Assembly (NCBI GenBank): GCA_019310485.1
Contig: JAFDEF010000001.1
Coordinates: 13,289-77,288, forward strand
Length of the DNA stretch: 64,000 bases
Origin: Deltaproteobacteria bacterium
GTDB lineage: Bacteria; Desulfobacterota; DSM-4660; Desulfatiglandales; HGW-15
Reading direction: 5' to 3'
Shown here: positions 1 to 64,000 of the stretch, piece by piece
Position numbering within the stretch: the stretch's first letter is position 1
Layout of the letters: each line of letters begins with the position of its first letter
Notes under the pieces: generated by a model
Databases searched by the model: none
What the model was told of the DNA's origin: nothing
Seen by the model: only the letters and a program-made list of their open reading frames with translations
Made by a program: the position numbers and the translations under genes

Positions 1-777
1 TACAATATTCGCCTCAAAGAAAAGCCCGACATTGAAGGGATCAAAAAGGCAGGGAAGCTCGCGATCCAGACCCTCGACCTCGTGGAGCAGAACCTCAGGG
101 GAGGGATGACGACTGATGAAATAAACAGCATTGTCCATGAATTTACCATAAAGAACGGCGCAACCCCCGCCCCGCTGCACTACCGCGGGTTTCCTAAAAG
201 CGTGTGTGTTTCTATTAATGAAGAGATTTGCCACGGTATCCCGGGTAACAGGGTTATAAGAGAGGGGGATATCGTTAACGTGGATGTCACCCCAATATTG
301 AACGGATATTATGCAGATGCCAGCAAGACATTTTTTGTGGGAAAACCCGGTCCGGGAGCTCTAAAGGTAGTTAGCGTTGCCAGAAGGTGCTTGAAGCTCG
401 GCATGGAGGCTGTAAAACCCGGCAACACGGTTGGAGACATAGGGTGGGCCATTCAAAACTATGCTGAGAGCCAGGGTTGTTCAGTGGTCAGGGAGTTCGT
501 GGGCCATGGAGTGGGCTTTGACTTCCACGAGCCGCCTCAAATCCCCCACTTCGGAGAAAAGGGCAAAGGAATTGTGCTGGTTCCTGGCATGGTTTTCACC
601 ATTGAGCCTATGATCAATCTTGGAAAAAAAGAACTCCGCATTCTTGAAGACAACTGGACAGCGGTCACTAAAGACAGCTCCCTTTCTGCACAATTTGAAC
701 AGACCGTTCTGGTCACACCTGAGGGCTTTGAAAGCCTTACGCCTTATGACCTTGACGCACCTCTTGTTCCCAAATAG
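1..777 (+). CDS. map: Methionine aminopeptidase, type I (N-terminus lies upstream of the window)
   Basis: Frame 1 is open from nt 1 (YNIRLKEKPDIEGIKKAGKLAIQTL...) and runs into track ORF 82..777. The pita-bread metal-ligand contexts GDIVNVDV, GYYADASKTF, VGHGVG, VFTIEPM and QFEQTVLVT are all present. Confidence 0.9.
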   Translation, partial: YNIRLKEKPDIEGIKKAGKLAIQTLDLVEQNLRGGMTTDEINSIVHEFTIKNGATPAPLHYRGFPKSVCVSINEEICHGIPGNRVIREGDIVNVDVTPILNGYYADASKTFFVGKPGPGALKVVSVARRCLKLGMEAVKPGNTVGDIGWAIQNYAESQGCSVVREFVGHGVGFDFHEPPQIPHFGEKGKGIVLVPGMVFTIEPMINLGKKELRILEDNWTAVTKDSSLSAQFEQTVLVTPEGFESLTPYDLDAPLVPK

Positions 778-797
778 CGGCGTTCGGGTTCCGATCC

Positions 798-1691
798 ATG
801 TGGACCTCACTGAAAAATAAAGCAAAGGATCTTGGCTTTATCTCGTTGGGGATTTCAAGGCCTATTCGCCCTCTTTACTTTGACAGTTTTCAGAGGTGGA
901 TTTCGGAGCATAAGCATGCAGACATGAGGTGGTTAGAAAAAAGCATAGAGAAAAGAGAGGACCCCTCAAAGCTTTTGAAAGGATGCAGCGCGGTCATCTC
1001 CCTTGCCTTTCCTTATTCCAGTGAGAAACCTCAAACACCTGACGGTTTTTGCGCAGCCAGATATTCCAGCCCTCAGCAGGAAGACTATCACAGGAGACTG
1101 AAGAAATTGTGCTATGAACTCACAGAAATCATCACGGAGGCCTACGCAGGGAGTCGTTTCAAAGTTTGCGTGGATTCCTCGCCAATAATGGAGAAAACTC
1201 TGGCTATCTCTGCCGGCATTGGTTTTATGGGCAAAAATACCCTGTTAATCATCCCTGGCTATGGCTCCTATTTTTTCCTGGCAGAGATACTTACCACCGC
1301 TCCTATGGAAGTTCAGGCTCAAAAGCCAGTGGGAAACCTTTGTGGTGACTGTACCAGGTGTATTGACGCATGCCCCACGGGGGCCTTGCGAGGGCCATTC
1401 ATTCTTGATGCCTCAAGGTGCTTATCCTACCTCAGCATTGAGCACAAGGGCAAGATCAGGACAGATGTTGCAAGGAAAATGGGGCGATGCTTTTTCGGAT
1501 GCGACAGGTGCCAGGAGGCATGCCCCTTTAACAATGGAAAAACGGGTGCAGATGTTTCCCTCCCGTCTACAGAGGAAATCCTGGGTATGGACAATAAAGC
1601 CTTTCAGAGGCGATTTGGCAACACCGCTCTGGCAAGGGCGGGCTTAGAAAAAATCAAGTCAAACCTGGAGGCTGTCAAACACTGCTCCTAG
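798..1691 (+). CDS. queG: Epoxyqueuosine reductase (short form)
   Basis: 297 aa. Two 4Fe-4S motifs, CGDCTRCIDACPTGAL and FGCDRCQEACPFN, follow the ISAGIGFMGKNTLLI segment typical of QueG. Confidence 0.8.
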   Translation: MWTSLKNKAKDLGFISLGISRPIRPLYFDSFQRWISEHKHADMRWLEKSIEKREDPSKLLKGCSAVISLAFPYSSEKPQTPDGFCAARYSSPQQEDYHRRLKKLCYELTEIITEAYAGSRFKVCVDSSPIMEKTLAISAGIGFMGKNTLLIIPGYGSYFFLAEILTTAPMEVQAQKPVGNLCGDCTRCIDACPTGALRGPFILDASRCLSYLSIEHKGKIRTDVARKMGRCFFGCDRCQEACPFNNGKTGADVSLPSTEEILGMDNKAFQRRFGNTALARAGLEKIKSNLEAVKHCS

Positions 1692-1851
1692 GATCAAAGA
1701 ATCTAGCAGCCTCCCCCGCAACTGCGTAAAGAAAGCGTGCGTCACGGCTGCTTCTGGAAAATGGTTAAGGGCAGGGCGTTCGAAATCCGGAAAAACTGAA
1801 GCTTATGTAGAAGTGTACTGAGGTTATGGAAAACGGGGATAAAGAGATGCA

Positions 1852-2466
1852 TTACCGTTTTAGACCAGCCTCCTGGCGGGAGACTGCCTTGAGCCCCAGG
1901 TTAAATGCCTCCTGGAGCGCTTCGGGGTTCTCCTTGGCTGCAGTTTTCTTTTCAAGTCGTCTGAAGAAAATCTCCCCCTCATAGCTCATCTCCAGAGCAT
2001 CGAAGAAGTACCTGGCTGTCAGCTGCGCACCTTCGAAAAGATTCTTTCCCCTTGTGGCACCTACTGCAACCAGGTAACCCCTTCCCCTCAAGGAAGTCCC
2101 TCCTTTCCCGGCCCGGGCCTTGAGCATTTTTTTTGACCACATTGCCTGAGCGCGGTCAACAATGGCTTTAATCTGTGCTGTAAGACCGTAGAAAAAAATG
2201 GGGGAGGCCAAAAAAATCACGTCAGCCTCCTCCAGCAAGGGATAAACAGTTTGCATCTCGTCATTAACCACGCACTTTCCTGTCTTCTCGCATCCCCCGC
2301 ACTCCTGGCAGCCTGATATCTTGAGATCGCGCGCATAGATCCTCTTAACTTCCGCCCCTGCTGACTGAGCTCCTTCCAGCACCTTGTCAAGGAGCTGATC
2401 ACTGTTTCCACCTTTGCGAGGACTCCCGTAGATACCCAGCACCTTCACCCTAGAACTATCCTTCAT
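1852..2466 (-). CDS. Iron-sulfur flavoprotein (Isf-like; flavodoxin fold / NADPH-dependent FMN reductase family)
   Basis: 204 aa. FMN loop VLGIYGSPRKGGNS plus the compact cysteine cluster CQECGGCEKTGKC (CX2CX2CX5C) typical of Isf proteins. Confidence 0.75.
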   Translation of the reverse strand: MKDSSRVKVLGIYGSPRKGGNSDQLLDKVLEGAQSAGAEVKRIYARDLKISGCQECGGCEKTGKCVVNDEMQTVYPLLEEADVIFLASPIFFYGLTAQIKAIVDRAQAMWSKKMLKARAGKGGTSLRGRGYLVAVGATRGKNLFEGAQLTARYFFDALEMSYEGEIFFRRLEKKTAAKENPEALQEAFNLGLKAVSRQEAGLKR

Positions 2467-2516
2467 TTCTCTCCAAGCTCCTTCCGCTTAAACATGCTGC
2501 CATTGGTAATGAACTT

Positions 2517-2625
2517 CCCCGCCGCAAGCAGCGCGGTATCAATCGGAAACCATCTTAACCGCCCCAAGGGGCGGGGAATCAAACCCTTGTCCGCCAGAGG
2601 CGGATTAATCCGCCTCTGGCGGATT
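2517..2625 (+). repeat. REP-like structured intergenic repeat, copy A (three GC-rich hairpins; last one expanded to a perfect 32-bp palindrome)
   Basis: ccccgccgcaagcagcgcggtatcaatcggaaac...cgccccaaggggcggggaatcaaaccc...ccgccagaggcggattaatccgcctctggcgg. It is near-identical to 19646-19734. Track ORF 2494..2751 is just its translation. Confidence 0.8.
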
Positions 2626-2879
2626 GATAACACAATAGAATCCCTCCAGTATTGCCTTCGCTTAGAGCGATGTCGCCACCAAAATCCCCGCCTTCATAGA
2701 AAAGTGATGCTGACCGTGCCAAGGATCATGTATCCGTTCTTTTTTGCTTGAATTCTTGATCAATTTGAGTTATTTAAAAAAGTTTAAGTAGCTAAGACAT
2801 ATAAAAATAGCTGATTTTTTCAGCATGAACCGGCCTTTAGCATAAGGACTAGAGAAAAGCCAGGTAAAAGCAAAAAGCC

Positions 2880-3404
2880 ATGGACAGCGTACTCCTCTTA
2901 AATATCACCTATGAACCACTCAAGATAATTAACTGGAAAAAAGCCATAACCATGCTCTTTCTGGGCAAGGTGGAAGTGCTTGAGGAATATGACCGTGAGA
3001 TACACTCCGTCAGCTTTGCCATCAAGCTCCCTTCTGTTGTCCGCCTGCTAAAGATGGTGAAAAAACCAAAAAAGCCGGTGAAATTCTCCAGGCAAAACAT
3101 ATATGCCAGAGATCGCTATCAGTGCCAGTATTGCGGTGCCAGGTTCTCTCCGGAGGATCTCACTTATGACCACGTAATACCGAAATCTCGGGGAGGCAAG
3201 ACCAAGTGGGAAAACATTGTAACCTGTTGCGTTGAGTGCAACAGGAAAAAAGGCGGCCGCACTCCCTCAGAGGCAGGTATGAAACTAGTGCGTCATCCCG
3301 CCAGGCCAAGCTGGGTTCCTGCCATCAGGATCACTATAGGGTTTAGGAAAGTCCCTGAAACATGGCGCGATTATCTCTACTGGAACATAGAACTGGTAGA
3401 GTAG
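2880..3404 (+). CDS. HNH endonuclease family protein (stand-alone, McrA-like)
   Basis: 174 aa. HNH core YDHVIPKSRGGKTKWENIVTCCVECNRKKG, flanked by the Cys pairs CQYCG and CCVEC. Confidence 0.8.
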   Translation: MDSVLLLNITYEPLKIINWKKAITMLFLGKVEVLEEYDREIHSVSFAIKLPSVVRLLKMVKKPKKPVKFSRQNIYARDRYQCQYCGARFSPEDLTYDHVIPKSRGGKTKWENIVTCCVECNRKKGGRTPSEAGMKLVRHPARPSWVPAIRITIGFRKVPETWRDYLYWNIELVE

Positions 3405-3517
3405 TGGCTCGCTAAGGGTTGAGACTTACCCATTTCTTGCCACTAGAACAGCACTAACACCTCCCCCAATTTGACGAAATCTAGTGCCTGATAGCGCTGT
3501 TTCCCATAGTCGGGGGA

Positions 3518-3937
3518 TTATTCAATGGCCGAGGCAATTTTTTGGCCCGTCTGCTTGATTGCTTCAATGTCCCCACTCTTCAGCTCCCAGCTGGTAATGG
3601 GGAGCTCTGGAGCTCCACTGGCCCTCGGGACCAGGTGGAGATGGTAGTGGAGCACCACCTGGTTGGCTCCTTTCCCGTTTAACTGAAGCGCTGCGATGCC
3701 CGTCGGATTCAGCGCTTTCTTAATAGCACGGGCCACTTTCTGCGAAGCCATGTGAACAGCGGCCAGGTCCTCTGCGGGGATTTCCCAGAGATTTTCCGCA
3801 TGCCTTTTGGGGATAATAAGCGTGTGGCCCTCTGAGATCGGGTTTATGTCTTCGAAAGCGAGCGTCTTCTCATCCTCGTACACTTTAACACATGGAATTT
3901 CACCATTTACGATCTTGCAAAATAGGCAATCCGTCAT
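3518..3937 (-). CDS. HIT (histidine triad) family protein
   Basis: 139 aa. Histidine triad LHYHLHLVPR. The N-terminal CLFCKIVNGEIP is typical of HinT-like proteins. Confidence 0.85.
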   Translation of the reverse strand: MTDCLFCKIVNGEIPCVKVYEDEKTLAFEDINPISEGHTLIIPKRHAENLWEIPAEDLAAVHMASQKVARAIKKALNPTGIAALQLNGKGANQVVLHYHLHLVPRASGAPELPITSWELKSGDIEAIKQTGQKIASAIE

Positions 3938-3987
3938 TTCCCTCCCTCTCCTTTCCGATTCAACGATTCCCTGAGTACGCCCCGGGC

Positions 3988-4278
3988 CTATCGTTCCATC
4001 ATCTTTTGGATTTTGACCTTCTTGTCACCAGGAGGATCCATTTTCCTGAGGTTCATGGATCTCATAATATCAAAAGTGCCGTCTTCAAAAAGCACGGGTA
4101 TTTGAAGGACGTTGTCCGGGTCCTGACAGCAGCCCGGTGCAAAGTAGCGTCCGGGCTTCCTGCCTTCTTTAAAACGAGTACGAGCTTCTTCAAGTTCATG
4201 CCGTGAGAGCACAATCCCAAAGTGGTTGGAAAATGATTTTACATAATCTCCGGGCTCAAAAACTCTCTTTCTCTCCAT
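3988..4278 (-). CDS. Hypothetical small protein
   Basis: 96-aa ORF co-directional with its neighbours and filling the gap between HIT and mnmA. No recognisable motif. Confidence 0.45.
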   Translation of the reverse strand: MERKRVFEPGDYVKSFSNHFGIVLSRHELEEARTRFKEGRKPGRYFAPGCCQDPDNVLQIPVLFEDGTFDIMRSMNLRKMDPPGDKKVKIQKMMER

Positions 4279-4333
4279 AGCCTTTCCAAAAAGATTTTGG
4301 GTTTAGTTGCCGATACGCCTACCGGTTGCGCCC

Positions 4334-5419
4334 CTATTTCGTGATCCATCCCCCGCCGAGCACCCGATCACCGTCGTAGCAAACAAGGGCCTGTCCAGGT
4401 GTTATGGCCCACTGAGGCTGATCAAAAGTGAATCTTACTCTCTTTTGGTCCACGAACTCCAGCCACCCCGGGGAAGGCTGGTGCCTGTAACGCATCTGGG
4501 CCTGGACACGGACCCTGCGTGCCGGAGGGCTCCCTGCTATCCAGTTGAAATCGTTGGCTTCCAGTTCTTTTGAAAACAGCTCCTCTTTTCTTGCAACCAC
4601 TACTTGATTCTCGTGAGGTCTTATCTCCATTACGTAGTAAGGGCTTTCAGATGCAATACCCAAGCCATGTCTTTGCCCAATAGTGTAGCGGTACGTGCCT
4701 AGATGTTCACCCACTTTCCGCCCTTCCCGGTCAATGATATCTCCTTTCTCAAGGGTTTTTTCCGCCCTTTTGCTTTCAAGCAGCATTCGATAATCATTGC
4801 CTGAAAGGAAGCATATTTCCTGGCTTTCAGGCCCTGATATTGGAGGCAGGCCCAGTTTGGCCGCCAGTGCTCGTGCCTGAGCCTTGAATAAATTTTCGAG
4901 CGGAAATACGGTCTTGGATAAACGGTTCTGGTCCAGGCGGTGCAGGAAATAGCTTTGCTCTTTACCCTTGTCTTTCCCGCGCCACAGCTCAAACAAACCG
5001 CTTTCAGCCTTCCTGACCCTTGCATAATGGCCCGTGGCCACGTATTCAATGCCCTCCTGCTTTGCATAGCGAAGAAGCCCGTCAAACTTGATCTTTGGGT
5101 TACAAACAACGCAAGGATTAGGAGTCAAACCCTGGAGGTATATTTCAATGAAAGGCTCAATTACAAGCCTGCTGAATTGCTCTTTCATGTCCACCACCGA
5201 CAGGGGCACTTGCAGGCTCTCGGCAATCCTCTGTGCTGAGGCCACCTTCTCCTCACCCTTTGAGCCGAATCCTGGCAGGAGAAAATGAAGACACCTTATA
5301 TGCCACCCCTTTTCCCGGAGGAGAGCGGCTGCCAGGGCACTGTCCACTCCCCCGCTGAGGGCAACAACAACTGTGGAAGGTTCCTCGATCATATCAAAGT
5401 GGCTAGAAATGGGCTGCAA
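4334..5419 (-). CDS. mnmA: tRNA 2-thiouridine(34) synthase
   Basis: 361 aa. PP-loop VVVALSGGVDSALAA, catalytic-Cys context NPCVVCN and the C-terminal beta-barrel region QALVCYDGDRVLGGGWI. Confidence 0.9.
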   Translation of the reverse strand: MQPISSHFDMIEEPSTVVVALSGGVDSALAAALLREKGWHIRCLHFLLPGFGSKGEEKVASAQRIAESLQVPLSVVDMKEQFSRLVIEPFIEIYLQGLTPNPCVVCNPKIKFDGLLRYAKQEGIEYVATGHYARVRKAESGLFELWRGKDKGKEQSYFLHRLDQNRLSKTVFPLENLFKAQARALAAKLGLPPISGPESQEICFLSGNDYRMLLESKRAEKTLEKGDIIDREGRKVGEHLGTYRYTIGQRHGLGIASESPYYVMEIRPHENQVVVARKEELFSKELEANDFNWIAGSPPARRVRVQAQMRYRHQPSPGWLEFVDQKRVRFTFDQPQWAITPGQALVCYDGDRVLGGGWITK

Positions 5420-5455
5420 GAGACACTCCGGGAAGGTAGAGGGGAGAATTCTCTT

Positions 5456-5881
5456 TCAGTCGAGAAGGCTTCTGTCAAGCCTGACCTCCATGGCCCTGGC
5501 AGGGCATGCCACAACACACATCTCACAGGCACTACACTTGTCACTATCAAAGAGAACTTCCATTTGAGGCCTTTTGATATAGAGAGCGCCGGTGGGGCAA
5601 ACGGCAGTGCACGCCCCGCAATGAAAGCATTTTTCCTCGTCTCTCTTTATGTCCTGCCCCAGGCTTTCCACTTTCATTCCCAGGCTTTTGAGATAGCGCA
5701 CTCCCCTCTGGAAGTTCTTTTTGTGCCCCCGCAACTCCATTACCGCAAGACCCTCTTTTCTGGGGTAAATTGTTGCCTTCAAAATATTGAAAGTCAGGTC
5801 GAACTTCTTGACAAGATTGGCAATGATCGGCTCATTAACGACTTCCGGAGGGAACCTCAAAGTTACCATTTTTGAATACAT
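5456..5881 (-). CDS. NIL-domain 4Fe-4S ferredoxin
   Basis: 141 aa. N-terminal NIL domain (VTLRFPPEVVNEPIIANLVKKFDLTFNILKA) plus CFHCGACTAVCPTGAL and CSACEMCVVACPARAM. RBS GGAAGGAGG lies upstream. Confidence 0.75.
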   Translation of the reverse strand: MYSKMVTLRFPPEVVNEPIIANLVKKFDLTFNILKATIYPRKEGLAVMELRGHKKNFQRGVRYLKSLGMKVESLGQDIKRDEEKCFHCGACTAVCPTGALYIKRPQMEVLFDSDKCSACEMCVVACPARAMEVRLDRSLLD

Positions 5882-5903
5882 AATCGCTTCCTCCTTCCGC
5901 TAG

Positions 5904-5947
5904 GAGGCTGTCGGAAAACACAGCAAATGGGGTTTTCCGACAGCCTC
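5904..5947 (-). terminator. Perfect 16-bp stem hairpin between the aminotransferase and NIL-ferredoxin genes (terminator / mRNA-stabilising or REP-type element)
   Basis: gaggctgtcggaaaac-N12-gttttccgacagcctc. There is no U-tract, so the terminator role is uncertain. The 5' arm recurs at 24574-24591. Confidence 0.3.
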
Positions 5948-6033
5948 TGATGACTCCCGTTTTCAGACAGGGTCATTAGTGCTGCCCCCCTGTCTTGTGT
6001 GCAATTCCGATACGGGTAAGAACTAATTCCTGC

Positions 6034-7218
6034 CTATTTCTTGAATTTTTTTATGGCCCTTTCGAAACCTGGCATTGCATTCTCAATAGTACTGTCATCA
6101 ACGCAATATGCAATTCGAATATGGCCCGGCCCAAAAAAACCACTGCCGGGAACAGTAAGGATATTCTCCTCCTGAAGTGCAGAAACAAAAGCCACGTCAT
6201 CCTCTATTGGACTTTTGGGAAACAAGTAAAAGGTACCTTCGGGCTTGACAAAGCTGTAACCGCAGGCCTCAAGACCCCTGCACAGCAAATCTCTTTTCTT
6301 CTGGTACAGCGATATGTCCACGCTATCCTCCAGCAGGTGAGGAACCACTCTTTGCATTATCGCAGGGGCGTTTGTATACCCCAGCACGCGATTACATAGA
6401 ATCATGCCTGCCATAATTAGCTTCTTTTCAGAGATATCCGGGTTTACGGCTGCATATCCGATTCTTTCCCCTGGGAGGGAAAGGTCTTTGGAAAACGATG
6501 TTACCACAAAACTCTGCGCGTAGGCATCAAATACACTCGGCACCCTGACTCCGTCGTAAACAATTTTCCGGTAGGGCTCATCCGAGATTAGGTAAAGCGT
6601 CTTACCAAGTTTTCGGCTGTGCTGAGACAAGAGATCTCCGAGTCCTTTCAGATCTTCTTCGCTATATACCTTTCCCGTGGGATTATTCGGGGAGTTGATC
6701 AAGACTGCTTTTGTCTTTCCATTAATCGCCTCTTCTATGGCCTCAAGATCTATCGAGAAATCATCTCCGGTCCTTACCACGCGTGGTACACCCTGGTGGT
6801 TATCAAGGTAAAAATTGTACTCCACAAAATAAGGGCTTGGAATGATTACTTCCTCACCGGGGTTGGTTATTGTTTTGATGACAACATTCAGCGCACCACC
6901 TGCTCCCATTGTCATTACGATATCATCAGCGCCAAATTTTTGCCTGTTGTGCTTACTGAGATAAGAGGCAACTGCCTCCCGGGTTTCGGGAAGCCCGGCA
7001 TTCGGCATGTACCCATGTACTCCTTTCCTCTCGTCGGCGGCCACTTTTTTCAACACTTCCACAAATTTCGGCGGCGGATCAAGGTTGGGGTTGCCGAGGC
7101 TAAAATCAAATACGTTCTCCTCCCCGTACTTTTGTTTCCTTGAGATTCCCTCTTCAAACATTTTGCGAATCCAAGACGATTTTTCTATTGAACCCTGCAC
7201 TTTTTTTGAAATGGACAT
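6034..7218 (-). CDS. PLP-dependent aminotransferase, class I/II (aspartate-type)
   Basis: 394 aa. Motifs INSPNNPTGKVY and SFSKDLSLPGERIGY (PLP lysine in an SxSK context). Confidence 0.85.
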   Translation of the reverse strand: MSISKKVQGSIEKSSWIRKMFEEGISRKQKYGEENVFDFSLGNPNLDPPPKFVEVLKKVAADERKGVHGYMPNAGLPETREAVASYLSKHNRQKFGADDIVMTMGAGGALNVVIKTITNPGEEVIIPSPYFVEYNFYLDNHQGVPRVVRTGDDFSIDLEAIEEAINGKTKAVLINSPNNPTGKVYSEEDLKGLGDLLSQHSRKLGKTLYLISDEPYRKIVYDGVRVPSVFDAYAQSFVVTSFSKDLSLPGERIGYAAVNPDISEKKLIMAGMILCNRVLGYTNAPAIMQRVVPHLLEDSVDISLYQKKRDLLCRGLEACGYSFVKPEGTFYLFPKSPIEDDVAFVSALQEENILTVPGSGFFGPGHIRIAYCVDDSTIENAMPGFERAIKKFKK

Positions 7219-7428
7219 GATACTCCTCCGGGATTTTGATCAAGCCAAAATAGTCGTTTTTTTTCTTTTTGTAAAGATTTTCAGCGGCAAAAGCCGCTTT
7301 GGAGGCCCTAAATAAATACTTCCCTATTCAAACAAGTTATTCTAGAATATAAGAAGACAACTTGCATTGCCACGGCATATTGTCCAAATCCCGTCTTAAT
7401 GTTGGAGTTCCAGGAGTAGTGTAAAATA

Positions 7429-8604
7429 ATGAAGAAAAAAGCCAAGAAAACCCCCACGATAGCCATACTGACCGGCGGAGGTGATGTGCCGGGTCTGAAC
7501 CCCTGCATCAAAACCCTTGTTTACAGGGCACACAGTGAAGGCATTCGGGTTCTGGGCATCCGGCGCGGCTGGGCCGGGATTCTTGGATACGATCCTAAAG
7601 ATCCGCAGGTCCATTTCAGATACGTGCAGGAGTTGACTCCTCCTGAAGTGAGAACAATAGATCGTTCAGGGGGAACTTACTTGCATACCTCCCGGACTAA
7701 CCCCAGTGCCGCACGGAAAAAAGATGTTCCCGAACACCTGAAGAGTAAGTTCAAAGGAGATGCTGATGTGTTGGACCTCACTTCGCTCGTGCTCAAGAAC
7801 CTTGAGCGGCTCCAAATCGATGCAATTATCCCCATAGGTGGCGACGATACTCTCAGTTTCGCAGACAGGTTGCACCGGGAAGACTTTCCTGTCATTGCTA
7901 TCCCCAAGACCATGGATAATGATGTTTTTGGTACCGACTACTGCATTGGGTTTTCAACTGCAGTCACAAGAAGCGTTAACTTTATTCATGCCCTGAGAAC
8001 ATCCACGGGCTCTCATGAGCGCATTGCGGTTATTGAACTCTTTGGCAGGTATTGTGGAGAAACCTCCTTGATATCCGCCTACCTGGCAGGAGTCGATCGA
8101 GCAATCATCTCTGAGGTTCCGTTTGATCCTGAAAGGCTTGCAAAACTTATCATGGAGGACAAAACCGCCAATCCCAAGAACTATGCCATGATTACCATAT
8201 CCGAAGGAGCCAGGATGACCAAGGGTGAGCTTTTCCAGTCTGGTGATGCCGATGCTTACGGGCACAAGAAACTTGGCGGCATAGGGGAAGAAACAGGATA
8301 CCTGCTCAAGAAACTAACGGGTGAGGATGTTCTCAACCAGAGCCTTTCTTACCTGATGAGAAGCGGCAGTCCTGACTCTCTTGACCTGATGGTTGCAGTC
8401 AATTATGCAAATATGGCGATCGACCTTTTCTTGAAAAGCGTTTTCGGCCGACTGGTCGCTTTGAGCCGTGGAATTTACACTGACATCCCCTTGAGCACCG
8501 TGACTTCGGGCCAGAAAAGGGTGGATGTGAGGGAACTCTACGACGTGGAAGCTTACAGGCCAAAAGTCCGCCACGTGGGTGGCAAACCGATGTTTCTATA
8601 TTAA
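7429..8604 (+). CDS. pfk: 6-phosphofructokinase, predicted pyrophosphate-dependent
   Basis: 391 aa. Motifs [24 protein letters not shown] and IPKTMDNDV. The residues equivalent to E. coli Gly104/Gly124 are Asp/Lys. Confidence 0.85.
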
Positions 8605-8862
8605 ATGGGACCGGTTATACACGGGCACCACACCTGTAAGCCCCCCAGCTACACTCAAGGAGGAAGGCTTTTATCTCGCCTCCATTCCGCCGGTCAAGAC
8701 CTCGCCAAAAGGCAGGAAGCTCTTGTTTCGCAAAATACTCCTTCTTTGTCACTTTGGCAAGTGTGAAAAGAGAAGGGGCTTTTTGGGGGCGATTGCGGAT
8801 GCAGGCTTGAGGCAAAAAATTAGGCAAACAGCCATCAGGTTTCAGGTTTAGAAAGAAATAAG

Positions 8863-9933
8863 ATGGAGAGAGTAAAGATAAGAAGAAAAAAGACGCGGTG
8901 CATTTATGTAGGTAATATCCCTATCGGTGGTGGAGCACCTATTGCTGTTCAGTCTATGACAAACACCGACACTCGCGATGTGCGCTCAACAGTAAGACAG
9001 GTTCAGCAGTTATTCAAGGCAGGTTGTGAGATTGTTCGTATTGCCATACCTGATCAGGATGCTGCCCGAGCTTTCAATAAGATCAAAGCAGCCGTGGATC
9101 CTCCTTTGATAGCTGATATCCATTTTGACCACCGGCTTGCTATTGCGGCTCTCAAAGCAGGCGCAGATGGAATCCGAATCAATCCCGGCAACATTGGGAG
9201 CCGTAGGGCAATCGAAAAGATCATAGAGGAAGCCAGCGCAAGGGAGGTCCCCATCCGCCTTGGGATCAACGCGGGTTCCTTGCCCAGCAGGATCTTGAAA
9301 AAATACCGCCACCCCACGCCCAGTGCCATGCTGGAAACAGCTCTTGACTATATTCGCCTCTTTGAAAACTTGGGCTTTCGCCAAATGAAGATTTCTTTGA
9401 AATCATCAAATGTACTGGACACCATATCAGGTTACCAGATGCTCAGCAGGGAAGTGGACTACCCGTTGCATCTGGGGGTGACTGAAGCAGGAAGTCTTGT
9501 CTCGGGCACAGTCAAGAACGCTTTGGGTATAGGAACCCTGCTTTTGAAAGGTATCGGTGATACCATCAGGGTTTCCCTCTCAAGCAACCCTGTTGACGAA
9601 GTCAGGGCAGCATATGAAATCCTGCGGGCCCTTGATCTCAGACACCGGGGGCCCGAGATCATATCTTGTCCCACGTGCGGCAGATGTGAGATTGATCTCT
9701 TGCGGCTGGTCAAAAAAGTTGAAAAAGCGCTGGCCGGTATTGCTGCCTCTCCAAAGGTGGCTATAATGGGTTGCGTGGTAAATGGGCCTGGTGAGGCAAA
9801 GGAGGCGGATATCGGAATAGCGGGGGGAAGGGGGCAGGGAATTCTGTTTAAGAAAGGGCGCCTTGTCAAGAAGGTCCCAGAACAAGAACTGGCGGAAACG
9901 CTTGTTAAGGAGGTGCGAAAAATGGTTAATTAG
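8863..9933 (+). CDS. ispG: 4-hydroxy-3-methylbut-2-enyl diphosphate synthase (MEP pathway)
   Basis: 356 aa. Motifs VGNIPIGGGAPIAVQSMTNT and PLIADIHFDHRLA, with C-terminal FeS ligands in CPTCGRC and GCVVNGPGE. Confidence 0.9.
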   Translation: MERVKIRRKKTRCIYVGNIPIGGGAPIAVQSMTNTDTRDVRSTVRQVQQLFKAGCEIVRIAIPDQDAARAFNKIKAAVDPPLIADIHFDHRLAIAALKAGADGIRINPGNIGSRRAIEKIIEEASAREVPIRLGINAGSLPSRILKKYRHPTPSAMLETALDYIRLFENLGFRQMKISLKSSNVLDTISGYQMLSREVDYPLHLGVTEAGSLVSGTVKNALGIGTLLLKGIGDTIRVSLSSNPVDEVRAAYEILRALDLRHRGPEIISCPTCGRCEIDLLRLVKKVEKALAGIAASPKVAIMGCVVNGPGEAKEADIGIAGGRGQGILFKKGRLVKKVPEQELAETLVKEVRKMVN

Positions 9934-10139
9934 TCCGGACGGCTGCGTAAAAAGCCCATCTGCGTTGCCTCCGGCGAGATCAGGCGATACACTAAGTTTT
10001 GTCTTCAGTCAGTTAGACCTGCTTTTGTGTATGTCTTATTCTGAAAGCGCTGCGCCCGAAAAGTATTTTTGTTGCAGCCGCTGGTAGTTGGAAAAGAATA
10101 AAACCTGAGACCATAAAAAAGGAGAGTTCTAAACTTACT

Positions 10140-11867
10140 ATGCGTTATTCAAAGTATTTCATTCCCACTTACAAGGAAACACCTTCTGAAGCTGAGGTTA
10201 TTAGCCACAAGTTAATGCTGCGTGCAGGCATGATCAGAAAGCTCACTTCAGGCATATACACTTATCTTCCGCTTGGTCTGAGGTCTATAAGGAAAGTGGA
10301 AAATATTATTCGTGAAGAAATGGATCGATCCGGTGCCATAGAGGTTCTTATGCCTGCTGTTCAGCCTGCCGAGCTGTGGCAGGAGAGCGGCCGGTGGGAA
10401 GCATACGGCAGAGAACTCTTGCGCTTTAAAGATCGCCACAACCGGGAAGCCTGCTTTGGACCAACACACGAGGAGGTGATCACAGACCTCGTTCGAAAGG
10501 AAATTCACTCCTACAGGCAGATGCCCATAAACTTCTACCAGATTCAAACTAAATTCAGAGATGAAATCCGGCCCAGATTCGGGGTAATGCGATGCAGGGA
10601 ATTCATTATGAAAGATGCTTACAGCTTTGATGTGGATGAAGCTGCAGCAGACAAAAGCTATGACGTCATGCATCAAACATACAGCAATATTTTTCGCAGG
10701 TGCGGCCTCAAGTTCCGTGCCGTGGAAGCCGATACTGGAAGCATTGGCGGAAGCTTCTCCCACGAGTTCATGGTGCTTGCCGATACGGGTGAAGACGAGA
10801 TCGTCTTCTGCAAAAAGTGTTCATACGCGGCAAATCTTGAAAAGGCCGAAGTAAAACCTGTCGAGGACCCTGGAGCCTCATCCGCTGAAAAAGCCAAGCC
10901 CCTTGAAGAGGTTCCAACCCCGGATATAAAGACGATCGAAGAACTCACTGCTTTCTTGTCGGTTTCCGCCGATCAGATAGTTAAGACTTTGATATTCAGC
11001 TCTGACGGCAATGCTGTGGCTGCCCTGATCCGCGGAGACCATGAAGTGAATGAGACCAAGCTCAAGAACCTTCTAGGTGCGGAGCAACTGGAACTGGCGG
11101 GGCCCGAGCTGGTTGCCCACGTGACAGGTGCGCCGATAGGATTTGCCGGCCCTGTGGAATTGCGTGTAAAAATTATTGCAGATTATGCAATCAAAGGCAT
11201 GAAAAACATGATCACGGGTGCTAACAAACAAGACATGCACTTGAAAAACGTGAACATTGGAAGAGATTTCTCAGTAGACAAGTTCGCCGACCTGCGAATG
11301 ATTACCCCCGCGGATCCGTGCCCCCGATGCCGGGGGCCGCTCGATTTTAAAAGGGGCATCGAAGTCGGGCATGTTTTCAAACTAGGCACAAAATACAGTA
11401 AGGCCATGCATGCAGTTTACCTGGACGAGCACGGAGAGGAAAAACTCATTTTTATGGGGTGCTACGGAATTGGAGTGGGAAGGACAGTGGCCGCGGCCAT
11501 AGAACAAAACAACGACCGTGACGGGATCATTTTCCCCATAACTATAGCACCCTTTGAAGTTGTGATTCTTCCCTTGCAGATGCAGAACAGCAATGTGGGC
11601 CAGGTTTCAGAGGAGCTCTATCGCTCCTTGTCTGACAAGGGCGTTGATGTTCTCCTTGACGACAGGGATATCAGGGCAGGCATCAAGTTTAAGGATGCTG
11701 ACCTTCTCGGGACGCCAGTGCGGATTACAATTGGCGCAAGAACCCTTAAGGAGGCAAAGGTGGAGATGAAGCTTCGCTCCCAGACCCAGACCATATTTAT
11801 CCCGGTGAGTGAAGCTCCCGGATTCATAGCTGATAAAGTCAGAGAACTTCATGATTCGATTAAATGA
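10140..11867 (+). CDS. proS: Proline--tRNA ligase (bacterial type with editing insertion)
   Basis: 575 aa. Class II motif 2 [25 protein letters not shown] and motif 3 GCYGIGVGR. Confidence 0.95.
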
Positions 11868-13992
11868 CATAACCTCCAGCCTGCTGGGCTATCATCCTGA
11901 AGCGGATGTGAGCCTTGTCGAGAAAGCATACGTTTACTCGGCAAAGGTTCATCAGGGCCAGGTGCGGCTTTCCGGCGAACCATATCTTTCTCATCCCCTT
12001 GAAGTCGCCCATATTCTCACCCAGATGAAAATGGATGTGATCAGCGTGGTGGCAGGTCTTCTTCACGACACCATTGAGGATACCGGTGCAGAGCTATCCG
12101 AAATCGAAAGGCTCTTTGGCAAGGAAACCGCCAACATAGTTGATGGCGTGACAAAGATCAGCAAGATGAAATTCAGTGACAGCGAGGAACGACAGGCAGA
12201 AAATATGCGAAAAATGATCCTCGCTATGGCCACAGACATTCGGGTAATCATTGTTAAGCTCGCGGATAGGTTGCACAACATGCAGACGCTGGGGTTTCAG
12301 CCACCTGAGAAACAGCGCCTCATAGCCAAGGAAACTCTTGATATTTATGCGCCTCTGGCTGGAAGAATGGGTATATACTGGATGAAATCAACCCTTCAAG
12401 ATTTGTGCCTCTATTATTTGGAACCTGAAATCTACGCGAAAATAAAATCTGATCTTGCTGAAAGGAAAGGAGACAGGGAAAAGTTCATTGAAGAAGTTAA
12501 AGCATTGCTCTCGCAAAAATTGAAAGAGGCTAACATAAACGCAGCCATCAAGGGAAGGCATAAAAATCTTTACAGCATCTACACAAAGATGAAAGAGCAG
12601 AACCTGAGTCCCAACCAGGTTTACGACATTCTCGCCTTCAGAGTCATTGTCGATTCCCTGAAAGAATGCTACGAAGTGCTCGGCCTTATCCACTCCACGT
12701 GGAAGCCAATCCCCGGAAGATTCAAGGACTATGTATCCCTGCCCAAAGCGAACATGTACCAATCGCTTCACACCTCCGTTATTGGCCCTTTAGGGCAAAG
12801 GATGGAAATTCAGATCCGCACTTGGGAAATGGACAAGGTTGCAGAAGAAGGGATCGCTGCCCATTGGAAATATAAAGAGGGTCTGGTGGCGAGTAAAACG
12901 GACGAGAAGCAAATAAAGTGGCTTAGACAGCTCCTCGAGTGGCAGAAAAGCCTTCAAGATCCCAAGGAGTTCATGGAAACGGTCCGCATGGATCTATTTC
13001 CAGACGAAGTTTATGTGTTTACTCCAAAAGGAGAAGTCAAAGAATTCCCGAAAGGGGCTACTCCGGTGGACTTTGCCTACAGCATTCATTCCGAAGTAGG
13101 AAACAAGTGCATAGGCGCCAAGGTTAACGGGAGAATGGTTCCGCTCCGCTACGAGCTGAAAAACGGGGATACAGTGGAGATCATCACGTCAAATAAGCAC
13201 GAGCCCAGCAAAGACTGGCTCGAATTTGTAAAAACTCCCCGCGCCAGAACCAAGATAAGGCAATGGATCATGAAGCAGGAGCGTGCTCAAAGCATTGAAC
13301 TGGGAAAAGAGATTCTCGAAAAAAGCATTGAGCAAGCCCGTTTAAATCTCCCCAACATTTTGAAGAACGAACAAATCGCGGCTGTTGCCAGGGATCTTTC
13401 CTTTCACTCCACTGAAGACTTACTTGCAAATCTCGGCTTTGGAAAAGTATCGGCAAAACAGATAATTGCCAGGTTGAAACCCAGCCTCGGCATTGAAGAG
13501 CAGCCCCATCCGGGTATTGTAAGCAAGGTTGTCTCCCGTATTAAGAGGAAGAAAAGCACCCATGGAATCAAGGTAAAGGGGCTTGATAACATGCTGGTCC
13601 GGTTCGCCAATTGTTGCCATCCGTTACCCGGGGAACACGTTGTAGGATTCATAACGAGGGGCCGAGGTGTCACTATCCACAAATACAACTGCAGGCATAT
13701 CCTGGACGCTGAGCCTGACCGGGTTGTTGAAGTTGTATGGGAACCCTCGGATCACGACCTCTACCTCGCAAAGTTGAAGGTAGTTACCACGGACAAGAAA
13801 GGAATCCTTGCGGACATCAGCTCAATAATAGCCCAGAATAATGCCAACATCCTGCAGGCCCAAATCCAGACAACTATAGACAAAAAGGGGGTTTCCCTTT
13901 TCACTATTGAGGTGGAAAATTACAAGCAACTTCAGACTATTATGGGGGCAATAAAAAAAATTAAGAACGTCTTAATAGTGGAGAGAGCATAA
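11851..13992 (+). CDS. relA: Bifunctional (p)ppGpp synthetase/hydrolase (RelA/SpoT homologue)
   Basis: 713 aa. HD hydrolase domain (HPLEVAHIL...LLHDTIEDT), synthetase domain (YSIYTKM...DILAFRVIV...YQSLHT), then TGS and C-terminal ACT regions. The start overlaps proS by 17 nt. Confidence 0.9.
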
Positions 13993-14181
13993 TCAGGGTT
14001 TGGCGACCAACCCTGACTTGATGCAGCTTGTGCAGGCTCTAATCCTTATTGTTCGACCGTTTCTAACAGTTCTAACTCTCTGAAGATTTGGATACCAGCG
14101 CCTCTTCGTCTTATTATGGGCATGGCTGACGTTATAGCCTGTAACAGGCTTTTTTCCACATATTTCGCAAACCTTGGACAT
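13993..14181 (-). CDS. rpmB: 50S ribosomal protein L28
   Basis: 62 aa, [34 protein letters not shown]. Confidence 0.9.
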
Positions 14182-14251
14182 GGCTAACTCCTTGTTGAAA
14201 ACCTAAAGTTTTTTTTAACAAAGAATTCAAAGGAAGACAACTACTTTTTCA

Positions 14252-15712
14252 ATGAACACGCAAAATAAGCCTTCCAGCGCTTCTCCCGATTTATCCCCGG
14301 CGCTGAACACTGTGCCTGACCGACTTCGCCACATACATCTCATGGGAATATGTGGCACAGGCATGGCCTCTCTTGCAGGAATGCTGAAACAAGAAGGGTA
14401 CCTTGTCACCGGTTCTGATCAAAATGTTTACCCTCCTATGAGCGAATTCCTCGCGCGCCTCTCAATCCCTGTTGCACAAGGCTACAGCGCGAAGAACCTC
14501 AGCCCAGTACCTGACCTCGTGGTTGTCGGAAACGTAATCACGAGGAAAAACCCTGAAGCCCAGGAATTGGCCCGCCTGGGAATACCCTACATCTCTTTTC
14601 CACAGGCCCTTCGCTGCTTTGCCATGAAAGGAAAGAAATCCATAGTTATTGCCGGCACCCATGGCAAAACCACGACTTCTGCTCTCGTGTGCTGGATTCT
14701 CGAAAAGGCAGGATTGGATCCGAGCTTCATGGTTGGTGGAATCCCGAATAATTTCCAGGCAGGGTTCAAACTTGGAAAGGGGCCTTACTTCGTGGTGGAA
14801 GGCGACGAATATGATACGGCATTTTTTGATAAGGGTCCAAAATTCTTGCACTATTCTCCATGGGTCGTTATTCTGACGGGCATTGAATTTGACCACGCTG
14901 ATATTTACCCCGACCTCCAGAGCGTTAGAGAAAGCTTTCGAAAATTCCTGCGCCTTATTCAACCCAGCGGCCTTCTCATTGCCAACCGGGACAACCCTGT
15001 GGCTATGGAGGAGGTGAGTGTAGCAAAATGCCCGGTAGTTACCTATGGCTTGAGCGATGGAGCAAATTATCGGCCACACAATGTGCGTGTTGGTGAAAAA
15101 TTTACGCACCTGGAGGTGACCAAAGGCGAAAACCAGTTAATCAAGGTTACAACCCCGCTTTTCGGCTCCCACAATATTTCCAACCTGGTTTCTGCGGTTT
15201 CACTGGCAGAATTCCTGAAAATTCAAGCAGATTCCCTAAAAGACGCACTGAGAACCTTTCAAGGCGTAAGGAGAAGACAGGAAATTAGAGGGGAAAAACG
15301 GGGAATACTCGTTATTGATGACTTTGCCCATCACCCTACTGCGGTCAAGGAAACAGTACGTGCTTTAAGAGATAAATACCCCGACAGGCGCCTCATAGCA
15401 ATTTTCGAGCCTAGATCAAATTCAAGCCGTCGCAACACTTTCCAGAGCAAATATGCGCTCTCATTCGATGATGCAGACCTGATTATGATCCCTGAGCCCC
15501 AAATGATGGACAAAATTCCTGCCCATGAAAGGTTTTCCTCGCAAGCGCTTGTCAGGGACCTTAGAGCCCGCAATCTGGAGGCTCTGTACTTTCCAAACAC
15601 CGACGTTTTGCTGGATGCGATTTTGCAAAAATCTCGGCCAGGTGATTTATTGCTTTTTATGTCAAACGGCGCATTTGATAATCTTCCAAGCCGTGTGCTC
15701 ACTAAGCTATGA
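14252..15712 (+). CDS. mpl: UDP-N-acetylmuramate:L-alanyl-gamma-D-glutamyl-meso-DAP ligase (murein peptide ligase)
   Basis: 486 aa. Motifs HLMGICGTGMASLAGML and GSDQNVYPPMSEFL, plus the Mur-ligase P-loop IAGTHGKTTTSAL. The true start may lie downstream of 14252. Confidence 0.85.
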   Translation: MNTQNKPSSASPDLSPALNTVPDRLRHIHLMGICGTGMASLAGMLKQEGYLVTGSDQNVYPPMSEFLARLSIPVAQGYSAKNLSPVPDLVVVGNVITRKNPEAQELARLGIPYISFPQALRCFAMKGKKSIVIAGTHGKTTTSALVCWILEKAGLDPSFMVGGIPNNFQAGFKLGKGPYFVVEGDEYDTAFFDKGPKFLHYSPWVVILTGIEFDHADIYPDLQSVRESFRKFLRLIQPSGLLIANRDNPVAMEEVSVAKCPVVTYGLSDGANYRPHNVRVGEKFTHLEVTKGENQLIKVTTPLFGSHNISNLVSAVSLAEFLKIQADSLKDALRTFQGVRRRQEIRGEKRGILVIDDFAHHPTAVKETVRALRDKYPDRRLIAIFEPRSNSSRRNTFQSKYALSFDDADLIMIPEPQMMDKIPAHERFSSQALVRDLRARNLEALYFPNTDVLLDAILQKSRPGDLLLFMSNGAFDNLPSRVLTKL

Positions 15713-15868
15713 CAAACTGAGTCCGGTGCACTGTGAAACCTTAACAGAGAGCATGGGGAGGTGCAGGCCTTGCACAGAGGAATTTCGCACTATTTTTTTG
15801 ACTGAAAAGGATATCTCTGATATGAAGCCTTCAGGTGGTGCCTTTTCACAGCAGAAAGGAGGAAAGCC

Positions 15869-16372
15869 ATGAGTTCTGATTCGCCTTTAAAAGGAAAATC
15901 TGTCCTGGTTGTTGATGATGAGCCTGATGTGCTCGACACGATTGCCGAAGAACTGGATATGTGCCAGGTGGACAAAGCCCAGGACTATGACACGGCCCTT
16001 CAGTACCTTGCAAGCTACACTTATGATATCGTTATCCTGGATATTATGGGGGTAAACGGGTTCGATCTCCTGCAAAATGCCGTTGACAGAGGATATCCAA
16101 CCGTAATGCTCACCGCCCATGCGCTAACACCTGATGCCCTTAAGAAAGCCATAAAGCTTGGGGCAGTATCATTCCTACCCAAAGACAAGATGACTGAACT
16201 CAGATCATTCCTTGAAGACGTAGTTCTGGGGGGCGGAAAGCCGGTGTGGAAAAAACTTTTTGACAAATTGGGCGCATATTTTAACAAACGCTTTGGCCCA
16301 GACTGGGCTGAAAAGGACAAGTTCTTCAAAGAATTTAAGGAAGAACTGCTAAAAGCCGAAGCCAAATCCTGA
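15869..16372 (+). CDS. Stand-alone response regulator receiver protein
   Basis: 167 aa. VLVVDDEPDV, acceptor Asp in DIVILDIMG, and TAHA...KLGAVSFLPK. A C-terminal tail of about 45 aa has no recognisable output domain. Confidence 0.8.
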   Translation: MSSDSPLKGKSVLVVDDEPDVLDTIAEELDMCQVDKAQDYDTALQYLASYTYDIVILDIMGVNGFDLLQNAVDRGYPTVMLTAHALTPDALKKAIKLGAVSFLPKDKMTELRSFLEDVVLGGGKPVWKKLFDKLGAYFNKRFGPDWAEKDKFFKEFKEELLKAEAKS

Positions 16373-16723
16373 CTAAGTGGCAATTGAGTTGGATCGTGTT
16401 GCCAGGTTATTGCATTGGAGACGCCTTATAGCTTTAGCAGTGATGAAAGCGAATTTGGCTCTTTCTTAGAGCAGTTTTGCCATGAACCTCAACCCTAATG
16501 CCTCACGTCCTGACATCAACCCTCAATGCCTCCTTTTATCCAATCGCTCCGGTAATCAGGAAGTTTGCAAAACGAGGCGATTATTGCGGAAGGGCAAATT
16601 TGTCATAATGACTTGATCATTTTCCTACTTGTTGAGAATATATTGGTAGCTGAGGTTTTGGTAGCTTTGTCCCTGTACGAGATTAATCTGACGCCCAACA
16701 TGGAAATGGAGAAATAGAACACA

Positions 16724-17371
16724 ATGACCCACGACCATCGCCTCGCCAGGGAAAGAATGGTCAAGAACCAGCTCATTCCTAGGGGAATAACGGATGAGCG
16801 GGTACTAAAGGCCATGGGCAAAATTCAGAGGCACCTTTTCGTGGATGAAGCCCTGGCAGGCGAAGCTTACAATGATCATCCTCTTCCGATCGGGCATAAG
16901 CAGACCATTTCTCAACCCTACATTGTGGCTCTCATGACTCAGGCACTTGAGCTCACGGGAGAGGAAAAGACTCTTGAGATCGGAACTGGCAGCGGGTATC
17001 AAACTGCTATTCTGGCGGAACTTTCAAAGATGGTTTATACGATTGAAAGAATCCGGCCGCTGCTGATAAAGGCCAAAGAACTTCTTGAACGCCTGAACTA
17101 TAAAAATATAAAGTTCAAGGCGTTTGACGGAACGCTTGGTTGGAAAGAGCATGCGCCCTATGATGCGATCATGGTAACTGCCGGGGCGCCAAGACTCCCA
17201 AAACCGTTACTGGAACAAATGGCAGACGGCGGAAGAATGGTGATTCCTATAGGCAATAAATACAGCCAGGATCTTATTAAGGTGACAAGGATAAAAGATA
17301 GCTACAAACAAGAAAACCTGGGCGGATGCCGTTTTGTTGATCTTATTGGCGTTCACGGATGGAAGGATTGA
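16724..17371 (+). CDS. pcm: Protein-L-isoaspartate O-methyltransferase
   Basis: 215 aa. Motif TISQPYIVALM and the SAM-binding site LEIGTGSGYQTA. Confidence 0.9.
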   Translation: MTHDHRLARERMVKNQLIPRGITDERVLKAMGKIQRHLFVDEALAGEAYNDHPLPIGHKQTISQPYIVALMTQALELTGEEKTLEIGTGSGYQTAILAELSKMVYTIERIRPLLIKAKELLERLNYKNIKFKAFDGTLGWKEHAPYDAIMVTAGAPRLPKPLLEQMADGGRMVIPIGNKYSQDLIKVTRIKDSYKQENLGGCRFVDLIGVHGWKD

Positions 17372-17438
17372 GGTGCGGAGCAGCCTTAAGAATATTTCTA
17401 AAGCAAGCCAGGTTTGTTTCCACTACTAATCGAAACAC

Positions 17439-19565
17439 ATGGTTCGAAAAAAAGAACCCTATCTGAAACAATTCCAGACGCTTACCCTGCCTGTCTCACG
17501 TATAAAAGGAATCGGCCCAAAAAGAGCTCTGCTCCTCCAGGACAGGGATATTTACACATTATTGGATCTGCTGTTTTTCCTGCCCATACGTTATGAAGAT
17601 AGAACCAGCATATGCCCTATCCGGGACGCTGAGCCAGGGAAGACTCTTTTGGTCAAGGGCACGATCGTTGGCTCCAGAGAGCAGTGGACTCCATTTTCAG
17701 GCAAGCGCCTGTTCAAGATTGTTATCCATGATGGGAGCGGCTCACTTGAGCTTGTATGGTTCAATTACAGGAAACCCCACCTCTCCAGTTTGGGCTCTAG
17801 CAGGGAGGATATCCTGGCATTTGGAAAAATAACGGCAGGGAGGCGCTGCTGGCAAATGGTACATCCAGATATCACTGTACTCAATACCAAATCCCGGTCA
17901 AGCGATCAAGACATTCTTTGTTTTAGACCGGTGTATCCCAGCATCAGAGGTATTGCACCCAAGCTTCTTCGCTCTTTTATCCGAACTGCGTTCAAGTACC
18001 AAAAGGACTCACTGCTGGATCCTGTTCCTGAGAGAATCATTCGCGATATCCATCTCCCTCCTTTACGCACAGCACTTGAAAAAATTCATTTTCCTCCCGC
18101 AGATTCAAGCATTGATGATTTGAACACCTTCAGCACTTCTTATCACAAGAGGCTCATTTTTGATCGGTTTTTCCTGGTAATGCTCCTTATTGCTTATCGC
18201 AAGAAAATGCGGGAAAAAACTCCATCCCATCCCCTGTCCATACCGTCTGATCTCGCTTTAAAACTACGCAAAATTTTTCCATTTGATCTTACCGCTGATC
18301 AAATAAACGCTATTGACGACATCGTCAATGATTTCACAAGTCCCAAACCGATGAACCGATTGCTCATGGGAGATGTGGGTTGTGGAAAAACTGCCGTGGC
18401 CGCAGTGGCAGCTTACATCTCCGTGTTGAATAACGAACAGGTCGCCCTCATGGCCCCAACCCAGATCCTGGCATCCCAGCACTTCGACTACTTCTCGTCT
18501 GTTTCCCAAGGAATGGGTTTCAGGCCTGTGCTATTGACTGGATCCCTCAAGAAATCAGAAAAGCTGCAGATCTACGAAAAAATACGGAGCGGTTACTATA
18601 ATCTGGTCATCGGCACCCAGTCCTTGATACAAGAGGAGCTTGTTTTTTCCAGTCTCGGCCTTGTCATTATAGACGAACAGCACAGGTTTGGAGTCAAGGA
18701 TCGTGCTCTCATTGATCGCAAGGGGAAAAACCCCAATTTGCTTGTACTCACAGCCACTCCTATTCCCAGAACCCTTGCAGTTACCACTTATGGAGACATG
18801 GATATCTCGATGATAAGAACCTTTCCTGAAGGACATTTACCTGTGAGTACACATCTTGTGAGGGAAGACCAGAAAAGAGAGCTCTTTAATGAACTTACCC
18901 GCACCCTGTCACGTGGCCAACAGGCTTTTGTTATTTGCCCTGCCATTGAAGGCTCAGAGGACGCTGGCATAAAAGACGTGCTCAACATGGCTAAAAGCCT
19001 AAAGAAACTTCTATGTCCTCGTTTCAAAGTTGGCCTTGTCCACGGACGCCTTCCAGGCGAGCAAAGAGAAACAGCCATGGATAATTTTCGAAAAGGCCGC
19101 ACAGATGTCCTGGTGTCAACAACAGTGATTGAGGTGGGGGTGCATGTTCCAAAGGCCACCATCATGATCATAGAACATCCTGAGCGTTTTGGGCTGGCCC
19201 AGCTCCACCAGTTGCGAGGCAGAGTCGGCCGGAGCGGAGAAAAAGGCGCCTGTTTTCTTGTTATCTCCAAAAACATATCCCCAAAAGCACTTTCCAGGCT
19301 GGAGGTTTTCGCCCAAACTCTCGATGGTTTCGAGATTGCGCAAAAGGATCTCGAACAGCGCGGCCACGGCGAAGTCGCAGGCATGAAACAGACCGGTATC
19401 GGTGACCTGGATCCTGCAGAAATAATAAGGGAAAATGAGCTTTTCTTAATGGCAAAGGAGCAGGCAGAGCGAATAATCACTGCTGATCCCGATCTTACGA
19501 GCCCTGAAAATAGCTTGCTCAGATCGATCGTTGACTCTTTGCTCTCCAGGCCGATCGATTTGTGA
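17439..19565 (+). CDS. recG: ATP-dependent DNA helicase RecG
   Basis: 708 aa. Helicase motif I GDVGCGKT, motif II IIDEQHRFG, motif VI QLRGRVGRS, plus an N-terminal wedge/OB region. Confidence 0.9.
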   Translation: MVRKKEPYLKQFQTLTLPVSRIKGIGPKRALLLQDRDIYTLLDLLFFLPIRYEDRTSICPIRDAEPGKTLLVKGTIVGSREQWTPFSGKRLFKIVIHDGSGSLELVWFNYRKPHLSSLGSSREDILAFGKITAGRRCWQMVHPDITVLNTKSRSSDQDILCFRPVYPSIRGIAPKLLRSFIRTAFKYQKDSLLDPVPERIIRDIHLPPLRTALEKIHFPPADSSIDDLNTFSTSYHKRLIFDRFFLVMLLIAYRKKMREKTPSHPLSIPSDLALKLRKIFPFDLTADQINAIDDIVNDFTSPKPMNRLLMGDVGCGKTAVAAVAAYISVLNNEQVALMAPTQILASQHFDYFSSVSQGMGFRPVLLTGSLKKSEKLQIYEKIRSGYYNLVIGTQSLIQEELVFSSLGLVIIDEQHRFGVKDRALIDRKGKNPNLLVLTATPIPRTLAVTTYGDMDISMIRTFPEGHLPVSTHLVREDQKRELFNELTRTLSRGQQAFVICPAIEGSEDAGIKDVLNMAKSLKKLLCPRFKVGLVHGRLPGEQRETAMDNFRKGRTDVLVSTTVIEVGVHVPKATIMIIEHPERFGLAQLHQLRGRVGRSGEKGACFLVISKNISPKALSRLEVFAQTLDGFEIAQKDLEQRGHGEVAGMKQTGIGDLDPAEIIRENELFLMAKEQAERIITADPDLTSPENSLLRSIVDSLLSRPIDL

Positions 19566-19645
19566 GCACGGGATTCATACGAGAGGGGGCCTGGCCGTAT
19601 TGCAGCATTTGACGAACAATTCCATTTGGTGTAGAAAATTAACTA

Positions 19646-19734
19646 CCCCGCCGCAAGCGGACGGGGTATCAATCGGAAATTTTCTTAACGCCCCAAGGGG
19701 CGGGGAATCAAACCCTCGTCCGCCTCTGGCGGAT
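19646..19734 (+). repeat. REP-like structured intergenic repeat, copy B
   Basis: ccccgccgcaagcggacggggtatcaatcggaaat...cgccccaaggggcggggaatcaaaccc...ccgcctctggcgg. It matches copy A at 2517-2625. Track ORF 19531..19782 is its translation. Confidence 0.8.
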
Positions 19735-19827
19735 CAAAATTCATCTTGTCAACTTGTCGGCTTGCTCCCAGAATTTCAATAAAGGGGAGCTGGCAGATTA
19801 GATCCTTTTTGGGGAGAAACGGTTGCC

Positions 19828-20994
19828 ATGGAACATTTTAGAAGAATGGAACGACTGCCGCCTTATCTCTTTAAGGTGGTTGATCAACTAAAAATGGATT
19901 TGAGGCGAAAGGGTGAAGATATTATTGATCTTGGCATGGGAAACCCTGACATGGCAACGCCCAGGCATATTGTGGATAAGCTGGTTGAGGCAGCACAAAA
20001 ACCGCACAATCACAGGTACTCTGCTTCAGCCGGGATTAAGAAGCTGCGATATGCAATCGCTGATTGGTACGCAAGGCGCTGGGATGTTGAGATAGATCCC
20101 GATGAGGAGGCGATTGCTACCATAGGTGCCAAGGAGGGCCTTGCTCACCTTGTGCTTGCCACTGTGAGCCCTGGAGATGTGGTATTTGCACCAAATCCAA
20201 CCTATCCCATCCATCCCTATTCCGTGATCATTGCAGGGGGAGATCTCAGAAGCATACCGATCGGGCCTGAGAGGGACTTCTTCGAAGACCTGCTCACAGC
20301 CACAAAACAGACATGGCCCCGGCCCAAAATGCTGATTATCTCGTTTCCTCACAATCCCACCACCACAGTGGTGGATCGGCCTTTTTTGGAGAAGATCGTT
20401 AGCTTTTGCCGCGATCACGATATACTTGTGCTTCACGATTTTGCATACGCCGATATTGTATTTGATGGCTATGTGCCTCCCAGTTTTCTACAGGTACCGG
20501 GAGCCAAGGATATTGGAGTGGAGTTTTTCAGCCTGTCGAAGAGCTATTCAATGCCCGGGTGGAGAGTCGGGTTTTGCGTGGGAAATCGGAACCTTATCTC
20601 CGCACTCAGGAGAATAAAAAGTTACCTTGATTACGGGATGTTTCAACCCATCCAGATTGCTTCAATCATTGCTCTTAACGGGCCATACGAGTGTGTACAG
20701 CAGATCGTGCGAACATACAAGGAAAGGCGTGACATGCTGGTCAGCGGTTTGAACAGGATAGGATGGAGCGTTGAAAAACCAAAAGGGACCATGTTTGTAT
20801 GGGCAAGAATTCCTGAGAAATTCAGACAAATGGGTTCCATAGAGTTTTCAAAGATGCTCATTCAAAAGGCAAAGGTTGCTGTGTCTCCTGGGATTGGGTT
20901 CGGGCACTACGGTGACGACCACGTGCGTTTTGCCCTTGTAGAAAACTCTCACAGAATCAAGCAGGCTATACGGGGGATCCGACAGGTGCTATAA
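19828..20994 (+). CDS. alaC: PLP-dependent aminotransferase, AlaC-like (glutamate-pyruvate type)
   Basis: 388 aa. The N-terminus [43 protein letters not shown] closely parallels E. coli AlaC as I remember it. PLP-Lys context [14 protein letters not shown]. Confidence 0.75.
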
Positions 20995-20996
20995 TT

Positions 20997-22352
20997 TTGG
21001 GCATTCAGGAGAAGACAGAAATGGCTGGAAAGAAAAGCTCAAAGCAGGCAAACAGCATCAAAGTGGGTATCATCGGATTTGGAACAGTGGGTTCCGGCAC
21101 GGTTGAGGTACTCCAGAAAAACCGCGATATCATTAGGGACAGGGTCGGCTGGGAAATCACTGTCAAGAAAATCGCAGACCTGGACATTTCCTCTGACCGA
21201 GGCATATCTATTGATCCAGATCTCCTGACTACCGAGGCTATGGAGGTCATAGCTGATCCTGAAATCCAGATCGTTGTGGAACTTATAGGCGGCATAGACA
21301 AAGCCAAGGAATACATACTAAGGGCAATGGAAAAAGGCAAACACGTGGTGACTGCCAATAAAGCCTTGCTTGCCGAGCACGGGAAAGAAATTTATGAGGC
21401 CGCGGAAAAAAACGAAGTAAGCCTGGCCTTTGAAGCAAGCGTGGGAGGAGGCATTCCTGTTGTAAGATCCTTGCGGGAGGGGCTTTCTGCAAACCGAATC
21501 CATTCCATCATGGGTATCCTGAACGGAACCTCAAACTACATCCTTACACGCATGACACAAAAAGGCCTTCCATACACAAAAGCGGTTGAAGAGGCTATAG
21601 AGCATGGTTACGCTGAAGATCCCCCAACGCTGGATGTGGACGGAACCGATGCCGCCCATAAGTTGGCCATCCTCATCTCCATTGTCTTCGGGGTACCAGT
21701 AACCTTCAAAGACATCTACCGTGAAGGCATTGACCGCCTCACTCCTGAAGACATTCAGTTTGCCGGAGAGCTTGGCTACTGCCTCAAACTCCTCGCTATT
21801 GCAAGAGATCTTGGAGATGCGGTGGATGCCAGAGTGCACCCTGCCATGGTCCCATTAAACCACATTATGGCAAATGTGAACGGCGTGTACAATGCGATCT
21901 ACATGGAAGGTGACTTTGTGGGCCCTAATCTTTACTACGGCCTTGGAGCAGGGAGAAAACCTACGGGTAGTGCAGTAGTTTCAGACCTGATCTACCTTGC
22001 AAGGCAAATAAGGCAGGGGATTAAGCAGGTGATACCTCCCCTGGCACATGTTCATCCTCGAAGAGACAAAGTCCTCGTCCAGCCAGTGCAAGAGCTTATG
22101 ACCCCGTACTATTTCAGGTTTTCAGCTCTTGACAGGCCGGGGGTTCTTTCCAAGATATCAGGTATTCTGGGAGAAAACGGAATAAGCATCTCTTCGGTAA
22201 TCCAAAAAGGAAGGGATCTTAATGGCTCAGTGCCTCTCGTCATGCTGACCCATGAAGCTAAAGAAAGCAATGTTATCAACGCGCTTTCGCAGATGAACGG
22301 GCTGGAGATCCTTACAGACAAAACCATGATGATAAGGGTTGAGGCCTCGTGA
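20997..22352 (+). CDS. hom: Homoserine dehydrogenase (with C-terminal ACT domain)
   Basis: NAD fold VGIIGFGTVGSG, catalytic region GILNGTSNYILT and a C-terminal ACT domain (YYFRFSALDRPGVLSKISGIL). The ATG at 21021 (MAGKKSS) is a likelier start than the TTG at 20997. Confidence 0.9.
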   Translation: MGIQEKTEMAGKKSSKQANSIKVGIIGFGTVGSGTVEVLQKNRDIIRDRVGWEITVKKIADLDISSDRGISIDPDLLTTEAMEVIADPEIQIVVELIGGIDKAKEYILRAMEKGKHVVTANKALLAEHGKEIYEAAEKNEVSLAFEASVGGGIPVVRSLREGLSANRIHSIMGILNGTSNYILTRMTQKGLPYTKAVEEAIEHGYAEDPPTLDVDGTDAAHKLAILISIVFGVPVTFKDIYREGIDRLTPEDIQFAGELGYCLKLLAIARDLGDAVDARVHPAMVPLNHIMANVNGVYNAIYMEGDFVGPNLYYGLGAGRKPTGSAVVSDLIYLARQIRQGIKQVIPPLAHVHPRRDKVLVQPVQELMTPYYFRFSALDRPGVLSKISGILGENGISISSVIQKGRDLNGSVPLVMLTHEAKESNVINALSQMNGLEILTDKTMMIRVEAS

Positions 22353-22408
22353 CCTGCTTTTCACTCTGAATTCAGCAAGTACTATAACGAAAGTTGGATC
22401 AAACAAAC

Positions 22409-23611
22409 ATGAAATACATAATAGTGGTCGGCGATGGAATGGCCGACTACCCTCTCAGGGAACTCAACGGAAGAACTCCTCTTGAAGTTGCAAAAACCCC
22501 TTTCATGGACCGGATCGCTGGCTGCAGAATCGGACTGGCAAGAACCATCCCTGAAGGAATGGAGCCTGGCAGTGACGTAGCAAATCTTTCTCTCCTTGGT
22601 TACGATCCCCTGAAATACCATAGCGGCAGGGCCCCTCTGGAAGCGGCCGGCATGGGAATTAAGCTTGCATCCGGCCACGTGGCGTTCCGAATGAACCTTG
22701 TGACACTGGACATAAGATCAAATTCTGAAATCATTATGGTAAGTCACAGCGCGGGCGATATTTCTACTCAAGAGGCAAGCATAATTATCAGTGATTTGAG
22801 GAATTCCCTTGCGCTTCCAGGTATTAGCATTTTCCAGGGAGTGGCTTACCGACACATACTCTTATGGGAAAATGGCCCTGAAAAAGCCCTGACAGTACCG
22901 CCACACGATGTTCTGGACCAAAACATGGCCCCTTACCTGAACAACTCCACAGGGAATCCTGTTCCAGAAATCATTCGTCGCTCCTGGGATATTTTGCAAA
23001 ACCACCCTGTTAACATAAGAAGGCAAAAAGCGGGGCACAGGCAGGCAAATTCCATCTGGCTGTGGGGCCAAGGGAGCACCCCCAGACTGCCCTCGTTTGA
23101 AGATAACTATGGTCTGAGTGGCAGTGTTATTTCTGCGGTGGACCTCATAAAGGGTATTGGCATTTGCGCAGGGCTCTCGTCTATAGAGGTGGAGGGGGCG
23201 ACAGGGTATCTTGATACAAATTACCGCGGAAAAGCAGAGGCGGCACTAAGAAGTTTAAGGGAGCTTGATTTTGTTTTTCTTCACATAGAGGCTCCTGATG
23301 AAGCGGGTCACGCTGGAGATCCTTCACAAAAGATAGAAGCAATTGAAAATCTCGACAGCAAGGTCGTAGGCCCGGTAATGGAGGGCTTGGACCTTTTTGA
23401 CGATTACCGAATTATGGTAGTCAGCGATCATCTGACGCCGATCCCCAAAAAAACTCATACAGCAGACCCGACTCCTTTTGCCTGGGCCTCAAAAAAAGAG
23501 CTTAAATCCACAAACCGGGGCCCAGGGTTTTCAGAGCGATCAGCAGCGAAAAGCGGCTTGATTTTTGAAAAAGGCTACACACTAATTGACTCCTTTATTT
23601 CAGCAAAATAG
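22409..23611 (+). CDS. Cofactor-independent phosphoglycerate mutase-like metalloenzyme (apgM family; proposed non-orthologous homoserine kinase)
   Basis: Motifs MKYIIVVGDGMADYP and HIEAPDEAGHAGD, with VVSDHLTP typical of the alkaline-phosphatase-like apgM family. It follows hom directly. The track ORF starts at 22394 (TTG); ATG 22409 is preferred. Confidence 0.8.
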   Translation: MKYIIVVGDGMADYPLRELNGRTPLEVAKTPFMDRIAGCRIGLARTIPEGMEPGSDVANLSLLGYDPLKYHSGRAPLEAAGMGIKLASGHVAFRMNLVTLDIRSNSEIIMVSHSAGDISTQEASIIISDLRNSLALPGISIFQGVAYRHILLWENGPEKALTVPPHDVLDQNMAPYLNNSTGNPVPEIIRRSWDILQNHPVNIRRQKAGHRQANSIWLWGQGSTPRLPSFEDNYGLSGSVISAVDLIKGIGICAGLSSIEVEGATGYLDTNYRGKAEAALRSLRELDFVFLHIEAPDEAGHAGDPSQKIEAIENLDSKVVGPVMEGLDLFDDYRIMVVSDHLTPIPKKTHTADPTPFAWASKKELKSTNRGPGFSERSAAKSGLIFEKGYTLIDSFISAK

Positions 23612-23679
23612 CTTGACCCCCAAAGCCTCCAGTCACAATGTTGGATGCTCATGCCACCTCTTGAGAGGGGGTTAATTTC

Positions 23680-23862
23680 CAAAACCAGCCAAACAGCATC
23701 AGGGGCCAGCCCTTTGGCCTTGACATCAAAGGCCTTTTCAAATACTTTACGCCTGCCCGACGCCCCTTGGAGGTGCGTCTCAAAACCGGCTCAGCCCGAG
23801 AATTGGCAGGGGCTTACAATGCCTTGCCGCTCTGCTGTCCTGTTGTTAAGGGGCTGAACCAA
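23680..23862 (+). ncRNA. ssrS: Candidate 6S RNA (ends approximate)
   Basis: Lies in a 285-nt gap with no credible CDS. A long imperfect closing helix can form (CCAGCC/GGCTG, CAGCA/TGCTG, GGGGC/GCCTT, CCCTT-GGCC/GGCAGGGG) around a large unpaired centre. An apical hairpin is gacgcccc-ttgga-ggtgcgtc. Segments GGGGCCAGCCC and GGGGCTTACAATGCCTTGCCGC resemble E. coli 6S GGGCCAGUCCCC and GGGUUACAGCCUGCGGCGGC. A TTGACC-17-CAATGT promoter-like site sits at 23613-23641. Confidence 0.5.
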
Positions 23863-23896
23863 CAAAAAACCATACGAATTAAAGGGAGACTTAAGA

Positions 23897-24577
23897 ATGA
23901 ACATTCTTATTTTTGGACCGAATGGAAGCGGAAAAGGCACGCAGGGTGCCATTGTCAAGGACAAATATGGAATACCCCATGTTGAAAGCGGTGTGATCTT
24001 CAGGGAAAATATTGCCAAGGACACTGAGCTTGGTAAGAAAGCCAAGGAATACATTGACAAGGGTGAACTTGTCCCTGACAGCATCACTATCCCTATGATC
24101 CTCAACCGTCTCAAGGAAGATGATTGCAAAAATGGGTGGCTCCTTGACGGATTCCCGAGAAACCCGGCCCAGGCCAAAGCACTTGATGAGGCCCTCAAAA
24201 AGGAAGGAATCAGCGTTGACATTGTGATCGAGATCGTTCTTGACAGAGAGATCGCGAAAAAACGCATCATGGGGCGCCGCCTTTGTGTGAACGACAACAA
24301 CCACCCGAATAATATCTACATTGATGCCATCAAACCGAACGGTGACAAATGCAGGGTCTGTGGCGGAGAACTCAAGGTTCGCCCAGATGACCAAGACGAA
24401 GCCGCAATTGATAAGAGGCACAGCATTTACTATGACGCAAAGCAAGGCACAATGGCGGCAATCAACTATTTCAAGGAACTTTCCGCAAAGAACAATGGTA
24501 TCCCCAAAATTATCGAGCTGGACGGAAGGCCAGGTGTTAAGGAAGTCTCTGAGAAGCTCTTGAGCCAACTGGGCTAA
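23897..24577 (+). CDS. adk: Adenylate kinase (long LID variant)
   Basis: 226 aa. P-loop MNILIFGPNGSGKGTQG. The LID carries CVND-x18-CRVC. Confidence 0.95.
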   Translation: MNILIFGPNGSGKGTQGAIVKDKYGIPHVESGVIFRENIAKDTELGKKAKEYIDKGELVPDSITIPMILNRLKEDDCKNGWLLDGFPRNPAQAKALDEALKKEGISVDIVIEIVLDREIAKKRIMGRRLCVNDNNHPNNIYIDAIKPNGDKCRVCGGELKVRPDDQDEAAIDKRHSIYYDAKQGTMAAINYFKELSAKNNGIPKIIELDGRPGVKEVSEKLLSQLG

Positions 24578-24627
24578 GAGGCTGTCGGAAAGCCCGATTC
24601 TTCGGAGGCTGCGGCAGAGAGAACAAA

Positions 24628-25161
24628 ATGACTCGCGAGGAGTGGATGCGAAATGACTTCCCGGTTGGGGCAAGCCTCAAAACCATCAGGCGGGGTGAAC
24701 CCATACTTGTTGACTTTGGCACATGCTTCCACGGTTACCAGGCAGATGAAACCCGGATGTTTTCCATTGGAAAGATGCATCCCAAGTTTATAGAAGCTTA
24801 CAGAGCCTGCCGTGAAATCCATGACGAGGTCCTAGCACAGGCCCGACCCGGTGCAGATTGCGAGGACCTGTTTAGAAAAGCAGTAAGAATTGCGGAAAAG
24901 CTTGGATACAAAGACAGTTTTCTCGGGCCCACTAGGCTCCAGACGAAATTTATTGCCCACGGAATAGGCCTTGAACTCAATGAGCCTCCCTTTCTTGCGC
25001 TGGGTCATTCGTATCCTCTGGAACAAGGCATGACCTTTTCAGTTGAGCCAAAGATTGTTTTCCCTGGAGAGGGAGCTGTTGGTCTTGAGAACACCGTTTT
25101 GGTCACCCGAAACGGGGTGGAAATCCTAACGCCTCTTGAGCAGGACATATTTGTGGTATGA
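24628..25161 (+). CDS. M24 family metallopeptidase (Xaa-Pro peptidase-like), N-terminally truncated
   Basis: 177 aa covering only the C-terminal part of the pita-bread domain. All five metal ligands are retained (ILVDFG, YQADETR, AHGIGLELNE, FSVEPK, GLENTV). The N-domain and the first ~60 residues of the catalytic domain are missing, and only 50 nt separate it from adk. Confidence 0.6.
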   Translation: MTREEWMRNDFPVGASLKTIRRGEPILVDFGTCFHGYQADETRMFSIGKMHPKFIEAYRACREIHDEVLAQARPGADCEDLFRKAVRIAEKLGYKDSFLGPTRLQTKFIAHGIGLELNEPPFLALGHSYPLEQGMTFSVEPKIVFPGEGAVGLENTVLVTRNGVEILTPLEQDIFVV

Positions 25162-25266
25162 TGCCTTGCCGGCGGATCAGGGGATCAGGGCCAGGTTCTT
25201 GACATAAACACGTCCACTCCTTAAAGTTAAGTACACGCAAGTTTGCAAAAGCAGAACTAAATCACT

Positions 25267-25746
25267 GTGATGAAAGGAGGCAGGCGTCCGTTGATTGGGT
25301 ACATCCTCTGGTCCTTACTTGGCGCTTTCATTCTTTTCTGTATAGTGGGGCTGTGGTTCGCCATTCATTACTGGCTCAATCCCACCCTTGAAAACCCGGA
25401 TGGTAAGGCGCGCATTACCGGCCGTTGCGGGGATACTATTGAAATAGCCCTCAGATTTAGAAAAGACCGCTGTGTCAAGGCAACTCACTGGACAGATGGG
25501 TGTGCTTACAGCTTCAACTGTGCTGTGGCAGCAGCTGACCTGGCGCGGGGAAAAACGCCGGATGAAATTATTGAAATTGACTCCGAAACGATACAGAAGT
25601 CCATCGGGGGTCTTCCAAGGGACCAAATGCACTGTGCCGACCTGGCTGCAGAGACACTACATGCAGCTCTTGATAACTACATGCGTAATCAAATATCCAG
25701 GCGCAACGAAAACTATCGCCAACGCCTGCCCCGCACCAGCAACTAG
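25267..25746 (+). CDS. IscU/NifU-N-like Fe-S scaffold protein with N-terminal transmembrane helix
   Basis: 159 aa. Hydrophobic segment LIGYILWSLLGAFILFCIVGLWFAIHYWL, then the three scaffold cysteines in GRCGD, TDGCAYS and QMHCADLA. The start is GTG 25267 or ATG 25270. Confidence 0.7.
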   Translation: MMKGGRRPLIGYILWSLLGAFILFCIVGLWFAIHYWLNPTLENPDGKARITGRCGDTIEIALRFRKDRCVKATHWTDGCAYSFNCAVAAADLARGKTPDEIIEIDSETIQKSIGGLPRDQMHCADLAAETLHAALDNYMRNQISRRNENYRQRLPRTSN

Positions 25747-25779
25747 GAGGAACATACCGGCCACCCTGCCGGATAAAGG

Positions 25780-26850
25780 TCAGAACAGCGCTCTCTGCCT
25801 TTTATCTTCACGCAATCCCGGATCTTCGTTTTCTTCGGCCGATTGAACCCGTCCTTTCAAGAAGTAGCGTTCAAACAGGCGATTAAAGTCCGTCCAGTCC
25901 CCCTTCTGCGTATCTTTTTCAATAAAGCGTCCCAGCCCGTTTACTTTAGCATCAAGGTCATCTATCAAATGAAGTGCAAACGCTTCCAGGAATTTCGGTC
26001 TTTTCGGGGACCCGAATTCGTGCGTGCCGTGGTGGCTCAGGATAAGGTGCTCGAGCCTGAGAGAAATTTCTGTTGGAAAGTTCTTAAGGGCGCCCAGCTT
26101 TTGTTTTACCATACTAACGCCTGAGACAAGATGGCCAAGAAGCCTTCCCTCGTCCGTGTAATCTATTTGCCTTTCAAATTGCAACTCATTTACCTTTCCA
26201 ATGTCGTGCAGGAATGCTCCCGTTAGCAAGAGGTTCCTGTCAAGCTCCGGGTAATGATCAGCAACCATCCGCGCTAGTTGACACACGGAAAGGGTATGCT
26301 CCAGGAGCCCGCCAATGTAATTGTGGTGAAAGTTCTTAGCAGCAGGGGCCTTCTTAAAAAGAGACATGAAGTGGCGATCAGACAAGAACTTCTCCACCAG
26401 GGCTCTCATATGGGAGTCGGTAATCTCTCCCAGGATCTCTCTCAGCGACCCCATCATCTCGGAGATGCTTTTGGAACTCTTCTCCAGAAAAAGAGAAATG
26501 TCCGGAACCTCTTTTACGACCTTTAGGCCCGAAAGAGTCACCTGCAGTTGGCCTCGATAAGAATTGGCTCGGCCGGCAACTTCAATGACATCACCTTCAT
26601 CAAAAAGGGCGGAAAGCTCATTTGCCCTTTCCCATACCTTTCCCTCTATCTCTCCCGAACGATCTGCCAGAGTAAGGCTTAGAAAAGGGTCCCCATTCCT
26701 GGTCATACCCAATCTTTTCGTCCTGACCAGGTAGGAGCCGTAAATTTCGTCCTCCTCTCTGATTTCATTGACCCAGATGTGCGAATCAGGATTTTTTTTC
26801 AAAGCAGTACACCCATATCTTTCCGACAAGCCCCTAGCGGTCGTCCGCAC
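25780..26850 (-). CDS. OB-fold + HD-domain 3'-5' exoribonuclease (YhaM-like)
   Basis: 356 aa. N-terminal OB fold (GDPFLSLTLADRSGEIEGKVW) and an HD domain (HHNYIGGLLEHTL...FLHDIGK). Confidence 0.7.
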   Translation of the reverse strand: MRTTARGLSERYGCTALKKNPDSHIWVNEIREEDEIYGSYLVRTKRLGMTRNGDPFLSLTLADRSGEIEGKVWERANELSALFDEGDVIEVAGRANSYRGQLQVTLSGLKVVKEVPDISLFLEKSSKSISEMMGSLREILGEITDSHMRALVEKFLSDRHFMSLFKKAPAAKNFHHNYIGGLLEHTLSVCQLARMVADHYPELDRNLLLTGAFLHDIGKVNELQFERQIDYTDEGRLLGHLVSGVSMVKQKLGALKNFPTEISLRLEHLILSHHGTHEFGSPKRPKFLEAFALHLIDDLDAKVNGLGRFIEKDTQKGDWTDFNRLFERYFLKGRVQSAEENEDPGLREDKRQRALF

Positions 26851-26861
26851 TCTTCTTGGTT

Positions 26862-28151
26862 CTAATCCTCATAATCGCCTTTTGGTCCCTTCTCGACGTT
26901 GATCTTTTTGGCTTTTTCCCTGATTTTCTCCTCGGTCCATTCAGCGGGGTCTTCAATTCTGGTTGCTTTGGGGCCCAGGTCGTAGGAGCCTGCTTTCAAG
27001 ATCTCATCCATTGCAAGAGGGGCTGTGTCCCCGGCATTAAAAACATCTACCAGAAGTTCGTACACAAAGTCTTCCACCCCCTTGACCATTCTTTCACGGA
27101 TCTCCGCAGGCTGAGCAAGGAGCTTATTTTCAAAGGGAAGGTTAAGTTTCTTGTAGTTCCCCCCTTTCAATCCTTTTGATTTTGCATAGCTCACCATTTC
27201 GGCCCACAAATCATCGCTAACACCCTGGTCAGGCAACTTGACAAACTCTCCGTTTTCATCCTGAAAAGCATTTCCATACTCATTCACCCTGACCCCCCAG
27301 CTAATCATTTGGAGGGCTGTTGCCACATTCGCCTTGGTGGTATTTGTCTCCTGGGCAATCCTTCGGAGCCTCTCGGAGTTGTTCCCAGAGGTTCCATGCT
27401 GCGCACCTGACACCTTGTATTTTTCAAGAGCCTTGTGTATTTCTTTTGTCAATGGCACCTGGATCCCTGCGTCACTAGCCTCAATTCCATGGGTCGTGCC
27501 GTTATTAAGGGCAATCCAATCCGGGAAAATATCATGAGCATTCGATCCGCGGATCAAGAAGAGGGCCTCATCTACTGTTGAAAGGCCTTCCTTGCCTTTG
27601 ATTTCACCCACTTCGGTCTCGTACCCTGCCCATTTCGGGAGAAAGGGGTTGAGAGCAATATTGGCAAGAAGGTTTTCATCATCAGGAAGATGTGAGGCAT
27701 CAATGGCAATGGAGGTAATCCCTGCCTCAAACATGGAGGGAATTTCCACCTTGGCAGTCTCAAGATCCTCTGTCCCCTTTATGGCATAGTGATCAGCATG
27801 AATCGCAACGGGAACAGTTATGCCAAGCTCATTGCACACAGCATCCACCTGCCTGGCAAGATTCCAGAAATTTACAGCACAATAAGCGTTCGCCCCCCCT
27901 TCTGATTTTGCAATTTCTATGATTATGGCCGCATTTGCCCTCTGGGCTGCCCGCAGAGCGCCGCGAATTACAAAATGATTCCTTCCATTGGCGGCAATTG
28001 TCATGGCTTTGCCCTTGGCAATCATTGCCCTATCTATGGCCTTGCCGCTTACTATCAGCGCCCTGGAATAGGGAAAGAGTCGAGCCACGTTAGGCGGCCG
28101 GCCGACCTGAAGGGCTTTTTCGAAATCCGCTAGTTTAATAGAAGACATCAT
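26862..28151 (-). CDS. fba: Fructose-bisphosphate aldolase, class II (long ~430-aa form)
   Basis: 429 aa. Motifs VAIHADHYAIKG, SIAIDASHLPDDENL, ALNNGTTHG and SGAQHGTSG. Confidence 0.85.
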   Translation of the reverse strand: MMSSIKLADFEKALQVGRPPNVARLFPYSRALIVSGKAIDRAMIAKGKAMTIAANGRNHFVIRGALRAAQRANAAIIIEIAKSEGGANAYCAVNFWNLARQVDAVCNELGITVPVAIHADHYAIKGTEDLETAKVEIPSMFEAGITSIAIDASHLPDDENLLANIALNPFLPKWAGYETEVGEIKGKEGLSTVDEALFLIRGSNAHDIFPDWIALNNGTTHGIEASDAGIQVPLTKEIHKALEKYKVSGAQHGTSGNNSERLRRIAQETNTTKANVATALQMISWGVRVNEYGNAFQDENGEFVKLPDQGVSDDLWAEMVSYAKSKGLKGGNYKKLNLPFENKLLAQPAEIRERMVKGVEDFVYELLVDVFNAGDTAPLAMDEILKAGSYDLGPKATRIEDPAEWTEEKIREKAKKINVEKGPKGDYED

Positions 28152-28195
28152 AAACCTCCTGCGTAGATATTCGTTTATGAAAGAAAATTAAGGAA

Positions 28196-29248
28196 TTAAG
28201 CTCCTTGTGGTTCTACGATGACCTTGACCGATTCATGTTCAATGGGCGAGGCGACCATCATAAAAGCCTTGGTCGCTTCCTCAAGGCTGAGCCTGTGAGT
28301 GACAAGCTCTGTCACGGGCACTGCCTTTGCCCTGATCAGCTTGAGCGCTTTCATGCAATCTTTGGGACTTCCCGCATAAGTGCTCGTCAAGGTTATCTCA
28401 GTCCTCCAGAAAAGATCATTAATAGTTGCAGGTATGGTAGCCCCTTCTGAGGCTCCTGCAAAGAATAGAACCGTTCCCCCCCGTTCAACGCTCTTAAGCG
28501 CAAGGGGGATAAAGCCGTCAAAGCAAATAATGACCAAATCCGCCAGATATCCATCATTTATTTTTCTTACCCTGTCCACTATCTCTTCATTGGCTTCAAA
28601 TGTAACGTGAGCTCCAAGCTTGCCGGCCATCTCGAGTCGAAACAGGATTGTGTCAGCACCTATTACAAGTCCCGCTCCAAGAGCGCGAGCCAGCCCCACA
28701 TGAAGCAAGCCTGAAATCCCACATCCCAAAACAAGCACGGTTTGACCCGCTCTTAGCCTTGCATTTTTTTGACCTCTAAGCACACAGGCCAGGGGTTCCA
28801 TGAAGGATGCTTCCTCGTAGGACACGCTATCGGGAATCTTGAACACTCCTCTATCCACGTTTATGGCTGGAACCCTCACATATTCTGCAAAGCCCCCTGG
28901 ATCGAAATGTGTGCCCCTCAACAGGGTTTCGCACACAGTGTGGTGCCCGTTGAGGCAATAGTGACAGGTATTGCAGGGCACATGGTGAGTTGCGGCGATT
29001 CTGTCGCCTTCTCTAAACCTATCTACGCCTTCGCCCACACGAACAACATTTCCCGCCACCTCATGCCCGAGCACGAGGGGAACCTTGTCTCGCCTGTACC
29101 ATTCCATTACATCGCTGCCACATATGCCGCTTGCAATCACTTTCATGAGCAGCTCACCTGGACCTATTTGTGGAACAGGTATCTCCTGTACACGAACATC
29201 CCTGTTACTGTAATACATCAATACCCGCATGAGTTTGTCATCAGCCAT
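28196..29248 (-). CDS. Zinc-dependent MDR alcohol/polyol dehydrogenase (sorbitol/threonine dehydrogenase-like)
   Basis: 350 aa. Catalytic Zn site GICGSDV...LGHEVAGNVV, structural Zn cluster CNTCHYCLNGHHTVC and Rossmann fold VLVLGCGISG. Confidence 0.8.
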   Translation of the reverse strand: MADDKLMRVLMYYSNRDVRVQEIPVPQIGPGELLMKVIASGICGSDVMEWYRRDKVPLVLGHEVAGNVVRVGEGVDRFREGDRIAATHHVPCNTCHYCLNGHHTVCETLLRGTHFDPGGFAEYVRVPAINVDRGVFKIPDSVSYEEASFMEPLACVLRGQKNARLRAGQTVLVLGCGISGLLHVGLARALGAGLVIGADTILFRLEMAGKLGAHVTFEANEEIVDRVRKINDGYLADLVIICFDGFIPLALKSVERGGTVLFFAGASEGATIPATINDLFWRTEITLTSTYAGSPKDCMKALKLIRAKAVPVTELVTHRLSLEEATKAFMMVASPIEHESVKVIVEPQGA

Positions 29249-29320
29249 CGGAAGGCGCTCTCAATCCGGCTTCGCCCGCTTCTTCCACGGGCACCTGCCA
29301 ACCCAGGTATGGATAAAACC

Positions 29321-30205
29321 CTATTTCAGTGATTCAAACAGGTCCAGGGCCTGTTTTGGATTCAGGCCTTCGTGGACAATCCCGCTTAGTGCCCTCATCA
29401 TGGCTACCGGATGAGGGTTCTGCCAGACGTTTCTCCCAAGGTTGATACCTATGGCTCCCTTTTTCATACCATCATACACGAAGTCAAAGACCTCAAGCTC
29501 TGTTTCGCATTTCGGGCCGCCGGCAATGACCACGGGGACGGGACATCCGTTGGTGACCTTGTCAAAATCCTCTTTGCAATAGTAAGTCTTTACGATTTTT
29601 GCGCCGAGCTCTGCTGCAATACGGCAGCTGAGCGCAAGATAGCGCGCAGTTCTCTTTTCCAACTCCTTGCCCACCGCAGTAACTGCCATAACGGGTATAC
29701 CGTAATCCTCGCATTCATTTACGATCTGGGCAAGACTTTCCAGGGTTTCCTTTTCGTACTCGCTTCCCACAAATATGGAAAGCCCAACGGCCGCCACGTT
29801 CAACCGGATAATTTCTTCTATTGAAGTGGTCAAAACTTCATTTGCCAGATCCTTGCCTATGACACTTGTTCCTCCGGATACCCGTAGAATAATTGGGGTT
29901 TGCACGTCAGGATCAATGGAAGAGCGCAAAACACCTCGCGTAACAAAAAGGCCGTCAGCGTAAGGGAGAAGCTCCCTGACCGTCTCCCCTGGTCTTTCAA
30001 GACACCTTGTAGGTCCCTGAAAATAGCCGTGGTCAATGGGGAGAAACTGGCAATGCCCGTCTTCTCTTATAAGGCGTGAAAGTCGATTTCTCATTCCCCA
30101 ATCAAGGCTTCCTGCCCCCTTTATCCATTTGCCTTCTGCTCTTGTCTGCTCTTCAGGCATTTCGGATACACCCCTGGCTTCCTGGATTTTATCTGCATCA
30201 GCCAT
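29321..30205 (-). CDS. DhnA/class I aldolase family protein, LsrF-like (aldolase/thiolase)
   Basis: 294 aa. Motifs DWGMRNRLSRL, LPIDHGYFQGPT, FVGSEYE, Schiff-base Lys context AKIVKTYY, CPVPVVIAGG and NPHPVAMM. RBS GGGGAGGGAG lies upstream. Confidence 0.75.
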   Translation of the reverse strand: MADADKIQEARGVSEMPEEQTRAEGKWIKGAGSLDWGMRNRLSRLIREDGHCQFLPIDHGYFQGPTRCLERPGETVRELLPYADGLFVTRGVLRSSIDPDVQTPIILRVSGGTSVIGKDLANEVLTTSIEEIIRLNVAAVGLSIFVGSEYEKETLESLAQIVNECEDYGIPVMAVTAVGKELEKRTARYLALSCRIAAELGAKIVKTYYCKEDFDKVTNGCPVPVVIAGGPKCETELEVFDFVYDGMKKGAIGINLGRNVWQNPHPVAMMRALSGIVHEGLNPKQALDLFESLK

Positions 30206-30263
30206 AGCACTCCCTCCCCTTTAATTCATAGCAGTTCTTGTCCTTTCGCACACACCTTTTGGC

Positions 30264-30293
30264 ATTCTAGGAATAAGCAGGCAAACCTGTCAA
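30264..30293 (-). promoter_or_regulatory. Sigma70-type promoter candidate for the LsrF-like/ADH/fba unit
   Basis: The minus strand reads TTGACA-18 nt-TAGAAT, about 60 nt upstream of the LsrF-like start codon. Confidence 0.4.
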
Positions 30294-30411
30294 GCAGCAT
30301 TTGAAAAATGCCACAATCCAAGGTTTAGGCTCATTCACCGTTATATAGTCAAGTCGCCTACGGGCTTTTTCCTCTTTCACTAAGGTTTTTGGAGTGTTTT
30401 TGGATCGTGTT

Positions 30412-30615
30412 TTAATGTTGGTTGGTCGATATTACGGCTTTGGGGTTCCTTATGGCCTCTGGAGCAAAGACCGCGGCAATTGCCTCAGGCATCTGTGCAA
30501 GAGTTTTAAAACCCCCAATTTTGAAGGGTGACCAGTCCTTCCTACTAACACAGCATGGAAGTTCAATCCATGGATGATTAGTATTGAGAGATAATTGGCT
30601 CTTTTCATAAGCCAT
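30412..30615 (-). CDS. Hypothetical small protein (67 aa from ATG 30615)
   Basis: The ORF overlaps the AcnX small-subunit stop by about 11 nt (MAYEKSQLSLNTNHPWIELPCC...). No recognisable motif. It would be the last gene of the AcnX-containing unit. Confidence 0.25.
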   Translation of the reverse strand: MAYEKSQLSLNTNHPWIELPCCVSRKDWSPFKIGGFKTLAQMPEAIAAVFAPEAIRNPKAVISTNQH

Positions 30616-31021
30616 CTTTGTTTCGAATTTCGATATAGCCCTCATTCGCATTAATTCTCACGAAATCCCCGTCTTCGATAAATTCAAACGGATCTTCTTC
30701 CAGGTCATGGACCATAGGAGTTTCGGTGATGATCGCACTGACCGCCACGACGCCTTCTGCCTTTACGTTAATTATTCCCCTGGGTGCATGACCACGCTTG
30801 TAGGCGGCATAAAATTGCCAAGAACCTGTTGTTGAACCCTTCCCTGTGGGGAAAACAAGGATTTTGCCAGCCACGCTCCTACCCTCAAGCTCATGACCCG
30901 GTTCCCTTATAATACCCGTGTCAGGATCCATGCCACCGGTAAACGATATGGCTGTGCGGGAAACAATGGCTTCGCCTTCGGCGACCCCACCAGTCACAGA
31001 TTTTGCTCTAATTTTTCTCAA
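30605..31021 (-). CDS. Aconitase X swivel-domain protein (AcnX small subunit; former DUF126)
   Basis: VAEGEAIVSRTAISFTGGMDPDTGII...GKILVFPTGKGSTTGSWQFY. The preferred start is TTG 31021, preceded by GGAGGG and overlapping the large-subunit stop (ATTGA). The track ORF extends to 31084. Confidence 0.8.
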   Translation of the reverse strand: MRKIRAKSVTGGVAEGEAIVSRTAISFTGGMDPDTGIIREPGHELEGRSVAGKILVFPTGKGSTTGSWQFYAAYKRGHAPRGIINVKAEGVVAVSAIITETPMVHDLEEDPFEFIEDGDFVRINANEGYIEIRNKDGL

Positions 31022-32274
31022 TGGCGTCCCTCCCACCGTCCGGATATAGCTGCCTGCACGCACGCGCGGGTTGACCCAAAGCAAGTATCCATACCGAAAA
31101 GATTATGGGCATAATAACAGCCCCTGGCCGAATTCATTGCAATAACACGAATACCTTGCTCTTTCAGGTAAAGATGGGGGCCATCTGCCGCACCAACGTC
31201 AGCCACGATACGGGCACCTGAAGACTCGAGCTGTTCAAGCAAGCCCATCCTTTCACACAAGGTCTTTACCCATCTGGAGGTACAGATCCAAAGTTGCGTT
31301 TCAGCATGGAGTTTGTTGCTGCCTAACAATTGGGCAATCTCCTGCACCTCCTGGATGCTACACTGTGGACATCCGAAAATCACAAGATCCACCTTTTCCT
31401 CGGTGCAACTGGAAATCTCAGTGTAGGATTTGTCAACATCTTCCTGACGAACCACTATGTCTGGAGACGAAGGCGGGTTTTGGCCGAAAGCTTGCTCAAC
31501 ACTGCTGGCCTCCGGCGTTGTGCCGACTAAATGTACAAGCCCCATTGCGCCGGTTACAGTCAAAGAATAAAGAAGCCCTTTGATTGCCTCTATGGGCAAG
31601 TTGTTGGGCAAGTTGACAAAGACCGGGATTTTCGTACCGGCAATTTTCCCCAAATGCCACCCCAAGGCTTTGTAATCGCATGGATCGTAGTCCTCAAAAT
31701 CCAAAGATCCCACATCGATAAGAATCTCGCCCTTTCTATTTTGGGTAAGGTGCAACCCCCATTCCGGAATTGCACCCACAATAGCTGCAGCCAGGGCAAC
31801 GTGATCTCCGTCCCTATTAGACCTGGCTCCAATAACCGAATTAGCGAAAACCTGGCTCCCTGAAGAAGCCCATGCGATGTGGTCCCCGAACCTGGGGACA
31901 TTGCCCACCAGGTAGTGGTGGCACGAATAAGTAAGTGCAACACCCAGAGATTTTAGCGCCTCATGAATCCTTTTTTGCTTAGACCTCAGGCCGGCAGGGA
32001 CCTTTAGCTCATCAGCCTGTTCAAAGTCATACATTTCAGGGTTCTTGGTTGTAAACACCCTTACCCTGGTTCCATCACTTGCCAAATCCTCCAGCCACTC
32101 TATTCCCTCCTCCATAAGCACTGGATAATTACCGGCAATGTGAACGCTAGTAATGGTAATCAATCGTTCGGCTTCGTAGCACTCGCCGTAAGCAGCAAGG
32201 ATCTCCATCGCTTTTCGGGCACCGCGACCCTCTTTGCCGTCCAACATTTGCTTCTGATTTTCCGTGAGCTTCAT
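31018..32274 (-). CDS. Aconitase X catalytic-domain protein (AcnX large subunit; former DUF521)
   Basis: 418 aa, MKLTENQKQMLDGKEGRGARKAMEILAAYGECYEAERLITITSVHIAGNY. Length and N-terminus are typical of the family. Confidence 0.85.
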   Translation of the reverse strand: MKLTENQKQMLDGKEGRGARKAMEILAAYGECYEAERLITITSVHIAGNYPVLMEEGIEWLEDLASDGTRVRVFTTKNPEMYDFEQADELKVPAGLRSKQKRIHEALKSLGVALTYSCHHYLVGNVPRFGDHIAWASSGSQVFANSVIGARSNRDGDHVALAAAIVGAIPEWGLHLTQNRKGEILIDVGSLDFEDYDPCDYKALGWHLGKIAGTKIPVFVNLPNNLPIEAIKGLLYSLTVTGAMGLVHLVGTTPEASSVEQAFGQNPPSSPDIVVRQEDVDKSYTEISSCTEEKVDLVIFGCPQCSIQEVQEIAQLLGSNKLHAETQLWICTSRWVKTLCERMGLLEQLESSGARIVADVGAADGPHLYLKEQGIRVIAMNSARGCYYAHNLFGMDTCFGSTRACVQAAISGRWEGRH

Positions 32275-32317
32275 GGTCTAATACACTATCCTTCCGAAGT
32301 CCTGCTTGTACTTACTA

Positions 32318-33814
32318 TCAGACTTTATATTTCCGAAGTTCCCGCTTCAAGATCTTTCCCTGAGGGGTTTTGGGCAGGTCTTCCATGAAAATGACCCTCT
32401 TAGGGGCTTTGTAAGACGCCAGCCTCTCCTTACAAAACTTGATAAGCTCATCTGCGGTGGCTTTGCGGCCTTTCTTAAGGCGTACAAAGGCGGTCACGGT
32501 CTCCCCGTATTCTTTGTCCGGGAGCCCTGCAACGCCGCACTCTTCAACAGCATTGTGCTTATAAAGCACATCTTCCACTTCAGAAGGATATACGTTCAAC
32601 CCCCCGCTTATGACCATATCCTTTATCCTGTCGATTATGTAAAGATAGCCGTCCTCATCCATTCGGCCGAGATCCCCCGAATGAAGCCAGCCTCCATCCA
32701 TGGCCTTTGCACTTTCCTCCGGTCTATTGAAATATCCTTTCATAACATTGGGTCCCTGGATAAGGATTTCTCCCTCTTCTCCAACGCCAAGTTCATTTCC
32801 ATCCTGGTCTGCAATCTTCACTTCAGCGAGACCAGCAGGCGTACCCACCGACCCAACTTTGTGCCTGTATAAATGGTTGAAAGTGACTAGGGAGGATGTT
32901 TCAGTCATGCCATAGGCTTCATAAATGTTCAGGCCGAACTTATCCTTCCATTGCCTAACGACTTCTGAGGGCATACTCGTTGCCGCCGAAAACGAATAGC
33001 CGACAGATTTCAAGTGCTTATGACAGTGGGGGTTATTGAGAAAGCGGATGTAAACCGTTGGAACCGCGTACAAGCGTGTCACCTTGTTTGACTCGATTGA
33101 TGAAATAATTTCATCCATTTCAAAGCCTTTATGCAAAACCAGAGTCGCGCAGGCATAAAACATTGAGTTCATTATGTGACAACCCGCAAAAACATGATTT
33201 AAGGGCATAAAACAAAGACCTGCATCCCCGGAAGTGGTTCTTTCATGAAAGCAAACATTCTGAGCCGTGTAGAGGAGATTCTTATGGGTAAGCATTGCTC
33301 CTTTGGGTATGCCCGTCGTTCCCCCTGTGTATAAGATCACGCACGTATCATCAGGCGCACAATTAATGCTCTTGAATGGAGCCACTTTGCTTCCCCTAAC
33401 CTCGCATAAAGTTGATAGGGTACTGTCTTTTTCGATAATGAGTATATCCTTAATATATGGTAGCTTTTCACTCACCGGCACGTTTGGTAGAAGGGACTCA
33501 CTGGTCACCAGCACGACAGGTTCAGAGTCGCGAAGTATGTGCTCCAGCTCAAAACTTTTGTAAGCAGCACTCACGCATACCGCAATGGCACCCAGCCTTA
33601 TCATCCCGTAGTAAATCATAATCCACTCGGGCCTGTTACCGGCATACAGTGCTATCCTATCACCTTTGCTGATTCCCAGTTCTCTAAAATAGGACGCTAC
33701 AACACTAACACACGCATCCAGTTCCCTGTATGTAAAGGCCTTATTCCCGTATACAACAGCCTTCTTCTCAGGGAAATACTTGGCTCCCTGGGTCACTACG
33801 TCAGAAAGATTCAT
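32318..33814 (-). CDS. AMP-forming acyl-CoA ligase (ligase 1)
   Basis: 498 aa. AMP-binding motifs ILYTGGTTGIPKGAMLTHKN, YGMTETS and GWLHSGDLGRMDEDGYLYIIDRIKDMV. Confidence 0.85.
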   Translation of the reverse strand: MNLSDVVTQGAKYFPEKKAVVYGNKAFTYRELDACVSVVASYFRELGISKGDRIALYAGNRPEWIMIYYGMIRLGAIAVCVSAAYKSFELEHILRDSEPVVLVTSESLLPNVPVSEKLPYIKDILIIEKDSTLSTLCEVRGSKVAPFKSINCAPDDTCVILYTGGTTGIPKGAMLTHKNLLYTAQNVCFHERTTSGDAGLCFMPLNHVFAGCHIMNSMFYACATLVLHKGFEMDEIISSIESNKVTRLYAVPTVYIRFLNNPHCHKHLKSVGYSFSAATSMPSEVVRQWKDKFGLNIYEAYGMTETSSLVTFNHLYRHKVGSVGTPAGLAEVKIADQDGNELGVGEEGEILIQGPNVMKGYFNRPEESAKAMDGGWLHSGDLGRMDEDGYLYIIDRIKDMVISGGLNVYPSEVEDVLYKHNAVEECGVAGLPDKEYGETVTAFVRLKKGRKATADELIKFCKERLASYKAPKRVIFMEDLPKTPQGKILKRELRKYKV

Positions 33815-33893
33815 ACCTCATCCCTCCGAACCAAGACAAATGCTTCATTTCAAATAAGGTCACCAATCCTATTGATGCCTCCAATCTCTTCAA

Positions 33894-35348
33894 TCATTCA
33901 CCGAGGGACCTTACGTATTCTGCGGCGTTTTCGCCAGCTATCCGCCCGCTATTCAGCGCAAAACCCATCGTATTGCCTGGCAAAATAAAGACATAACTGT
34001 CACCGTATATCGTGCATGCATCAGTTCCCACGGCGTATAGACCCGGGATCACTTTCCATTCCTTGTCCAGCACCTCAGTCCTATGGTTGATCTTGATACC
34101 TCCAAGGCTTCCATATGCACTCGGAAAATGCTTTGCGGCGTAGAATTTAGGGACCTTGACGGGCCGGAGATACCTGTGGTTTTTGTTAAAAAGATTGTCA
34201 TACCCTTTCTCGCAACATTCGTTATATTCATCTACCGTTCTGTGTAGACCGGAGGCATCAATCCCAGTTTTCTTGGCCAATTCTTCCAGTGAATCGGCCA
34301 CATATATTTCCCTAAACCCCTGGTCAAGCGCATTCTTGATCGCCACGTCCATATTTTCAATTTTCATAAACGGGAAAACAACGCTGATGTTATCAAACCC
34401 CACCGTCTCCATATGTTTTTTCGTATTTTCATCAAAAATGAGAAACGCACATCTTCCCTTTTGCCTGGAAATCGCGTTTCCTGTATAGGTGGTGTTCGCC
34501 ATAATGGCCTCATCCATAAAACGCTCCCCCAAAAGGTTAACCATAAGGTGGGGCTGCCGTAAGGCCGCTTGAAGGTTGGGCTCAAGCTGTTTGGAGAAGC
34601 CGTAGATGAGTTCCATAGTCATCTCAGTTGGAGCCGCCCCCACTTCCCATGCCATTTGGATGCCATCCCCATTCAAACCGGGAATTCGAAAAGGGAACAG
34701 GTCACGCCCGCAATCGAAACCGGTAAATTTTTTGATTATTTCTGGATTATCGCCAAATCCGCCCGTGGCCACAATTACTGCTTTTGCCTTTGCTTGGATG
34801 GGCTGCCCGGATTTGTCTTCGGCGATAACACCTGTAATCCGACCACCTTCCCTCTGGATTTTCCTGGCCGGTGTTCTTAGCAGGATGTCGACCCCAAGTT
34901 GTTTAGCACGATCAGTCATGATTTTAGTCATAGTCGCCGAGGCCATAGGGCCAGGCTGACCACTGGCCGGTTTTACCAAATGCCAAGTAAAATGAGCCCC
35001 CCGGAAATAGGCTGCTGGCTCGACAAATTCAACGCCCATCCTCTCCAACCAGTCGATCGTATCCGCCGATTTGTTTAGATACGCCCTCACCAGCCTGGCA
35101 TCAACACGCCAGTGCGTATATTCCATAAAAGTTCTAAATGCCTCATCTTTTGTGGGACCATGCTGCTTCAGGCGCTGCAGCCGGCTTTCAACTGCGAGAG
35201 GCCCCATCCCCATATTTCCTGCTCCTCCTGTCCTGGGGGCTTTTTCAAAGACGATGACATTGACTCCACCCTCAGCGGCGGCTATGGCTGACGCCAAACC
35301 GGAAACACCGGCTGCAATCACTACAACATCGGCCTTTAACTCCTTCAT
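33894..35348 (-). CDS. FAD-dependent oxidoreductase, fumarate reductase / 3-ketosteroid dehydrogenase-like flavoprotein
   Basis: Dinucleotide fold ADVVVIAAGVSGLASAIAAAEGG, plus VIVATGGFGDN and C-terminal IPGLYAVGTDA. ATG 35348 (MKELKADVVV, RBS GGAGGAAG) is preferred over the track start 35450. Confidence 0.8.
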   Translation of the reverse strand: MKELKADVVVIAAGVSGLASAIAAAEGGVNVIVFEKAPRTGGAGNMGMGPLAVESRLQRLKQHGPTKDEAFRTFMEYTHWRVDARLVRAYLNKSADTIDWLERMGVEFVEPAAYFRGAHFTWHLVKPASGQPGPMASATMTKIMTDRAKQLGVDILLRTPARKIQREGGRITGVIAEDKSGQPIQAKAKAVIVATGGFGDNPEIIKKFTGFDCGRDLFPFRIPGLNGDGIQMAWEVGAAPTEMTMELIYGFSKQLEPNLQAALRQPHLMVNLLGERFMDEAIMANTTYTGNAISRQKGRCAFLIFDENTKKHMETVGFDNISVVFPFMKIENMDVAIKNALDQGFREIYVADSLEELAKKTGIDASGLHRTVDEYNECCEKGYDNLFNKNHRYLRPVKVPKFYAAKHFPSAYGSLGGIKINHRTEVLDKEWKVIPGLYAVGTDACTIYGDSYVFILPGNTMGFALNSGRIAGENAAEYVRSLGE

Positions 35349-35591
35349 TGTTCTTCCTCCCCGTATAATATTTATTCCCGCCGCACGCGGCGTGACCAAA
35401 CGCTGGAGCTGACGAATCTTCCATGCTAACCACCCTAGCGTCGTTAACATGGAAGAACCGCAGCTCAGCTCGGCATAGACCTTGCTTATCTTTATATCTT
35501 CACCTCAGCCGTATCTAAGGCCAGAAATATGGATCAACACTGTCTCTGTTGCCTGCACCGAAAGGATTACACTGACTGATAAATATGTTAA

Positions 35592-35867
35592 TCAGTTTCT
35601 TGGAGGCGGATATTGACCGCACATAAGCGACGCAGAGATTTCCTGAAAGTTCATGGCCGCACCACTAAATCCTAGTACTAAGCATCCTATCTGTACCACC
35701 TTTAAATCCTCCCCATCCGAAATGTTGCCACTGTTTTCATAGACTATGTGCTGCACAGTTCTGCCCACGCGAACTTCACTCGCATGAACGATAGGGTTTC
35801 TTAAAAGCATATAACAGGAACACGGCCAAGCTTTTCGCGGCACCCCCGAGACCTTCTTTTTGCTCAC
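35592..35867 (-). CDS. Hypothetical protein (GTG start)
   Basis: 91-aa ORF co-directional between the SnoaL-like and FAD genes. Weak RBS and no motif recognised. Confidence 0.25.
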   Translation of the reverse strand: MSKKKVSGVPRKAWPCSCYMLLRNPIVHASEVRVGRTVQHIVYENSGNISDGEDLKVVQIGCLVLGFSGAAMNFQEISASLMCGQYPPPRN

Positions 35868-35882
35868 CTCTGAAAAAAGGAA

Positions 35883-36482
35883 TTATTCCTCCGGCTCAGG
35901 CGGAAGAGGCAAGAATTGCCCGTCTTGAGCAGGATCATAAGGCGCGTATATGGGGCTAACCGGAGGTTGGCCTTCGTGAGTAAGGCTACCTATAATTGGC
36001 ATCTTCACCCAGCCCTTATCAAACGGTGTTCTAAATATCACATACCACTTGAACACACGGTATTTCCATTTCCCCTCCTCTTTAGTAAATTCAATGTCAT
36101 ACTTGCCGGACTGCCACATGGCGACCAGCCCATCCTCGGTCTGAATGGTGTTACAACCAAAGGAGTGCCACATGCCCCTTGCGGTTTGACCATCTCTGGC
36201 TACTTCTACAACAGGGGTCATCAGCATATGGAGGGCCAGACCGCCAGCGAACTTATATTTCTCCCCCAGGATCTTGAACAACGTCATCACGCCTTCAAAA
36301 CCCTTATATTCGCCGCTGTCAGCCAGCTCTACTCTTACGCCCGGGTCTTTTTTAGAAAACATGTCCAGGATTTTATCGTACCTGTTGGACAGAATATAAT
36401 GATTATATCTGCCCTGAAGATTGCAGATGTCCCGGTAATCTTCTAAATGGGCGATCCGTGCTTCCAGATCTTTCTGTGTCAT
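35883..36482 (-). CDS. NTF2-fold / SnoaL-like protein
   Basis: 199 aa. The N-terminal LEDYRDICNLQGRYNHYILSNRYDKILDMF pattern and the length fit SnoaL_4-type NTF2 proteins. Confidence 0.6.
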   Translation of the reverse strand: MTQKDLEARIAHLEDYRDICNLQGRYNHYILSNRYDKILDMFSKKDPGVRVELADSGEYKGFEGVMTLFKILGEKYKFAGGLALHMLMTPVVEVARDGQTARGMWHSFGCNTIQTEDGLVAMWQSGKYDIEFTKEEGKWKYRVFKWYVIFRTPFDKGWVKMPIIGSLTHEGQPPVSPIYAPYDPAQDGQFLPLPPEPEE

Positions 36483-36579
36483 GGTGCACCTCCAATCTCG
36501 TTTTACTGTGACCGCTCTTCTAATTGCGCCATCCAGAAAAAACAGACATTAACGCTATCAGTGCAATTGTCAGTTAGAA

Positions 36580-37050
36580 TCACGGACTTACAATGTTACC
36601 GTACACGTTGTGTTTCTTTTTCAATTCTTGCACTTTTTCATGATCTTCTTGAAAGTACTTTACATGCTTCTGTTTTATTTCTTCCAGATGCACCGAAACC
36701 CCATGCGGGGAAAACCGGGGATGTTTCCCATCCTCCTGATTCCACTCCACCTTGATTTCGTCTCCTTCCCCAATTAGAACACTGTAAACATTGCATAAGG
36801 GGAAACAGCGTACGGCAATCTTTCGGGCGCCTTAAGAAGCACCCCCATGCCCTGTGCACCTCCTTGCAGGCCCTGGGGCACCCCTTGACAGGATGCGCCC
36901 CGTGAGATCGTGGACAAATAGAGAGATGTTGGGATTTAATGGCAAGGCTCCCAAACGCCCGGTATCTGGCCATATGTTCGAGGATGCCCAAGCACTGCTC
37001 CAGGGATTGAAGTTCACAATTGAATACTTAGGCCAGCTCGTGAAATTAGG
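36580..37050 (-). pseudogene. Decayed, frameshifted C-terminal fragment paralogous to the flavoprotein at 37207..38127
   Basis: One minus-strand frame gives RCFPLCNVYSVLIGEGDEIKVEWNQEDGKHPRFSPHGVSVHLEEIKQKHVKYFQEDHEKVQELKKKHNVYGNIVSP*. The intact gene reads FCPVCWVRGKVHMEGTEMKVTWDEESKRIPRFSERGVFSHLDLIKNLQKTFYENEDKVKEMKKKYEHYGNIVRPQAG. Upstream matches (VLLKAPERLPYAV vs VLKVPGRLPEVF; EHMARYRAFG vs EYIERARKLG; VNF) fall in other frames, separated by stops. Confidence 0.6.
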
Positions 37051-37206
37051 TGAATGACCAATAAGCATCTTTGTAAAGGCCTATTTGCAGAGGCTTTCGA
37101 ACTACTTTATATTAGCGGCTGTGATCATCCCCTCTCCAATCTGGCTTCCATCCACGGCGATAGTGCTCTTTCCCATGGCTATCGATGCCTCTGATTGAAG
37201 GCCTTT

Positions 37207-38127
37207 TCAGCCTGCTTGAGGCCTTACGATATTGCCGTAATGCTCATATTTCTTTTTCATTTCTTTCACCTTGTCCTCGTTCTCGTAGAAAGTCTTCTGA
37301 AGGTTCTTGATCAAATCCAGGTGGCTGAATACACCCCTCTCTGAGAACCGGGGTATCCTCTTGCTTTCCTCATCCCATGTTACCTTCATCTCTGTGCCCT
37401 CCATATGGACCTTACCCCGGACCCAGCATACAGGACAGAAAACTTCAGGAAGTCTCCCGGGCACCTTCAACACATTGCAGTGACACACTGGGCAGGAAAC
37501 GGCGCTATCTTCTCCCATGTATCGCACCTCCTCTATGGGCATCATCATGGCCGCCGCAACATTCCTCCCCAGTTTCCTCGCCCTTTCAATATACTCTGGG
37601 TGAAGTAACACAGAGGCTGGCCTCCCACAGAAGTTCACCTGCATCTGGTCCACCAGCCGCCAGGAATGCTGAACGAAGATGTTCGCTGAGGTGAGGCCCA
37701 GAGGCGTCCACTCTGGCTCTCCACCTCCCACGCTAATAATGCCACCCACCTTGTTCTTTTTTAAGATCTCGGGGTGCTTAAACATGACGGGGAGCATCCT
37801 CTCATGTATGCATTCGAAGTAGCCATTCGCCCTGAGGTGATAGAGGGGGTGGGCGAGGATAAAGCCCGCATCCTCCAAAAGGACCTTCTCGAGGATCCAG
37901 GGGACATCATCGTCCTTGATCGCGCAAACGGGTTCCTTACCCCGGACCATGAGCATAGTGCACGTCTCACACCCTTTACAAGGCTTTACTCTAAGTTCCA
38001 TTGCACGAATGATTTCCGATTCCACTCCAAGTTCTTCCGCGCCCATGAGCGCCTCTTTCAAAAGGCATTCAGAATTGCCGTTCTTCCTCCCGCAGGACAA
38101 CCCGATAATCTTTTTCTTCTTAGTCAT
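37207..38127 (-). CDS. Isf-like iron-sulfur flavoprotein with C-terminal CxxC-x15-CxxC extension
   Basis: 306 aa. Flavodoxin-like N-terminus IIGLSCGRKNGNSE, cysteine cluster CKGCETCTMLMVRGKEPVC, and an extra tail of about 110 aa with CPVCHCNVLKVPGRLPEVFCPVCW. Confidence 0.75.
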   Translation of the reverse strand: MTKKKKIIGLSCGRKNGNSECLLKEALMGAEELGVESEIIRAMELRVKPCKGCETCTMLMVRGKEPVCAIKDDDVPWILEKVLLEDAGFILAHPLYHLRANGYFECIHERMLPVMFKHPEILKKNKVGGIISVGGGEPEWTPLGLTSANIFVQHSWRLVDQMQVNFCGRPASVLLHPEYIERARKLGRNVAAAMMMPIEEVRYMGEDSAVSCPVCHCNVLKVPGRLPEVFCPVCWVRGKVHMEGTEMKVTWDEESKRIPRFSERGVFSHLDLIKNLQKTFYENEDKVKEMKKKYEHYGNIVRPQAG

Positions 38128-38258
38128 TTGCGCCTCCTTTCTTCTTTTATTAATCTCAATTATCTTGCACTCGACAACCTCTTTTCAGAGGAAGTAATGT
38201 CCTTATGAAGCAGCGTCCCTTTTGCAATTCTCTTACATTGTCTCAAACTTCAGTGCGG

Positions 38259-38843
38259 TTACTTGCTACCCGTCTGCTTCCCATAGAGATTAGGCAGAAA
38301 ATCAGCTAGCGTGCCCATCTCTTCGATACAATGCCGCATCAGCCCGGCACCTGCCATGTCGGGGGCCCCAAAAAGCCAGAATCGGCTTCGCATCGCACAT
38401 CCATAGTCGGTATCACGGACAAAATGGATGACCATCCCATTTGGGCTTTCATCAGGATTATATGCTTTTCCGCAAATAACAGCCCCCACATTAGCCTCTT
38501 CAAACCTCGAGATATCAAAAAACTCAGAAGGGTCGTGAAAACGGATCCTAACCTTTAAGACAGACCCTCCCATATTTTCTTCGATCGTGTGGCTAGCACC
38601 GATATAGTGCCCGGGCTTCCAGTGTTGGTCCCACTCCAGGGACATGTGGGCCTTCGGGTGCCACTTTTTGTAAGTTTCGGTGCCGTCAAGATATCCGAAC
38701 CACCAGTCAACCATTTTCCCCTTACAGCCGGGCATTCGGGTCAAAACCCTCACGTGCATTTGCCCATTAGGCAGACGGAAGTACCCGGTTTCTATGGATT
38801 GATAACCGCGGTCCAGGAGTTGATTTACTTCTTCAATTAGCAT
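38259..38843 (-). CDS. DAPG hydrolase / phloretin hydrolase-like protein (putative Zn-dependent C-C hydrolase)
   Basis: MVDWWFGYLDGTETYKKWHPKAH, GHYIGASHTIEE, RSRFWL and C-terminal RHCIEEMGTLADFLPNLY (HxxxE) match my recollection of the PhlG/Phy family. ATG 38843 (RBS AGAGGGA) is preferred over the TTG at 38909. Confidence 0.5.
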   Translation of the reverse strand: MLIEEVNQLLDRGYQSIETGYFRLPNGQMHVRVLTRMPGCKGKMVDWWFGYLDGTETYKKWHPKAHMSLEWDQHWKPGHYIGASHTIEENMGGSVLKVRIRFHDPSEFFDISRFEEANVGAVICGKAYNPDESPNGMVIHFVRDTDYGCAMRSRFWLFGAPDMAGAGLMRHCIEEMGTLADFLPNLYGKQTGSK

Positions 38844-38905
38844 TGTTTTCCCTCTTTCTGTTTTTATTGTGGATATTTTTCGGAACACGACCTTCACGTT
38901 CCGTT

Positions 38906-39880
38906 TCAAAATCCCTTCCTACAGTTTTCTCCAGTCTCACATAAGCCCCTGCCAACACGACTGATTATCTGGCGAATTCGACTTACAGAGCCAACGAGCC
39001 CGTAAGGGAAGTACATCACCACCAGAATGAACAGGAGCCCAAATATGATAAGATGCGCCTCTCCCAAAGTGAGAGCAAATATCTCTGAAAGGACCACCAG
39101 GAAAATACTGCCTATAACAGGACCAATTAATGTGCCGCTACCCCCGATGACGGCTGCCATGAGCGGCTCAAATGTCCAGATTGGGCTAAAAACCGCGGTA
39201 ACGTAATGAAATGAGAGCCGCATGAAAGCATAGACCCCTCCGCCCAAGCCAGCTAGGAACGCACTAATCAGTAAGGCGTAGACTTTATATTTAAAGCTAT
39301 TCACACCGGTAACCTGGGCTGCTTGCTCACTGTCCCGGACCGCAACCATCCCCAGTCCCAGCTTGGAGCGGGTTATGAAATACGTTACAGCTATTGCGGC
39401 AAACGCCACTGTCAAACCAAGGTAGTACCGGGGAATAAGGCTATAGCTGGCAGCATAGGACCCCGGCATTTCGATCATCCTCTCAAAAATATTGCCCACC
39501 ACTATCCTACACACCTCTGCCAATGCAAAGGTCCCAATAGCAAAGTAAGCGCCCTTCAGCCTCAGAGTCGGCAGACCTATAATCCCTGCTAAAACCACTG
39601 CTGATAGACCTCCCGCGATTACAGCAAGGTAAATCGGCATCTCAGCCTTCCACACAAAATGGGTAACCAGCACCCCACAACCAAAAAAAGCAGCAAGGCC
39701 CAGATTGATCTGCCCTGTATAGCCACCTATGATATTCCAACTTTGAGAAAGAATGACAAAAATAAACACCATAATGAGGAGGTTCAGGCTGCCCGTCCCG
39801 ATTTCTATAACCATAGGGGCTGCCATAAAGGCTAAAACTAACAACCCAATTACGAGAAGTCTCTTCCAATCAGGCAACAT
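38906..39880 (-). CDS. Branched-chain amino acid (HAAT) family ABC permease, LivM-type (set 1)
   Basis: Multi-TM protein with GYTGQINLGLAAFFGCG and LRLKGAYFAIGTFALAE. ATG 39880 is preferred over the track start 39982. Confidence 0.85.
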   Translation of the reverse strand: MLPDWKRLLVIGLLVLAFMAAPMVIEIGTGSLNLLIMVFIFVILSQSWNIIGGYTGQINLGLAAFFGCGVLVTHFVWKAEMPIYLAVIAGGLSAVVLAGIIGLPTLRLKGAYFAIGTFALAEVCRIVVGNIFERMIEMPGSYAASYSLIPRYYLGLTVAFAAIAVTYFITRSKLGLGMVAVRDSEQAAQVTGVNSFKYKVYALLISAFLAGLGGGVYAFMRLSFHYVTAVFSPIWTFEPLMAAVIGGSGTLIGPVIGSIFLVVLSEIFALTLGEAHLIIFGLLFILVVMYFPYGLVGSVSRIRQIISRVGRGLCETGENCRKGF

Positions 39881-39890
39881 GCCGGATCCC

Positions 39891-40769
39891 TTACTCCCTT
39901 TTCGCAAATAATCCCTGTGGCTTGAACATAAGGACCAATACAAACACGAGAAGAGCAATAGCCTGGCGATAGGGAACACCAAAAATCAGAACACTCCCCG
40001 CCTCCAGCAATCCATACACCAAACCGGCGGGAATAATGGCATTGATATTGCCTTCTCCGGCAAGTACCATGACCACGAAAGCTATTAGGAGCCACCCTAT
40101 TCCACCAGATGCACTGATGGAATAGCTCGAAACGATAACCGCGCCGGCCACGCCGGCCAGCGCTATCGCAATACCGGTGGAAATTAAATACACGCGTTGA
40201 ACATTAACTCCGCATAAGCTGGCCGCCTCGGCATCCTGTGTTGCCGCACGGAGATGTTTACCAAAGTAGGTTCTGCTGAGAACAGAATACAGAGCCAATC
40301 CTACCAGGACAGCTATGCCCACACCGCACAGACCGGTAAAACTGAATCTCGCTCCGAAAAACCTAAATGTCTCCCCTGTGTAAGAGGTAAGTATAGTTCG
40401 AACATTGGGGGTCCACAGCATGGTCATCGCGTTATCAAGCACCCAAATTAAACCAAAGGTAATCAACATAGAAGTATCAATCCGCATTCCAACGTCCGGT
40501 AATTTTAGCAACGGCGATAACGCCAACCTATAGAAGACCAAGCCAATTAAAAACATCGCAATCATTACCAGGGGTATTGAAAGGAAAGGATCTATACCCC
40601 ATAGATTGAAAAGCCAGAAGCTTAGATACCCACCAAGTATTATGAAGGTGCCATGAGCAATATTGAGAAATTTCATCACTCCCATGAGCAGGCCAAGCCC
40701 CAGCGCCACCAGCCCATAGAGTGCGCCCGCCAAAAGCCCATTGGCGATAGTCTGGAGCACAAACTCCAT
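39891..40769 (-). CDS. HAAT family ABC permease, LivH-type (set 1)
   Basis: 292 aa. MEFVLQTIANGLLAGALYGLVALGL...NIAHGTF, typical of LivH. Confidence 0.85.
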   Translation of the reverse strand: MEFVLQTIANGLLAGALYGLVALGLGLLMGVMKFLNIAHGTFIILGGYLSFWLFNLWGIDPFLSIPLVMIAMFLIGLVFYRLALSPLLKLPDVGMRIDTSMLITFGLIWVLDNAMTMLWTPNVRTILTSYTGETFRFFGARFSFTGLCGVGIAVLVGLALYSVLSRTYFGKHLRAATQDAEAASLCGVNVQRVYLISTGIAIALAGVAGAVIVSSYSISASGGIGWLLIAFVVMVLAGEGNINAIIPAGLVYGLLEAGSVLIFGVPYRQAIALLVFVLVLMFKPQGLFAKRE

Positions 40770-40772
40770 AAA

Positions 40773-41501
40773 CTACCCTGCCTTTTCCTCTGCGCCGATG
40801 CCCAAATATGTTTCTTTAATGCGAGGGTTGCATAACATTAACTTTGCATCGCCTTGGTCCACAATCCGCCCATTTTCCATGATATAGCCGCGACTAGCCA
40901 TAGACAAAGCCAATTCAATGTCCTGTTCGACGAGCAACACCGCTAATTTCCTCAACTTGTTTATGCCCTGAATAACTCCAGAGAGCTCTTGAACCACAAT
41001 AGGACTCAGGCCCAAAGACATCTCATCAATCAAGAGCACTTTGGGCACTGACATAAGCGCCCTACCTATAGCTAACATCTGCTGCTCTCCACCGCTAAGT
41101 GTACCTGCTTTTTGTTTGGCTCGCAGCTTTAGGGGAGTGAAAAACTCGTATATCCACTCGAGTGTGTTTTGCCTGGTCTTGCGTGCGGCATTAGTGGAAG
41201 CGCCCACTTCCAGGTTCTCCAAGACGCTCATCTGTGGAAATATTCTCCTACCTTCGGGAACCATGGAAATCCCTAGCTCCACAATGTGGTGCGCGGGTAA
41301 ACCATCAAGGCGTATGTTGCCAAAATCAATGTGCCCGGCTCGAACTTTGAGCAACCCGGAGATGCTTTTCATGACAGTGCTTTTGCCCGCACCATTAGAA
41401 CCAAGAACCGCCACTATTTCACCGTCCCCAATCCTCAGCGAGACATCCCATAGCGCCTGAATGTCGCCATAATAGACATCTATATTACTAATTTGTAGCA
41501 T
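40773..41501 (-). CDS. HAAT family ABC ATPase, LivF-type (set 1)
   Basis: 242 aa. Walker A GSNGAGKST, signature LSGGEQQMLAIGRAL and Walker B LLIDEMS. Confidence 0.9.
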   Translation of the reverse strand: MLQISNIDVYYGDIQALWDVSLRIGDGEIVAVLGSNGAGKSTVMKSISGLLKVRAGHIDFGNIRLDGLPAHHIVELGISMVPEGRRIFPQMSVLENLEVGASTNAARKTRQNTLEWIYEFFTPLKLRAKQKAGTLSGGEQQMLAIGRALMSVPKVLLIDEMSLGLSPIVVQELSGVIQGINKLRKLAVLLVEQDIELALSMASRGYIMENGRIVDQGDAKLMLCNPRIKETYLGIGAEEKAG

Positions 41502-42225
41502 ATGGCTTCTTACCTAAATATGCCCTGATAACCTCGGGATTGTTTACAATTTCCTCTGGAGCACCATCAGCAATTTTCCGGCCAACTTCTAATACCACCA
41601 CCCTGTCCGAGATCCCCATTATAACTTTCATTACGTGCTCAACGACTATCAGACTTATCCCGGAATCTCTAATTGCCTTTACCAACGCTATGGCGTTGTC
41701 CAGCTCCGCTGGATTCAAACCTGCCATCATCTCATCCAGTAATAACAATTTGGGCCTTGTCGCTAGCGCCCGCGCAATTTCCAGCCGTTTGCGGTCCACC
41801 AGACTAAGCATTCCTGCCATCCCTGAGTGCTTATCCCCCAGACCGGTGAAAGCCAAAAGCTGTTTTGACTCTATGCGTGATTGCTTTATGTTCCGAGCTG
41901 GCTGGCTACCATGGGCCCTGCCCACCATCACATTTTCGAGTGGAGTTAGCCGACTAAAGGGCTTAACTAGCTGAAAAGTTCTGGCTATGCCGCTCTGGCA
42001 TATCTTGTAAGAAGCCATTCCGGTGATATCCTTATTATCAAACCTTATTCTACCGGTATCAGGTTTTAGAACTCCTGTTATTGTATCAAACAAAGTGCTT
42101 TTACCTGAACCGTTGGGACCAATAAGTCCCAGTACCTCTCCCTGGTCAAGGCTAAAGCTTAGCCTATTGATAGCCAGGACACCACCAAAAGCCTTTGATA
42201 GGTTCTCAACCTCAAGTAGTTTCAT
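41488..42225 (-). CDS. HAAT family ABC ATPase, LivG-type (set 1)
   Basis: 245 aa. Walker A GPNGSGKST and Walker B LLLLDEMMAGLNP. Confidence 0.9.
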   Translation of the reverse strand: MKLLEVENLSKAFGGVLAINRLSFSLDQGEVLGLIGPNGSGKSTLFDTITGVLKPDTGRIRFDNKDITGMASYKICQSGIARTFQLVKPFSRLTPLENVMVGRAHGSQPARNIKQSRIESKQLLAFTGLGDKHSGMAGMLSLVDRKRLEIARALATRPKLLLLDEMMAGLNPAELDNAIALVKAIRDSGISLIVVEHVMKVIMGISDRVVVLEVGRKIADGAPEEIVNNPEVIRAYLGKKPYATN

Positions 42226-42335
42226 GTTTTGCCTACGCTTTGTGGTTGGGCTTCATTTTCTGCTCTGAAGCTTGGTCCAGGTCAACTCAGCTTAATCTAA
42301 TCGGCACCATAGAGTATTCGCATCTAATTTCCACA

Positions 42336-43541
42336 CTACCTTGGAATGGGATATACTAATTTCTTTGTTTTCATATCATTGGGCCACACCATCTCCATTA
42401 CTCCTTTCTGCCATTGAGTAACCACCGGAGGGGCATCAATTCGCCGGCCTTTGTTGTTGAATTTGATCCGGCCAAAAACGGTCATCGTGTCAATGCCAGC
42501 AATGGCATCCCTGATCTTACTTCTCTCCAACGTGCCAGCTTTTTCTATAGCGGCTGCTGCTATCTGAATCGAGGCGTACGCGTTTCCTACAACGATGTGA
42601 GTTCTTTTCCCAAACTTTGCTTTGTATTCAGCGTTAAGCTCTTTAACCCCGGGGCAGCTTAATGCGGGATGCCAGTCGGGACATCCTATTACGTAATCGC
42701 CCATTGGACCTGTCATCTTTGCCCAGGCTGGATCATCAGAGCCCCTTATCATTATGATACCCTTTGGATTGTAACCAAGCTCCCTCATTTGTCTAAGCAT
42801 CATAATACAATCAGGAGGGACAGGGGCAGAAAAGATCACCTCGGCACCGGCTTTTTTTGCTGCAAAGATGAGTGGGCTCATGTCCCGAGCCAGCATCGGA
42901 TACTTACTGTGAGATACAAATGTAACACCATTGGCAGGCGCCTTCTTTCTAGCAAGATTGAACAATTCCGCAATCCAGTCGCTCTGCTCTTCCCAAACAG
43001 CCCACCTGCTTGGCCTTTGGTCTTTGGGGATATTTGCGAAAGCTGCAAATATTGCATCCACGATCCCATCGTTCATCTTGCTGATACCAAAGTAGTATTT
43101 AAAGCCCCTTTCAAAAAGCCCAACATTTGTTACTAAAGAGGTTATGGCAGGCAACTTATTCTTTTCAAAGATATCAGAAGTTGCGCTCATCAAGGTGGTA
43201 CCACAAACAACAGATGCTTTTCGTTGATTCAGTACTTCTGCACGGGCAACAGCCTTCTCCGGGTTTGTTTCCATGTCCATGATCAAAAGTTCAAGAGGTA
43301 TTTTTTTACCATATTCCTTGACATAGACGCCACCACCCTTGTTTATTTTTTCCACCGCCATTTCGTAGCCAATTTCCGCTGGCTTTCCTATCATGGCATC
43401 TGGCCCAGTAAAGGAAACCAAAATACCAATCTTAATGGTTTTGGGTACCTCCGCTTGAGCATAAGCGGGCACAAAAGACAACATGGTCAGCACGACTATC
43501 ACAAGAATACCAACCGACATTATTAGCAGTCTTCTTTTCAT
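42336..43541 (-). CDS. Periplasmic substrate-binding protein, LivK/Peripla_BP_6 type (set 1)
   Basis: 401 aa. Signal peptide MKRRLLIMSVGILVIVVLTMLSFVPAYAQA, then IKIGILVSFTGPDAMIG. Confidence 0.85.
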   Translation of the reverse strand: MKRRLLIMSVGILVIVVLTMLSFVPAYAQAEVPKTIKIGILVSFTGPDAMIGKPAEIGYEMAVEKINKGGGVYVKEYGKKIPLELLIMDMETNPEKAVARAEVLNQRKASVVCGTTLMSATSDIFEKNKLPAITSLVTNVGLFERGFKYYFGISKMNDGIVDAIFAAFANIPKDQRPSRWAVWEEQSDWIAELFNLARKKAPANGVTFVSHSKYPMLARDMSPLIFAAKKAGAEVIFSAPVPPDCIMMLRQMRELGYNPKGIIMIRGSDDPAWAKMTGPMGDYVIGCPDWHPALSCPGVKELNAEYKAKFGKRTHIVVGNAYASIQIAAAAIEKAGTLERSKIRDAIAGIDTMTVFGRIKFNNKGRRIDAPPVVTQWQKGVMEMVWPNDMKTKKLVYPIPR

Positions 43542-43849
43542 TACTTTACCTCCTCCCCGCGATAAGATCGCTCGATAATAGATTTCTCTAATTGCAGACT
43601 CAGCCTTTCTATGCCTTTTGAATTATCACCCCCAATCTTCAGTCAATATTCTGCGGTTTAAAATTGAGTTTGAAATTACCTACCCTCTCCTTTTGTTCAT
43701 GGGAGATGGGCCTCTTCTTTATAAATTTCTTTGGCAATCAGCGGCCATAATCTTAATAACAAGGTAAACTATATGACAAGCTTGTTTTTTAATAGCAAAC
43801 TATCAGGAAGAAACTATACATTATTGGCTTACATAATGCCGAAGAACGG

Positions 43850-45184
43850 CTATTGTGAAATGTGTTGCAAGTATGATCTGAGGTTTATGTTTCTCTTGTT
43901 TAGCCCAACCTTCTTCCTTATATTGAAACGGTGAAACCTGATGGCATTCTCGGAGATGCACATAACGTCAGCGATCTCTTTACTACTCATGCCGTCCCTT
44001 ACCATCCCGGCGATCTCAAGTTCTCTGGGTGTCAACCCGATGCTTGTGGAGGATAATTTGGTCGTGAATTGAGATGTGATCTGAGCTAGGTTTGACTCCA
44101 AGATTTCCAAAAGAGTCTTTTGCTCATCGCTCAACTGCCCATGTTTGAGTCTGTTCAAATAGGGAAAGACTAGTTTTCTTACGTTGCTCAGTATGTTTTC
44201 CTCCAGCTTCACCTTTTCGGCCTCTCGATGATCAAGCAACACCTTAAGCGCCGTGTTGACCTCCCTCAGCCTCTCAGCCTGTTGCCTCAAAGCCTTTTCC
44301 TTTTCCGACAGAGCGGTTTCAGCGAGCTTGAATTCCGTGATGTCCTTTAAAGTACCGAAAACCCGGATAGGTTTACCGGAAGAATCTTTAATAATTCTTG
44401 TTTGGCAGTAGGCGTAACGCTTGGCCCCATCTTTTCTATAAAAACAAAATTCATAATTGCCGCTTCGGCCACCTGCATATGTGTTCTGCAAAAAATCCCT
44501 GAAAAGCCCTCTATGTTCAGGATCAATAATATTGTTCAAGAACCGATTGGTGAGAGTAACTTCTCCGGGTTCATAGCCAAAAATGCGGTACAGCCCATCT
44601 GATGGATAGATTCTCCCACTCTTGAGATCTCTTTCCCAGCTCCCCATTTGGGCAAGATCCTGCGCTTCATTGAGACGCACTTGGCTGAGTCGCAGCTCCT
44701 CCTCTATCCTTTTACGATCAGTAATATCTCTACCGATAGTTTGAATGAATGTTTGGCCCCCTATATTAATAGCGTTTATGTTTACCCAATAATTTCGAAC
44801 TTCGCCGCTCTTTGTTTTGAGCATTGTTTCGATGGTCTGCGGCCCATTTTCAATAATATTCTTACAGCGTTGCACTATCTCCTCAGCCGAATCCTGGGCC
44901 TCAAGCTCAGCTATTGTCATACTCAGTATCTCTTTTCGAGTATAACCCATATCATCACAAACGCGTCGATTGAAAGCCACCGGTTTGAGTGTCTTCGGAT
45001 TAAACACCATAATATTGTCTGCCGCCTGCTGGAATAGAGCTCGATAGCGCTGTTCTGTCTCCCTCAATGCCTCTTCGAGTTGTTCTTTTTCAGCTAGCAA
45101 TGCCTCCAATCGAGCAATCTTCTTCCTGGCTTCAGTCAAATTTTCTATCAATTGGAGCTCCGTTTTAGACCTCTCCTCGGCCAC
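43850..45184 (-). CDS. PAS-PAS-LuxR(GerE) one-component transcriptional regulator
   Basis: 444 aa. N-terminal coiled-coil, two PAS-like blocks separated by coiled linkers, and C-terminal HTH LTPRELEIAGMVRDGMSSKEIADVMCISENAIRFHRFNIRKKVGL. Confidence 0.8.
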   Translation of the reverse strand: MAEERSKTELQLIENLTEARKKIARLEALLAEKEQLEEALRETEQRYRALFQQAADNIMVFNPKTLKPVAFNRRVCDDMGYTRKEILSMTIAELEAQDSAEEIVQRCKNIIENGPQTIETMLKTKSGEVRNYWVNINAINIGGQTFIQTIGRDITDRKRIEEELRLSQVRLNEAQDLAQMGSWERDLKSGRIYPSDGLYRIFGYEPGEVTLTNRFLNNIIDPEHRGLFRDFLQNTYAGGRSGNYEFCFYRKDGAKRYAYCQTRIIKDSSGKPIRVFGTLKDITEFKLAETALSEKEKALRQQAERLREVNTALKVLLDHREAEKVKLEENILSNVRKLVFPYLNRLKHGQLSDEQKTLLEILESNLAQITSQFTTKLSSTSIGLTPRELEIAGMVRDGMSSKEIADVMCISENAIRFHRFNIRKKVGLNKRNINLRSYLQHISQ

Positions 45185-45324
45185 GGTAAACTCGTGATTT
45201 TACTAGGTTCAACTTTTTTTATCTCGTCAAGCAGGTAATAATTCTTCAAATTGCACTCAAGGTCATAGGGGCCATTTCAGTCTCGAGGAACCGCATTTCC
45301 GCTCGCACGCCGCAAGCTCCCTTG

Positions 45325-45400
45325 CCGGGCTGATTTTCCGGCAGGGAAAAATCAGCCCGGGCGTAACTTCCCCTTGGGGCTCTATAATGAGTAGAGCCCC
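45325..45400 (-). terminator. Two tandem GC-rich hairpins downstream of the set-2 binding-protein gene
   Basis: ccgggctgattttcc-ggcag-ggaaaaatcagcccgg (45325-45360) and ggggctcta-taatgag-tagagcccc (45376-45400). They start 12 nt after the stop at 45412. There is no clear U-tract. Confidence 0.4.
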
Positions 45401-45411
45401 CGGAGAGCTTG

Positions 45412-46668
45412 CTACTTGCGCTTGTAGAGGTGGCGACATGGCCAGCTGCCTAGCTTTACTACCTTACCGTTCTGCACCTGGTCCACGCGGACCTTATCAA
45501 TGCCTTCAATATCACCTTTGCCATAGGTTAGTGGTGTGCTTGTCATACCGCCTGTCTCAAGGCCTTTAATCCGGTAGAAACCGTTTTCCAGTACTGCGCG
45601 CGGCGTGAGCTTTTCAAAAGGAACTTTTTGCATGGCAAGCCTTAATGCCTCTGTTTGGGTCATAGCCTCGATTATGCCCGCTTCGTACATAATGTGGGTT
45701 ACTTGCTTGCCGGGATGATACTTATTCTGCAGGTCATTGCAGAATTTAATGCCGGGGATGGATAGCTGATCCATCGGGGGAAAGCTGCCGGCGCATACAT
45801 AACCGTCGCCCAGCTTGCCCATGGCAGCAGCGAACACCGCAGTGTGACCGGGTGCAGGCACGCCAAAAACTATTTTGTAAGGTTGGTTCGGTCCCATCCC
45901 CAGCCTAACCATCTCCTTTACCGTGGGCTGTGAGCCCGGGTTGATCATAACCCCAAGCGCCAGATCAACCTTTTTCTTCTTAAGCCACATGAGCTGGGTG
46001 GTTGGTGGGGAGGTGGGCACGAGGGGAACAAACTGGGTGCCAACAAATTCATATCCCACTTTCTTAAGGTAATTGGTAAGCTCCGGTACCACAATCGACC
46101 TCCCCATTGCATTGTCCGCGGTGAGGTATGCAACCCTTGGTTTTCTTTTTTCCTTCCAGTTCTCCATGAACCAGTCTGCAACGGCTGCCAGGGAATCGGT
46201 ATAAATAGGGTAATAAGTGAAGACACTTTGTGGTGGCGTCAGCAAATACGGCCCGGTAGCCATGCTCGGGGCACCAAAGCCATCCTCAAATAGCCTGTCC
46301 TTAAGTGCCAGCGCCTGGGGGGAACCAGAGCACCTGAAAACAAGCATCCCCTTGGCTTTAAGCTCCTCGTAGATAGATAAAGCCTTGGGTGGCTTGAGCT
46401 CATCATCCCGCCACAGCAGTTCCAGGCTTATATCCGATGGAAATTTCTCATTGCGCCATGGGGCCAGGTTCTTTGTCTCATTCACATATTTGACATAGTC
46501 CTGGTAGCCGGCGAGCACTGCCGCCGTGTCCTCTGCGTAGGCGCCGGTTAAAGCCATAGTGCCGCCGACATATAGGGTTTTTGCGTAAGAACTGCGGACA
46601 GTGAATAATGATAAGGCTACCACCGCAATGACCAGACAAGCTATTAGCGCTAATTTGTTTCTAGCCAT
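45412..46668 (-). CDS. Periplasmic substrate-binding protein, LivK/Peripla_BP_6 type (set 2)
   Basis: 418 aa. Signal peptide MARNKLALIACLVIAVVALSLFTVRSSYA, then TLYVGGTMALTGAYA. Confidence 0.85.
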   Translation of the reverse strand: MARNKLALIACLVIAVVALSLFTVRSSYAKTLYVGGTMALTGAYAEDTAAVLAGYQDYVKYVNETKNLAPWRNEKFPSDISLELLWRDDELKPPKALSIYEELKAKGMLVFRCSGSPQALALKDRLFEDGFGAPSMATGPYLLTPPQSVFTYYPIYTDSLAAVADWFMENWKEKRKPRVAYLTADNAMGRSIVVPELTNYLKKVGYEFVGTQFVPLVPTSPPTTQLMWLKKKKVDLALGVMINPGSQPTVKEMVRLGMGPNQPYKIVFGVPAPGHTAVFAAAMGKLGDGYVCAGSFPPMDQLSIPGIKFCNDLQNKYHPGKQVTHIMYEAGIIEAMTQTEALRLAMQKVPFEKLTPRAVLENGFYRIKGLETGGMTSTPLTYGKGDIEGIDKVRVDQVQNGKVVKLGSWPCRHLYKRK

Positions 46669-46749
46669 CTTTCATATCCTCCTTTCTGCTTTGTAATTTG
46701 GTTCATACCATACGAAAAACACACTTTTCTTGCACCTGATCACCTCCCT

Positions 46750-47805
46750 TCACTCTCGTTCTTCATGGGAGAAAGGCCATAGCCTGAAATAAGCTCCGAC
46801 AAGCTCCCACCGGTGAGCCAAACCCCTGGGTTCAAAGATAAGGAAGATAATAATCACTAACCCGTGCGCGATCAGGCCCATGGAAGCGGCCGCCTGGGGA
46901 GCAACAATCGCTGACAATCCCGGGCCAACAACCGTGACCAGCTCATCCAGCAACTTGAGAGCAATAGCCCCGAAAAGAGCACCAAGGGTGCTGCCCATAC
47001 CGCCGACGATTAACATACCCAGATACCACACCGAATCCATGAAGGGGAACAGATCCACAGAGGCAAATGCATAATAGTGAACCAACAGCACGCCCGCTAC
47101 CCCCGCATAAACGCAGCCTATAAAAAATGCCTGAAGTTTATAACTCCACAGATTAATTCCCATGACTTCAGCGGCCAGGTCATTATCCCTGATCGCCACG
47201 AATGCCCTGCCTGCCCTTGTCCTCACTATATTCTGAGCCGTGTATGTGGCGAGGCAAGCAAATGCCATGACAAGGCAGAAATAGCTGCCTTTTGACTTCA
47301 CTGTGAACCCCGCTATCTCAGGTCTGGACACCGCTAATCCATCCCCGCCCCCGGTCAGGCCGTATAGCTGGAGGATAAGCCACACAATTATGAAGTGAGC
47401 CGCTATGGTAGCCATAATCAGGTAGAAACCCTTAATCTTTAATGACGGCAGACCGAAGATCAAACCCGCCACCCCGGCCCCTAGGGCGCCGCAAGGCAGG
47501 GTAGCCCAGAATGGCCAGCCAAGCTTGGCGCTTAAGATAGCCGAAGTATAGCCGCCGACTGCCATGAACCCGGCATGGCCAATGGAAATCTGTCCGCAGT
47601 ACCCCGTTAAGATGTTCAAACCGTGGACACTGATAACCGCGATACCGATCATGGTCATTACGGTAAGGGCCCTATCACTGAGAAAAAGAGGACAAGAGAA
47701 AAGGAGAAGGAGAAAAATAAAGAGCATCGCCCATTGCAGCCGGGTTCGGATAATGGCCATATCCTGAGCATAGTTTTCAAGAAAGGTACCACGCTGTCGA
47801 CCCAC
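46750..47805 (-). CDS. HAAT family ABC permease, LivM-type (set 2)
   Basis: 351 aa. Motifs GYCGQISIGHAGFMAVGGY and LKIKGFYLIMATIAAHF. Confidence 0.85.
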   Translation of the reverse strand: MGRQRGTFLENYAQDMAIIRTRLQWAMLFIFLLLLFSCPLFLSDRALTVMTMIGIAVISVHGLNILTGYCGQISIGHAGFMAVGGYTSAILSAKLGWPFWATLPCGALGAGVAGLIFGLPSLKIKGFYLIMATIAAHFIIVWLILQLYGLTGGGDGLAVSRPEIAGFTVKSKGSYFCLVMAFACLATYTAQNIVRTRAGRAFVAIRDNDLAAEVMGINLWSYKLQAFFIGCVYAGVAGVLLVHYYAFASVDLFPFMDSVWYLGMLIVGGMGSTLGALFGAIALKLLDELVTVVGPGLSAIVAPQAAASMGLIAHGLVIIIFLIFEPRGLAHRWELVGAYFRLWPFSHEERE

Positions 47806-47808
47806 AGG

Positions 47809-48696
47809 TTAAATCCTTTCTATCCTGACCTGACCAAACAGGCCATGCGGTTTGAAGATCAGCACAACTATCATGACTATAAAAGGAAACACATTAGCCA
47901 GACCGCCTCCAGGGAGCAATGGGTCCAGGTAGCCGGCAGCAACATTCTCAAGGATGCCCAGGATTATTCCAGCTACGATTGCGCCACCGATTGACTCCAA
48001 TCCACCCAGCAAAACCACGGCAAATGCTTTGATGCCGACATTGGCCAGTGGTATCATAACTCCCGATACGCCGCCCAGAAGAATGCCGCCAATAACGCCG
48101 ACTACCGATGCAATTACCCATGATAGAGCGTAGACCCTGGTTGCTTTAATACCAGCGCTCTGCACTACCTGTAGATCTTCTGCAGTAGCCCTCATTGCGA
48201 GTCCGATCTTGGTGTAATGAAAAAAAAGCATCAGTATTGTTACTGCGGCACCAGACACGATTAGTCCAATTAAGGACTCCGAGGGCACAGAAATTTCCCC
48301 AATGTGAAGGGATAAGGTGGGTAGCAGCCCGTGGTAAGTCTTGTATTCGCCTCCCCAGATTAAGGTTGCCAGACCTTCTAATATGCTTGCCAGGGCTATG
48401 GTCATCATAATTACGGCCAGCACAGGTTGACCAACCAGGGGTCGCAGGGTGAGCCGTTCTATCAGCAAACCCATCACTGCAGCCGTGGCCATTGCCATTA
48501 AAAGACAGGCCCATATCGGCAGGTGAAAAGCTACAAGGAAAGTATATCCCAGGTAACCGCCTATCAGCACGAAATGTCCTTGCGCAATATTGAATACCTC
48601 GGAACATTTCAGAATAATAACAAATCCTATAGCAACCAGAGCATACACTATGCCCAGAGAAAAGCCGGTTACCACCAATTGCAGGAAATAGGTCAT
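47809..48696 (-). CDS. HAAT family ABC permease, LivH-type (set 2)
   Basis: 295 aa, MTYFLQLVVTGFSLGIVYALVAIGF...NIAQGHF. Confidence 0.85.
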   Translation of the reverse strand: MTYFLQLVVTGFSLGIVYALVAIGFVIILKCSEVFNIAQGHFVLIGGYLGYTFLVAFHLPIWACLLMAMATAAVMGLLIERLTLRPLVGQPVLAVIMMTIALASILEGLATLIWGGEYKTYHGLLPTLSLHIGEISVPSESLIGLIVSGAAVTILMLFFHYTKIGLAMRATAEDLQVVQSAGIKATRVYALSWVIASVVGVIGGILLGGVSGVMIPLANVGIKAFAVVLLGGLESIGGAIVAGIILGILENVAAGYLDPLLPGGGLANVFPFIVMIVVLIFKPHGLFGQVRIERI

Positions 48697-48707
48697 TGAA
48701 AAGCTCT

Positions 48708-50633
48708 TTAGGCGGAGTTGATCCTTATAATAGTCCTTCTTTTTTCAGTGCTGCCGTCCCAGTGTTTGATCAGGGTTTCTAATGGAACCTCGGTTTTTTC
48801 ATTATACATGGCGTTGATAAGTTCGCTTAAGCGGTTTTGCAAAAATCTCCGTCTCAGTTTCCTGGTTCTGGTTAGCTCGCCCTCATCAGGACTAAACTCC
48901 CTGTGGAGATTAACGTATTTCTTCAACATGACGCCAGGAGGCAGAGATTGATTTATTCTGTCTATCTCTCTTTTCACCAGGCTTATAACCTCCGGCTTCT
49001 GGGAAAGGTCGGCAAACCCCGTATAGGCCACCTTTCTCTTCCCTGCCCACCTGCTAACTGCATCGTAGTTGATTACTACGATCGCCAATGCGTACTCCTT
49101 GCCTTGGCCAGCCAGGATCCATGCATCCTTGATATAAGGGCTGAACCGAAGCCGGCTCTCAATAAGCTGAGGGGCTATTTTCTCACCACCGGGCAGTTCA
49201 ATAATATCTTCCAATCTGTCTATGATTACGATGTGTCCGTTTTTGTTGATAAACCCTCCATCTCCTGTATGAAACCAACCTTCTTCAAGGACTTGTGCCG
49301 TCCTCTCCGGGTCCTTACAATAGCCCAAAAAAACACCAGGCTGTCGATAGATTATTTCGCCATCGTCGGCTATTTTCACCTCCGATCCCTTGTGGGCAGG
49401 GCCCACTGTATCCAGGGTAACATCATTGTTCTTCGCCCCGGTTAGTGCCCCTCCCTCTGTCGTGCTATAGAGGCTTTTCAGCGGGACCCCTATCGCATGG
49501 TAGAATCTTAGTGCCTCGGGACTGAGAATCGCCCCGGTTGTGTAACAAATTCTGGCATTTAACAGGCCAAGGCTCCGTTTTAAGGGTCTAAAGAGCAAGG
49601 CATCAGCCAATGCGCGAAGAGCTTTCAAAAAAAGTCCCGGCTTTTTCTTCTGAAACTTTAACTCCGCTGCCTTGTAGCCGATCGGCATTAGAAGGCGGAA
49701 AGCGAATTTCTTAATCACATCAGCTGCAAGCATCCGTGCTTGCACTGTTGCTGCCTGACTTTCCCAGATTCTGGCCCCACTGACAACGATGCTCGGCCCT
49801 GTTTCACTGACGTCCCGGTACTGAGTTTCAGGTGCTTCGGCAAAGTTCAAAGTGCAGCCGGAGAGCAGGTGACAGCCAATACTCCACCATTGTTCTGTTA
49901 TCCAGGCTGGCGGCAGGTAAGGCACCAAGTTATCATCCTCATACCATGGATCCAGGAGCAAATGGTAAATGGCGCCGGTCATCAATGTTCTGAAAGTGTG
50001 CAAGCACCCTTTGGGCGAATCCCCGGTAGTGCCTGAAGTGTAGACAATTGCGCAAACATTATCGGCGGAGCCGGTTTCTACACCACGCTCAAATACTCCC
50101 GGATGTTTTTCCTCATGTTCTCTCCCCAGTTCCAGAACCTGCCTGATTCCCATCAACAAGCTATCCCCATAGTGGGCGAGGCCTTTGTAGTTCCAGTAGA
50201 TAACCCTCTCAAGCCGGGGAAGTTCCTGCTTAGCTTCGAGAAACTTGTCAACTTGCTCCTGACCTTGAGCTATTGCAAATCTGGCGTCAGAATTTTCCGC
50301 AATGTATTTTATTTCCGAGGGCGCAAGTTCGGGACACAGACCCACGCTAATCCCGTGGTTGGACTGAGCCGCGAGTTCAGAGTAATACCACTCCGGTGCA
50401 TTGTCCCCCATAATAAGCAGGCGATCTTCAGGTTCAAACCCCAGGGATTGCAAACCCAGTGCAAGATACTTAACACTCAGATAATAGTCCGCCCATGTAA
50501 CAGGTTCCCATACGCCGTAATGCTTGTGCCGCATAGCCTTGCGACTTGCACCGTATTTTTCGTAATTGTACTTGAGTATCTTTGGCCATGTATCGCCCTT
50601 TTCTTTGTAGAGTTCCTCTTGTGTGGAAGCCAT
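48708..50633 (-). CDS. AMP-forming acyl-CoA ligase, long FadD-like form embedded in the ABC operon (ligase 2)
   Basis: AMP-binding motif IVYTSGTTGDSPKGCLHTF and GWFHTGDGGFINKNGHIVIIDRLEDII. ATG 50633 (MASTQEE) lies 16 nt after the livF stop. The track ORF starts at TTG 50657. Confidence 0.85.
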   Translation of the reverse strand: MASTQEELYKEKGDTWPKILKYNYEKYGASRKAMRHKHYGVWEPVTWADYYLSVKYLALGLQSLGFEPEDRLLIMGDNAPEWYYSELAAQSNHGISVGLCPELAPSEIKYIAENSDARFAIAQGQEQVDKFLEAKQELPRLERVIYWNYKGLAHYGDSLLMGIRQVLELGREHEEKHPGVFERGVETGSADNVCAIVYTSGTTGDSPKGCLHTFRTLMTGAIYHLLLDPWYEDDNLVPYLPPAWITEQWWSIGCHLLSGCTLNFAEAPETQYRDVSETGPSIVVSGARIWESQAATVQARMLAADVIKKFAFRLLMPIGYKAAELKFQKKKPGLFLKALRALADALLFRPLKRSLGLLNARICYTTGAILSPEALRFYHAIGVPLKSLYSTTEGGALTGAKNNDVTLDTVGPAHKGSEVKIADDGEIIYRQPGVFLGYCKDPERTAQVLEEGWFHTGDGGFINKNGHIVIIDRLEDIIELPGGEKIAPQLIESRLRFSPYIKDAWILAGQGKEYALAIVVINYDAVSRWAGKRKVAYTGFADLSQKPEVISLVKREIDRINQSLPPGVMLKKYVNLHREFSPDEGELTRTRKLRRRFLQNRLSELINAMYNEKTEVPLETLIKHWDGSTEKRRTIIRINSA

Positions 50634-50649
50634 ATCCCCACGCCTTTTA

Positions 50650-51450
50650 TCAAGCAATCCACCTTTTTCTTCGGCGGTAGTGCTTGATGTCCCGATAACT
50701 TTTTCTAGAGCCCACGGTAGACAGGCCCATATAGAATTCTCTAATGTCGTCGTTATCCCTCAGTTCCTCAGCCGGCCCTCCCATGACTATCTTGCCGTTC
50801 TCCATAATATGGCCGGTATCGGCAATACCAAGCGCAGCTCTGGCATTTTGCTCCACAAGCAGTATTGCCATTTTTTGTTCAGAGTTAATCCCTTTGATAA
50901 TTCCATAAATTTCCTGGACCATGAGCGGGGCAAGGCCGAGTGATGGTTCATCAAGAAGCATAAGCTTGGGACGGCCCATGAGGGCTCTACCGATCACAAG
51001 CATCTGCTGCTCGCCCCCGGATAGATATCCGCTTGTCTGGCGGCGGAGACGCTTAAGGCCGGGAAAATAGTCAAAAACCATATCCATATCTTTCTTGACG
51101 CCAGCCCTATCCTTCCTGAGATAGGCTCCGACCATTAAATTTTCCTCAACGGTTAGGTGCTCCAGAACTCTTCTTCCCTCCATAACCTGGCTAATACCCA
51201 TTCCAGCGATATCCTCGGGTCCATACCCATCTATTCTCTCCCCAGCGAGGTAAATGCTTCCATCGGTTATCTCTCCTTCCTCGGTTTTTAGAAGACCTGA
51301 TATGGCCTTTAGCGTGGTGGTCTTTCCTGCACCGTTAGCCCCGAGAAGGGCAATTATTTTCCCCCTGCTCACGTTCAGGGATACCCCTCGCAGTACCTCA
51401 ATAACCTTCATGTAAACAACTTCAATATTGTTTATCTGGAGCACCAGCAA
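50650..51450 (-). CDS. HAAT family ABC ATPase, LivF-type (set 2)
   Basis: 266 aa. Walker A GANGAGKTT, signature LSGGEQQMLVIGRAL and Walker B LMLLDEPS. It has a short basic C-terminal tail. Confidence 0.9.
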   Translation of the reverse strand: MLVLQINNIEVVYMKVIEVLRGVSLNVSRGKIIALLGANGAGKTTTLKAISGLLKTEEGEITDGSIYLAGERIDGYGPEDIAGMGISQVMEGRRVLEHLTVEENLMVGAYLRKDRAGVKKDMDMVFDYFPGLKRLRRQTSGYLSGGEQQMLVIGRALMGRPKLMLLDEPSLGLAPLMVQEIYGIIKGINSEQKMAILLVEQNARAALGIADTGHIMENGKIVMGGPAEELRDNDDIREFYMGLSTVGSRKSYRDIKHYRRRKRWIA

Positions 51451-51489
51451 TATCCCCGATTCTGGTTAAAAACGCTAACGCCTACCTGT

Positions 51490-52314
51490 TTAAACCTCTA
51501 TTTCCTGCCCCAGGTAAGCACTTATCACCTTGTGGTTACTCTTTATTTCAGAAGGGCTACCCTCCGCAATTTTTCGCCCAAAATCTAGAACAACAACCCT
51601 GTCCGCTATATCCATAACTACCCCCATGTCGTGCTCAACAAGGATAATACATCCCACCCCTTCTCTCAAAACAGGCGTGTCGGGATAAGTCTCTCCCTGG
51701 CCTTCGAATACATCAATTATAAATCTTGCCATATCCTCTTTTTCCTCCTGGTTCATGCCGGCCATGGGTTCATCAAGAAGCAGCACTTTCGGTTCCAGGG
51801 CCAGAGCCCTCCCCAGTTCGACTCTTTTTTGCATTCCGTAGGGAAGAACCCCAACTGTTTTTTTCCTGATTGGTGCGATTTCCAAAAAATCAATAATCTC
51901 TTCTACAATACGGCGGTGCTTAATTTCCTCCCCAAGCGCCCAGCCAAAGTATATCGCCCCGCCGAGAAAATTCTGCCCCATGAGGGCGTGCCTGGCTGCC
52001 ATCAGATTGTCTTGAGTGCTAAGCCCCCTGTAAAGCTCAATGTTCTGAAAAGTTCTCGCAATCCCCACCTTGGCTAACTTGTCAGGACGCATACGGGTGA
52101 TCTTCTGCCCGTCAAAATAGATCTCGCCTTTCTGCGGTTTATAAAAACCATTTATACAGTTTAGAAGCGCCGTCTTGCCCGCGCCGTTAGGTCCTATTAT
52201 TGCCAGTATTTCCTTATCCTTGACCTCCATGCTCACTTCATCAAGCGCTCTAACCCCGCCAAAGCTTAGCGAAAGGCTGTCAATCCATAACCTGATCTCG
52301 CTATCGCCTTCCAC
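51490..52314 (-). CDS. HAAT family ABC ATPase, LivG-type (set 2)
   Basis: Walker A GPNGAGKTA and Walker B LLLLDEPMAGMN. GTG 52314, preceded by GGAGG, gives a typical length. The track ORF extends to 52410. Confidence 0.85.
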   Translation of the reverse strand: MEGDSEIRLWIDSLSLSFGGVRALDEVSMEVKDKEILAIIGPNGAGKTALLNCINGFYKPQKGEIYFDGQKITRMRPDKLAKVGIARTFQNIELYRGLSTQDNLMAARHALMGQNFLGGAIYFGWALGEEIKHRRIVEEIIDFLEIAPIRKKTVGVLPYGMQKRVELGRALALEPKVLLLDEPMAGMNQEEKEDMARFIIDVFEGQGETYPDTPVLREGVGCIILVEHDMGVVMDIADRVVVLDFGRKIAEGSPSEIKSNHKVISAYLGQEIEV

Positions 52315-52661
52315 CGAATCTTGCCTCCAATCTCTTTCTGGTGAAAATAAAAGGGCCAGTGCGCACTTTGAGATAATATTCGGGCAGCCATCTATTCCGG
52401 GTTCCTGCAAACGATTACGCCCCGGACCTTAACTTAAGTAATTAGGATTTCTTTTCAAAAGAGGGCCTTTGTGACCGGGTTGCAACAAAATACCGCTCAT
52501 TTCTCTCAATTCACTATATCATGCGGCCTCAAAAACTGCAGCAATGCTTTTCCCCTCTCCAAAATGAATGCACCTGATGGGGCATACCCCCATGCATGCA
52601 GGCTCTTCACCCTGGGCGAGCCTCTCCGCAACACGCTTCCACTCATCAAGTTCTTCATAAA

Positions 52662-53546
52662 TCAGGCTTCTAGCCAGCCTTTGCGAAAGGCCCTGATATA
52701 ATCCTGGCACCACCGGTCTTGACCCAGAAGAAGGGTAGTTGCTCTCAATGTCCCCATGAGTTTCTTATCTAGGGGATCCACAATGGCTGCGCTGAGTCCT
52801 GCTCTCATGGCAAGGGCCAAAAAAGCCCTGTTAACCAGGTGGCGTTTGGGCAATCCGAATGAAACATTCGATAACCCGCAGATCACATTCGCCCCCGGTA
52901 GTTTCCGCCTGATCCCCTCAATTGCTTCAAGCGCAATCAGGGCTGCATTGGTATTCGTGCTCACCGCCTGAATAACAGGATCAATGTAGATTCTCTCTCG
53001 TTTTACTCCCAGAGATTCAAGATCCGAGACGAGCCGCGCCGCAGTATCCAGCGCTTGTTCCGCGTTTTTGGGAATGCCCTTGTCATCAATACAAAGGGCT
53101 ACAATGTCGCAATCCGTGCTTTGGATTATTTCTGACATTGCCTCAAATCGATCTTTCTCCGCGGTTGTCGAGTTCAGCATCGGAGGGCGCTCTACCACGT
53201 GCAGCACCGATCGGATACTACCAGGATTTGGGCTGTCAATGCATAGCCTCACCTCCGGCACGGTACTTTGAACAATGTCAATGAGCCACGCCAGATCATC
53301 CACCTCTGAGTTGAGACGTGATCCTGCGTTAATATCTATCAAATCAGCCCCTGCCTCAAGCTGAGATTTCACATCTTCCTGGATGTATGCAGCCTCCCGC
53401 TTCTCCACGGCTTCATTTACTCGCTTACGGCTCGTGTTTATCCGCTCCCCAACTATTACCAGCACAATCTCCCCCCTTTGGGCCTCTGCTTGCGTGCACT
53501 CACCATTCCCCCCCCGGGGCACGTCGGAAGTCTGCCCCGGGGGCAT
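52662..53546 (-). CDS. Pterin-binding methyltransferase (methylcorrinoid:tetrahydrofolate methyltransferase, MtrH/AcsE/MtvA-like)
   Basis: IVGERINTSRK, AGADLIDINAG, LCIDSPNP, IALCIDD, IYIDP and GLSNVSFGLP are hallmarks of the pterin-binding (DHPS-like) methyltransferase barrel. An alternative GTG start is at 53465. Confidence 0.8.
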   Translation of the reverse strand: MPPGQTSDVPRGGNGECTQAEAQRGEIVLVIVGERINTSRKRVNEAVEKREAAYIQEDVKSQLEAGADLIDINAGSRLNSEVDDLAWLIDIVQSTVPEVRLCIDSPNPGSIRSVLHVVERPPMLNSTTAEKDRFEAMSEIIQSTDCDIVALCIDDKGIPKNAEQALDTAARLVSDLESLGVKRERIYIDPVIQAVSTNTNAALIALEAIEGIRRKLPGANVICGLSNVSFGLPKRHLVNRAFLALAMRAGLSAAIVDPLDKKLMGTLRATTLLLGQDRWCQDYIRAFRKGWLEA

Positions 53547-53626
53547 ATCAACCTAAAGACTTTCAATGGCTTTTCTCTTGAGGCAAGTTAATCTTGCCTT
53601 ATCTCTTTACACAGAATCCAACGGTT

Positions 53627-54964
53627 TTACCTGTAGACACCGTATTCTCTTGTGAAATCTATCATTGCGTGCAAGGTGTCGGGCTTGCCTTCATCCATAC
53701 CAGTTCCCGTGGCCATGATAAACCCCCCGCCCTTTCCGGCCACATCTATAAGCTCCTTACAGTAAGCTTTCACTTGTTCAGGGGTGCCAGTGAGCAACAG
53801 CCCTGCCGGAACATTTCCGCCAATACAGATCTTGTCACCAATGAGCTCTTTTGCCTTTGCCATATCAGTGCGGTCAAATATCCAAAAACAAGAACCCCTT
53901 GGAAGTTCCTCTAGATATTTAAGCCTGGTATTAAAGCTTCCCTCGCAAAACAAGAAGGGAACACATCCCTCACTGGCAATCCCCAGGATCACATCCTTAA
54001 GAGGAGGCCAGTAGAATGTTCTGAACTGCTCGTCCGACAAAAAACCGTCCGCCCCCTTGTGCAAGGGCATAAAGACCATTGGATTGCCTGCCATGGTGGC
54101 CATACCTACCCCCTGTTTTATCTGAAGAGGGGTGATTCTCTCCATGGCTTTTGAAACCATCTCCGGCCGTCTGTACAGGTCGGTCATGATGCCTCTTGTA
54201 CCCCGAAGTGTATCTGCCAGGATATCGTAAGGCGCTTTGGCCGCGCCGCCCATTGCTGTGGGGAAACCCATGCCTTTGGCTTCCATCTCGAAAGCCTGAA
54301 TTTTTTGGAACCACACCATGGCTTCGTTTCCAGCCTCTAACAATGCTTTCAGCGCGTTCTGAACATCTGGTATCCCATATGGAACCGTGAGACCGGAAAC
54401 CGCCACGATTTCCCACAACCAGGTCAACGGAGCGAGGTTTGCCAGGGGCGCCAGGGTCCCAAAAACACGAGGAATCCATGTTCTCAGCCAAAAATCCGAG
54501 GGGTCGTCAATAAGTGAAGGGTAATCCTCGGCTTTCATATATTCGCCTTCGACGCATTGATATCCGGAGTTTTTGGACACACCGTGCCCAGGCCACCTGT
54601 ATTGTCGGAATTCGAGGATTTCCAGTATCTTTCCCGAGCCTATAAAGGCTGGAGAACCATAATAGTCAGGCTTGTAGTCAAGCAAGAACTGCTTATTGGT
54701 GGACACCAGCTTGTCATAATCATACATGCATTCGTAGGGTGTCACTCCGTAGAGGTCTGTCTGCATAAAGGTGCCTATGGGGAATATCGGCACCCTGTCT
54801 GGAGTTTTTTCCATAAGAACGGTATCTTTAAACCTGGTTACGCTTGCCTTGTACATGGCCTCAGCTTCCGGGCTTTGGAATTCTACCCCTTCTGCTGCAT
54901 ACCAGGTTGCAAACCTGGCCTCCCTTTTCTCTTCTGCCGACATCTCTTCCCATTTCTTTTCCAT
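53627..54964 (-). CDS. Uroporphyrinogen-decarboxylase (URO-D) family methyltransferase (substrate:corrinoid methyltransferase candidate)
   Basis: 445 aa of the long URO-D-family type seen in O-demethylase/MtaA-like systems. Its start codon lies 1 nt after the corrinoid-protein stop. Confidence 0.75.
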   Translation of the reverse strand: MEKKWEEMSAEEKREARFATWYAAEGVEFQSPEAEAMYKASVTRFKDTVLMEKTPDRVPIFPIGTFMQTDLYGVTPYECMYDYDKLVSTNKQFLLDYKPDYYGSPAFIGSGKILEILEFRQYRWPGHGVSKNSGYQCVEGEYMKAEDYPSLIDDPSDFWLRTWIPRVFGTLAPLANLAPLTWLWEIVAVSGLTVPYGIPDVQNALKALLEAGNEAMVWFQKIQAFEMEAKGMGFPTAMGGAAKAPYDILADTLRGTRGIMTDLYRRPEMVSKAMERITPLQIKQGVGMATMAGNPMVFMPLHKGADGFLSDEQFRTFYWPPLKDVILGIASEGCVPFLFCEGSFNTRLKYLEELPRGSCFWIFDRTDMAKAKELIGDKICIGGNVPAGLLLTGTPEQVKAYCKELIDVAGKGGGFIMATGTGMDEGKPDTLHAMIDFTREYGVYR

Positions 54965-54965
54965 T

Positions 54966-55598
54966 TTACCGCCCTCCTATCCAGCCTTTAGCCAGTTTCA
55001 CTGCTTCCATGGCATCCTTGCCGTATGCATCCGCCCCAGTGTAACTCCTGACTTGTTCGTCAATCTGTCCGCCCCCTATCATGATTTTCAGATCATCCCG
55101 AAGCCCCGCTTCAGTTATCGCATCAACAGTATCCTTCATGGATTGAAACGCCAGCGTGAGAAAACCGCTCAACCCAACCACCTTGCTCCCGGTTTCCTTG
55201 ATTGTATCTACAAATTTCTGCGCCGGGACGTCTATCCCAAGGTCGTGAACCTCAAATCCGTTTACATCCAGCATAAAAACAACAAGGTCCTTCCCAATAT
55301 CATGGATGTCACCAGCCGCTGTGCCGATAACCACTTTGCCGAGCCGCTCTGTTTTCTCATCTTTCTTTAGGTGTGGCTCGAGAATCTTGACAATGCCCTT
55401 GAGGACTTCCCCTGAGAAAACAAGGTCTGGGATGAAATATTCTTCTGTGGCAAACTTCTGCCCCACAATGTTCATCCCGTCCCTGGCATCCCCCAAAAGC
55501 TCCATAGGGTCTACTCCCTCTGCCAGGGCTTTTTCAACAAAGTTCAGGGCCTCCTGCTCCTTTAACTCTGATAACAATTTCACCAATTCCCCTGCCAT
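54966..55598 (-). CDS. Corrinoid (B12-binding) protein
   Basis: 210 aa. N-terminal helical cap domain, then the B12-binding Rossmann domain with DxHxxG (GDIHDIGKDLV), SxL (GLSGFLT) and GG (MIGGG). Confidence 0.85.
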   Translation of the reverse strand: MAGELVKLLSELKEQEALNFVEKALAEGVDPMELLGDARDGMNIVGQKFATEEYFIPDLVFSGEVLKGIVKILEPHLKKDEKTERLGKVVIGTAAGDIHDIGKDLVVFMLDVNGFEVHDLGIDVPAQKFVDTIKETGSKVVGLSGFLTLAFQSMKDTVDAITEAGLRDDLKIMIGGGQIDEQVRSYTGADAYGKDAMEAVKLAKGWIGGR

Positions 55599-55722
55599 AG
55601 CATTAGCCTCCTTTTGGAATTTTTCAAAAACGCCTTAACAGTACCCACAAATGAACTCCCAGTTTCACCGACACGCCACCCCGCTCAGACATAGCTTTTA
55701 AATCACATGAAACCTGGGGTTC

Positions 55723-56190
55723 TTATTGTCCTACGGAAAGCATGTTGTTTCTGATTAGCTTTCTCAGTTTGTCAAGGAGATCCATCTTGGCCTCTTCGCT
55801 GAATCCCTTGAGAATAGACTCTGCGCTTTTTTCCTTTTCGGGTTCTATGTTCTTGAGGGTTCTTTTCCCTTTGGGTGTTATTTCCAGGATGGTCACACGT
55901 TCATCATTCGGATCTGATTTCCTAATCAAGAACCCGTCTCTTTCCAGTCTCTTGGCTATACCTGTCATATTAGCACCGGGAACAAGCATTATCCTGCTCA
56001 CCTCAGAGATTTTGTTTCTGCCGTTCAGAGATGCGTCCAGAACTCTGAGCACGTTATACTGGGGAAAGGACAGGCCGTAGTTTCTGAAAATAGCGCTATG
56101 GCTCCTTTTAAAAATTTCAGCGGCCCTCACCATCGCCATCAGCACCCTCTCATTGGTGCTAAGGTCACTTACGTATCTCTTGGTGTTCAC
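55723..56190 (-). CDS. MarR family transcriptional regulator
   Basis: 155 aa. Winged-helix region LSFPQYNVLRVL...ISEVSRIMLVPGANMTGIAKRLERDGFLIRKSDPNDERV. Confidence 0.85.
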   Translation of the reverse strand: MNTKRYVSDLSTNERVLMAMVRAAEIFKRSHSAIFRNYGLSFPQYNVLRVLDASLNGRNKISEVSRIMLVPGANMTGIAKRLERDGFLIRKSDPNDERVTILEITPKGKRTLKNIEPEKEKSAESILKGFSEEAKMDLLDKLRKLIRNNMLSVGQ

Positions 56191-56231
56191 AGCTATCCCC
56201 TAACCAGTGATTGTCAAAAGTTATTCAATAT

Positions 56232-56260
56232 ATGTAATATATAAATGTAATGTAATTACA
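56232..56260. promoter_or_regulatory. AT-rich operator-like repeats in the marR / ligase-3 divergent region
   Basis: The heptamer ATGTAAT occurs at 56232 and 56245, with GTAAT again at 56252. They overlap the 10-bp palindrome TGTAATTACA (56251-56260), about 40-70 nt upstream of the marR start. Confidence 0.25.
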
Positions 56261-56563
56261 GCTCTTGTCTTCCTTTAACCGAATGTTCATTATGGGATAT
56301 TTGATTCCTTAACTCACCAGCTGCCTAATATCACTGTATTTTCGTCCTGTCAACACTAATCCTTATATTTTTTGGGCTACTGGTGGGAAAGAAACTTATT
56401 GGATCTCATTATTTCTTGGTACGTACGCTTGAAACGGAAGACCTCTAAGCACGGGGGCATGGGAGTGCTATTTCAAATTTTAAAATATTTAGGTGTTACT
56501 AGTTAAAATCTACTATTTATATTACTTGACTGACAATTAGAAGCAAAATTGATAATAAAAGTC

Positions 56564-56592
56564 TTGACAAATATTCTTGCCACTTCTATGTT
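56564..56592 (+). promoter_or_regulatory. Sigma70-type promoter candidate for the ligase-3/ABC set-3 unit
   Basis: TTGACA (56564-56569), a 17-nt spacer, then TATGTT (56587-56592). This implies a leader of about 200 nt before the ATG at 56795. Confidence 0.4.
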
Positions 56593-56794
56593 GGGCTCTT
56601 GGGAATGTCAAGACTGTCGCCGGATAATCCAACAACCCCACCGTCAGGGGTTCTCTGTCTCCTATTTCACCGGGTGCGCTCATCGCCGCAGAATTTGCGG
56701 ACGGGTATTTTCAACTGGAGTGTTTCTTATGGTTTGCGAACGCTCCGCTAAACTGCCCGGCTGAGACCATGCACCATTAGAGGATCAGAACCCT

Positions 56795-58402
56795 ATGACT
56801 GACAAATACGTTTTGAAGGAATTGTGCCGCTACAAGCTGGGAACTTTTGCTGATATTGTTTATAGAAACGCCCTCTTGCGTTCCGAGGAAGAGGCATTCG
56901 TGTCCGGAGCTGAAAGGGTAAGCTTTGCCAAGTTCAACGAGCGAGTAAACAGCTTGGTACACGCTATTTACTCATTGGGCGTCAAGAAAGGTGACGTTAT
57001 AGGCATTGCCTCATGGAATTGTCTTGAGTATACGTATTTCTGTGGGGCTGCAATGAAGGGCGGATTTGTTGCATCCCCCTTTAATCCTCGGCTTCATAAG
57101 GAGGAATTGGAATACCTCATCAACTACTCGGAGGCGAAAACGCTTTTTGTTGGCCCGGAGCTCATTCCTGTAATTAAAGACCTCAGGTCCCGTCTTCCTT
57201 CAGTAAAAAACTATATTTCAATAGGTAGCCCCGCCTCTGACATGCTTTTTCATGACGAGTTACTTTCCGCTTACCCTTCAAATGAACCGGATGTAAATAT
57301 CAACAGGGATGACCCCTTGATCATATTCTACACCAGCGGTACAACGGGAGTTCCCAGAGGTGCCTTATATACACATTTTCGCAAGCTGGATAACACCCGA
57401 ATAAAAGCGCTGGAGATGGGGGCAAAGCCAGGAGACAGGCACCTTATGGTACTGCCATTCTTTCACATTGGTGGAGACAGTCATGTGTGGCCCTTTTTTA
57501 TTGTCGGAGGATGCAACGTCATAATGCTTCAAAAATCCTTTGATCCGGCTGCTGTTCTTAAAACAATTGAAGATGAGAAAATAACCGATATGCAAATTGT
57601 TCCTACCCAACTCAATTCTTTGCTCTCGCTTCCGAATCTCAGGGACCGTGACCTAAGCAGCCTTAATAGAATCTACTATGCGGCCTCTCCAATGCCGGTT
57701 GAATTACTGAGAAAAGGGCTTGATATATTTGGCTCGATTTTTTCACAGGGTTATGGCCAGACTGAATCCGGACCTCAAATCTGCTCTTTGCCCAGAAAAG
57801 CTCATCAGGTCCTGGATAGATCGGCCGAGGAGCAAGAAGTGCTAAGTTCCTGCGGACAGCCCAGCCTTGGGGTCCATGTGCGAGTCGTGGATGAAAAAAA
57901 TAACGATGTTGCTCCAGGAACCGTGGGGGAGATCATCGCAAAGAGCGATTCAATCATGGTTGAATACTGGCATCGGCCGCAAGAAACAAGCGAGGTTCTT
58001 GTAGGGGGGTGGCTCCACACTGGAGATCTCGGGTACTATGACGAAAAAGGATTCATATACATAGTTGACAGGAAAAAAGACATGATCGTAACTGGTGGAG
58101 AAAACGTGTACTCCCGGGAGGTAGAGGACATCCTTTACAAGCACAAGGCGATAGCCGAAGTTGCTGTCGTCGGTATACCCGACCCGCTATGGGTAGAACG
58201 GGTTCATGCCGCTATTGTTCTTAAGTCTGGTACAACGGCAACTCAAGAGGAAATTATTACGTTTTGCAAGAAGCACCTGGCCTCGTACAAGGCGCCCAAG
58301 TCTGTCGAGTTTCTGGAAGCCCTCCCCAAAAATGCGCAGGGCAAGATCTTGAAAAGAGAAATTGTCAAGAAATACAAAACAGCAAATAGCCCTCCAGAAT
58401 GA
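56795..58402 (+). CDS. AMP-forming acyl-CoA ligase (ligase 3)
   Basis: 535 aa. Motifs IIFYTSGTTGVPRGALYTH, YGQTESG, GWLHTGDLGYYDEKGFIYIVDRKKDMI and C-terminal LPKNAQGKILKRE. Confidence 0.85.
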   Translation: MTDKYVLKELCRYKLGTFADIVYRNALLRSEEEAFVSGAERVSFAKFNERVNSLVHAIYSLGVKKGDVIGIASWNCLEYTYFCGAAMKGGFVASPFNPRLHKEELEYLINYSEAKTLFVGPELIPVIKDLRSRLPSVKNYISIGSPASDMLFHDELLSAYPSNEPDVNINRDDPLIIFYTSGTTGVPRGALYTHFRKLDNTRIKALEMGAKPGDRHLMVLPFFHIGGDSHVWPFFIVGGCNVIMLQKSFDPAAVLKTIEDEKITDMQIVPTQLNSLLSLPNLRDRDLSSLNRIYYAASPMPVELLRKGLDIFGSIFSQGYGQTESGPQICSLPRKAHQVLDRSAEEQEVLSSCGQPSLGVHVRVVDEKNNDVAPGTVGEIIAKSDSIMVEYWHRPQETSEVLVGGWLHTGDLGYYDEKGFIYIVDRKKDMIVTGGENVYSREVEDILYKHKAIAEVAVVGIPDPLWVERVHAAIVLKSGTTATQEEIITFCKKHLASYKAPKSVEFLEALPKNAQGKILKREIVKKYKTANSPPE

Positions 58403-58566
58403 GCGGCTCCCATAAATCGGAAGAAAAACGCATGCAGGATGTTCTTTTCATTGAACCACCCGGGACTTTTCAAGGGTTGTGGCCAAGTGGCAAGTAATTC
58501 GGAACTGAGATTGCGGTTTTTCCTCATTCAGGAAGCCTAGCGAAGAAACCAAATACTACCTTTTTC

Positions 58567-59334
58567 TTGCGGTCAAGAGGCATAGCACAATTGAAAAATA
58601 ACGGAAAAGATGTGGTTTTGCGTCTTGAAAAAATAACAAAAAGTTTTGGGGGGCTAATGGCCCTGAACGGCGTTGATCTCAGCGTAGAACAGGGACAGAT
58701 CGTTGGGCTCATTGGACCAAATGGAGCGGGTAAAACTACACTATTCAATGTCGTCACTTCACTTTACAAGCCGGATAAAGGCGACGTTTATCTGGCTGGT
58801 AAAAAAATCACAGGCAAACCTTCTCATCAACTGTGTCATCTTGGTATTTCCAGAACTTTTCAGTTGGTCAAGACGTTTTTGAGCTTGACCGCGTTTAAGA
58901 ATGTCTTGATTGGCGCCATTTACGGCCACGGAATGAGAGGAAGACAGGCACGGGAAGAAGCACTGGAGGCCCTGCGTCTCGTCGGACTTGCCGACAAGAA
59001 AGAGGTTGTTACTGCTCATATGACCCTTTCAGACCGCCGGCTCCTTGAAGTGGCACGAGCACTGGCCGCAAAGCCTTTGATCACCCTTGTGGATGAACCC
59101 ATGGCCGGGCTGAATCCGTCCGAGATCATCAACATGCTGAAGGTCATTAAACGCGCACGAAACGAAAGAAATGTTGCCATCCTGTGGGTGGAACATAAAG
59201 TGGATGCAATCTTCCGTTTGTGCGACCGCGTAGCGGTATTGGATTATGGGCGCAAGATAGCCGAAGGCAAGCCCGAAGAAATTGCTCAAAACAAAAAAGT
59301 CATCGAGGCGTATCTTGGCAAACCACCTCCTTGA
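58567..59334 (+). CDS. HAAT family ABC ATPase, LivG-type (set 3)
   Basis: Walker A GPNGAGKTT and Walker B ITLVDEPMAGLNP. The start is uncertain: TTG 58567 or GTG 58612. Confidence 0.85.
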   Translation: MRSRGIAQLKNNGKDVVLRLEKITKSFGGLMALNGVDLSVEQGQIVGLIGPNGAGKTTLFNVVTSLYKPDKGDVYLAGKKITGKPSHQLCHLGISRTFQLVKTFLSLTAFKNVLIGAIYGHGMRGRQAREEALEALRLVGLADKKEVVTAHMTLSDRRLLEVARALAAKPLITLVDEPMAGLNPSEIINMLKVIKRARNERNVAILWVEHKVDAIFRLCDRVAVLDYGRKIAEGKPEEIAQNKKVIEAYLGKPPP

Positions 59335-60037
59335 GGTAAAAGGCGTTAACATCTTTCACGGCGACGCTCAGGCAGTATGGGATGTCTCCTTCCATGTAGA
59401 TGAGCAAAAAATCGTAGCTCTAGTGGGAGCTAACGGTGCTGGAAAGAGCACGATCCTGAACGCCATCTCAAGCATTATTAGGCCTAGTGGTGGAGATATC
59501 TTATTCTCAGGAAACTCTACTGTCAGGCTTAAACCTGAAGAAGTCGTGGCCATGGGTATCTCCCAGGTGCCGGAGGGTCGCCGCATTTTTTCTTGTTTAA
59601 CCGTTCTGGAAAATCTTGAGCTTGGCGCCTATCCTGCCAACAAGCGCCCTTACTTAAAGGAATCCATGAAAAGGGCTCTATCCGTCTTTCCAGTGCTTGA
59701 AAGCCGAATGGGCCAGGCTGCCGGGACTCTCAGCGGAGGAGAACAGCAAATGCTAGCCATTGCAAGGGCTTTGATGGCCAGGCCGACTCTCCTAATGTTG
59801 GACGAACCTTCCCTGGGACTTGCCCCCATATTTGTGAGCCGAGTTTTTGATACGATTCAGGCCCTCAATAAAGAAGGTCTGACTATACTCTTGGTTGAAC
59901 AAAATGTTTTCCAGGCTATGGAGATAGCTGACTATGCTTTTGTGCTTCAAACAGGCAGACTGAAAATGGAAGGCACCACGGAAGAGCTCAGGGGCAACCC
60001 CGAGTTTCAGCACGCCTTTTTGGGAATTATGGGATAG
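59315..60037 (+). CDS. HAAT family ABC ATPase, LivF-type (set 3)
   Basis: Walker A GANGAGKST, signature LSGGEQQMLAIARAL and Walker B LLMLDEPS. TTG 59315 (RBS GAGG 6 nt upstream) is preferred. The track ORF begins at 59282. Confidence 0.85.
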   Translation: MANHLLEVKGVNIFHGDAQAVWDVSFHVDEQKIVALVGANGAGKSTILNAISSIIRPSGGDILFSGNSTVRLKPEEVVAMGISQVPEGRRIFSCLTVLENLELGAYPANKRPYLKESMKRALSVFPVLESRMGQAAGTLSGGEQQMLAIARALMARPTLLMLDEPSLGLAPIFVSRVFDTIQALNKEGLTILLVEQNVFQAMEIADYAFVLQTGRLKMEGTTEELRGNPEFQHAFLGIMG

Positions 60038-60041
60038 ACCT

Positions 60042-60935
60042 ATGACGACCTTTCCTTCTGCATCAGTATTCTTTCAGGTCCTCATCAACGGAGTCCTGCT
60101 GGGGTGCATGTATGGTGTTGCCGCAATAGGACTGAGCCTTATTTTTGGAACCATGCGCATTATTTTCCTTGCTCAAGGTGCGGTGATGATTTTGGCAGCT
60201 TACTGCATATACTGGATGGCGACACTCAGTCCAATCAATCCTTTTTTCGGCTTCTTGTTGATCCTTCCCGTATTCCTTGGGCTTGGCTGGATAATGTACA
60301 AGGGACTTTTCCAGAAAGTTGCAAAGGCAGGGGCCAATCCTTCTCTTCTCTTGGCATTCGGACTCATGGTTCTTTTGGAACACGTCATGTCGTTGATCTG
60401 GTCGCCTACCACGCGCTCGGTGATAACGAGCACTTCCACCTCGTCATTAACTCTGGGCAGCATTAACATATCTGTCACCCGTCTCATAGTAGCAGCAGTC
60501 GCCCTTATGGCAACAGCCCTGGTATTCTTGTTCCTGAAAAAAACTATGCTCGGCAAGGCAGTGCGTGCCGCCTCCGAGGATATGAGCGCCGCAGCTCTCC
60601 TGGGAATAAGCCCGACCTATGTGAGCGCAGTCACCTTTGCCATTGGAATAGCTCTCGCCGGCGTTGCGGGAGTAGCGGCCTGTATTACCTATCCATTTGA
60701 TCCGTTTTTTGGTTTTCTCTTCAGTCTCAAAGCTTTAATCGCAGTGGCTTTCGGGGGCCTGGGCAGTGTAGGAGGACCGCTGGTGGGAGGAGTCATGTTA
60801 GGCGTTTTGGAAAGTATGAGTGCTTACACTTTCAGTGCGGGCTGGGCGGATGCCGTCGCATATGCCGCATTCTTGCTAATCTTGATACTTCGACCGGAAG
60901 GGATGCTTGGCCGGCGGAGCATTGAAAAAGTTTAG
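60042..60935 (+). CDS. HAAT family ABC permease, LivH-type (set 3)
   Basis: 297 aa multi-TM protein, VLINGVLLGCMYGVAAIGLSLIFG. Confidence 0.85.
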   Translation: MTTFPSASVFFQVLINGVLLGCMYGVAAIGLSLIFGTMRIIFLAQGAVMILAAYCIYWMATLSPINPFFGFLLILPVFLGLGWIMYKGLFQKVAKAGANPSLLLAFGLMVLLEHVMSLIWSPTTRSVITSTSTSSLTLGSINISVTRLIVAAVALMATALVFLFLKKTMLGKAVRAASEDMSAAALLGISPTYVSAVTFAIGIALAGVAGVAACITYPFDPFFGFLFSLKALIAVAFGGLGSVGGPLVGGVMLGVLESMSAYTFSAGWADAVAYAAFLLILILRPEGMLGRRSIEKV

Positions 60936-60948
60936 GAGTAGCAGCACC

Positions 60949-61944
60949 ATGCTTCAGGAGCCATTAAAACGAAAGACGCACCTCTCGATAGCCCTGGCTC
61001 TTGTCTTCTTTTTTGTGATTTATCCTTTATTGGTTGATGCTGAAGCATCCTATTTGGTTTTTTTATTTTACACGGCCTTCATGTATGTAACCCTGTCACA
61101 GGGGTGGAATATTGCAGCAGGCTATGCAGGGCAGGTCTCCCTTGGTCAACATGCCTTTTTCGGCATAGGTTGTTATGTAACCGCCATAACCTGGAGAGCG
61201 GGGACTGCCGGCTATCTAGACCCTTTGGCCATGCTCATGAGTGGAGCGGGTGCGGCCGTTGTGGCAATAGTGGTGGGTTTACCTCTCCTAGCCAAGCTGA
61301 GAGGCGATTATTTTGCTCTTGGGACCCTGGGACTCGGGGAGATCCTGCGGGTGGCTGCTCTCAATGGGGGGTCCTTTACAGAAGGAGCAGCAGGCATCAG
61401 CATCCCATCTGATGTCTATCAATCAATAAAGCCTTACTACTTTATAGCTCTTCTCATATCCGTGCTTACCATGCTATCGCTTTGGTTCATAGCACACTCC
61501 CGTATTGGTCTTGCACTTGTTGCAATAAGGGAAGACGAAACGGCCGCATCGGCCAACGGCATCCCGATACTGAGATACAAAATACTGGCTTTTACTCTGG
61601 GCGCATTTGTGACAGGGCTTTGCGGGAGTCTTAACGCTTACTTTGTATTTCACATTGATACGACAGGGGCATTCAATCTCAATTGGGTGATTATGCCCAT
61701 TCTCATGGTTATCTTGGGTGGTGTAGGGACTTTTGTGGGACCTGTGCTCGGGGTCTTCTCCCTTATTGCTGCCTTTGAGCTCATCCGTCTCCTGACCCCC
61801 CAGCTCCATCCAATTTTTTCAGGAGCGTTTATAATTCTGGTAACACTCTTTCTGCCCGATGGCATAATGAGCTATCTAACGGGGCATAAAAACAGGTTGT
61901 TGCACAAGTTATCTCCTTTTAAATGGCTTGCCCTGAATAAATAA
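60949..61944 (+). CDS. HAAT family ABC permease, LivM-type (set 3)
   Basis: GYAGQVSLGQHAFFGIGCY and LRGDYFALGTLGLGE. ATG 60949, after AGGAG, is preferred over the track start 60907. Confidence 0.85.
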   Translation: MLQEPLKRKTHLSIALALVFFFVIYPLLVDAEASYLVFLFYTAFMYVTLSQGWNIAAGYAGQVSLGQHAFFGIGCYVTAITWRAGTAGYLDPLAMLMSGAGAAVVAIVVGLPLLAKLRGDYFALGTLGLGEILRVAALNGGSFTEGAAGISIPSDVYQSIKPYYFIALLISVLTMLSLWFIAHSRIGLALVAIREDETAASANGIPILRYKILAFTLGAFVTGLCGSLNAYFVFHIDTTGAFNLNWVIMPILMVILGGVGTFVGPVLGVFSLIAAFELIRLLTPQLHPIFSGAFIILVTLFLPDGIMSYLTGHKNRLLHKLSPFKWLALNK

Positions 61945-62118
61945 CACCGTGAAATCAAGAAGTTTGCCCAAGACGGAGTTCAGCACAGAGATATGGAAAC
62001 CAAGGCTAAAGCCAACGGAAAGGAGGTGAAAATTATCCGATTAAAGTCCACCGGAGGCAGGATTCTTTAGTTTGAGTCCGGAATCGCAACAAATCAATTT
62101 TAAAGAGGGAGGATAACC

Positions 62119-63342
62119 ATGATGAAAAAGACAACAAAAATCGTCTTTCTGCTCACTTGCCTTTTTTTCCTTTCTTCGCTCTTTTTTACCATGCAACAGG
62201 CACGAGCCAAGGACAAAAAAGAAATTCTTATCGGCACCCATATGCCTTTAAGTGGGCTAGGTGCATTCACTGGAGAAGAGCAAAAATGGGCTTATGAGCA
62301 GGCGGTGGCGGACATCAATAAGGCCGGCGGCATCTATGTGAAAGAATACGGCAAGAAGCTTCCGGTTCGCCTTTATGAAATCGATGATGAATCCAACCCT
62401 ACCAAGGCAGCAGCAGCCGTTGAACGGCTTATCAAAAGGGTTAAAGTTGACTTGATATTGAGTGGCCAGGTTGGAGCAATGGGCGTGCTTCCCGGGATGA
62501 TTACCGCTGAAAAATACCATAAGTACTACCATGGCGCGGTGATCTGGGTTCCACAGTTCCTACAGCAACATTTTAAGTACTGCACCATGTATTTTATGGA
62601 CCCCGGTCAGGGAGCTGCAATGGTTTTTGAAGTCTGGAATTCTTTGCCTGAAAAGGATCACCCCAAGAGACCGGCACTCTTCCTTGAAGACACTTTTGAT
62701 GGGAAAACGATCGGTAATGTCATGGAAAGCCTTGCCCCGAAATTTGGATACAAATTCGTTTTGAGACTGACCATGCCCATGGGAGCAAAGGACTTTACCT
62801 CACAAATTCTCAAGGCCAAGGGAGCTAAGGTTGACGGCATTTTCTGTATGTCCAATGTGCCTGAAGCCGTGACCCTTGTTCGACAAATGAAAGAGAACAG
62901 GTTCAGCGTAAAGGCCTTCCAGGGGTTCAAGGGCACTTGGCCGAGCAACTTTTATAAAAGCCTTGGAAAAGACGCCGATTATATCCTTTGTGACGGATTC
63001 TGGTCTATAGACTACCCCTATAAAGGAGCAAAGGAACTCGGGGAGCGCTTCTATAAGGACTTCGGAAGATATTCCACCAATGTGGGCATGTATTATGCTG
63101 TTGCCCAGATTCTGTGGCAAGCGATTGAGAAGGCAGGGACACTGGATGATTTGAAGGTCCGCCAGGCCGTACTGGACAACAAATTTGAAACCGTAAACGG
63201 ACCTGCAGATTATGACGAGAGAGGTATTGCCCTGTTTCCTCTCGGAGATAACCAGTGGCTTAACGGAAAACGCCGAAACATTTATCCCTTCGACCTGGCA
63301 AAATACAAAATCATGGTCATACCGCCATGGGACAAGCGTTAA
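62119..63342 (+). CDS. Periplasmic substrate-binding protein, LivK/Peripla_BP_6 type (set 3)
   Basis: 407 aa. Signal peptide MMKKTTKIVFLLTCLFFLSSLFFTMQQARA, then ILIGTHMPLSGLGAFTG. Confidence 0.85.
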   Translation: MMKKTTKIVFLLTCLFFLSSLFFTMQQARAKDKKEILIGTHMPLSGLGAFTGEEQKWAYEQAVADINKAGGIYVKEYGKKLPVRLYEIDDESNPTKAAAAVERLIKRVKVDLILSGQVGAMGVLPGMITAEKYHKYYHGAVIWVPQFLQQHFKYCTMYFMDPGQGAAMVFEVWNSLPEKDHPKRPALFLEDTFDGKTIGNVMESLAPKFGYKFVLRLTMPMGAKDFTSQILKAKGAKVDGIFCMSNVPEAVTLVRQMKENRFSVKAFQGFKGTWPSNFYKSLGKDADYILCDGFWSIDYPYKGAKELGERFYKDFGRYSTNVGMYYAVAQILWQAIEKAGTLDDLKVRQAVLDNKFETVNGPADYDERGIALFPLGDNQWLNGKRRNIYPFDLAKYKIMVIPPWDKR

Positions 63343-63373
63343 GCCGATAAGGAACTGTGCAAATCAAGTTAGA

Positions 63374-63406
63374 CTTTCACGCGGGGCGCGCCGCCCCGCG
63401 TGAAAG
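63374..63406 (+). terminator. Perfect GC-rich palindrome after the set-3 binding-protein gene
   Basis: ctttcacgcggggcg-cgc-cgccccgcgtgaaag, 32 nt downstream of the stop. No immediate U-tract. Confidence 0.45.
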
Positions 63407-63511
63407 TATGCCATAAGAAATTGATTTTGATCCCGTGCTTTTCCATGCCCCATTTCCGAACGGGAAAGGGCATGGCGAAAACCGTAACTATTTCACCGCC
63501 AGGAGGGAAAG

Positions 63512-64000
63512 ATGGAAATTAAGGCAGCCGTAATTTTTGAGAAATGCGGAAAGTTCAGCATTGAGCGCTTAGAACTCAGCGACCCCAAAGATGACGAAGT
63601 GCTGGTTCGAATTGTTGTTACAGGGATCTGCCATACGGATCTCGCAGCGAGGGACATGCACTTACCTATACCACCGCCCCCCAGTGTTTTTGGTCATGAA
63701 GGGGCCGGCATTGTCGAAAGGGTGGGAGCGGGTGTGACTAAAGTAAAGCCGGGAGACCATGTGGTACTGGCCTGGAACTCCTGTGGTACATGCAGCTCGT
63801 GCAAGGCCGGGATGGATTCCTATTGCCTGAATTTCTTTCTATACAACTTTCACGGAGCTCGGCTGGACGGGACCACGACCTTGAGAAAGGGAGATCAGGT
63901 TATACATGGCTCTTTCTTCAGCCAGTCTTCTTTTGCCGATTTTGCGCTTGCCTCCGAACGAAACGTCGTAAAGGTAAGAAAAGACGTTCCCATTGAAATC
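63512..64000 (+). CDS. Zinc-dependent aryl-alcohol/benzyl-alcohol-type dehydrogenase (3' end outside window; absent from the ORF track)
   Basis: My own translation from ATG 63512 (RBS AGGAGGG at 63501) is MEIKAAVIFEKCGKFSIERLELSDPKDDEVLVRIVVTGICHTDLAARDMHLPIPPPPSVFGHEGAGIVERVGAGVTKVKPGDHVVLAWNSCGTCSSCKAGMDSYC... It stays open to nt 64000. The Zn-ADH motifs GICHTD and GHEGAGIV and the structural Cys cluster are present. Confidence 0.8.
   Translation, partial: MEIKAAVIFEKCGKFSIERLELSDPKDDEVLVRIVVTGICHTDLAARDMHLPIPPPPSVFGHEGAGIVERVGAGVTKVKPGDHVVLAWNSCGTCSSCKAGMDSYCLNFFLYNFHGARLDGTTTLRKGDQVIHGSFFSQSSFADFALASERNVVKVRKDVPIEI

Follow-up and report, generated by a model that had tools for sequence, protein, structure and literature searches.

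Which reaction is catalyzed by a two-gene aconitase X (AcnX) that a bacterium of the MEP route carries next to an acyl-CoA ligase, a flavoenzyme and ABC importers? Of all branches of the aconitase superfamily, AcnX is understood least; it has only two known activities and four bacterial subclasses that are unassigned, and the cluster type differs between the two known activities ([2Fe-2S] versus [4Fe-4S]). The locus was studied in a 64-kb window, the whole stretch of DNA that was analysed, and in related loci.

The AcnX gene pair

31018..32274, minus strand: AcnX large (catalytic) subunit, 418 aa (PF04412, PDB 7cnr/7cnp, Foldseek and residue surveys)
30605..31021, minus strand: AcnX small (swivel) subunit, 138 aa from TTG 31021 (PF01989, PDB 2hi6/7cnr_B)
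31018..31036, minus strand: coupling junction, read from the sequence
8863..9933: ispG of the MEP pathway (GcpE match, 492 bits)

The large-subunit product, which starts MKLTENQKQMLDGKEGRGARKAMEIL, matched the Pfam family AcnX (PF04412) with E=6.2e-123 (410.9 bits, cut-off 31.5), its residues 1-407 covering positions 1-400 of the 400 in the profile, and the small-subunit product matched AcnX_swivel (PF01989) with E=2e-30 (104.9 bits, cut-off 27) as well as the NCBIfam model PRK03955 ('DUF126') with 148.7 bits, slightly below the cut-off of 163. Against the PDB, the large subunit scored 222 bits with 7cnr (phmmer) and 153 bits with 7cnp, and the small subunit 123 bits with 2hi6 and 116 bits with 7cnr_B. 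Foldseek placed the AlphaFold model of the large subunit (pLDDT 81) on 7cnr_A (E=8e-32, TM 0.78/0.84) and on 7cnp (TM 0.84). The model is weak at residues 119-144 and 151-154 (pLDDT <50), the first of these stretches being the conserved active-site segment with His120 and Ser137.

The minus-strand junction reads GGTGGGAGGGACGCCATTGAGAAAA. The TGA stop of the large subunit (31020..31018) overlaps the TTG codon at 31021..31019 as ATTGA, the two genes sharing 4 nt, and a GGAGGG is located at 31033..31028, with a spacing of 7 nt from GGAGG to TTG. The TTG start is supported by the alignment of small-subunit residues 3-8, counted from it, with the N-termini of the solved TK1248 and AF0055, and by a survey of the aligned start codon across 67 related loci, which found ATG in 26, GTG in 7 and TTG in 5, all five TTG loci being copies of the window organism's own locus. 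Homologous loci have ATGA, GTGA or TAATG junctions, preceded by a conserved TGGGAGGG. Some gene callers pick GTG 30997 for the small subunit, which yields a protein of 130 aa.

At the level of sequence, the two genes are thus confirmed as a genuine two-subunit AcnX of type II with translationally coupled genes. The earlier note on this DNA had read the locus in the same way, and its AcnX membership, its separate coupled subunits and its ispG all stand on the matches and the junction given above.

Clade and active site

The large subunit belongs to an isolated clade, the members of which are at least 56-60% identical, while the next relative is 41% identical; the entire clade collapses to one 50%-identity representative (697 bits), followed by the next representative at 342 bits and 41%. 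The clade is widespread and consists of more than 120 distinct 90%-identity clusters, 120 of which span 67-100% identity, and its hosts, of the sulfate-reducer type, are Desulfobacterota and Syntrophorhabdus. It is abundant in sediment and bioreactor Desulfobacterota. A literature search with AcnX family names, COG numbers and PDB codes returned no functional study of the clade. A neighbour-joining tree of 151 sequences joins the clade to P0121 and to a bacterial group marked by Gly137/Arg384 and places TkAcnX elsewhere, with P0199, P0159 and others; the branch of the large subunit is distinct from those of TkAcnX and AtAcnX. The nearest outgroups (P0121, P0122 and P0123) showed no shared context theme except for a TAXI-TRAP importer beside P0123.

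The swivel subunit retains the catalytic serine. Ser63 in the motif GKGSTTGS aligns with Ser62 of Tk (GKGSTVGS) and Ser70 of At (SRGSCTGS) and is kept in 66 of 67 loci, and the small-subunit signature T28-S63-T64-T65 was found in 62 of 67, Thr28 standing at the position of Tk Leu27 and At Trp35. The contacts to the free carboxylate are retained in Ser138, Tyr388 and Thr64(S), where (S) denotes the small subunit, with Arg384 replacing Lys, and Asn78 of the large subunit is kept.

The cluster site is different. Of the three type-IIb cluster cysteines, Cys118 at site A and Cys302 at site 1 are present. At site B, all 120 clade members have Gly361, whereas Cys occupies this position in 142 of the 146 other family sequences, none of which has Gly there, and the large subunit has no Cys within residues 345-383. 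Cys305 and Cys331 are new cysteines that are invariant in the clade. Furthermore, the family Glu (At Glu292 / Ap Glu145; Glu in 121 of the 146 other sequences) is replaced by Ser137, and the family Lys (At Lys530 / Tk Lys361; Lys in 122 of 146) by Arg384; among the same 146 sequences, Ser at the Glu position occurs in one and His after site A in two. Exactly six positions were clade-distinct, defined as at least 70% conserved in the 146 other sequences and (near-)invariantly different in the clade, namely P120H, E137S, A140S, H304Q, C361G and K384R, and all six lie in cluster or substrate motifs. Across the 120 clusters, C118, S137, C302, C305, C331 and G361 are invariant, and H120 and R384 are each found in 119; clade-wide purifying selection would be acting on the invariant residues.

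Compared with the 146 other family sequences, this combination of residues appears to be peculiar to the clade. Among the sequences surveyed, only this clade lacks the Cys common to all characterised AcnX enzymes, and the loss of the site-B Cys together with the gain of two invariant cysteines makes it a natural test of how cluster sites are rebuilt in the superfamily. The earlier note, which was right that neither known activity fits, had not seen this rewired active site.

The site-B Cys and the Glu are needed in characterised enzymes, as the site-B mutant C356A of the archaeal enzyme has <4% activity and the Pseudomonas type-I enzyme cannot do without the family-conserved Glu (PMC10040528), so their replacement could mean different chemistry or no cluster. 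The clade might then have departed from aconitase chemistry, with a fully Cys-ligated cluster (Cys118, 302, 305, 331) or none, and serve as an isomerase, as a redox-linked enzyme or as a binding protein. The six substitutions in catalytic motifs, the four invariant cysteines and the inactivation of the archaeal enzyme by C356A are all consistent with such a departure, but we consider it unlikely, since the general-base Ser of the swivel, the carboxylate contacts and Asn78 are all kept, since ApPMDh E145A retains 76% activity, so that one AcnX at least can work without the Glu, and since type IIa functions with just two canonical cysteines. To our knowledge, the aconitase superfamily has no member that is not a hydro-lyase.

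For an enzyme that has remained a hydro-lyase, we infer that the Fe-S cluster stays bound. Judged solely from sequence position and predicted secondary structure, the third ligand could be Cys305, within C302-P-Q-C305, or else Cys331, where the adjoining beta-strand ends, and the relocated ligand set would comprise site A, site 1 and Cys305 and/or Cys331, possibly with His120.

Gene neighbourhood and substrate

32318..33814, minus strand: acyl-CoA ligase, upstream of the large subunit (AMP-binding and AMP-binding_C)
33894..35348, minus strand: FAD flavoenzyme of the FRD/KstD/VprA type, upstream of the ligase (FAD_binding_2)
38906..43541: adjacent Liv importer
45412..52410, minus strand: second Liv-type ABC importer (Pfam), with the following four lines
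45412-46668, minus strand: ABC binding protein (Pfam)
46750-47805 and 47809-48696, minus strand: ABC permeases (Pfam)
48708-50657, minus strand: embedded AMP-binding protein, 649 aa (Pfam)
50650-51450 and 51490-52410, minus strand: ABC ATPases (Pfam)
52662..55598, minus strand: corrinoid methyltransferase set of the O-demethylase type (Pfam), with the following three lines
52662-53546, minus strand: pterin-binding MT-II (Pfam)
53627-54964, minus strand: URO-D-type MT-I (Pfam)
54966-55598, minus strand: corrinoid protein (Pfam)

The flavoenzyme and ligase genes are separated by 79 nt and the ligase and large-subunit (AcnXL) genes by 43 nt, followed by the 4-nt overlap between AcnXL and the small-subunit gene (AcnXS); the flavoenzyme is probably co-transcribed with the ligase. 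A promoter/terminator scan was not above chance overall, and its only strong site (11/12 matches) is located upstream of an LsrF-like gene, suggesting that this gene belongs to a separate operon downstream of AcnXS.

Conservation of the context was counted over 28 non-redundant (dereplicated) loci with enough flank, with a 7-kb range for the transporter and the ligase. Linkage to an organic-acid importer is nearly constant: a transporter was present in 26 of the 28 loci (TRAP in 22, ABC in 6) and an XRE-cupin or GntR-FCD regulator in 17, while a CoA ligase was found in 11 and was lacking within 7 kb in the other 17. The bare arrangement regulator-AcnXL-AcnXS-DctPQM occurs in L021, L011, L033 and L045.

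The earlier note had named the ligase, the flavoenzyme and a Liv-type importer as the co-directional neighbours, and the survey supports the ligase as a conserved partner. Its orthologues, with 65-77% identity, take the same position directly upstream in many loci (L002, L003, L007-L009, L026-L030, and also L034, L035, L037, L038, L043, L044, L047 and L052). The flavoenzyme, in contrast, has a homologue in one other locus only (L069, 69% identity, 9 kb away), and the adjacent SnoaL, FMN-reductase and PhlG-like genes showed no recurrence in related loci. Nor is the adjacent Liv importer (38906..43541) the conserved partner; the importer that travels with AcnX is the second ABC system at 45412..52410 or, in most genomes, a TRAP system. 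All six genes of 45412..52410 adjoin AcnXL/S in L007, L008, L034, L035, L037, L038 and L042 (61-82% identity). The corrinoid methyltransferase set, at most a putative functional partner, also recurs near AcnX, the trio abutting it in L055 and L064, with two URO-D genes plus DUF1638 in L053 and the corrinoid activase RACo in L002 and L010.

The enzyme probably (de)hydrates an imported acid, and our favoured reading, held with fair confidence, is that of a heterodimeric AcnX type-II hydro-lyase of an uncharacterised clade that acts on the free carboxylic acid as imported. The linked TRAP or ABC transporter would take up this acid, Ser63(S) would abstract its alpha-proton and the cluster would remove, or in the reverse direction add, the beta-hydroxyl, which would turn a 3-hydroxy acid into a 2-enoic acid or the latter into the former. 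The co-transcribed CoA ligase of this genome would then thioesterify the acid product for further anaerobic breakdown. More tentatively, the clade may represent a new functional type of AcnX, with moved cluster ligands, Ser and Arg in place of Glu and Lys, and a novel (de)hydration of a free acid as the entry step of a pathway. If this were true, sulfate-reducing and syntrophic Desulfobacterota would have a widespread anaerobic route that the clade enzyme opens by a novel reaction, the free acid being, for example, a C3/C4 3-hydroxy acid, a cyclic acid or a phenylpropanoid.

The earlier note had also allowed for a CoA ester as the substrate. A thioester supplied by the adjacent ligase, instead of the free acid, would be in line with a ligase gene that is directly upstream and conserved in many loci, but it is disfavoured and we think it improbable: the 17 of 28 loci with no ligase within 7 kb have an importer nonetheless, the free-carboxylate residues of both solved AcnX complexes are kept or conservatively exchanged for Arg, and the family mechanism is alpha-proton abstraction with the carboxylate bound near the cluster.

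For the free acid itself, the hints point in at least two directions, each coming from only a few loci. An aromatic substrate is suggested by the ligase, which is nearest to feruloyl-CoA synthetase (best PDB match 8wev, 304 bits), and by the VprA-like flavoenzyme (best NCBIfam match vinylphenol reductase VprA, 338 against a cut-off of 600). Further hints of this kind are a tannase/feruloyl esterase directly upstream in L004, O-demethylase parts in the window and in L002, L010, L053, L055 and L064, and a Phenol_MetA_deg porin in L022. Among TRAP binding proteins solved with a ligand, 4pgn and 4nap, which bind indole acids, come closest in sequence. A C3/C4 substrate is suggested by AcrC/Bcd-like acyl-CoA dehydrogenases in L021 and L060, by an acyl-CoA mutase with MeaB in L013, L014, L066 and L072 (with a PrpD-like gene as well in L014 and L072) and by OYE-type Fe-S flavoenzymes in L001, L022 and L048. 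The equivalog models for the neighbouring acyl-CoA dehydrogenases, mutase, PrpD-like protein, CoA transferase and second ligases all scored under their cut-offs. The ABC binding protein at 45412 gave marginal PDB matches only, the adjacent LivK-like protein gave weak matches to amino-acid and urea binders, and the best PDB match of the TRAP binding protein was 4n6d.

At the positions of Fcc3 His365, Arg402, His504 and the GANR-motif Arg, the window flavoenzyme has Tyr, Ala, Tyr and Tyr and therefore lacks the substrate and catalytic residues of fumarate reductase. The idea that the AcnX product is where two types of enoate reductase meet was dropped for this flavoenzyme, the carboxylate and catalytic residues of fumarate reductase being absent. 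The OYE-type enzymes of the three loci remain, in a family that also includes CoA-ester and steroid reductases.

Taken together, the hints converge weakly on a lignin-/phenylpropanoid-derived or other cyclic acid, and a short aliphatic 3-hydroxy acid (3-hydroxypropionate, 3-hydroxybutyrate) is about as likely. Through the tight linkage to TRAP or ABC binding proteins, the search for the substrate has a direct point of entry, and the identity of the substrate would extend anaerobic organic-acid catabolism by one step, possibly in the breakdown of lignin-derived acids.

Relation to known AcnX activities and types

Residue roles for the assigned substrates, cis-3-hydroxy-L-proline (C3LHyp) and mevalonate 5-phosphate (MVA5P), were taken from PMC8184944. 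The C3LHyp-specific Asp203, Trp35, Cys508 and Cys510 correspond to Ala47, Thr28(S), Gly361 and Ala363 here, and of the contacts Asp203, Thr72, Trp35 and Ile206, only Thr72 has a kept equivalent (Thr65(S)). The MVA5P phosphate site retains Gly48 and Asn78, lacks Val49 through a deletion and carries Asn49 for Ser50 and Val52 for Asn53, changes that are invariant across the clade. With the NCBIfam LhpI model (NF051439), the large subunit scored 244.6 and the small subunit 65.2 bits, the cut-off being 700. No proline racemase, Pyr2C reductase or D-amino-acid dehydrogenase gene was found in the window or in 68 related loci, and the neighbourhood survey found no mevalonate-pathway genes beside any clade member.

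Neither assigned activity fits, because the LhpI score is under the cut-off, the specific residues are changed and the position in the tree is separate. As far as these comparisons reach, both identities, cis-3-hydroxyproline dehydratase and phosphomevalonate dehydratase, are ruled out for the pair, and the substrate is neither C3LHyp nor MVA5P. The earlier note had come to the same view, and the lack of hydroxyproline-pathway neighbours that it had described nearby extends to the whole window and the related loci.

That the pair is nevertheless a C3LHyp dehydratase is very improbable. Among the NCBIfam families, the LhpI model alone matches over most of the protein, and type IIa enzymes are likewise bacterial and two-subunit (PMC8184944), but the score falls below the cut-off and, apart from Asp203 and Trp35, the contacts Cys71 and Asn294 are also replaced (by Thr64(S) and Gly139). 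The Cys pair retained in type IIa includes site B, which is Gly here, and Glu292 and Lys530, the Ala mutants of which are (almost) inactive in type-I AcnX, are Ser and Arg. AtAcnX is also farther away than the Tk enzyme (153 versus 222 bits; neighbour-joining distance 0.76), and the genes of the hydroxyproline pathway are lacking in the window and the 68 related loci. A phosphomevalonate dehydratase of an archaeal-type mevalonate pathway, gained by a bacterium, is scarcely credible, for although the Thermococcus type-IIb enzyme is the closest in solved structure and sequence and some clade members are named 'phosphomevalonate dehydratase large subunit' by JGI, the phosphate loop is changed (Val49 deleted, Ser50 to Asn, Asn53 to Val), the site-B Cys is lost, Glu129 is Ser, the tree separates the protein from the Tk clade, the window also contains ispG of the MEP pathway, and the gene pair is linked to importers and catabolic regulators without mevalonate-pathway genes.

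Type IIb (TK1248/1249, PDB 7cnr/7cns; A. pernix PMDh) likewise consists of two subunits from neighbouring genes and shows the same fold (TM 0.78-0.84), with ~34% identity (Foldseek) and 222 bits (phmmer), and shares the site-A and site-1 Cys, Asn78, Ser138, Tyr388 and the swivel Ser-Thr. Unlike type IIb, the window protein has Gly for Cys342, Ser for Glu129, Arg for Lys361, His for the Pro after site A, Gln for the His after site 1 and an altered phosphate loop, and its host is a bacterium with the MEP pathway in which the context is import and catabolism. The cis-3-hydroxyproline enzyme AtAcnX is of the same superfamily and mechanism class, with a swivel Ser as the base, an Fe-S Lewis acid and a beta-hydroxy acid with a free carboxylate, and both are bacterial and catabolic. 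It is ~27% identical and has Cys273, Cys508 and Cys510 with a [2Fe-2S] cluster, whereas here the 508 and 510 positions are both non-Cys, site 1 is Cys, the amine/ring contacts Asp203 and Trp35 are absent and the neighbours are not those of a hydroxyproline pathway.

AcnX types IIc-IIf, the function of which is stated as unknown, lack the landmark residues (PMC8184944, PMC10040528). They are bacterial and two-subunit, as here (Watanabe et al. 2021, Komeyama et al. 2023), and the window protein falls into this category as a whole. As an idea, the further AcnX substrate class proposed in the earlier note is already in print (PMC8184944, PMC10040528), and since IIc-IIf are published as being of unknown function, the gap that such a class would fill is acknowledged. 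After P0121, the lineage that lies nearest in the tree is the Gly137/Arg384 group (for example P0123, P0136 and P0139), which likewise lacks the conserved Glu, in most members has Cys at 305 and Arg instead of Lys, and in P0123 is also linked to a TRAP-type (TAXI) importer; it is just 35-42% identical and, unlike the clade described here, keeps the site-B Cys, Pro120 and His304.

The aconitase X gene pair and its junction

The large catalytic (AcnXL) and small swivel (AcnXS) subunits of aconitase X are encoded in successive frames, both match their Pfam models, and every detail of the earlier note's description of the 418-aa protein and the swivel-domain ORF next to it was borne out. An AlphaFold model of AcnXL (pLDDT 81) matches both AcnX crystal structures (TM 0.78-0.84).

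Features of the gene pair and its junction (minus strand)
31018..32274: AcnXL, 418 aa; Pfam AcnX matched end to end, E=6e-123
30605..31021: AcnXS, next frame after AcnXL; AcnX swivel domain, E=2e-30
31033..31028: GGAGGG
31021..31019: TTG, favoured start of AcnXS
31020..31018: TGA, stop of AcnXL

The minus-strand junction, read from the sequence, is GGTGGGAGGGACGCCATTGAGAAAA. Automatic gene callers start AcnXS either at TTG 31021 or at a downstream GTG at 30997. The TTG is favoured because its product lines up, from residue 3 onwards, with the small subunits TK1248 and AF0055, whose structures are solved, and because the codon aligned with it across 67 related loci is ATG in 26, GTG in 7 and TTG in 5 (each of these five a copy of the locus of the window organism itself). 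The homologous junctions in these loci read ATGA, GTGA or TAATG behind a conserved TGGGAGGG, and the start proposed previously, behind GGAGGG and overlapping the large-subunit stop, is upheld. One pipeline calls a 79-aa ORF at 30412-30651 (minus strand), overlapping the 3′ end of the AcnXS gene by 47 nt; no Pfam model matches it, it was found in no other organism, and it is probably spurious.

A clade with an altered active site

AcnXL belongs to a Desulfobacterota/Syntrophorhabdus clade that is sharply isolated: when 50%-identity representatives were searched exhaustively, a single one (697 bits) stood for the whole clade, and the next beyond it shares only 41% identity (342 bits). A database search returned >120 separate clusters with 67-100% identity to AcnXL, every one of them from MAGs of Desulfobacterota type (Desulfatiglandales, Desulfobacteraceae and Desulfosarcinaceae); clade members at 56-63% identity come from Syntrophorhabdus and other metagenomic loci. 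We compared the active sites of 120 clade members with those of 146 other family sequences, selecting positions where the family is conserved to 70% or more but all, or 119 of 120, clade members differ. Exactly six positions were found; sites A, 1 and B are the Fe-S cluster cysteine positions, here Cys118, Cys302 and Gly361.

Clade-specific residue changes
Pro120 to His: site-A motif C-x-P
Glu137 to Ser
Ala140 to Ser
His304 to Gln: site-1 motif C-P-H
Cys361 to Gly: site B
Lys384 to Arg

In both AcnX crystal structures the cluster is coordinated through site B, and in the Aeropyrum enzyme the site-B mutant C356A is inactive, with <4% activity (PMC10040528). Glycine at this site occurs in 0 of the 146 other family sequences, and AcnXL has no cysteine in residues 345-383, so the site-B loss is independent of the alignment. 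Two additional cysteines are invariant in the clade, Cys305, forming C302-P-Q-C305, and Cys331, which ends the next predicted beta-strand, and these may compensate for the lost site. AcnXS keeps the serine base Ser63 and the neighbouring Thr64, and AcnXL keeps Asn78, Ser138, Tyr388 and the site-A and site-1 cysteines. From these residues we infer that the clade enzyme would still be a functional Fe-S hydro-lyase whose third cluster ligand has shifted from site B elsewhere.

Gene neighbourhoods and substrate

We drew 68 related loci (L numbers below) from reference genomes, from metagenomes and from look-ups of exact proteins, and assigned labels to their ORFs according to which annotated references they resembled. 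Removing redundancy at 95% AcnX identity and requiring at least 2.5 kb of upstream and 3 kb of downstream flank left 28 loci.

Loci with a given gene within 7 kb of AcnX
Any importer: 26/28
TRAP DctPQM or TAXI importer: 22/28
XRE-cupin or GntR-FCD regulator: 17/28
Acyl-CoA ligase: 11/28
Liv-type ABC importer: 6/28
OYE-type Fe-S flavoenzyme: 3/28
Corrinoid methyltransferase parts: 3/28
Acyl-CoA dehydrogenase: 3/28
Acyl-CoA mutase with MeaB: 2/28

Several loci, such as L021, are reduced to regulator-AcnXL-AcnXS-DctPQM, which argues that the clade's AcnX works directly on the free acid brought in by the importer. In L020 (10001-13085) a single AcnXS gene follows two AcnXL genes in tandem (75% and 66% identity to the query), with two CoA ligases and a TRAP system on the flanks.

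Other features of the window
26862-28151, minus: class-II-aldolase-like protein, unusually long
28196-29248, minus: Zn-dependent dehydrogenase
29321-30205, minus: LsrF-like DeoC-family aldolase/thiolase (370.9 bits, NCBIfam cut-off 297)
33894-35348, minus: flavoenzyme
37207-38127, minus: FMN_red-family protein, 306 aa, C-terminal CPVCHC...CPVC
38259-38909, minus: short DAPG-hydrolase (PhlG)-like protein, profile positions 4-169 of 223 only
45412..52410, minus: Liv-type ABC importer travelling with AcnX, 649-aa AMP-binding protein between permease and ATPase genes
52662-53546, minus: pterin-binding methyltransferase, O-demethylase-type set
53627-54964, minus: URO-D-type methyltransferase, same set
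54966-55598, minus: corrinoid protein, same set
55723-56190, minus: MarR regulator, part of the corrinoid methyl-transfer set
56795-63342, plus: third acyl-CoA ligase (535 aa), then third Liv-type ABC system, divergent from the MarR gene

The earlier note had listed a Liv-type importer, an acyl-CoA ligase and an FRD/KstD-like flavoenzyme as context. Importer linkage recurs, but the Liv system adjacent to AcnX differs from the recurring one at 45412..52410, all six genes of which adjoin AcnX in L007, L008, L034, L035, L037, L038 and L042 (61-82% identity). Many loci have, at the equivalent place, an orthologue (65-77% identical) of the co-directional ligase directly upstream of AcnXL. The flavoenzyme has one counterpart among the other loci (L069, 69% identity, 9 kb away). 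Compared with L042, the window looks as if ~11.5 kb had been inserted between the 45412..52410 importer and AcnX, carrying PAS-LuxR, a second Liv system and the PhlG-like, FMN-reductase, SnoaL-like and flavoenzyme genes.

Counterparts of the PhlG-like, FMN-reductase, SnoaL-like, LsrF-like, Zn-ADH and FBA-like genes were found in none of the other related loci. The region's best sigma-70-like site (30293..30264, 11/12 matches) precedes the LsrF-like, Zn-dehydrogenase and aldolase-like genes; this set (26862-30293) probably forms an operon of its own, and it is not found conserved beside AcnX in other loci. The cysteine motifs of the FMN_red-family protein, which has no NCBIfam match, resemble a zinc-ribbon or rubredoxin-like module. 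The PhlG-like gene overlaps the end of the upstream Liv permease gene, and its product falls far short of the PhlG equivalog cut-off (66 vs 600). Organic-acid uptake and activation genes are unusually dense in the window.

The flavoenzyme may fairly be labelled FRD/KstD-like, and its best curated match is vinylphenol reductase VprA (338 bits, cut-off 600). In alignment with Shewanella flavocytochrome c3, His365 is replaced by Tyr249, Arg402 by Ala283, His504/505 by Tyr412/Gly413 and the Arg of the GANR motif by Tyr, so the protein is not a fumarate-type reductase of carboxylic enoates. We therefore discarded it as a pointer to an enoate product of AcnX awaiting reduction; an enone or vinylphenol-type compound would be its likelier substrate.

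Hints on the AcnX substrate come from few loci each, and none is decisive. A lignin-derived, phenylpropanoid or cyclic acid is hinted at by the window ligase, whose best solved relative is feruloyl-CoA synthetase (304 bits), the VprA-like flavoenzyme, a tannase/feruloyl esterase directly upstream in L004, RACo in L002 and L010, a porin for aromatic compounds in L022 and O-demethylase-type corrinoid sets in the window (52662..55598), L053, L055 and L064. L055 and L064 have the corrinoid/URO-D/pterin-binding trio adjoining AcnX; in L053 there are two URO-D genes together with DUF1638. The host lineages are known degraders of aromatic compounds, a further hint this way. The window's methyl-transfer set (52662-56190) is complete, with the conserved ABC importer immediately downstream of it.

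A short 3-hydroxy acid (3-hydroxypropionate to acrylate, 3-hydroxybutyrate to crotonate) is hinted at by AcrC/Bcd-like acyl-CoA dehydrogenases near AcnX, a butyryl-CoA:acetate-type CoA transferase in L048 and an acyl-CoA mutase with MeaB beside Syntrophorhabdus-type copies (L013, L014, L066, L072), of which L014 and L072 have a PrpD-like gene as well. These four loci (~9300-20700; Syntrophorhabdus and related MAGs, 60% identity) share the order GntR, AcnXL, AcnXS, TRAP, B12-binding subunit, MeaB, acyl-CoA mutase large subunit, PrpD/MmgE-like, CoA ligase, complete in L014 and L072 and stopping after MeaB in L013 and L066.

Relation to characterised AcnX enzymes

Type II AcnX was split into subclasses a-f by Watanabe et al. 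2021 (PMC8184944), IIc-IIf being without the landmark residues of both activities and awaiting characterisation; Komeyama et al. 2023 (PMC10040528) again stated their functions and cluster types to be unknown. The proposal of a further substrate class is thus correct but not novel, as the question is already acknowledged in print. What appears new in the searchable literature is the clade-specific residue changes, foremost the site-B loss with two putatively compensating invariant cysteines, and the near-universal coupling of AcnX to TRAP or ABC importers in Desulfobacterota. This linkage makes AcnX function approachable through the binding proteins and anaerobic enzymology.

We mapped the contact residues published in PMC8184944 onto alignments of the window subunits; (S) denotes AcnXS.

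Contact residues of known enzymes and their window equivalents
AtAcnX (a dehydratase acting on cis-3-hydroxy-L-proline): Asp203 to Ala47; Trp35 to Thr28(S); Cys508 to Gly361; Cys510 to Ala363
TkAcnX (type IIb, mevalonate-5-phosphate dehydratase): Val49 deleted; Ser50 to Asn49; Asn53 to Val52

A neighbour-joining tree built from 151 family sequences places AcnXL with neither TkAcnX nor AtAcnX. By the replacements and this placement, AcnXL does not nest inside the hydroxyproline clade with identical residues, and the cis-3-hydroxy-L-proline activity was rejected. Mevalonate-5-phosphate dehydration was likewise rejected, given the altered phosphate-site residues, the separation from TkAcnX and the MEP-pathway ispG in the window (GcpE, 492 bits). 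Residues, tree and ispG together support the earlier view that the window enzyme fits neither assigned AcnX activity.

Follow-up and report, generated by a model that had tools for sequence, protein, structure and literature searches.

In the gut bacteria Flavonifractor plautii and Eubacterium ramulus, the flavonoid C ring is cleaved by a pathway of flavone reductase (FLR), chalcone isomerase (CHI), enoate reductase/Fcr and phloretin hydrolase (PMC7862272, PMC10470551). The genes for anaerobic degradation of phloroglucinol, namely PGR, DPGC, TfD and TAL, were defined in Clostridium scatologenes, and 'DAPG_hydrolase' has already been listed beside phloroglucinol-degradation clusters (PMC10470551). 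The diarylpropane lyase LdpA of Novosphingobium / Sphingobium (PDB 8abt-8abw) is an NTF2-like protein whose catalytic residues are an Asp40-His97 dyad, Glu143, Tyr35 and Tyr147 (PMC9942872). The vinyl phenol reductase VprA of Lactiplantibacillus plantarum and the benzyl ether reductase Ber of Eggerthella lenta are fumarate-reductase-like flavoenzymes that act on p-hydroxyphenyl compounds.

We analysed a 64-kb stretch of DNA (the window) from an uncultivated deltaproteobacterium (Desulfobacterota). The most likely reading, in which we have moderate confidence, is that its positions 33894-45184 form a polyphenol-utilisation module, which would import a flavonoid-type substrate, open the C ring reductively and hydrolyse an acyl-phloroglucinol. 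The features of the gene row and its neighbours are as follows; related loci carry L numbers, L088 being the closest relative.

43850..45184, minus strand: PAS-PAS-LuxR(GerE) transcription regulator (Pfam PAS_3, PAS_9, GerE; 78% identical orthologue in L088)
38906..43541, minus strand: Liv-type ABC importer (Pfam Peripla_BP_6; similarity to L088), with binding protein 42336-43541, ATPases 41488-42225 and 40773-41501, and permeases 39891-40769 and 38906-39982
38259..38843, minus strand: predicted short-form Zn-dependent C-C hydrolase, 194 aa (PF18089)
37207..38127, minus strand: FLR-family FMN protein, 306 aa (PDB 7d38)
36843..37143, minus strand: NuoG/GltD-like Fe-S flavoprotein pseudogene, frameshifted pieces (L088 nucleotide match)
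36580..36801, minus strand: pseudogene of a second FLR-type gene, C-terminal ~74 codons (match to neighbouring FLR-like protein)
35883..36482, minus strand: SnoaL_4/NTF2-like protein, 199 aa (PF13577)
35349..35882, no strand: spacer, 534 nt, homologue not detected; includes the 91-aa ORF
35592-35867, minus strand: 91-aa ORF, GTG start
33894..35348, minus strand: FAD_binding_2 reductase, 484 aa (PF00890)
32318..33814, minus strand: acyl-CoA ligase, 498 aa (Pfam AMP-binding)
30605..32274, minus strand: AcnX large subunit 31018-32274 and small subunit 30605-31084 (PF04412, PF01989)

Pfam searches bore out all domain assignments of the first-pass annotation, and every gene lay on the minus strand, co-directional and positioned as described there. 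The row is loosely packed, being broken by gaps at 36483-37206 (about 720-724 nt) and 35349-35882 (534 nt). The hydrolase, FLR-like, SnoaL_4 and FAD genes each follow a purine-rich RBS-like sequence; a search for a shared operator motif found none. A corrinoid O-demethylase set is located upstream of the module.

Judged from its sequence, the 194-aa protein counts as a short-form representative of the PhlG/phloretin-hydrolase family, a likeness that had been recognised by eye and that profile, PDB and fold comparisons now uphold. It matched DAPG_hydrolase PF18089 with an E-value of 4.3e-45 and 154 bits (Pfam cut-off 22.7), and among PDB entries it matched the phloretin hydrolase of Mycobacterium abscessus (5xe5, E 3e-22) and PhlG of Pseudomonas (3hwp, E 4e-15); with these and with Phy of E. 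ramulus it has PF18089 and a Bet v1-like fold in common. The best Foldseek matches of its AF2 model (pLDDT 94.4) were 5xey/5xe5 (TMq 0.87-0.88) and 3hwp (0.79), and the model has the Bet v1-like catalytic fold. Residues H66, E89, H171 and E175 aligned with H129, E160, H270 and E274 of PhlG, which we take to be its four Zn ligands, so that the H/E/H/E metal-ligand set of Phy/PhlG is predicted to be retained at all four positions. In an alignment of 29 homologues, H66 and H171 were invariant and E175 was at least 90% conserved, while the E89 column varied in a few. The protein differs from Phy/PhlG in length (194 versus 274-300 aa; identity 29-32%). Its start aligns with about position 61 of the Phy chain and 73 of the PhlG chain, and it lacks both their N-terminal domain of ~60-70 residues and their C-terminal insertion; its short homologues (193-206 aa) have the same N-terminus. 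Its score against the NCBIfam PhlG equivalog NF047887 was 66 bits, and the cut-off of 600 was not reached. We propose that it acts as an acyl-phloroglucinol (phloretin-type) hydrolase, an activity predicted from these family relationships.

The 306-aa protein had been labelled 'Isf-like', which is right in that it is an FMN flavoprotein (Pfam FMN_red, E 2e-7) but imprecise, as it is homologous over its full length to the gut enzyme FLR (PDB 7d38; E 5.8e-34, residues 6-294 versus 2-298; 33% identity with 8 conserved Cys). The FLR architecture is complete, with the FMN_red N-domain, two C-terminal subdomains and the tail. The substrate-contact/catalytic residues of FLR are His271, Ile275, Thr279 and Lys282 (PMC7862272). 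His271 and Ile275 are kept, and in the HMMER alignment, beside an indel, Thr279 is replaced by Leu and Lys282 by Thr. Orthologues are 90% identical in L088 and 74% in L091 and L094; in L091/L092 the 74% identical orthologue stands between an OYE-type reductase and CHI, with two hydrolases flanking. We propose that the protein serves as a flavone-type ene-reductase.

The 199-aa protein belongs to SnoaL_4 (PF13577, E 2e-17) and matched LdpA (8abt) with an E-value of 1.4e-18, the two sharing the NTF2-like fold family and differing in length (199 versus 251 aa) and in genomic setting, flavonoid-type in the window and lignostilbene-type for LdpA. It retained Tyr35, His97 and Tyr147, including both tyrosines of the phenolate oxyanion hole (Tyr35 and Tyr147). 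The catalytic set is nevertheless incomplete, with Asp40 replaced by Leu and Glu143 by Gln, the latter being the change made in the Glu143Gln mutant of LdpA, which is inactive. Because Asp40 and Glu143 are replaced, homology to LdpA does not settle the chemistry of this protein, and we propose it as a candidate quinone-methide-forming C-ring lyase/isomerase. SnoaL_4 and CHI-like genes occur together in L009 and L024, and the SnoaL_4 protein may therefore have a role other than replacing CHI.

The 484-aa protein shares the FAD_binding_2 architecture (PF00890, E 7e-58) with VprA, and its top NCBIfam family was indeed vinyl phenol reductase VprA (NF053717), matched over the full length with 338 bits, below the equivalog cut-off of 600. 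The positions that we take to bind and convert fumarate in Shewanella Fcc3, His365, Arg402, His504 and Arg545, were occupied by Tyr, Ala, Tyr and Tyr; all four fumarate-binding residues are lost, and at these positions the protein does not match soluble fumarate reductase or flavocytochrome c3. Ber is likened to the 484-aa protein by description, not by sequence; it is paired with a LuxR-family regulator (10.1101/357640), as the FAD reductase of the window is. The length fits that of the homologues (482-484 aa); orthologues with 66-70% identity occur in L088, L001, L014, L031 and L118, and the protein falls in a large uncharacterised environmental clade with 67-73% identity within it. A chalcone/quinone-methide (vinylphenol-type) reductase is the function we propose.

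Inspection of related loci placed these proteins in a flavonoid setting. Orthologues of the hydrolase, FLR-like, SnoaL_4 and importer proteins (64-74% identity) occur in loci with true bacterial CHI and OYE-type enoate reductase. In L091/L092 the same importer is followed by hydrolase, OYE-type reductase, FLR, CHI (E 1e-36 to PDB 3zph) and a second hydrolase, so that all four enzyme types of the gut pathway are also found together in environmental loci. In L093 and L094, the orthologous 199-aa SnoaL_4 proteins (67-68% identical) come after a hydrolase and an OYE-type enoate reductase, and the hydrolase accompanies FLR-like, FAD, SnoaL_4 or CHI-like genes in L022, L024, L028, L009, L002, L001, L014, L031, L025 and L118. 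L088 holds the regulator at the same position, the importer, FLR-like, FMN_red and FAD reductase genes and a 702-aa NAD(P)H Fe-S flavoprotein gene. The importer components share 72-81% identity with their L088 counterparts, and the L091 and L093 clusters are headed by binding proteins with 64% and 54% identity, respectively, to that of the window; the importer, described earlier as dedicated, is thus conserved together with the module, and the PAS-PAS-LuxR(GerE) protein is probably its regulator. In many genomes, short hydrolase homologues also have a DPGC-type cyclase, an SDR and a 3HCDH gene as neighbours. Of 80 species-representative genomes, 29 had a DPGC-type cyclase no more than 10 kb from the short hydrolase (25 of them belonging to the distant group), and 32 had an SDR at that range (29 of them belonging to the distant group).

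With orthologues next to CHI and OYE-type reductase, and distant short hydrolases next to genes of phloroglucinol degradation, context gives the flavonoid/acyl-phloroglucinol reading good support. This upholds the view of the first-pass annotation that the locus is organised on the same logic as gut C-ring cleavage. The claim that its components are largely unrelated to gut enzymes was wrong, since homologues of gut enzymes make up half of the four catalytic components, namely the FLR-like and the PHY-like one. Unlike the gut pathway, the window has no CHI or OYE-type enoate reductase (tblastn with the L091 CHI and ERED gave no match within the 64 kb), and it carries a Liv-type importer and a PAS-LuxR regulator in addition. 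Compared with orthologous loci, the NTF2 protein appears at the place of CHI and the FAD reductase at that of the OYE-type enoate reductase. The locus would then be an environmental-anaerobe variant of the known pathway, combining two gut-related enzymes with two different, uncharacterised ones; a literature search, too, found no described pathway of this composition. Counted against this reading were the lack of a hydrolase in L088, the lack of the phloroglucinol-degradation genes PGR, DPGC, TfD and TAL in the 64-kb window, the two long gaps in the row, one of them pseudogene debris, the failure to find a shared operator motif, the non-conservation of FLR Thr279/Lys282, the replacement of LdpA Asp40 and Glu143, and the joint occurrence of SnoaL_4 and CHI-like genes in L009 and L024.

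Candidate substrates are a flavone, flavanone or dihydrochalcone. From conserved gene position, the substrate would be sensed by the PAS-LuxR regulator and taken in by the Liv-type ABC system. The FLR-like FMN protein would reduce the C2=C3 bond of a flavone-type enone, and the LdpA-like NTF2 protein would open the C ring of a 4'-hydroxy-flavanone via a p-quinone methide or chalcone. The VprA-like FAD enzyme could turn that ring-opened intermediate into a dihydrochalcone, whose aryl-ketone C-C bond the short Zn hydrolase would split to phloroglucinol and a phenylpropionate. More tentatively, and as a possibility we ourselves doubt, the NTF2 protein and FAD reductase might constitute an undescribed flavanone C-ring-cleaving system and the short hydrolases a distinct environmental phloretin-type clade. 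If so, the NTF2 protein would open the ring cofactor-free through a p-quinone methide before the flavin enzyme reduces it, the pair would be a non-homologous substitute for gut CHI and Fe-S/OYE enoate reductase, and the N-domain-less hydrolase clade would span Desulfobacterota, Dehalococcoidia and Bathyarchaeia.

The same enzymes could instead act on other plant phenolics, such as lignin-derived dimers, stilbenes, hydroxycinnamates, curcuminoid or other beta-diketones, or simple acyl-phloroglucinols, the hydrolase cleaving a different beta-dicarbonyl; for lignin dimers or stilbenes, an LdpA-like lyase would work with a vinylphenol or stilbene reductase. The best characterised relatives, LdpA (lignin beta-1 dimer) and VprA (vinylphenol), point this way, as do the upstream O-demethylase set and the URO-D genes alongside FLR-like genes in L001 and L090. 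We consider it rather unlikely, however, given that the essential Glu143 and Asp40 of LdpA are not conserved, that hydrolase, FLR-like, SnoaL_4 and importer orthologues cluster with true CHI, and that short hydrolases of this family are linked with phloroglucinol-pathway genes.

That the reductases serve mainly as electron sink or in detoxification, with no carbon assimilation and the hydrolase a recent, loosely coupled addition, would accommodate L088, which has regulator, importer, reductases and 702-aa flavoprotein yet no hydrolase, and the wide occurrence of hydrolase-FMN_red-FAD triads. We find it improbable: the hydrolase is intact, highly conserved and adjacent to FLR-like genes in L001, L022 and L028 as in the window, and the decay of the electron-input gene in the window fits poorly with a respiratory role. 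That the locus is a decaying mosaic whose pathway function is gone, as the debris at 36580-37143, the 534-nt orphan spacer and the lost 702-aa partner gene could suggest, is very improbable, since the five catalytic ORFs are all full length, 64-90% identical to orthologues and intact in predicted catalytic/ligand residues, with RBS-like sequences before four of their genes.

In addition to the flavonoid-type genes, the first-pass annotation had drawn CoA activation and AcnX into the module. Of that gene set, the hydrolase, FLR-like, SnoaL_4 and importer genes co-occur in related genomes; the CoA ligase and AcnX genes stand apart from them. The CoA ligase-AcnXL-AcnXS trio occurred independently in 10 of 22 metagenome loci, none of the 10 with a flavonoid-type gene, and there the ligase orthologues (66-77% identical) lie directly upstream of AcnXL-AcnXS. 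No short-hydrolase locus contained AcnX, and CoA-ligase matches among them were confined to four distant loci (<50% hydrolase identity) and were weak (26-32% identity). By this comparison the ligase (AMP-binding, E 5e-92), though adjoining and co-directional, belongs to the AcnX unit, a separate conserved module (PF04412, E 6e-123; swivel domain PF01989, E 3e-30) kept alongside an HTH-cupin regulator and TRAP or ABC transporters. AcnX scored 245 against the cis-3-hydroxy-L-proline dehydratase equivalog, below its cut-off of 700. Ligase and AcnX may or may not take up the acid product of the flavonoid module.

The larger gap, whose content the first-pass annotation had not remarked on, contains, by sequence comparison, the pseudogene remains of two genes, one for electron input and the other a second FLR-like gene. 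Positions 36843-37143 matched L088 11150-11447 with 73% nucleotide identity, and tblastn of the 702-aa NuoG/GltD-like protein, whose gene is intact in L088, recovered residues 67-147 only, in several frames. The product of 36580-36801 shares 48% identity with the adjacent FLR-like protein, over residues 232-303 of the latter, and 62% with the C-terminus of the FLR-like protein of L001. Relative to related loci, the window copy has lost the Fe-S flavoprotein gene for NAD(P)H input that would stand next to it. The 91-aa ORF, earlier listed as a gene product, had no match in Pfam or NCBIfam and none by tblastx/blastn in related loci, and is therefore probably not a gene. The 534-nt spacer around it, which gave no Rfam match, is possibly an internal promoter region.

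The genes under study all lie on the minus strand of the window. Together with their downstream neighbours they are, in order of transcription:

43850-45184, minus strand: PAS-LuxR regulator, first in the row
38906-43541, minus strand: Liv-type ABC importer, second in the row
38259-38843, minus strand: 194-aa PF18089 protein (short hydrolase), between the importer and the FLR-like gene
37207-38127, minus strand: 306-aa FMN_red protein, flavone reductase (FLR)-like, followed by a 724-nt gap
36580-37143, minus strand: pseudogene debris in that gap, between the FLR-like and SnoaL_4 genes
35883-36482, minus strand: 199-aa SnoaL_4 (NTF2-like) protein, followed by a 534-nt gap with a 91-aa ORF
33894-35348, minus strand: 484-aa FAD_binding_2 protein (FAD enzyme)
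32318-33814, minus strand: 498-aa AMP-ligase
30605-32274, minus strand: aconitase X (AcnX) large and small subunits
26862-30205, minus strand: LsrF-like DeoC aldolase/thiolase, Zn-dependent dehydrogenase and 429-aa class II aldolase

Each domain named in the first-pass annotation was borne out by Pfam. The 91-aa ORF, counted there as a gene, matched no Pfam or NCBIfam family and had no counterpart in the related loci, and was therefore treated as non-coding; searches with the spacer around it (35349-35882) at the protein, DNA and RNA-family level gave no similarity, and it may be a promoter region or a remnant. Database entries with 100% identity to the hydrolase and to the FAD enzyme came from a Deltaproteobacteria bacterium MAG (250-kb contig). 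An Rfam scan of 26-57 kb of the window found no RNA family, the promoter/terminator scan gave counts no higher than in shuffled sequence, and the intergenic regions shared no operator motif, sigma54 box or palindrome. The sole strong sigma70-like site in the promoter scan lies upstream of the LsrF-like gene (30293-30264). The reading that we favour, with moderate confidence, is a route in which a flavonoid-type substrate would be imported, reduced at its enone in the manner of FLR, opened at the C ring and reduced again to a dihydrochalcone, from which Zn-dependent retro-Claisen hydrolysis would release phloroglucinol and a phenylpropionate. We infer every catalytic step from family membership, residues and gene context.

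The last of these steps would fall to the 194-aa protein. Its earlier placement in the DAPG/phloretin hydrolase family was upheld by significant matches to PF18089 (E 4e-45, Pfam) and, in a PDB sequence search, to the phloretin hydrolase of M. abscessus (E 3e-22) and to PhlG (E 4e-15). The top PDB matches of its AF2 model (pLDDT 94.4, built on 29 homologues) were phloretin hydrolase (TMq 0.87-0.88) and PhlG (0.79). Residues H66, E89, H171 and E175 align with the four Zn ligands of PhlG. Unlike characterised phloretin hydrolase and PhlG, however, it has neither the first ~60 residues nor the C-terminal insertion, a short form kept across homologues at 193-206 aa, and it scores far under the PhlG equivalog cut-off, which excludes PhlG orthology. 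Because of its short form and this score, we class it from its sequence as belonging to the family without being orthologous to any characterised member. The superfamily counts 1046 representatives of short and long forms (E <= 1e-3, among 1.84 billion cluster representatives). In six proteins of ~470 aa (P0364, P0372, P0373, P0386, P0389 and P0393) the short hydrolase domain is fused to a ~280-aa C-terminal region with a CxxC...CxxC Zn-finger motif, transposase-like by eye. This region had no Pfam match and no similarity to any pathway protein, and the fusions were dropped as a Rosetta stone for the pathway.

The 306-aa protein had been labelled an Isf-like flavoprotein. The label is imprecise: the FMN protein proved to be a whole-length FLR homologue; its sole PDB match was 7d38 (E 5.8e-34), the Flavonifractor plautii flavone reductase that starts flavone and flavonol catabolism (PMC7862272). 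At 33% identity to FLR, both Cys motifs are kept, as are His271 and Ile275, while Thr279 and Lys282 differ in this alignment, next to an indel. Environmental FLR-like proteins form a large family whose sole annotations are 'WrbA' and 'flavodoxin'.

The sole structural relatives of the SnoaL_4 protein found by sequence were the LdpA diarylpropane lyases (E 1e-18), which act via a quinone methide (PMC9942872). Of the LdpA residues it keeps His97 and the two tyrosines of the phenolate oxyanion hole, Tyr35 and Tyr147. It differs from LdpA in having Leu for Asp40 and Gln for Glu143, the latter a change that inactivates LdpA (PMC9942872); these two replacements rule out LdpA identity. We infer that it may be a p-hydroxyphenyl-binding acid/base catalyst. 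Its gene overlaps that of the FAD enzyme by 4 nt in one related locus (L002). That these two proteins would stand in for chalcone isomerase (CHI) and enoate reductase is a tentative and somewhat doubtful proposal, the weakest step of the reading, given that L009 and L024 each have both SnoaL_4 and CHI-like genes. It is unlikely that the row would act instead on other phenolic substrates (lignin dimers, stilbenes or beta-diketones).

For the FAD enzyme, the best NCBIfam match was vinyl phenol reductase VprA (338 bits, full length); the equivalog cut-off is 600, which rules out VprA orthology. Its PDB likeness is to flavocytochrome c fumarate reductases. The four fumarate-binding/protonating residues of Shewanella Fcc3 (His365, Arg402, His504 and Arg545) are replaced by Tyr, Ala, Tyr and Tyr, which rules out fumarate reductase identity. 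The predicted pocket would suit an aromatic substrate that has no carboxylate. Members of this very large clade carry automatic annotations only. Ber, the fumarate-reductase-like benzyl ether reductase of Eggerthella lenta, acts on p-hydroxyphenyl compounds and is paired with a LuxR-family regulator (10.1101/357640), much as the row of the FAD enzyme has a PAS-LuxR regulator. A role of the row as an electron sink is improbable. Two related loci (L088, 10950-15598; L001, 11569-16197) share a recurrent set of a 702-704-aa NuoG/GltD-like Fe-S flavoprotein, a second flavodoxin-like/FMN_red protein and an FAD_binding_2 reductase, apparently a chain that feeds electrons from NAD(P)H to the reductase.

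A scan of species-representative genomes for the short hydrolase gave 430 relatives, spread over Desulfobacterota, Dehalococcoidia, Bathyarchaeia, Binatia, Myxococcota and Alphaproteobacteria. The loci nearest to that of the window were the most telling. L091 and L092 have, in this order, an orthologous importer (binding protein 64% identical), the hydrolase, an OYE-type Fe-S enoate reductase, FLR (74%), CHI and a second hydrolase; their CHI matches that of E. ramulus (PDB 3zph) at E 1e-36. The hydrolase and OYE-type reductase are preceded by an importer and followed by a 199-aa SnoaL_4 protein (67% identical) in L093; in L094 and L095 a divergently transcribed FLR-like gene precedes them and a 199-aa SnoaL_4 protein (68% identical) follows. 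L022 and L028 carry, in order, a Mo-oxidoreductase, OYE-type reductase, SnoaL_4, Zn-ADH, FLR-like and hydrolase genes, L028 additionally an acyl-CoA synthetase and a second SnoaL_4. L024 has two CHI-like genes and then FLR-like, SnoaL_4, FAD and hydrolase genes, and L001, L014, L031, L118 and the archaeal L025 combine the hydrolase with FMN_red or FLR-like and FAD reductase genes. In the set of 80 representative genomes, 9 of the 25 closer loci, many of them on short contigs, include one or more flavonoid-type partner genes. A resorcinol reductase/1,3-cyclohexanedione hydrolase, an enzyme that one paper mentions and that has no known gene, was dropped as a reading on the FLR and CHI context.

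The distant loci of the same 80 genomes, mostly alphaproteobacterial, have a DPGC-type cyclase (25/55) and an SDR (29/55). Both types of gene belong to the anaerobic phloroglucinol pathway (PMC10470551), and as neighbours they tie the short hydrolase family to phloroglucinol as product. In Rhizobium, Bradyrhizobium, Mesorhizobium and relatives (alphaproteobacterial L052-L087) a conserved order is DPGC-type cyclase, cupin, SDR, 3-hydroxyacyl-CoA-dehydrogenase-like gene, short hydrolase and Liv-type binding protein. Rhizobia split flavonoids to phloroglucinol, according to older reports. An aldehyde:ferredoxin-oxidoreductase-family gene, sometimes with a ThiS-like gene, adjoins the short hydrolase in about ten loci, archaeal ones included (L005-L007, L011, L017-L019, L023, L030, L043, L048).

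The closest relative, L088, is 90% identical in the FLR-like protein, 70% in the FAD enzyme and 72-81% in the regulator and importer. It encodes, in this order, regulator, importer, FLR, the 702-aa NuoG/GltD-like Fe-S flavoprotein, FMN_red and FAD proteins, without hydrolase or SnoaL_4. In the window, the debris at 36843-37143 consists of frameshifted fragments of this Fe-S flavoprotein gene (73% nucleotide identity), and at 36580-36801 the 3' end of another FLR-type gene survives as ~74 codons; intact versions of the two genes occur in related loci (L088, L001). A homology search with L091 proteins found no CHI, OYE-type reductase or remnants of them in the 64-kb window. Hydrolase placement, gap debris and the missing CHI and OYE-type genes mark the window copy as a mosaic variant of a modular locus family. 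That the locus is simply decaying is very improbable.

The CoA ligase and AcnX had been proposed as module parts, which the comparison did not support. Among 22 loci returned by an AcnXL metagenome scan, 10 have a CoA ligase 66-77% identical directly upstream of AcnXL-AcnXS, and none has hydrolase, FLR-like, SnoaL_4 or FAD genes. Conversely, AcnX is absent from every short-hydrolase locus compared, and the CoA ligase has only a weak match there, in four distant loci (26-32% identity). The trio is thus, by gene context, a separate conserved unit. The CoA ligase may use the phenylpropionate product, a role unsupported by the locus comparison. In loci L097-L112 the neighbours of the trio are either an HTH-cupin regulator with TRAP genes or orthologues of the Liv-type transporter that lies upstream in the window (76% identical in the binding protein, 62% in the 649-aa synthetase); in the window itself, the regulator-to-FAD block sits between the trio and that transporter, its conserved partner set. 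The genes at 26862-30205, 3' of the sole strong sigma70-like site and conserved with neither module, are probably a separate sugar-phosphate unit. Locus comparison ruled out AcnX, the LsrF-like aldolase, the Zn-ADH and the class II aldolase as module parts.

The gut flavonoid pathway is known, and the known anaerobic flavonoid enzymes come from a few gut Firmicutes. CAMPER-type tools already search environmental genomes for phloretin hydrolase (PHY), CHI and FCR, and DAPG_hydrolase genes beside phloroglucinol clusters in sulfate reducers and rhizobia have been noted (PMC10470551). Our literature search found no description of the short hydrolase clade, of FLR-like, FAD and SnoaL_4 combinations, or of their spread in Desulfobacterota, Dehalococcoidia and Bathyarchaeia. 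Judging by the window locus and its relatives, the pathway logic may extend to uncultivated sulfate-reducer-like, Dehalococcoidia and Bathyarchaeia lineages. Whether plant polyphenols break down under anoxic conditions is at issue in the 'enzyme latch' debate on how peat and sediments store carbon. Annotation pipelines seeking CHI and Fcr would miss the variant in the window. The reading is directly testable. Three large families whose present annotations go no further than 'WrbA', 'fumarate reductase' or 'hypothetical' are candidates for direct flavonoid assays.

The window holds two further Liv-type ABC transporters, at 45412-52410 (with an embedded 649-aa AMP-binding protein) and 56795-63342 (with a plus-strand gene for a 535-aa acyl-CoA ligase before it), and its three such importers suggest an aromatic-acid utilisation island. 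At 52662-56190 (minus strand) a MarR regulator is joined by a three-component corrinoid methyltransferase set (B12-binding protein, URO-D-like methyltransferase and pterin-binding methyltransferase), apparently for aromatic O-demethylation. FLR-like genes are accompanied by URO-D genes in L001 and L090 as well, and in L112 the CoA ligase-AcnX trio is directly 3' of MarR, corrinoid protein and two URO-D genes.

Follow-up and report, generated by a model that had tools for sequence, protein, structure and literature searches.

The DNA analysed here (the window) is a 64-kb stretch from an uncultured, sulfate-reducer-like bacterium, a metagenome-assembled genome (MAG) labelled Deltaproteobacteria. 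At positions 52662-56190 it carries four neighbouring genes, all on the minus strand, and the closest relatives of this cluster are found in Desulfatiglandales. The genes encode a MarR-family transcriptional regulator (marR, 55723..56190), a 210-aa corrinoid (cobalamin-binding) protein (54966..55598), a 445-aa methyltransferase I (MT-I, substrate:corrinoid) of the long UroD-superfamily type (53627..54964) and a 267-aa methyltransferase II (MT-II, methyl-corrinoid:tetrahydrofolate; 52662..53465). An earlier, sequence-only reading had described four consecutive minus-strand genes at this place, and our ORF check found the open reading frames at the coordinates and on the strand it gave. It had also placed the MT-I start 1 nt past the corrinoid stop; the junction indeed reads TAA-a-ATG, with an AGGAGG ribosome-binding site. 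The peptide motifs quoted for the corrinoid protein and for MT-II are present in the ORFs, with a single exception.

The corrinoid protein matches the Pfam families B12-binding_2 and B12-binding (E 1.5e-13 and 3.8e-20) and scores 173 bits against TIGR02370, under the cut-off of 215. The DxHxxG motif (D97-I-H99-D-I-G102), S143 and the glycine pair G175G176 are in place. The exception is SxL, which is absent in its literal form; the site at that position reads S143-G-F-L, like the SGVL of 4JGI, a corrinoid protein of Desulfitobacterium hafniense that is also the best solved relative (168 bits). As to whether the B12 site might have been lost, the ligand motif is kept. For MT-II, the longest ORF begins at ATG 53546 (294 aa). 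However, the true start is most likely GTG 53465, because a Shine-Dalgarno sequence, GGGGGGAG, lies upstream of it, homologues begin there and NCBI calls it. The protein scores 315 bits with NF005719 (methyl-THF:corrinoid methyltransferase), above the curated cut-off of 259, and matches Pfam Pterin_bind with E 1.1e-24. Its best solved relative is D. hafniense MT-II (4O0Q/4O1E, 219 bits), and its identity is 47% to an acetogen MtaA-type MT-II, 41% to CdmA, 36% to MtvA and 33% to AcsE. We take 4JGI and 4O0Q to come from the D. hafniense O-demethylase system. The structures 4O1E and 4O1F have served as folate-bound MT-II templates (PMC13222342).

The NCBI product name for MT-I is 'uroporphyrinogen decarboxylase', and Pfam URO-D is matched with E 1.6e-23, over residues 234-441 only. 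The AF2 model, of good confidence (pLDDT 85.6), shows a UroD-like TIM barrel, the fold that MT-I has in common with HemE/UroD, and its best Foldseek matches are UroD structures (TM 0.67-0.69, normalised to target). A UroD-like barrel has been reported for the methyltransferase CdmB as well (PMC13222342), which could not turn up as a match since the CdmB entries are younger than the Foldseek library. These matches and the NCBI product names would favour taking the database annotation at its word, that is, as a haem uroporphyrinogen decarboxylase, a dihydropteroate synthase and a cobalamin-binding protein that are neighbours by chance. However, MT-I is about 100 residues longer than HemE and scores 31 bits with the hemE model TIGR01464, tenfold below its cut-off of 303; its similarity to B. 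subtilis UroD is confined to the C-terminal 139 aa (24%, E 2e-4) and is far below that to the Moorella enzyme MtvB. In 84 of 100 neighbour-joining (NJ) bootstraps, the long MT-I group stands apart from UroD, CmuA and Mec. MT-II falls outside the dihydropteroate synthases too, with 25 bits from TIGR01496 against a cut-off of 163. In addition, the UroD fold is common to the whole methyltransferase superfamily (PMC13222342), and the coupling of corrinoid and MT-I genes with MT-II and activases recurs in dozens of genomes. The annotated pair of functions is thus refuted by model scores, the MtvB blastp match and gene context, and we give this explanation practically no probability.

In blastp, the closest characterised relative of MT-I is MtvB (34% over 413 aa, 204 bits, E 1e-64), which makes the comparison to the Moorella Mtv system drawn in the sequence-only reading an apt one. 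MtvABC, the vanillate/dicamba O-demethylase of Moorella thermoacetica, likewise has its MT-I (long UroD type), corrinoid protein and MT-II (pterin-binding, tetrahydrofolate-using) as three individual polypeptides, and MtvB and the window MT-I both carry the PLH(K/R)G histidine and the C-terminal REYGVY. The systems differ in that identity is low, the host of MtvABC is an acetogen and not a Desulfobacterota-like MAG, and the MarR and ABC importer context is another one. Moreover, MtvB is missing a 34-residue N-terminal extension and an insertion of ~25 residues (about 173-200) that are conserved in the clade of the window MT-I. That clade is monophyletic in 100/100 NJ bootstraps, and MtvB is joined to it as sister group, with the others excluded, in only 14/100. 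All assayed relatives lie outside the clade, at identities of at most 35%.

Further characterised systems resemble the cluster in part. MtoB, the long UroD-type O-demethylase MT-I of the MtoABCD system (Methermicoccus shengliensis, Archaeoglobus fulgidus), is 27-29% identical and has the conserved His, and a RACE-type activase and a corrinoid protein belong to this system as well; MtoA, however, is an MtrH-type MT-II for which blastp at E 1e-3 gave no match with the MT-II of the window. MtoA uses tetrahydromethanopterin. The Odm and Vdm O-demethylases (Acetobacterium dehalogenans, D. hafniense) have the same corrinoid protein and MT-II families (OdmD/VdmD 35-38%), whereas OdmB and VdmB (~330 aa), which contain zinc (PMC13222342), form a short, separate MT-I branch that the window MT-I does not significantly resemble (E > 0.1).

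The chloromethane dehalogenase/methyltransferase CdmBCA of A. dehalogenans (PMC13222342) has a three-component architecture of the BCA type identical to that of the cluster. CdmB (9RUI), the one long UroD-type MT-I whose structure has been solved, is the top PDB sequence match of MT-I (104 bits, E 8e-29), and CdmA shares 41% identity with MT-II. A Cdm-like system dehalogenating haloalkanes such as chloromethane is nevertheless very improbable here. MT-I shares only 25% identity with CdmB, less than with MtvB or MtoB; the CdmB and MtoB clade leaves out the window clade in 94/100 bootstraps; and MT-I lacks an insertion of ~25 residues common to CdmB and MtoB. His302 (in PLHKG) is, judged by sequence, common to MT-I, MtvB and MtoB, and a Trp takes its place in CdmB. 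A gaseous substrate would not call for ABC solute importers or CoA ligases, and the set treated as CdmB-like in the published residue-conservation analysis was defined by at least 40% identity (PMC13222342). CdmB occurs mainly in Bacillota and Asgard archaea, and it acts on haloalkanes, being chloromethane-specific and inactive on methoxy-aromatics (PMC13222342). As this enzyme belongs to the family closest to MT-I, the substrate cannot be read from family membership. The four-gene cluster itself is an uncharacterised relative of a known enzyme system and not a new type of system.

For the gene context we compared 80 related loci (81 with the window's own contig; single loci are given L numbers), all from MAGs of Desulfatiglandales, Syntrophorhabdales, Dehalococcoidales and others. 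The corrinoid-protein gene is present in 53 of the 81, and in most related loci it lies ~634-670 nt upstream of the MT-I start; because of this recurrence and spacing, the arrangement is no chance juxtaposition. MT-II occurs in 28 of the 80 related loci and is not adjacent in the closest relatives (70-80% identity). Other recurring neighbours are Liv-type ABC components (about 27/80), zinc-dependent alcohol dehydrogenases (Zn-ADH, 13-18/80), aldehyde:ferredoxin oxidoreductases (11-13/80), CoA ligases (8/80) and pyrogallol transhydroxylase (3-4 loci); for the last, small-subunit homologues (4V4C_B, 264 bits) were found in L023, L043 and L051, and large-subunit homologues in L043 and L051. Taken together, these neighbours point to methoxy-aromatic substrates. 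Tandem arrays of MT-I paralogues, with up to seven copies (L068), are also seen among the related loci.

In the window, the cluster is flanked on both sides by genes of the same kinds, whose association with it is putative. On the minus strand, Pfam recognises a Liv-type ABC importer at 45412..52314, with two ATPases, two permeases and a binding protein of 418 aa; an AMP-binding protein of 649 aa is embedded among them, and the first ATPase of the importer probably begins at 52314. No terminator-like site was found on the minus strand in the gap between MT-II and the importer, both units lie on the same strand, and the methyltransferase genes may be co-transcribed with the transporter. Orthologues of the importer (56-82% identity) adjoin MT-I in L012, L014 and L044, in differing arrangements. 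The ABC binding proteins are too distant from solved aromatic-acid binders for a ligand to be assigned. On the other side, a divergent unit (56795..64000, plus strand; Pfam and the gene table of L001) encodes another Liv-type importer together with an acyl/aryl-CoA ligase of 535 aa and a benzyl-alcohol-dehydrogenase-like Zn-ADH; the Zn-ADH gene runs from 63512 on and is truncated by the end of the window, just past which comes an aldehyde:ferredoxin oxidoreductase (AOR). The Zn-ADH fragment shares 72% identity with the ADH that relatives encode within ABC-AOR-ADH-AOR-CP-MT-I operons (CP, corrinoid protein), and this conserved ADH scores 372 bits with benzyl alcohol dehydrogenase 1F8F versus 248 bits with class III ADH. 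Orthologues of the 535-aa ligase (56-68%) come after the methyltransferase genes in L008 and L055, and the CoA ligases match no subfamily finer than the generic 'long-chain-fatty-acid-CoA ligase'.

The sequence itself shows that the three components are complete, which families they belong to and that their genes are closely coupled. We put at roughly two in three the probability that the cluster is an anaerobic O-demethylase-type system, in which three components pass methyl groups in a corrinoid-dependent way from a methoxy-aromatic donor to folate; on homology and gene neighbourhood, lignin-derived methoxy-aromatics are the most likely donors. The Liv-type importers would take up the substrate, and MT-I would bind the methoxylated aromatic and offer its O-methyl group to Co(I) of the corrinoid protein, giving CH3-Co(III) and a hydroxy-aromatic. 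MT-II would then move the methyl group to tetrahydrofolate and restore Co(I), so that transfer would run from substrate to corrinoid to tetrahydrofolate, and methyl-THF could be oxidised or assimilated through the Wood-Ljungdahl methyl branch. The aromatic skeleton, whether acid, aldehyde or alcohol, may be processed by the CoA ligase, the ADH and the aldehyde:ferredoxin oxidoreductase. In a lignin enrichment, expression has been reported for a 'bacterial-type methyltransferase' cluster from a Desulfatiglandales Bin.026 (PMC10989822); our best genome match (80%) is a Desulfatiglandales MAG named Bins.026, which may be the same bin.

The same corrinoid/tetrahydrofolate mechanism might serve another physiological donor, a possibility that the sequence-only reading kept with its 'or other methyl-donor'. 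Candidates would be methoxylated aliphatics, methylthio compounds (methanethiol, DMS, methylmercaptopropionate) or some other O-, S- or N-methyl compound brought in by the ABC importer. This we consider unlikely, although of some weight. Specificity switches between close relatives in the superfamily, as CdmB does amid O-demethylases, and the 34% identity and 14/100 grouping with MtvB leave room for such a switch. The AMP-binding protein within the importer is similar to FadD11, a fatty-acid ligase, the best PDB match of the 418-aa binding protein is 4N03, presumably a fatty-acid binder, and a rhodanese recurs beside the CP-MT-I pair in seven related loci. On the other hand, MtvB and MtoB, the characterised enzymes nearest to MT-I, both use phenyl methyl ethers and have His302 in common with it. 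The recurrent ADH, aldehyde:ferredoxin oxidoreductases and pyrogallol transhydroxylase, and the tandem MT-I arrays typical of O-demethylase loci, also argue for the methoxy-aromatic donor.

Occasional re-reduction of Co(II) would need a RACE-type activase, which would then have to be encoded elsewhere in the genome. The sequence-only reading saw no reductive activase in the window, and none was found in the 64 kb by Pfam scans (of ORFs of at least 150 aa without overlap by a longer ORF) or by tblastn with two activase sequences; Wood-Ljungdahl genes are likewise not found in these 64 kb. The ferredoxin-like relic that it noticed after the third gene is real: positions 52507..52626 (minus strand) hold no functional gene but the 3' end, with the final 40 codons, of a gene for a 4Fe-4S dicluster beta subunit. 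In tblastn the relic is 57.5% identical to residues 114-153 of an intact 153-aa Fer4_11 protein of L044 (E 6e-9), whose gene is preceded by that of a 720-aa acetylene-hydratase-like Mo/W enzyme and directly followed by the orthologous ABC operon. A relic directly after MT-II and the missing activase, which in L023 and L035 stands between MT-I and MT-II, could mean that a rearrangement removed the activase, truncated the Fe-S gene and left a decaying, non-functional remnant. We regard this as very improbable. Compared with homologues, none of the four ORFs is broken or shortened; MT-I agrees with its family at all columns that do not vary in 33 members, and the ribosome-binding sites and the 1-nt spacing of the coupled genes have been kept. 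Identical proteins occur in several independent assemblies (MT-I on four contigs, the corrinoid protein on six). Activases often lie away from the methyltransferase genes: one is present in 21-23 of the 80 related loci, and none is within reach in 57.

The 155-aa MarR protein (GTG start; 138 aa in the NCBI call) matches Pfam MarR_2 with E 5e-10, and its best NCBIfam match is HpaR, the homoprotocatechuate-operon regulator (57 bits, below the cut-off of 121). The sequence-only reading had put the cluster under a MarR regulator. The gene does stand upstream, and since the cluster lies downstream of it, control by MarR is likely; however, the link is not conserved, as only one or two related loci carry this MarR, with a 70% orthologue adjoining MT-I in L064. 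Reading the sequence upstream of marR directly, we found a candidate operator/promoter at 56191..56270 (repeats D2 and I3), in which a tandem 13-mer containing ATGTAAT at 56228-56253 and a perfect palindrome, TGTAATTACA, at 56251-56260 may be the sites for MarR.

All four consecutive minus-strand genes that the sequence-only reading had described were recovered when the open reading frames (ORFs) of the window were read: marR (55723-56190), a gene for a 210-aa corrinoid protein (54966-55598), a gene for a 445-aa substrate:corrinoid methyltransferase (MT-I; 53627-54964) and a gene for a methyl-corrinoid:tetrahydrofolate methyltransferase (MT-II; 52662-53465). Pfam and NCBIfam assigned the products to the MarR family, two-domain cobalamin-binding proteins, the URO-D superfamily and pterin-binding methyltransferases, respectively. 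Every peptide motif quoted in that reading was found in the ORFs, and the spacing proposed for the central pair was confirmed: the corrinoid gene ends with TAA, and a single base separates it from the ATG of the MT-I gene, with AGGAGG in front. Three details had to be corrected. The corrinoid protein carries D97-I-H99-D-I-G102 and G175G176, as claimed, but its supposed SxL site is S143-G-F-L (in the solved homologue 4JGI the same site reads SGVL). The pterin-binding gene is present, but its start is most likely the GTG at 53465, yielding 267 aa, since GGGGGGAG precedes this codon, every homologue begins there and the NCBI start is identical. The first ATPase gene of the Liv-type ABC importer (45412-52314, minus strand) probably starts at 52314.

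We also searched for regulatory elements. An Rfam scan of 51000-58000 for a cobalamin riboswitch or any other RNA returned no matches at E values up to 1. Between the stop codon of marR and the corrinoid gene (55653-55722, minus strand) there is a 15-nt inverted repeat whose arms are 40 nt apart; the hairpin predicted from it does not exceed shuffled sequence in stability (z = -1.09) and was set aside. The palindrome TGTAATTACA stands in front of marR, which is located upstream of the methyltransferase genes on the same strand.

The public record of MT-I (MBW1934387.1, one of the contig's proteins MBW1934386-MBW1934389) is named 'uroporphyrinogen decarboxylase [Deltaproteobacteria bacterium]'. 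However, the Pfam URO-D model matches only residues 234-441 of the 445, and the score against the hemE equivalog TIGR01464 was 31 bits, with a cut-off of 303. Using blastp with the reference MT-I sequences of Supplementary Data 3 in PMC13222342, we found 34% identity to MtvB of Moorella thermoacetica over 413 of the 445 residues (E 1e-64), 27-29% to MtoB of Archaeoglobus and Methermicoccus, 25% to CdmB, and 24% over 139 aa to UroD of B. subtilis (E 2e-4). Matches to CmuA, MecE and MecC were short and C-terminal only, and the short OdmB/VdmB type gave no significant match. Judged by sequence similarity, MtvB, whose gene is in use as a marker (preprint), is the nearest characterised enzyme. In neighbor-joining trees (100 bootstraps, Poisson distance, as the Kimura distance was saturated) the long MT-I group separated from UroD, CmuA and Mec proteins in 84/100 replicates and the window clade was recovered in 100/100; MtvB was placed basal to the radiation holding the window clade, with a bootstrap of only 14/100. 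By blastp the URO-D-family protein is a homologue of MtvB, MtoB and CdmB, and at 14/100 the trees do not support a sister-group relation to MtvB.

Among PDB sequences MT-I has a single strong match, CdmB (9RUI), an enzyme of Acetobacterium dehalogenans that was described in 2026 as a chloromethane:corrinoid methyltransferase (PMC13222342). The AF2 model of MT-I (pLDDT 85.6, pTM 0.86) is a UroD-like TIM barrel with extensions, as is likewise found in CdmB (PMC13222342), and the Foldseek matches in a PDB library older than the CdmB entries show no more than the generic UroD fold. We regard a Cdm-like haloalkane function as very unlikely. The 25% identity lies below the threshold of at least 40% set by the authors of CdmB for sequences entering their conservation analysis; in the multiple alignment the histidine of PLH(K/R)G, common to MtvB and MtoB, is His302 in the window protein, whereas CdmB has Trp there; and CdmB and MtoB form a clade with the window clade and MtvB outside it (94/100). 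Moreover, an insertion common to MtoB and CdmB is missing from the window protein; two features are its own, a conserved N-terminal extension of 34 residues and an insertion of ~25 residues. Among the relatives, one 50%-cluster representative (P0154, 692 aa) has its MT-I domain at 260-689, behind an extra 260-residue N-terminal region, and may be a corrinoid-domain fusion.

The corrinoid protein combines PF02607 and PF02310, that is, the B12-binding cap and the Rossmann domain, and has the DxHxxG motif of a His-on ligand. Among solved structures it is closest to 4JGI (168 bits), which we take to be the corrinoid component of an O-demethylase from D. hafniense. MT-II scored 315 bits against NF005719 (methyl-THF:corrinoid/iron-sulfur protein methyltransferase; cut-off 259) but only 25 bits against the dihydropteroate synthase (DHPS) equivalog TIGR01496 (cut-off 163). 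Its best solved relatives, 4O0Q/4O1E/4O1F (219 bits), were deposited under the name 'dihydropteroate synthase' and serve as the folate-bound MT-II template in PMC13222342. The identity of MT-II reached 47% to an acetogen MtaA-type MT-II, 41% to CdmA, 36% to MtvA and 33% to AcsE, and the alignments to 4O0Q, MtaA, CdmA and MtvA are full-length. The database annotation of the two methyltransferases as HemE and DHPS is thus refuted by the hemE and DHPS scores, blastp and gene context.

Three intact, tightly linked genes encode members of the families to which MT-I, corrinoid protein and MT-II of anaerobic methyl-transfer systems belong, and MT-I adjoins the corrinoid gene in a pair that is kept in most related loci. 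In such systems the substrate methyl reaches Co(I) through MT-I; MT-II then hands it on from CH3-Co(III) to tetrahydrofolate, and Co(II) formed by oxidation is repaired by a RACE activase that depends on ATP (PMC13222342 and references therein). We hold the component assignments and a folate-directed methyl transfer, taken alone, to be very probable. For the whole reading, in which the methyl donor would be a phenyl methyl ether, we estimate a probability of about two in three. Under this reading the ABC importers would feed substrate to the methyltransferases, the aromatic skeleton would be handled by the CoA ligase, alcohol dehydrogenase (ADH) and aldehyde:ferredoxin oxidoreductase (AOR), and methyl-THF would be oxidised through the methyl branch of the Wood-Ljungdahl pathway; MarR and the palindrome ahead of its gene would provide a repression that is lifted once a phenolic ligand binds. 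The locus is a complete, intact example in a Desulfobacterota-like MAG, and it is an uncharacterised relative within a known type of system, whose mechanism is not new.

The window MT-I recurs on several metagenomic contigs. A word-indexed search yielded thousands of relatives, the best 120 of which were all 66-100% identical, and an exhaustive search of 50% representatives gave 388 clusters below E 1e-30. Among GTDB species genomes we found 387 relatives; the best 80 (48-80% identity) were all from MAGs, labelled Desulfatiglandales, Syntrophorhabdales, Desulfobacterales and Dehalococcoidales, as well as Actinomycetota/Gaiellales, some 'Spirochaetes' and one Bathyarchaeia. The clade is widespread and known only from MAGs. 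The best genome match, at 80%, is the MAG 'Desulfatiglandales bacterium Bins.026' (GenBank JBMNCO01). Desulfatiglandales methyltransferase clusters of bacterial type were already noticed in a lignin enrichment, in a passage of PMC10989822 that was the sole relevant one we found on O-demethylation in Desulfatiglans or Desulfobacterota; Bins.026 is possibly the Bin.026 organism of this enrichment.

Neighbours were counted by tblastn and by clustering all neighbouring ORFs in the loci of the best 80 relatives (numbered with the prefix L). The corrinoid-protein gene is present in 53 of 81 loci, the window's own contig included, usually 634-670 nt ahead of where MT-I begins. Among the 80 related loci, MT-II occurs in 28, Liv-type ABC components in ~27, Zn-ADH in 13-18, AOR in 11-13 and AMP-binding ligases in 8, while marR of the window type was found in only 2 loci. 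C_GCAxxG_C_C 'putative redox-active' proteins, in two clusters, lie near the corrinoid protein-MT-I pair in 11 loci (L071, 7382-8011; L079, 8608-9189; nine others) and are absent from the window. Several Dehalococcoidales and Chloroflexia MAGs have tandem arrays of MT-I paralogues (L068, 1268-9500; L057, L058, L062, L066), in which three to seven paralogues, the maximum being in L068, accompany one common corrinoid protein, activase and MT-II; such a layout is as expected for broad methoxy-aromatic substrate ranges.

In three relatives of 76-78% identity (L084, L085, L007) the gene order is Liv-ABC, ThiS-like, AOR, ADH, AOR, a small ORF, corrinoid protein, MT-I and rhodanese, with neither MT-II nor activase within 10 kb. 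The ADH of these operons has a counterpart of 72% identity beginning at 63512 in the window, followed by an AOR just past the window end; this ADH is benzyl-alcohol-dehydrogenase-like (1F8F, 372 bits; class III ADH, 248). Homologues of pyrogallol-phloroglucinol transhydroxylase occur beside MT-I relatives of 50-65% identity (L023, 10-1503; L043, 1392-4888; L051, 6473-9902), with the small subunit of pyrogallol hydroxytransferase (4V4C_B, 264 bits) in all three and the large subunit, with an AhtL-like domain, in L043 and L051. This suggests in these MAGs a trihydroxybenzene route from syringate or trimethoxybenzoate to gallate, pyrogallol and phloroglucinol.

In L012, L014 and L044, orthologues of the window transporter (56-82%) stand beside MT-I genes, arranged differently in each of the three. 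All three keep the FadD11-like AMP-binding protein (649 aa; window 48708-50657, minus strand) inside the importer operon, flanked by ATPases and permeases, which hints that uptake and CoA activation are coupled. The binding proteins (418 and 407 aa) gave only weak matches to PDB entries (E 1e-6 to 1e-10), amino-acid binders scoring like other family members, and in NCBIfam the CoA ligases matched a generic subfamily and no aromatic-acid ligase equivalog. Taken together, the ADH, AOR, pyrogallol hydroxytransferase and importer neighbours favour a substrate that is non-volatile, is imported and belongs to the aromatic acids, aldehydes or alcohols. The serious rival is the same corrinoid chemistry with a different methyl donor: CdmB demonstrates a specificity switch within the group, and the assayed relatives are all at most 35% identical to the window MT-I. 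We consider it unlikely, although it is the strongest of the alternatives.

An adjacent activase is common in such systems, yet not obligatory. The earlier statement that the window lacks one was upheld, Pfam on the ORFs of at least 150 aa that no longer ORF overlaps and tblastn with two activase sequences having found no RACE activase in the 64 kb. In the related loci it lies within 10 kb in 21-23 of 80 (in L044, Pfam RACo domains bear this out), and in L023 and L035 it stands between MT-I and MT-II, a place where it is absent in the window. The activases of L044 and L023 are encoded at 5015-6889 and 6454-8292, respectively. The ferredoxin-like relic reported after MT-II proved to be real, but only the distal part of this 64-aa ORF, which overlaps the MT-II end in a different frame, is meaningful. 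That part (52507-52626, minus strand) aligns with the C-terminal 40 residues of a 4Fe-4S dicluster protein that is intact in L044, at 153 aa (57.5%, E 6e-9), and is the 3' stub of a beta-subunit gene of an acetylene-hydratase-like Mo/W enzyme. In L044, a Desulfatiglandaceae MAG, the 4Fe-4S protein comes after a Mo/W-bisMGD enzyme of 720 aa, to which acetylene hydratase (2E7Z, 409 bits) is the nearest protein of solved structure; the intact genes (11335-13960) have the MT-I gene on one side and, directly after the 4Fe-4S protein gene, an ABC operon orthologous to the window's on the other. No trace of the large subunit was found in the window, therefore the junction of MT-II and stub is the product of a rearrangement in the window lineage. 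Decay of the methyltransferase cluster itself is very unlikely, because its genes are intact, every family-invariant residue is kept and unchanged copies occur in independent assemblies.

Seven related loci have a two-domain rhodanese, 3-mercaptopyruvate-sulfurtransferase-like but below cut-off, directly beside the corrinoid protein and MT-I (L084, 11416-12366; L085, 11434-12387; L007, ~11409; L044, 1927-2967; L069/L070, ~8331-9335; L071). In the closest relatives it occupies the position that MT-II has in the window, outside which it lies. To see it as the mark of a sulfur methyl acceptor, with methanethiol formation, is pure speculation. The clade, labelled Desulfatiglandales, Syntrophorhabdales, Dehalococcoidales, Gaiellales and one Bathyarchaeia MAG, has ABC importers, two AORs and the benzyl-alcohol-dehydrogenase-like ADH as further conserved partners. 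A distinct pathway, acting for example on methoxylated aromatic aldehydes or alcohols or on a non-aromatic donor, in which the rhodanese loci pass the methyl to sulfur and not to folate, seems improbable to us. If true, it would supply the enzymes, long sought, by which methanethiol and DMS arise from methoxy-aromatics in sulfidic sediments.

In anoxic sediments, lignin-derived aromatics hold a major pool of methyl in their methoxy groups. To our knowledge, characterised enzymes that release these groups come only from acetogens, Desulfitobacterium, a methanogen and Archaeoglobus. One value of our analysis is correct annotation, since the public labels 'uroporphyrinogen decarboxylase' and 'dihydropteroate synthase' cover this clade, known only from MAGs; corrected labels alter how metagenomes are read with respect to anaerobic turnover of lignin monomers and C1 flow into sulfate reduction. 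The locus also offers concrete candidates for expression, and its consistent gene context leads to a testable prediction on anaerobic demethoxylation in sulfate-reducing and syntrophic lineages.

Elsewhere in the window, a gene for a DAPG-hydrolase (PhlG)-domain protein (38259-38909, minus strand) follows the second Liv-type ABC operon. Past it, 25780-38127 encodes an FMN reductase, a SnoaL-like protein, a VprA-like FAD protein, a CoA ligase, the large and small AcnX subunits, a DeoC aldolase, a Zn-ADH and a class II aldolase; the FAD protein resembles vinyl phenol reductase VprA at 338 bits, with a cut-off of 600. The whole stretch 25780-38909 may form a further cluster, for the catabolism of phenolics or polyketides.
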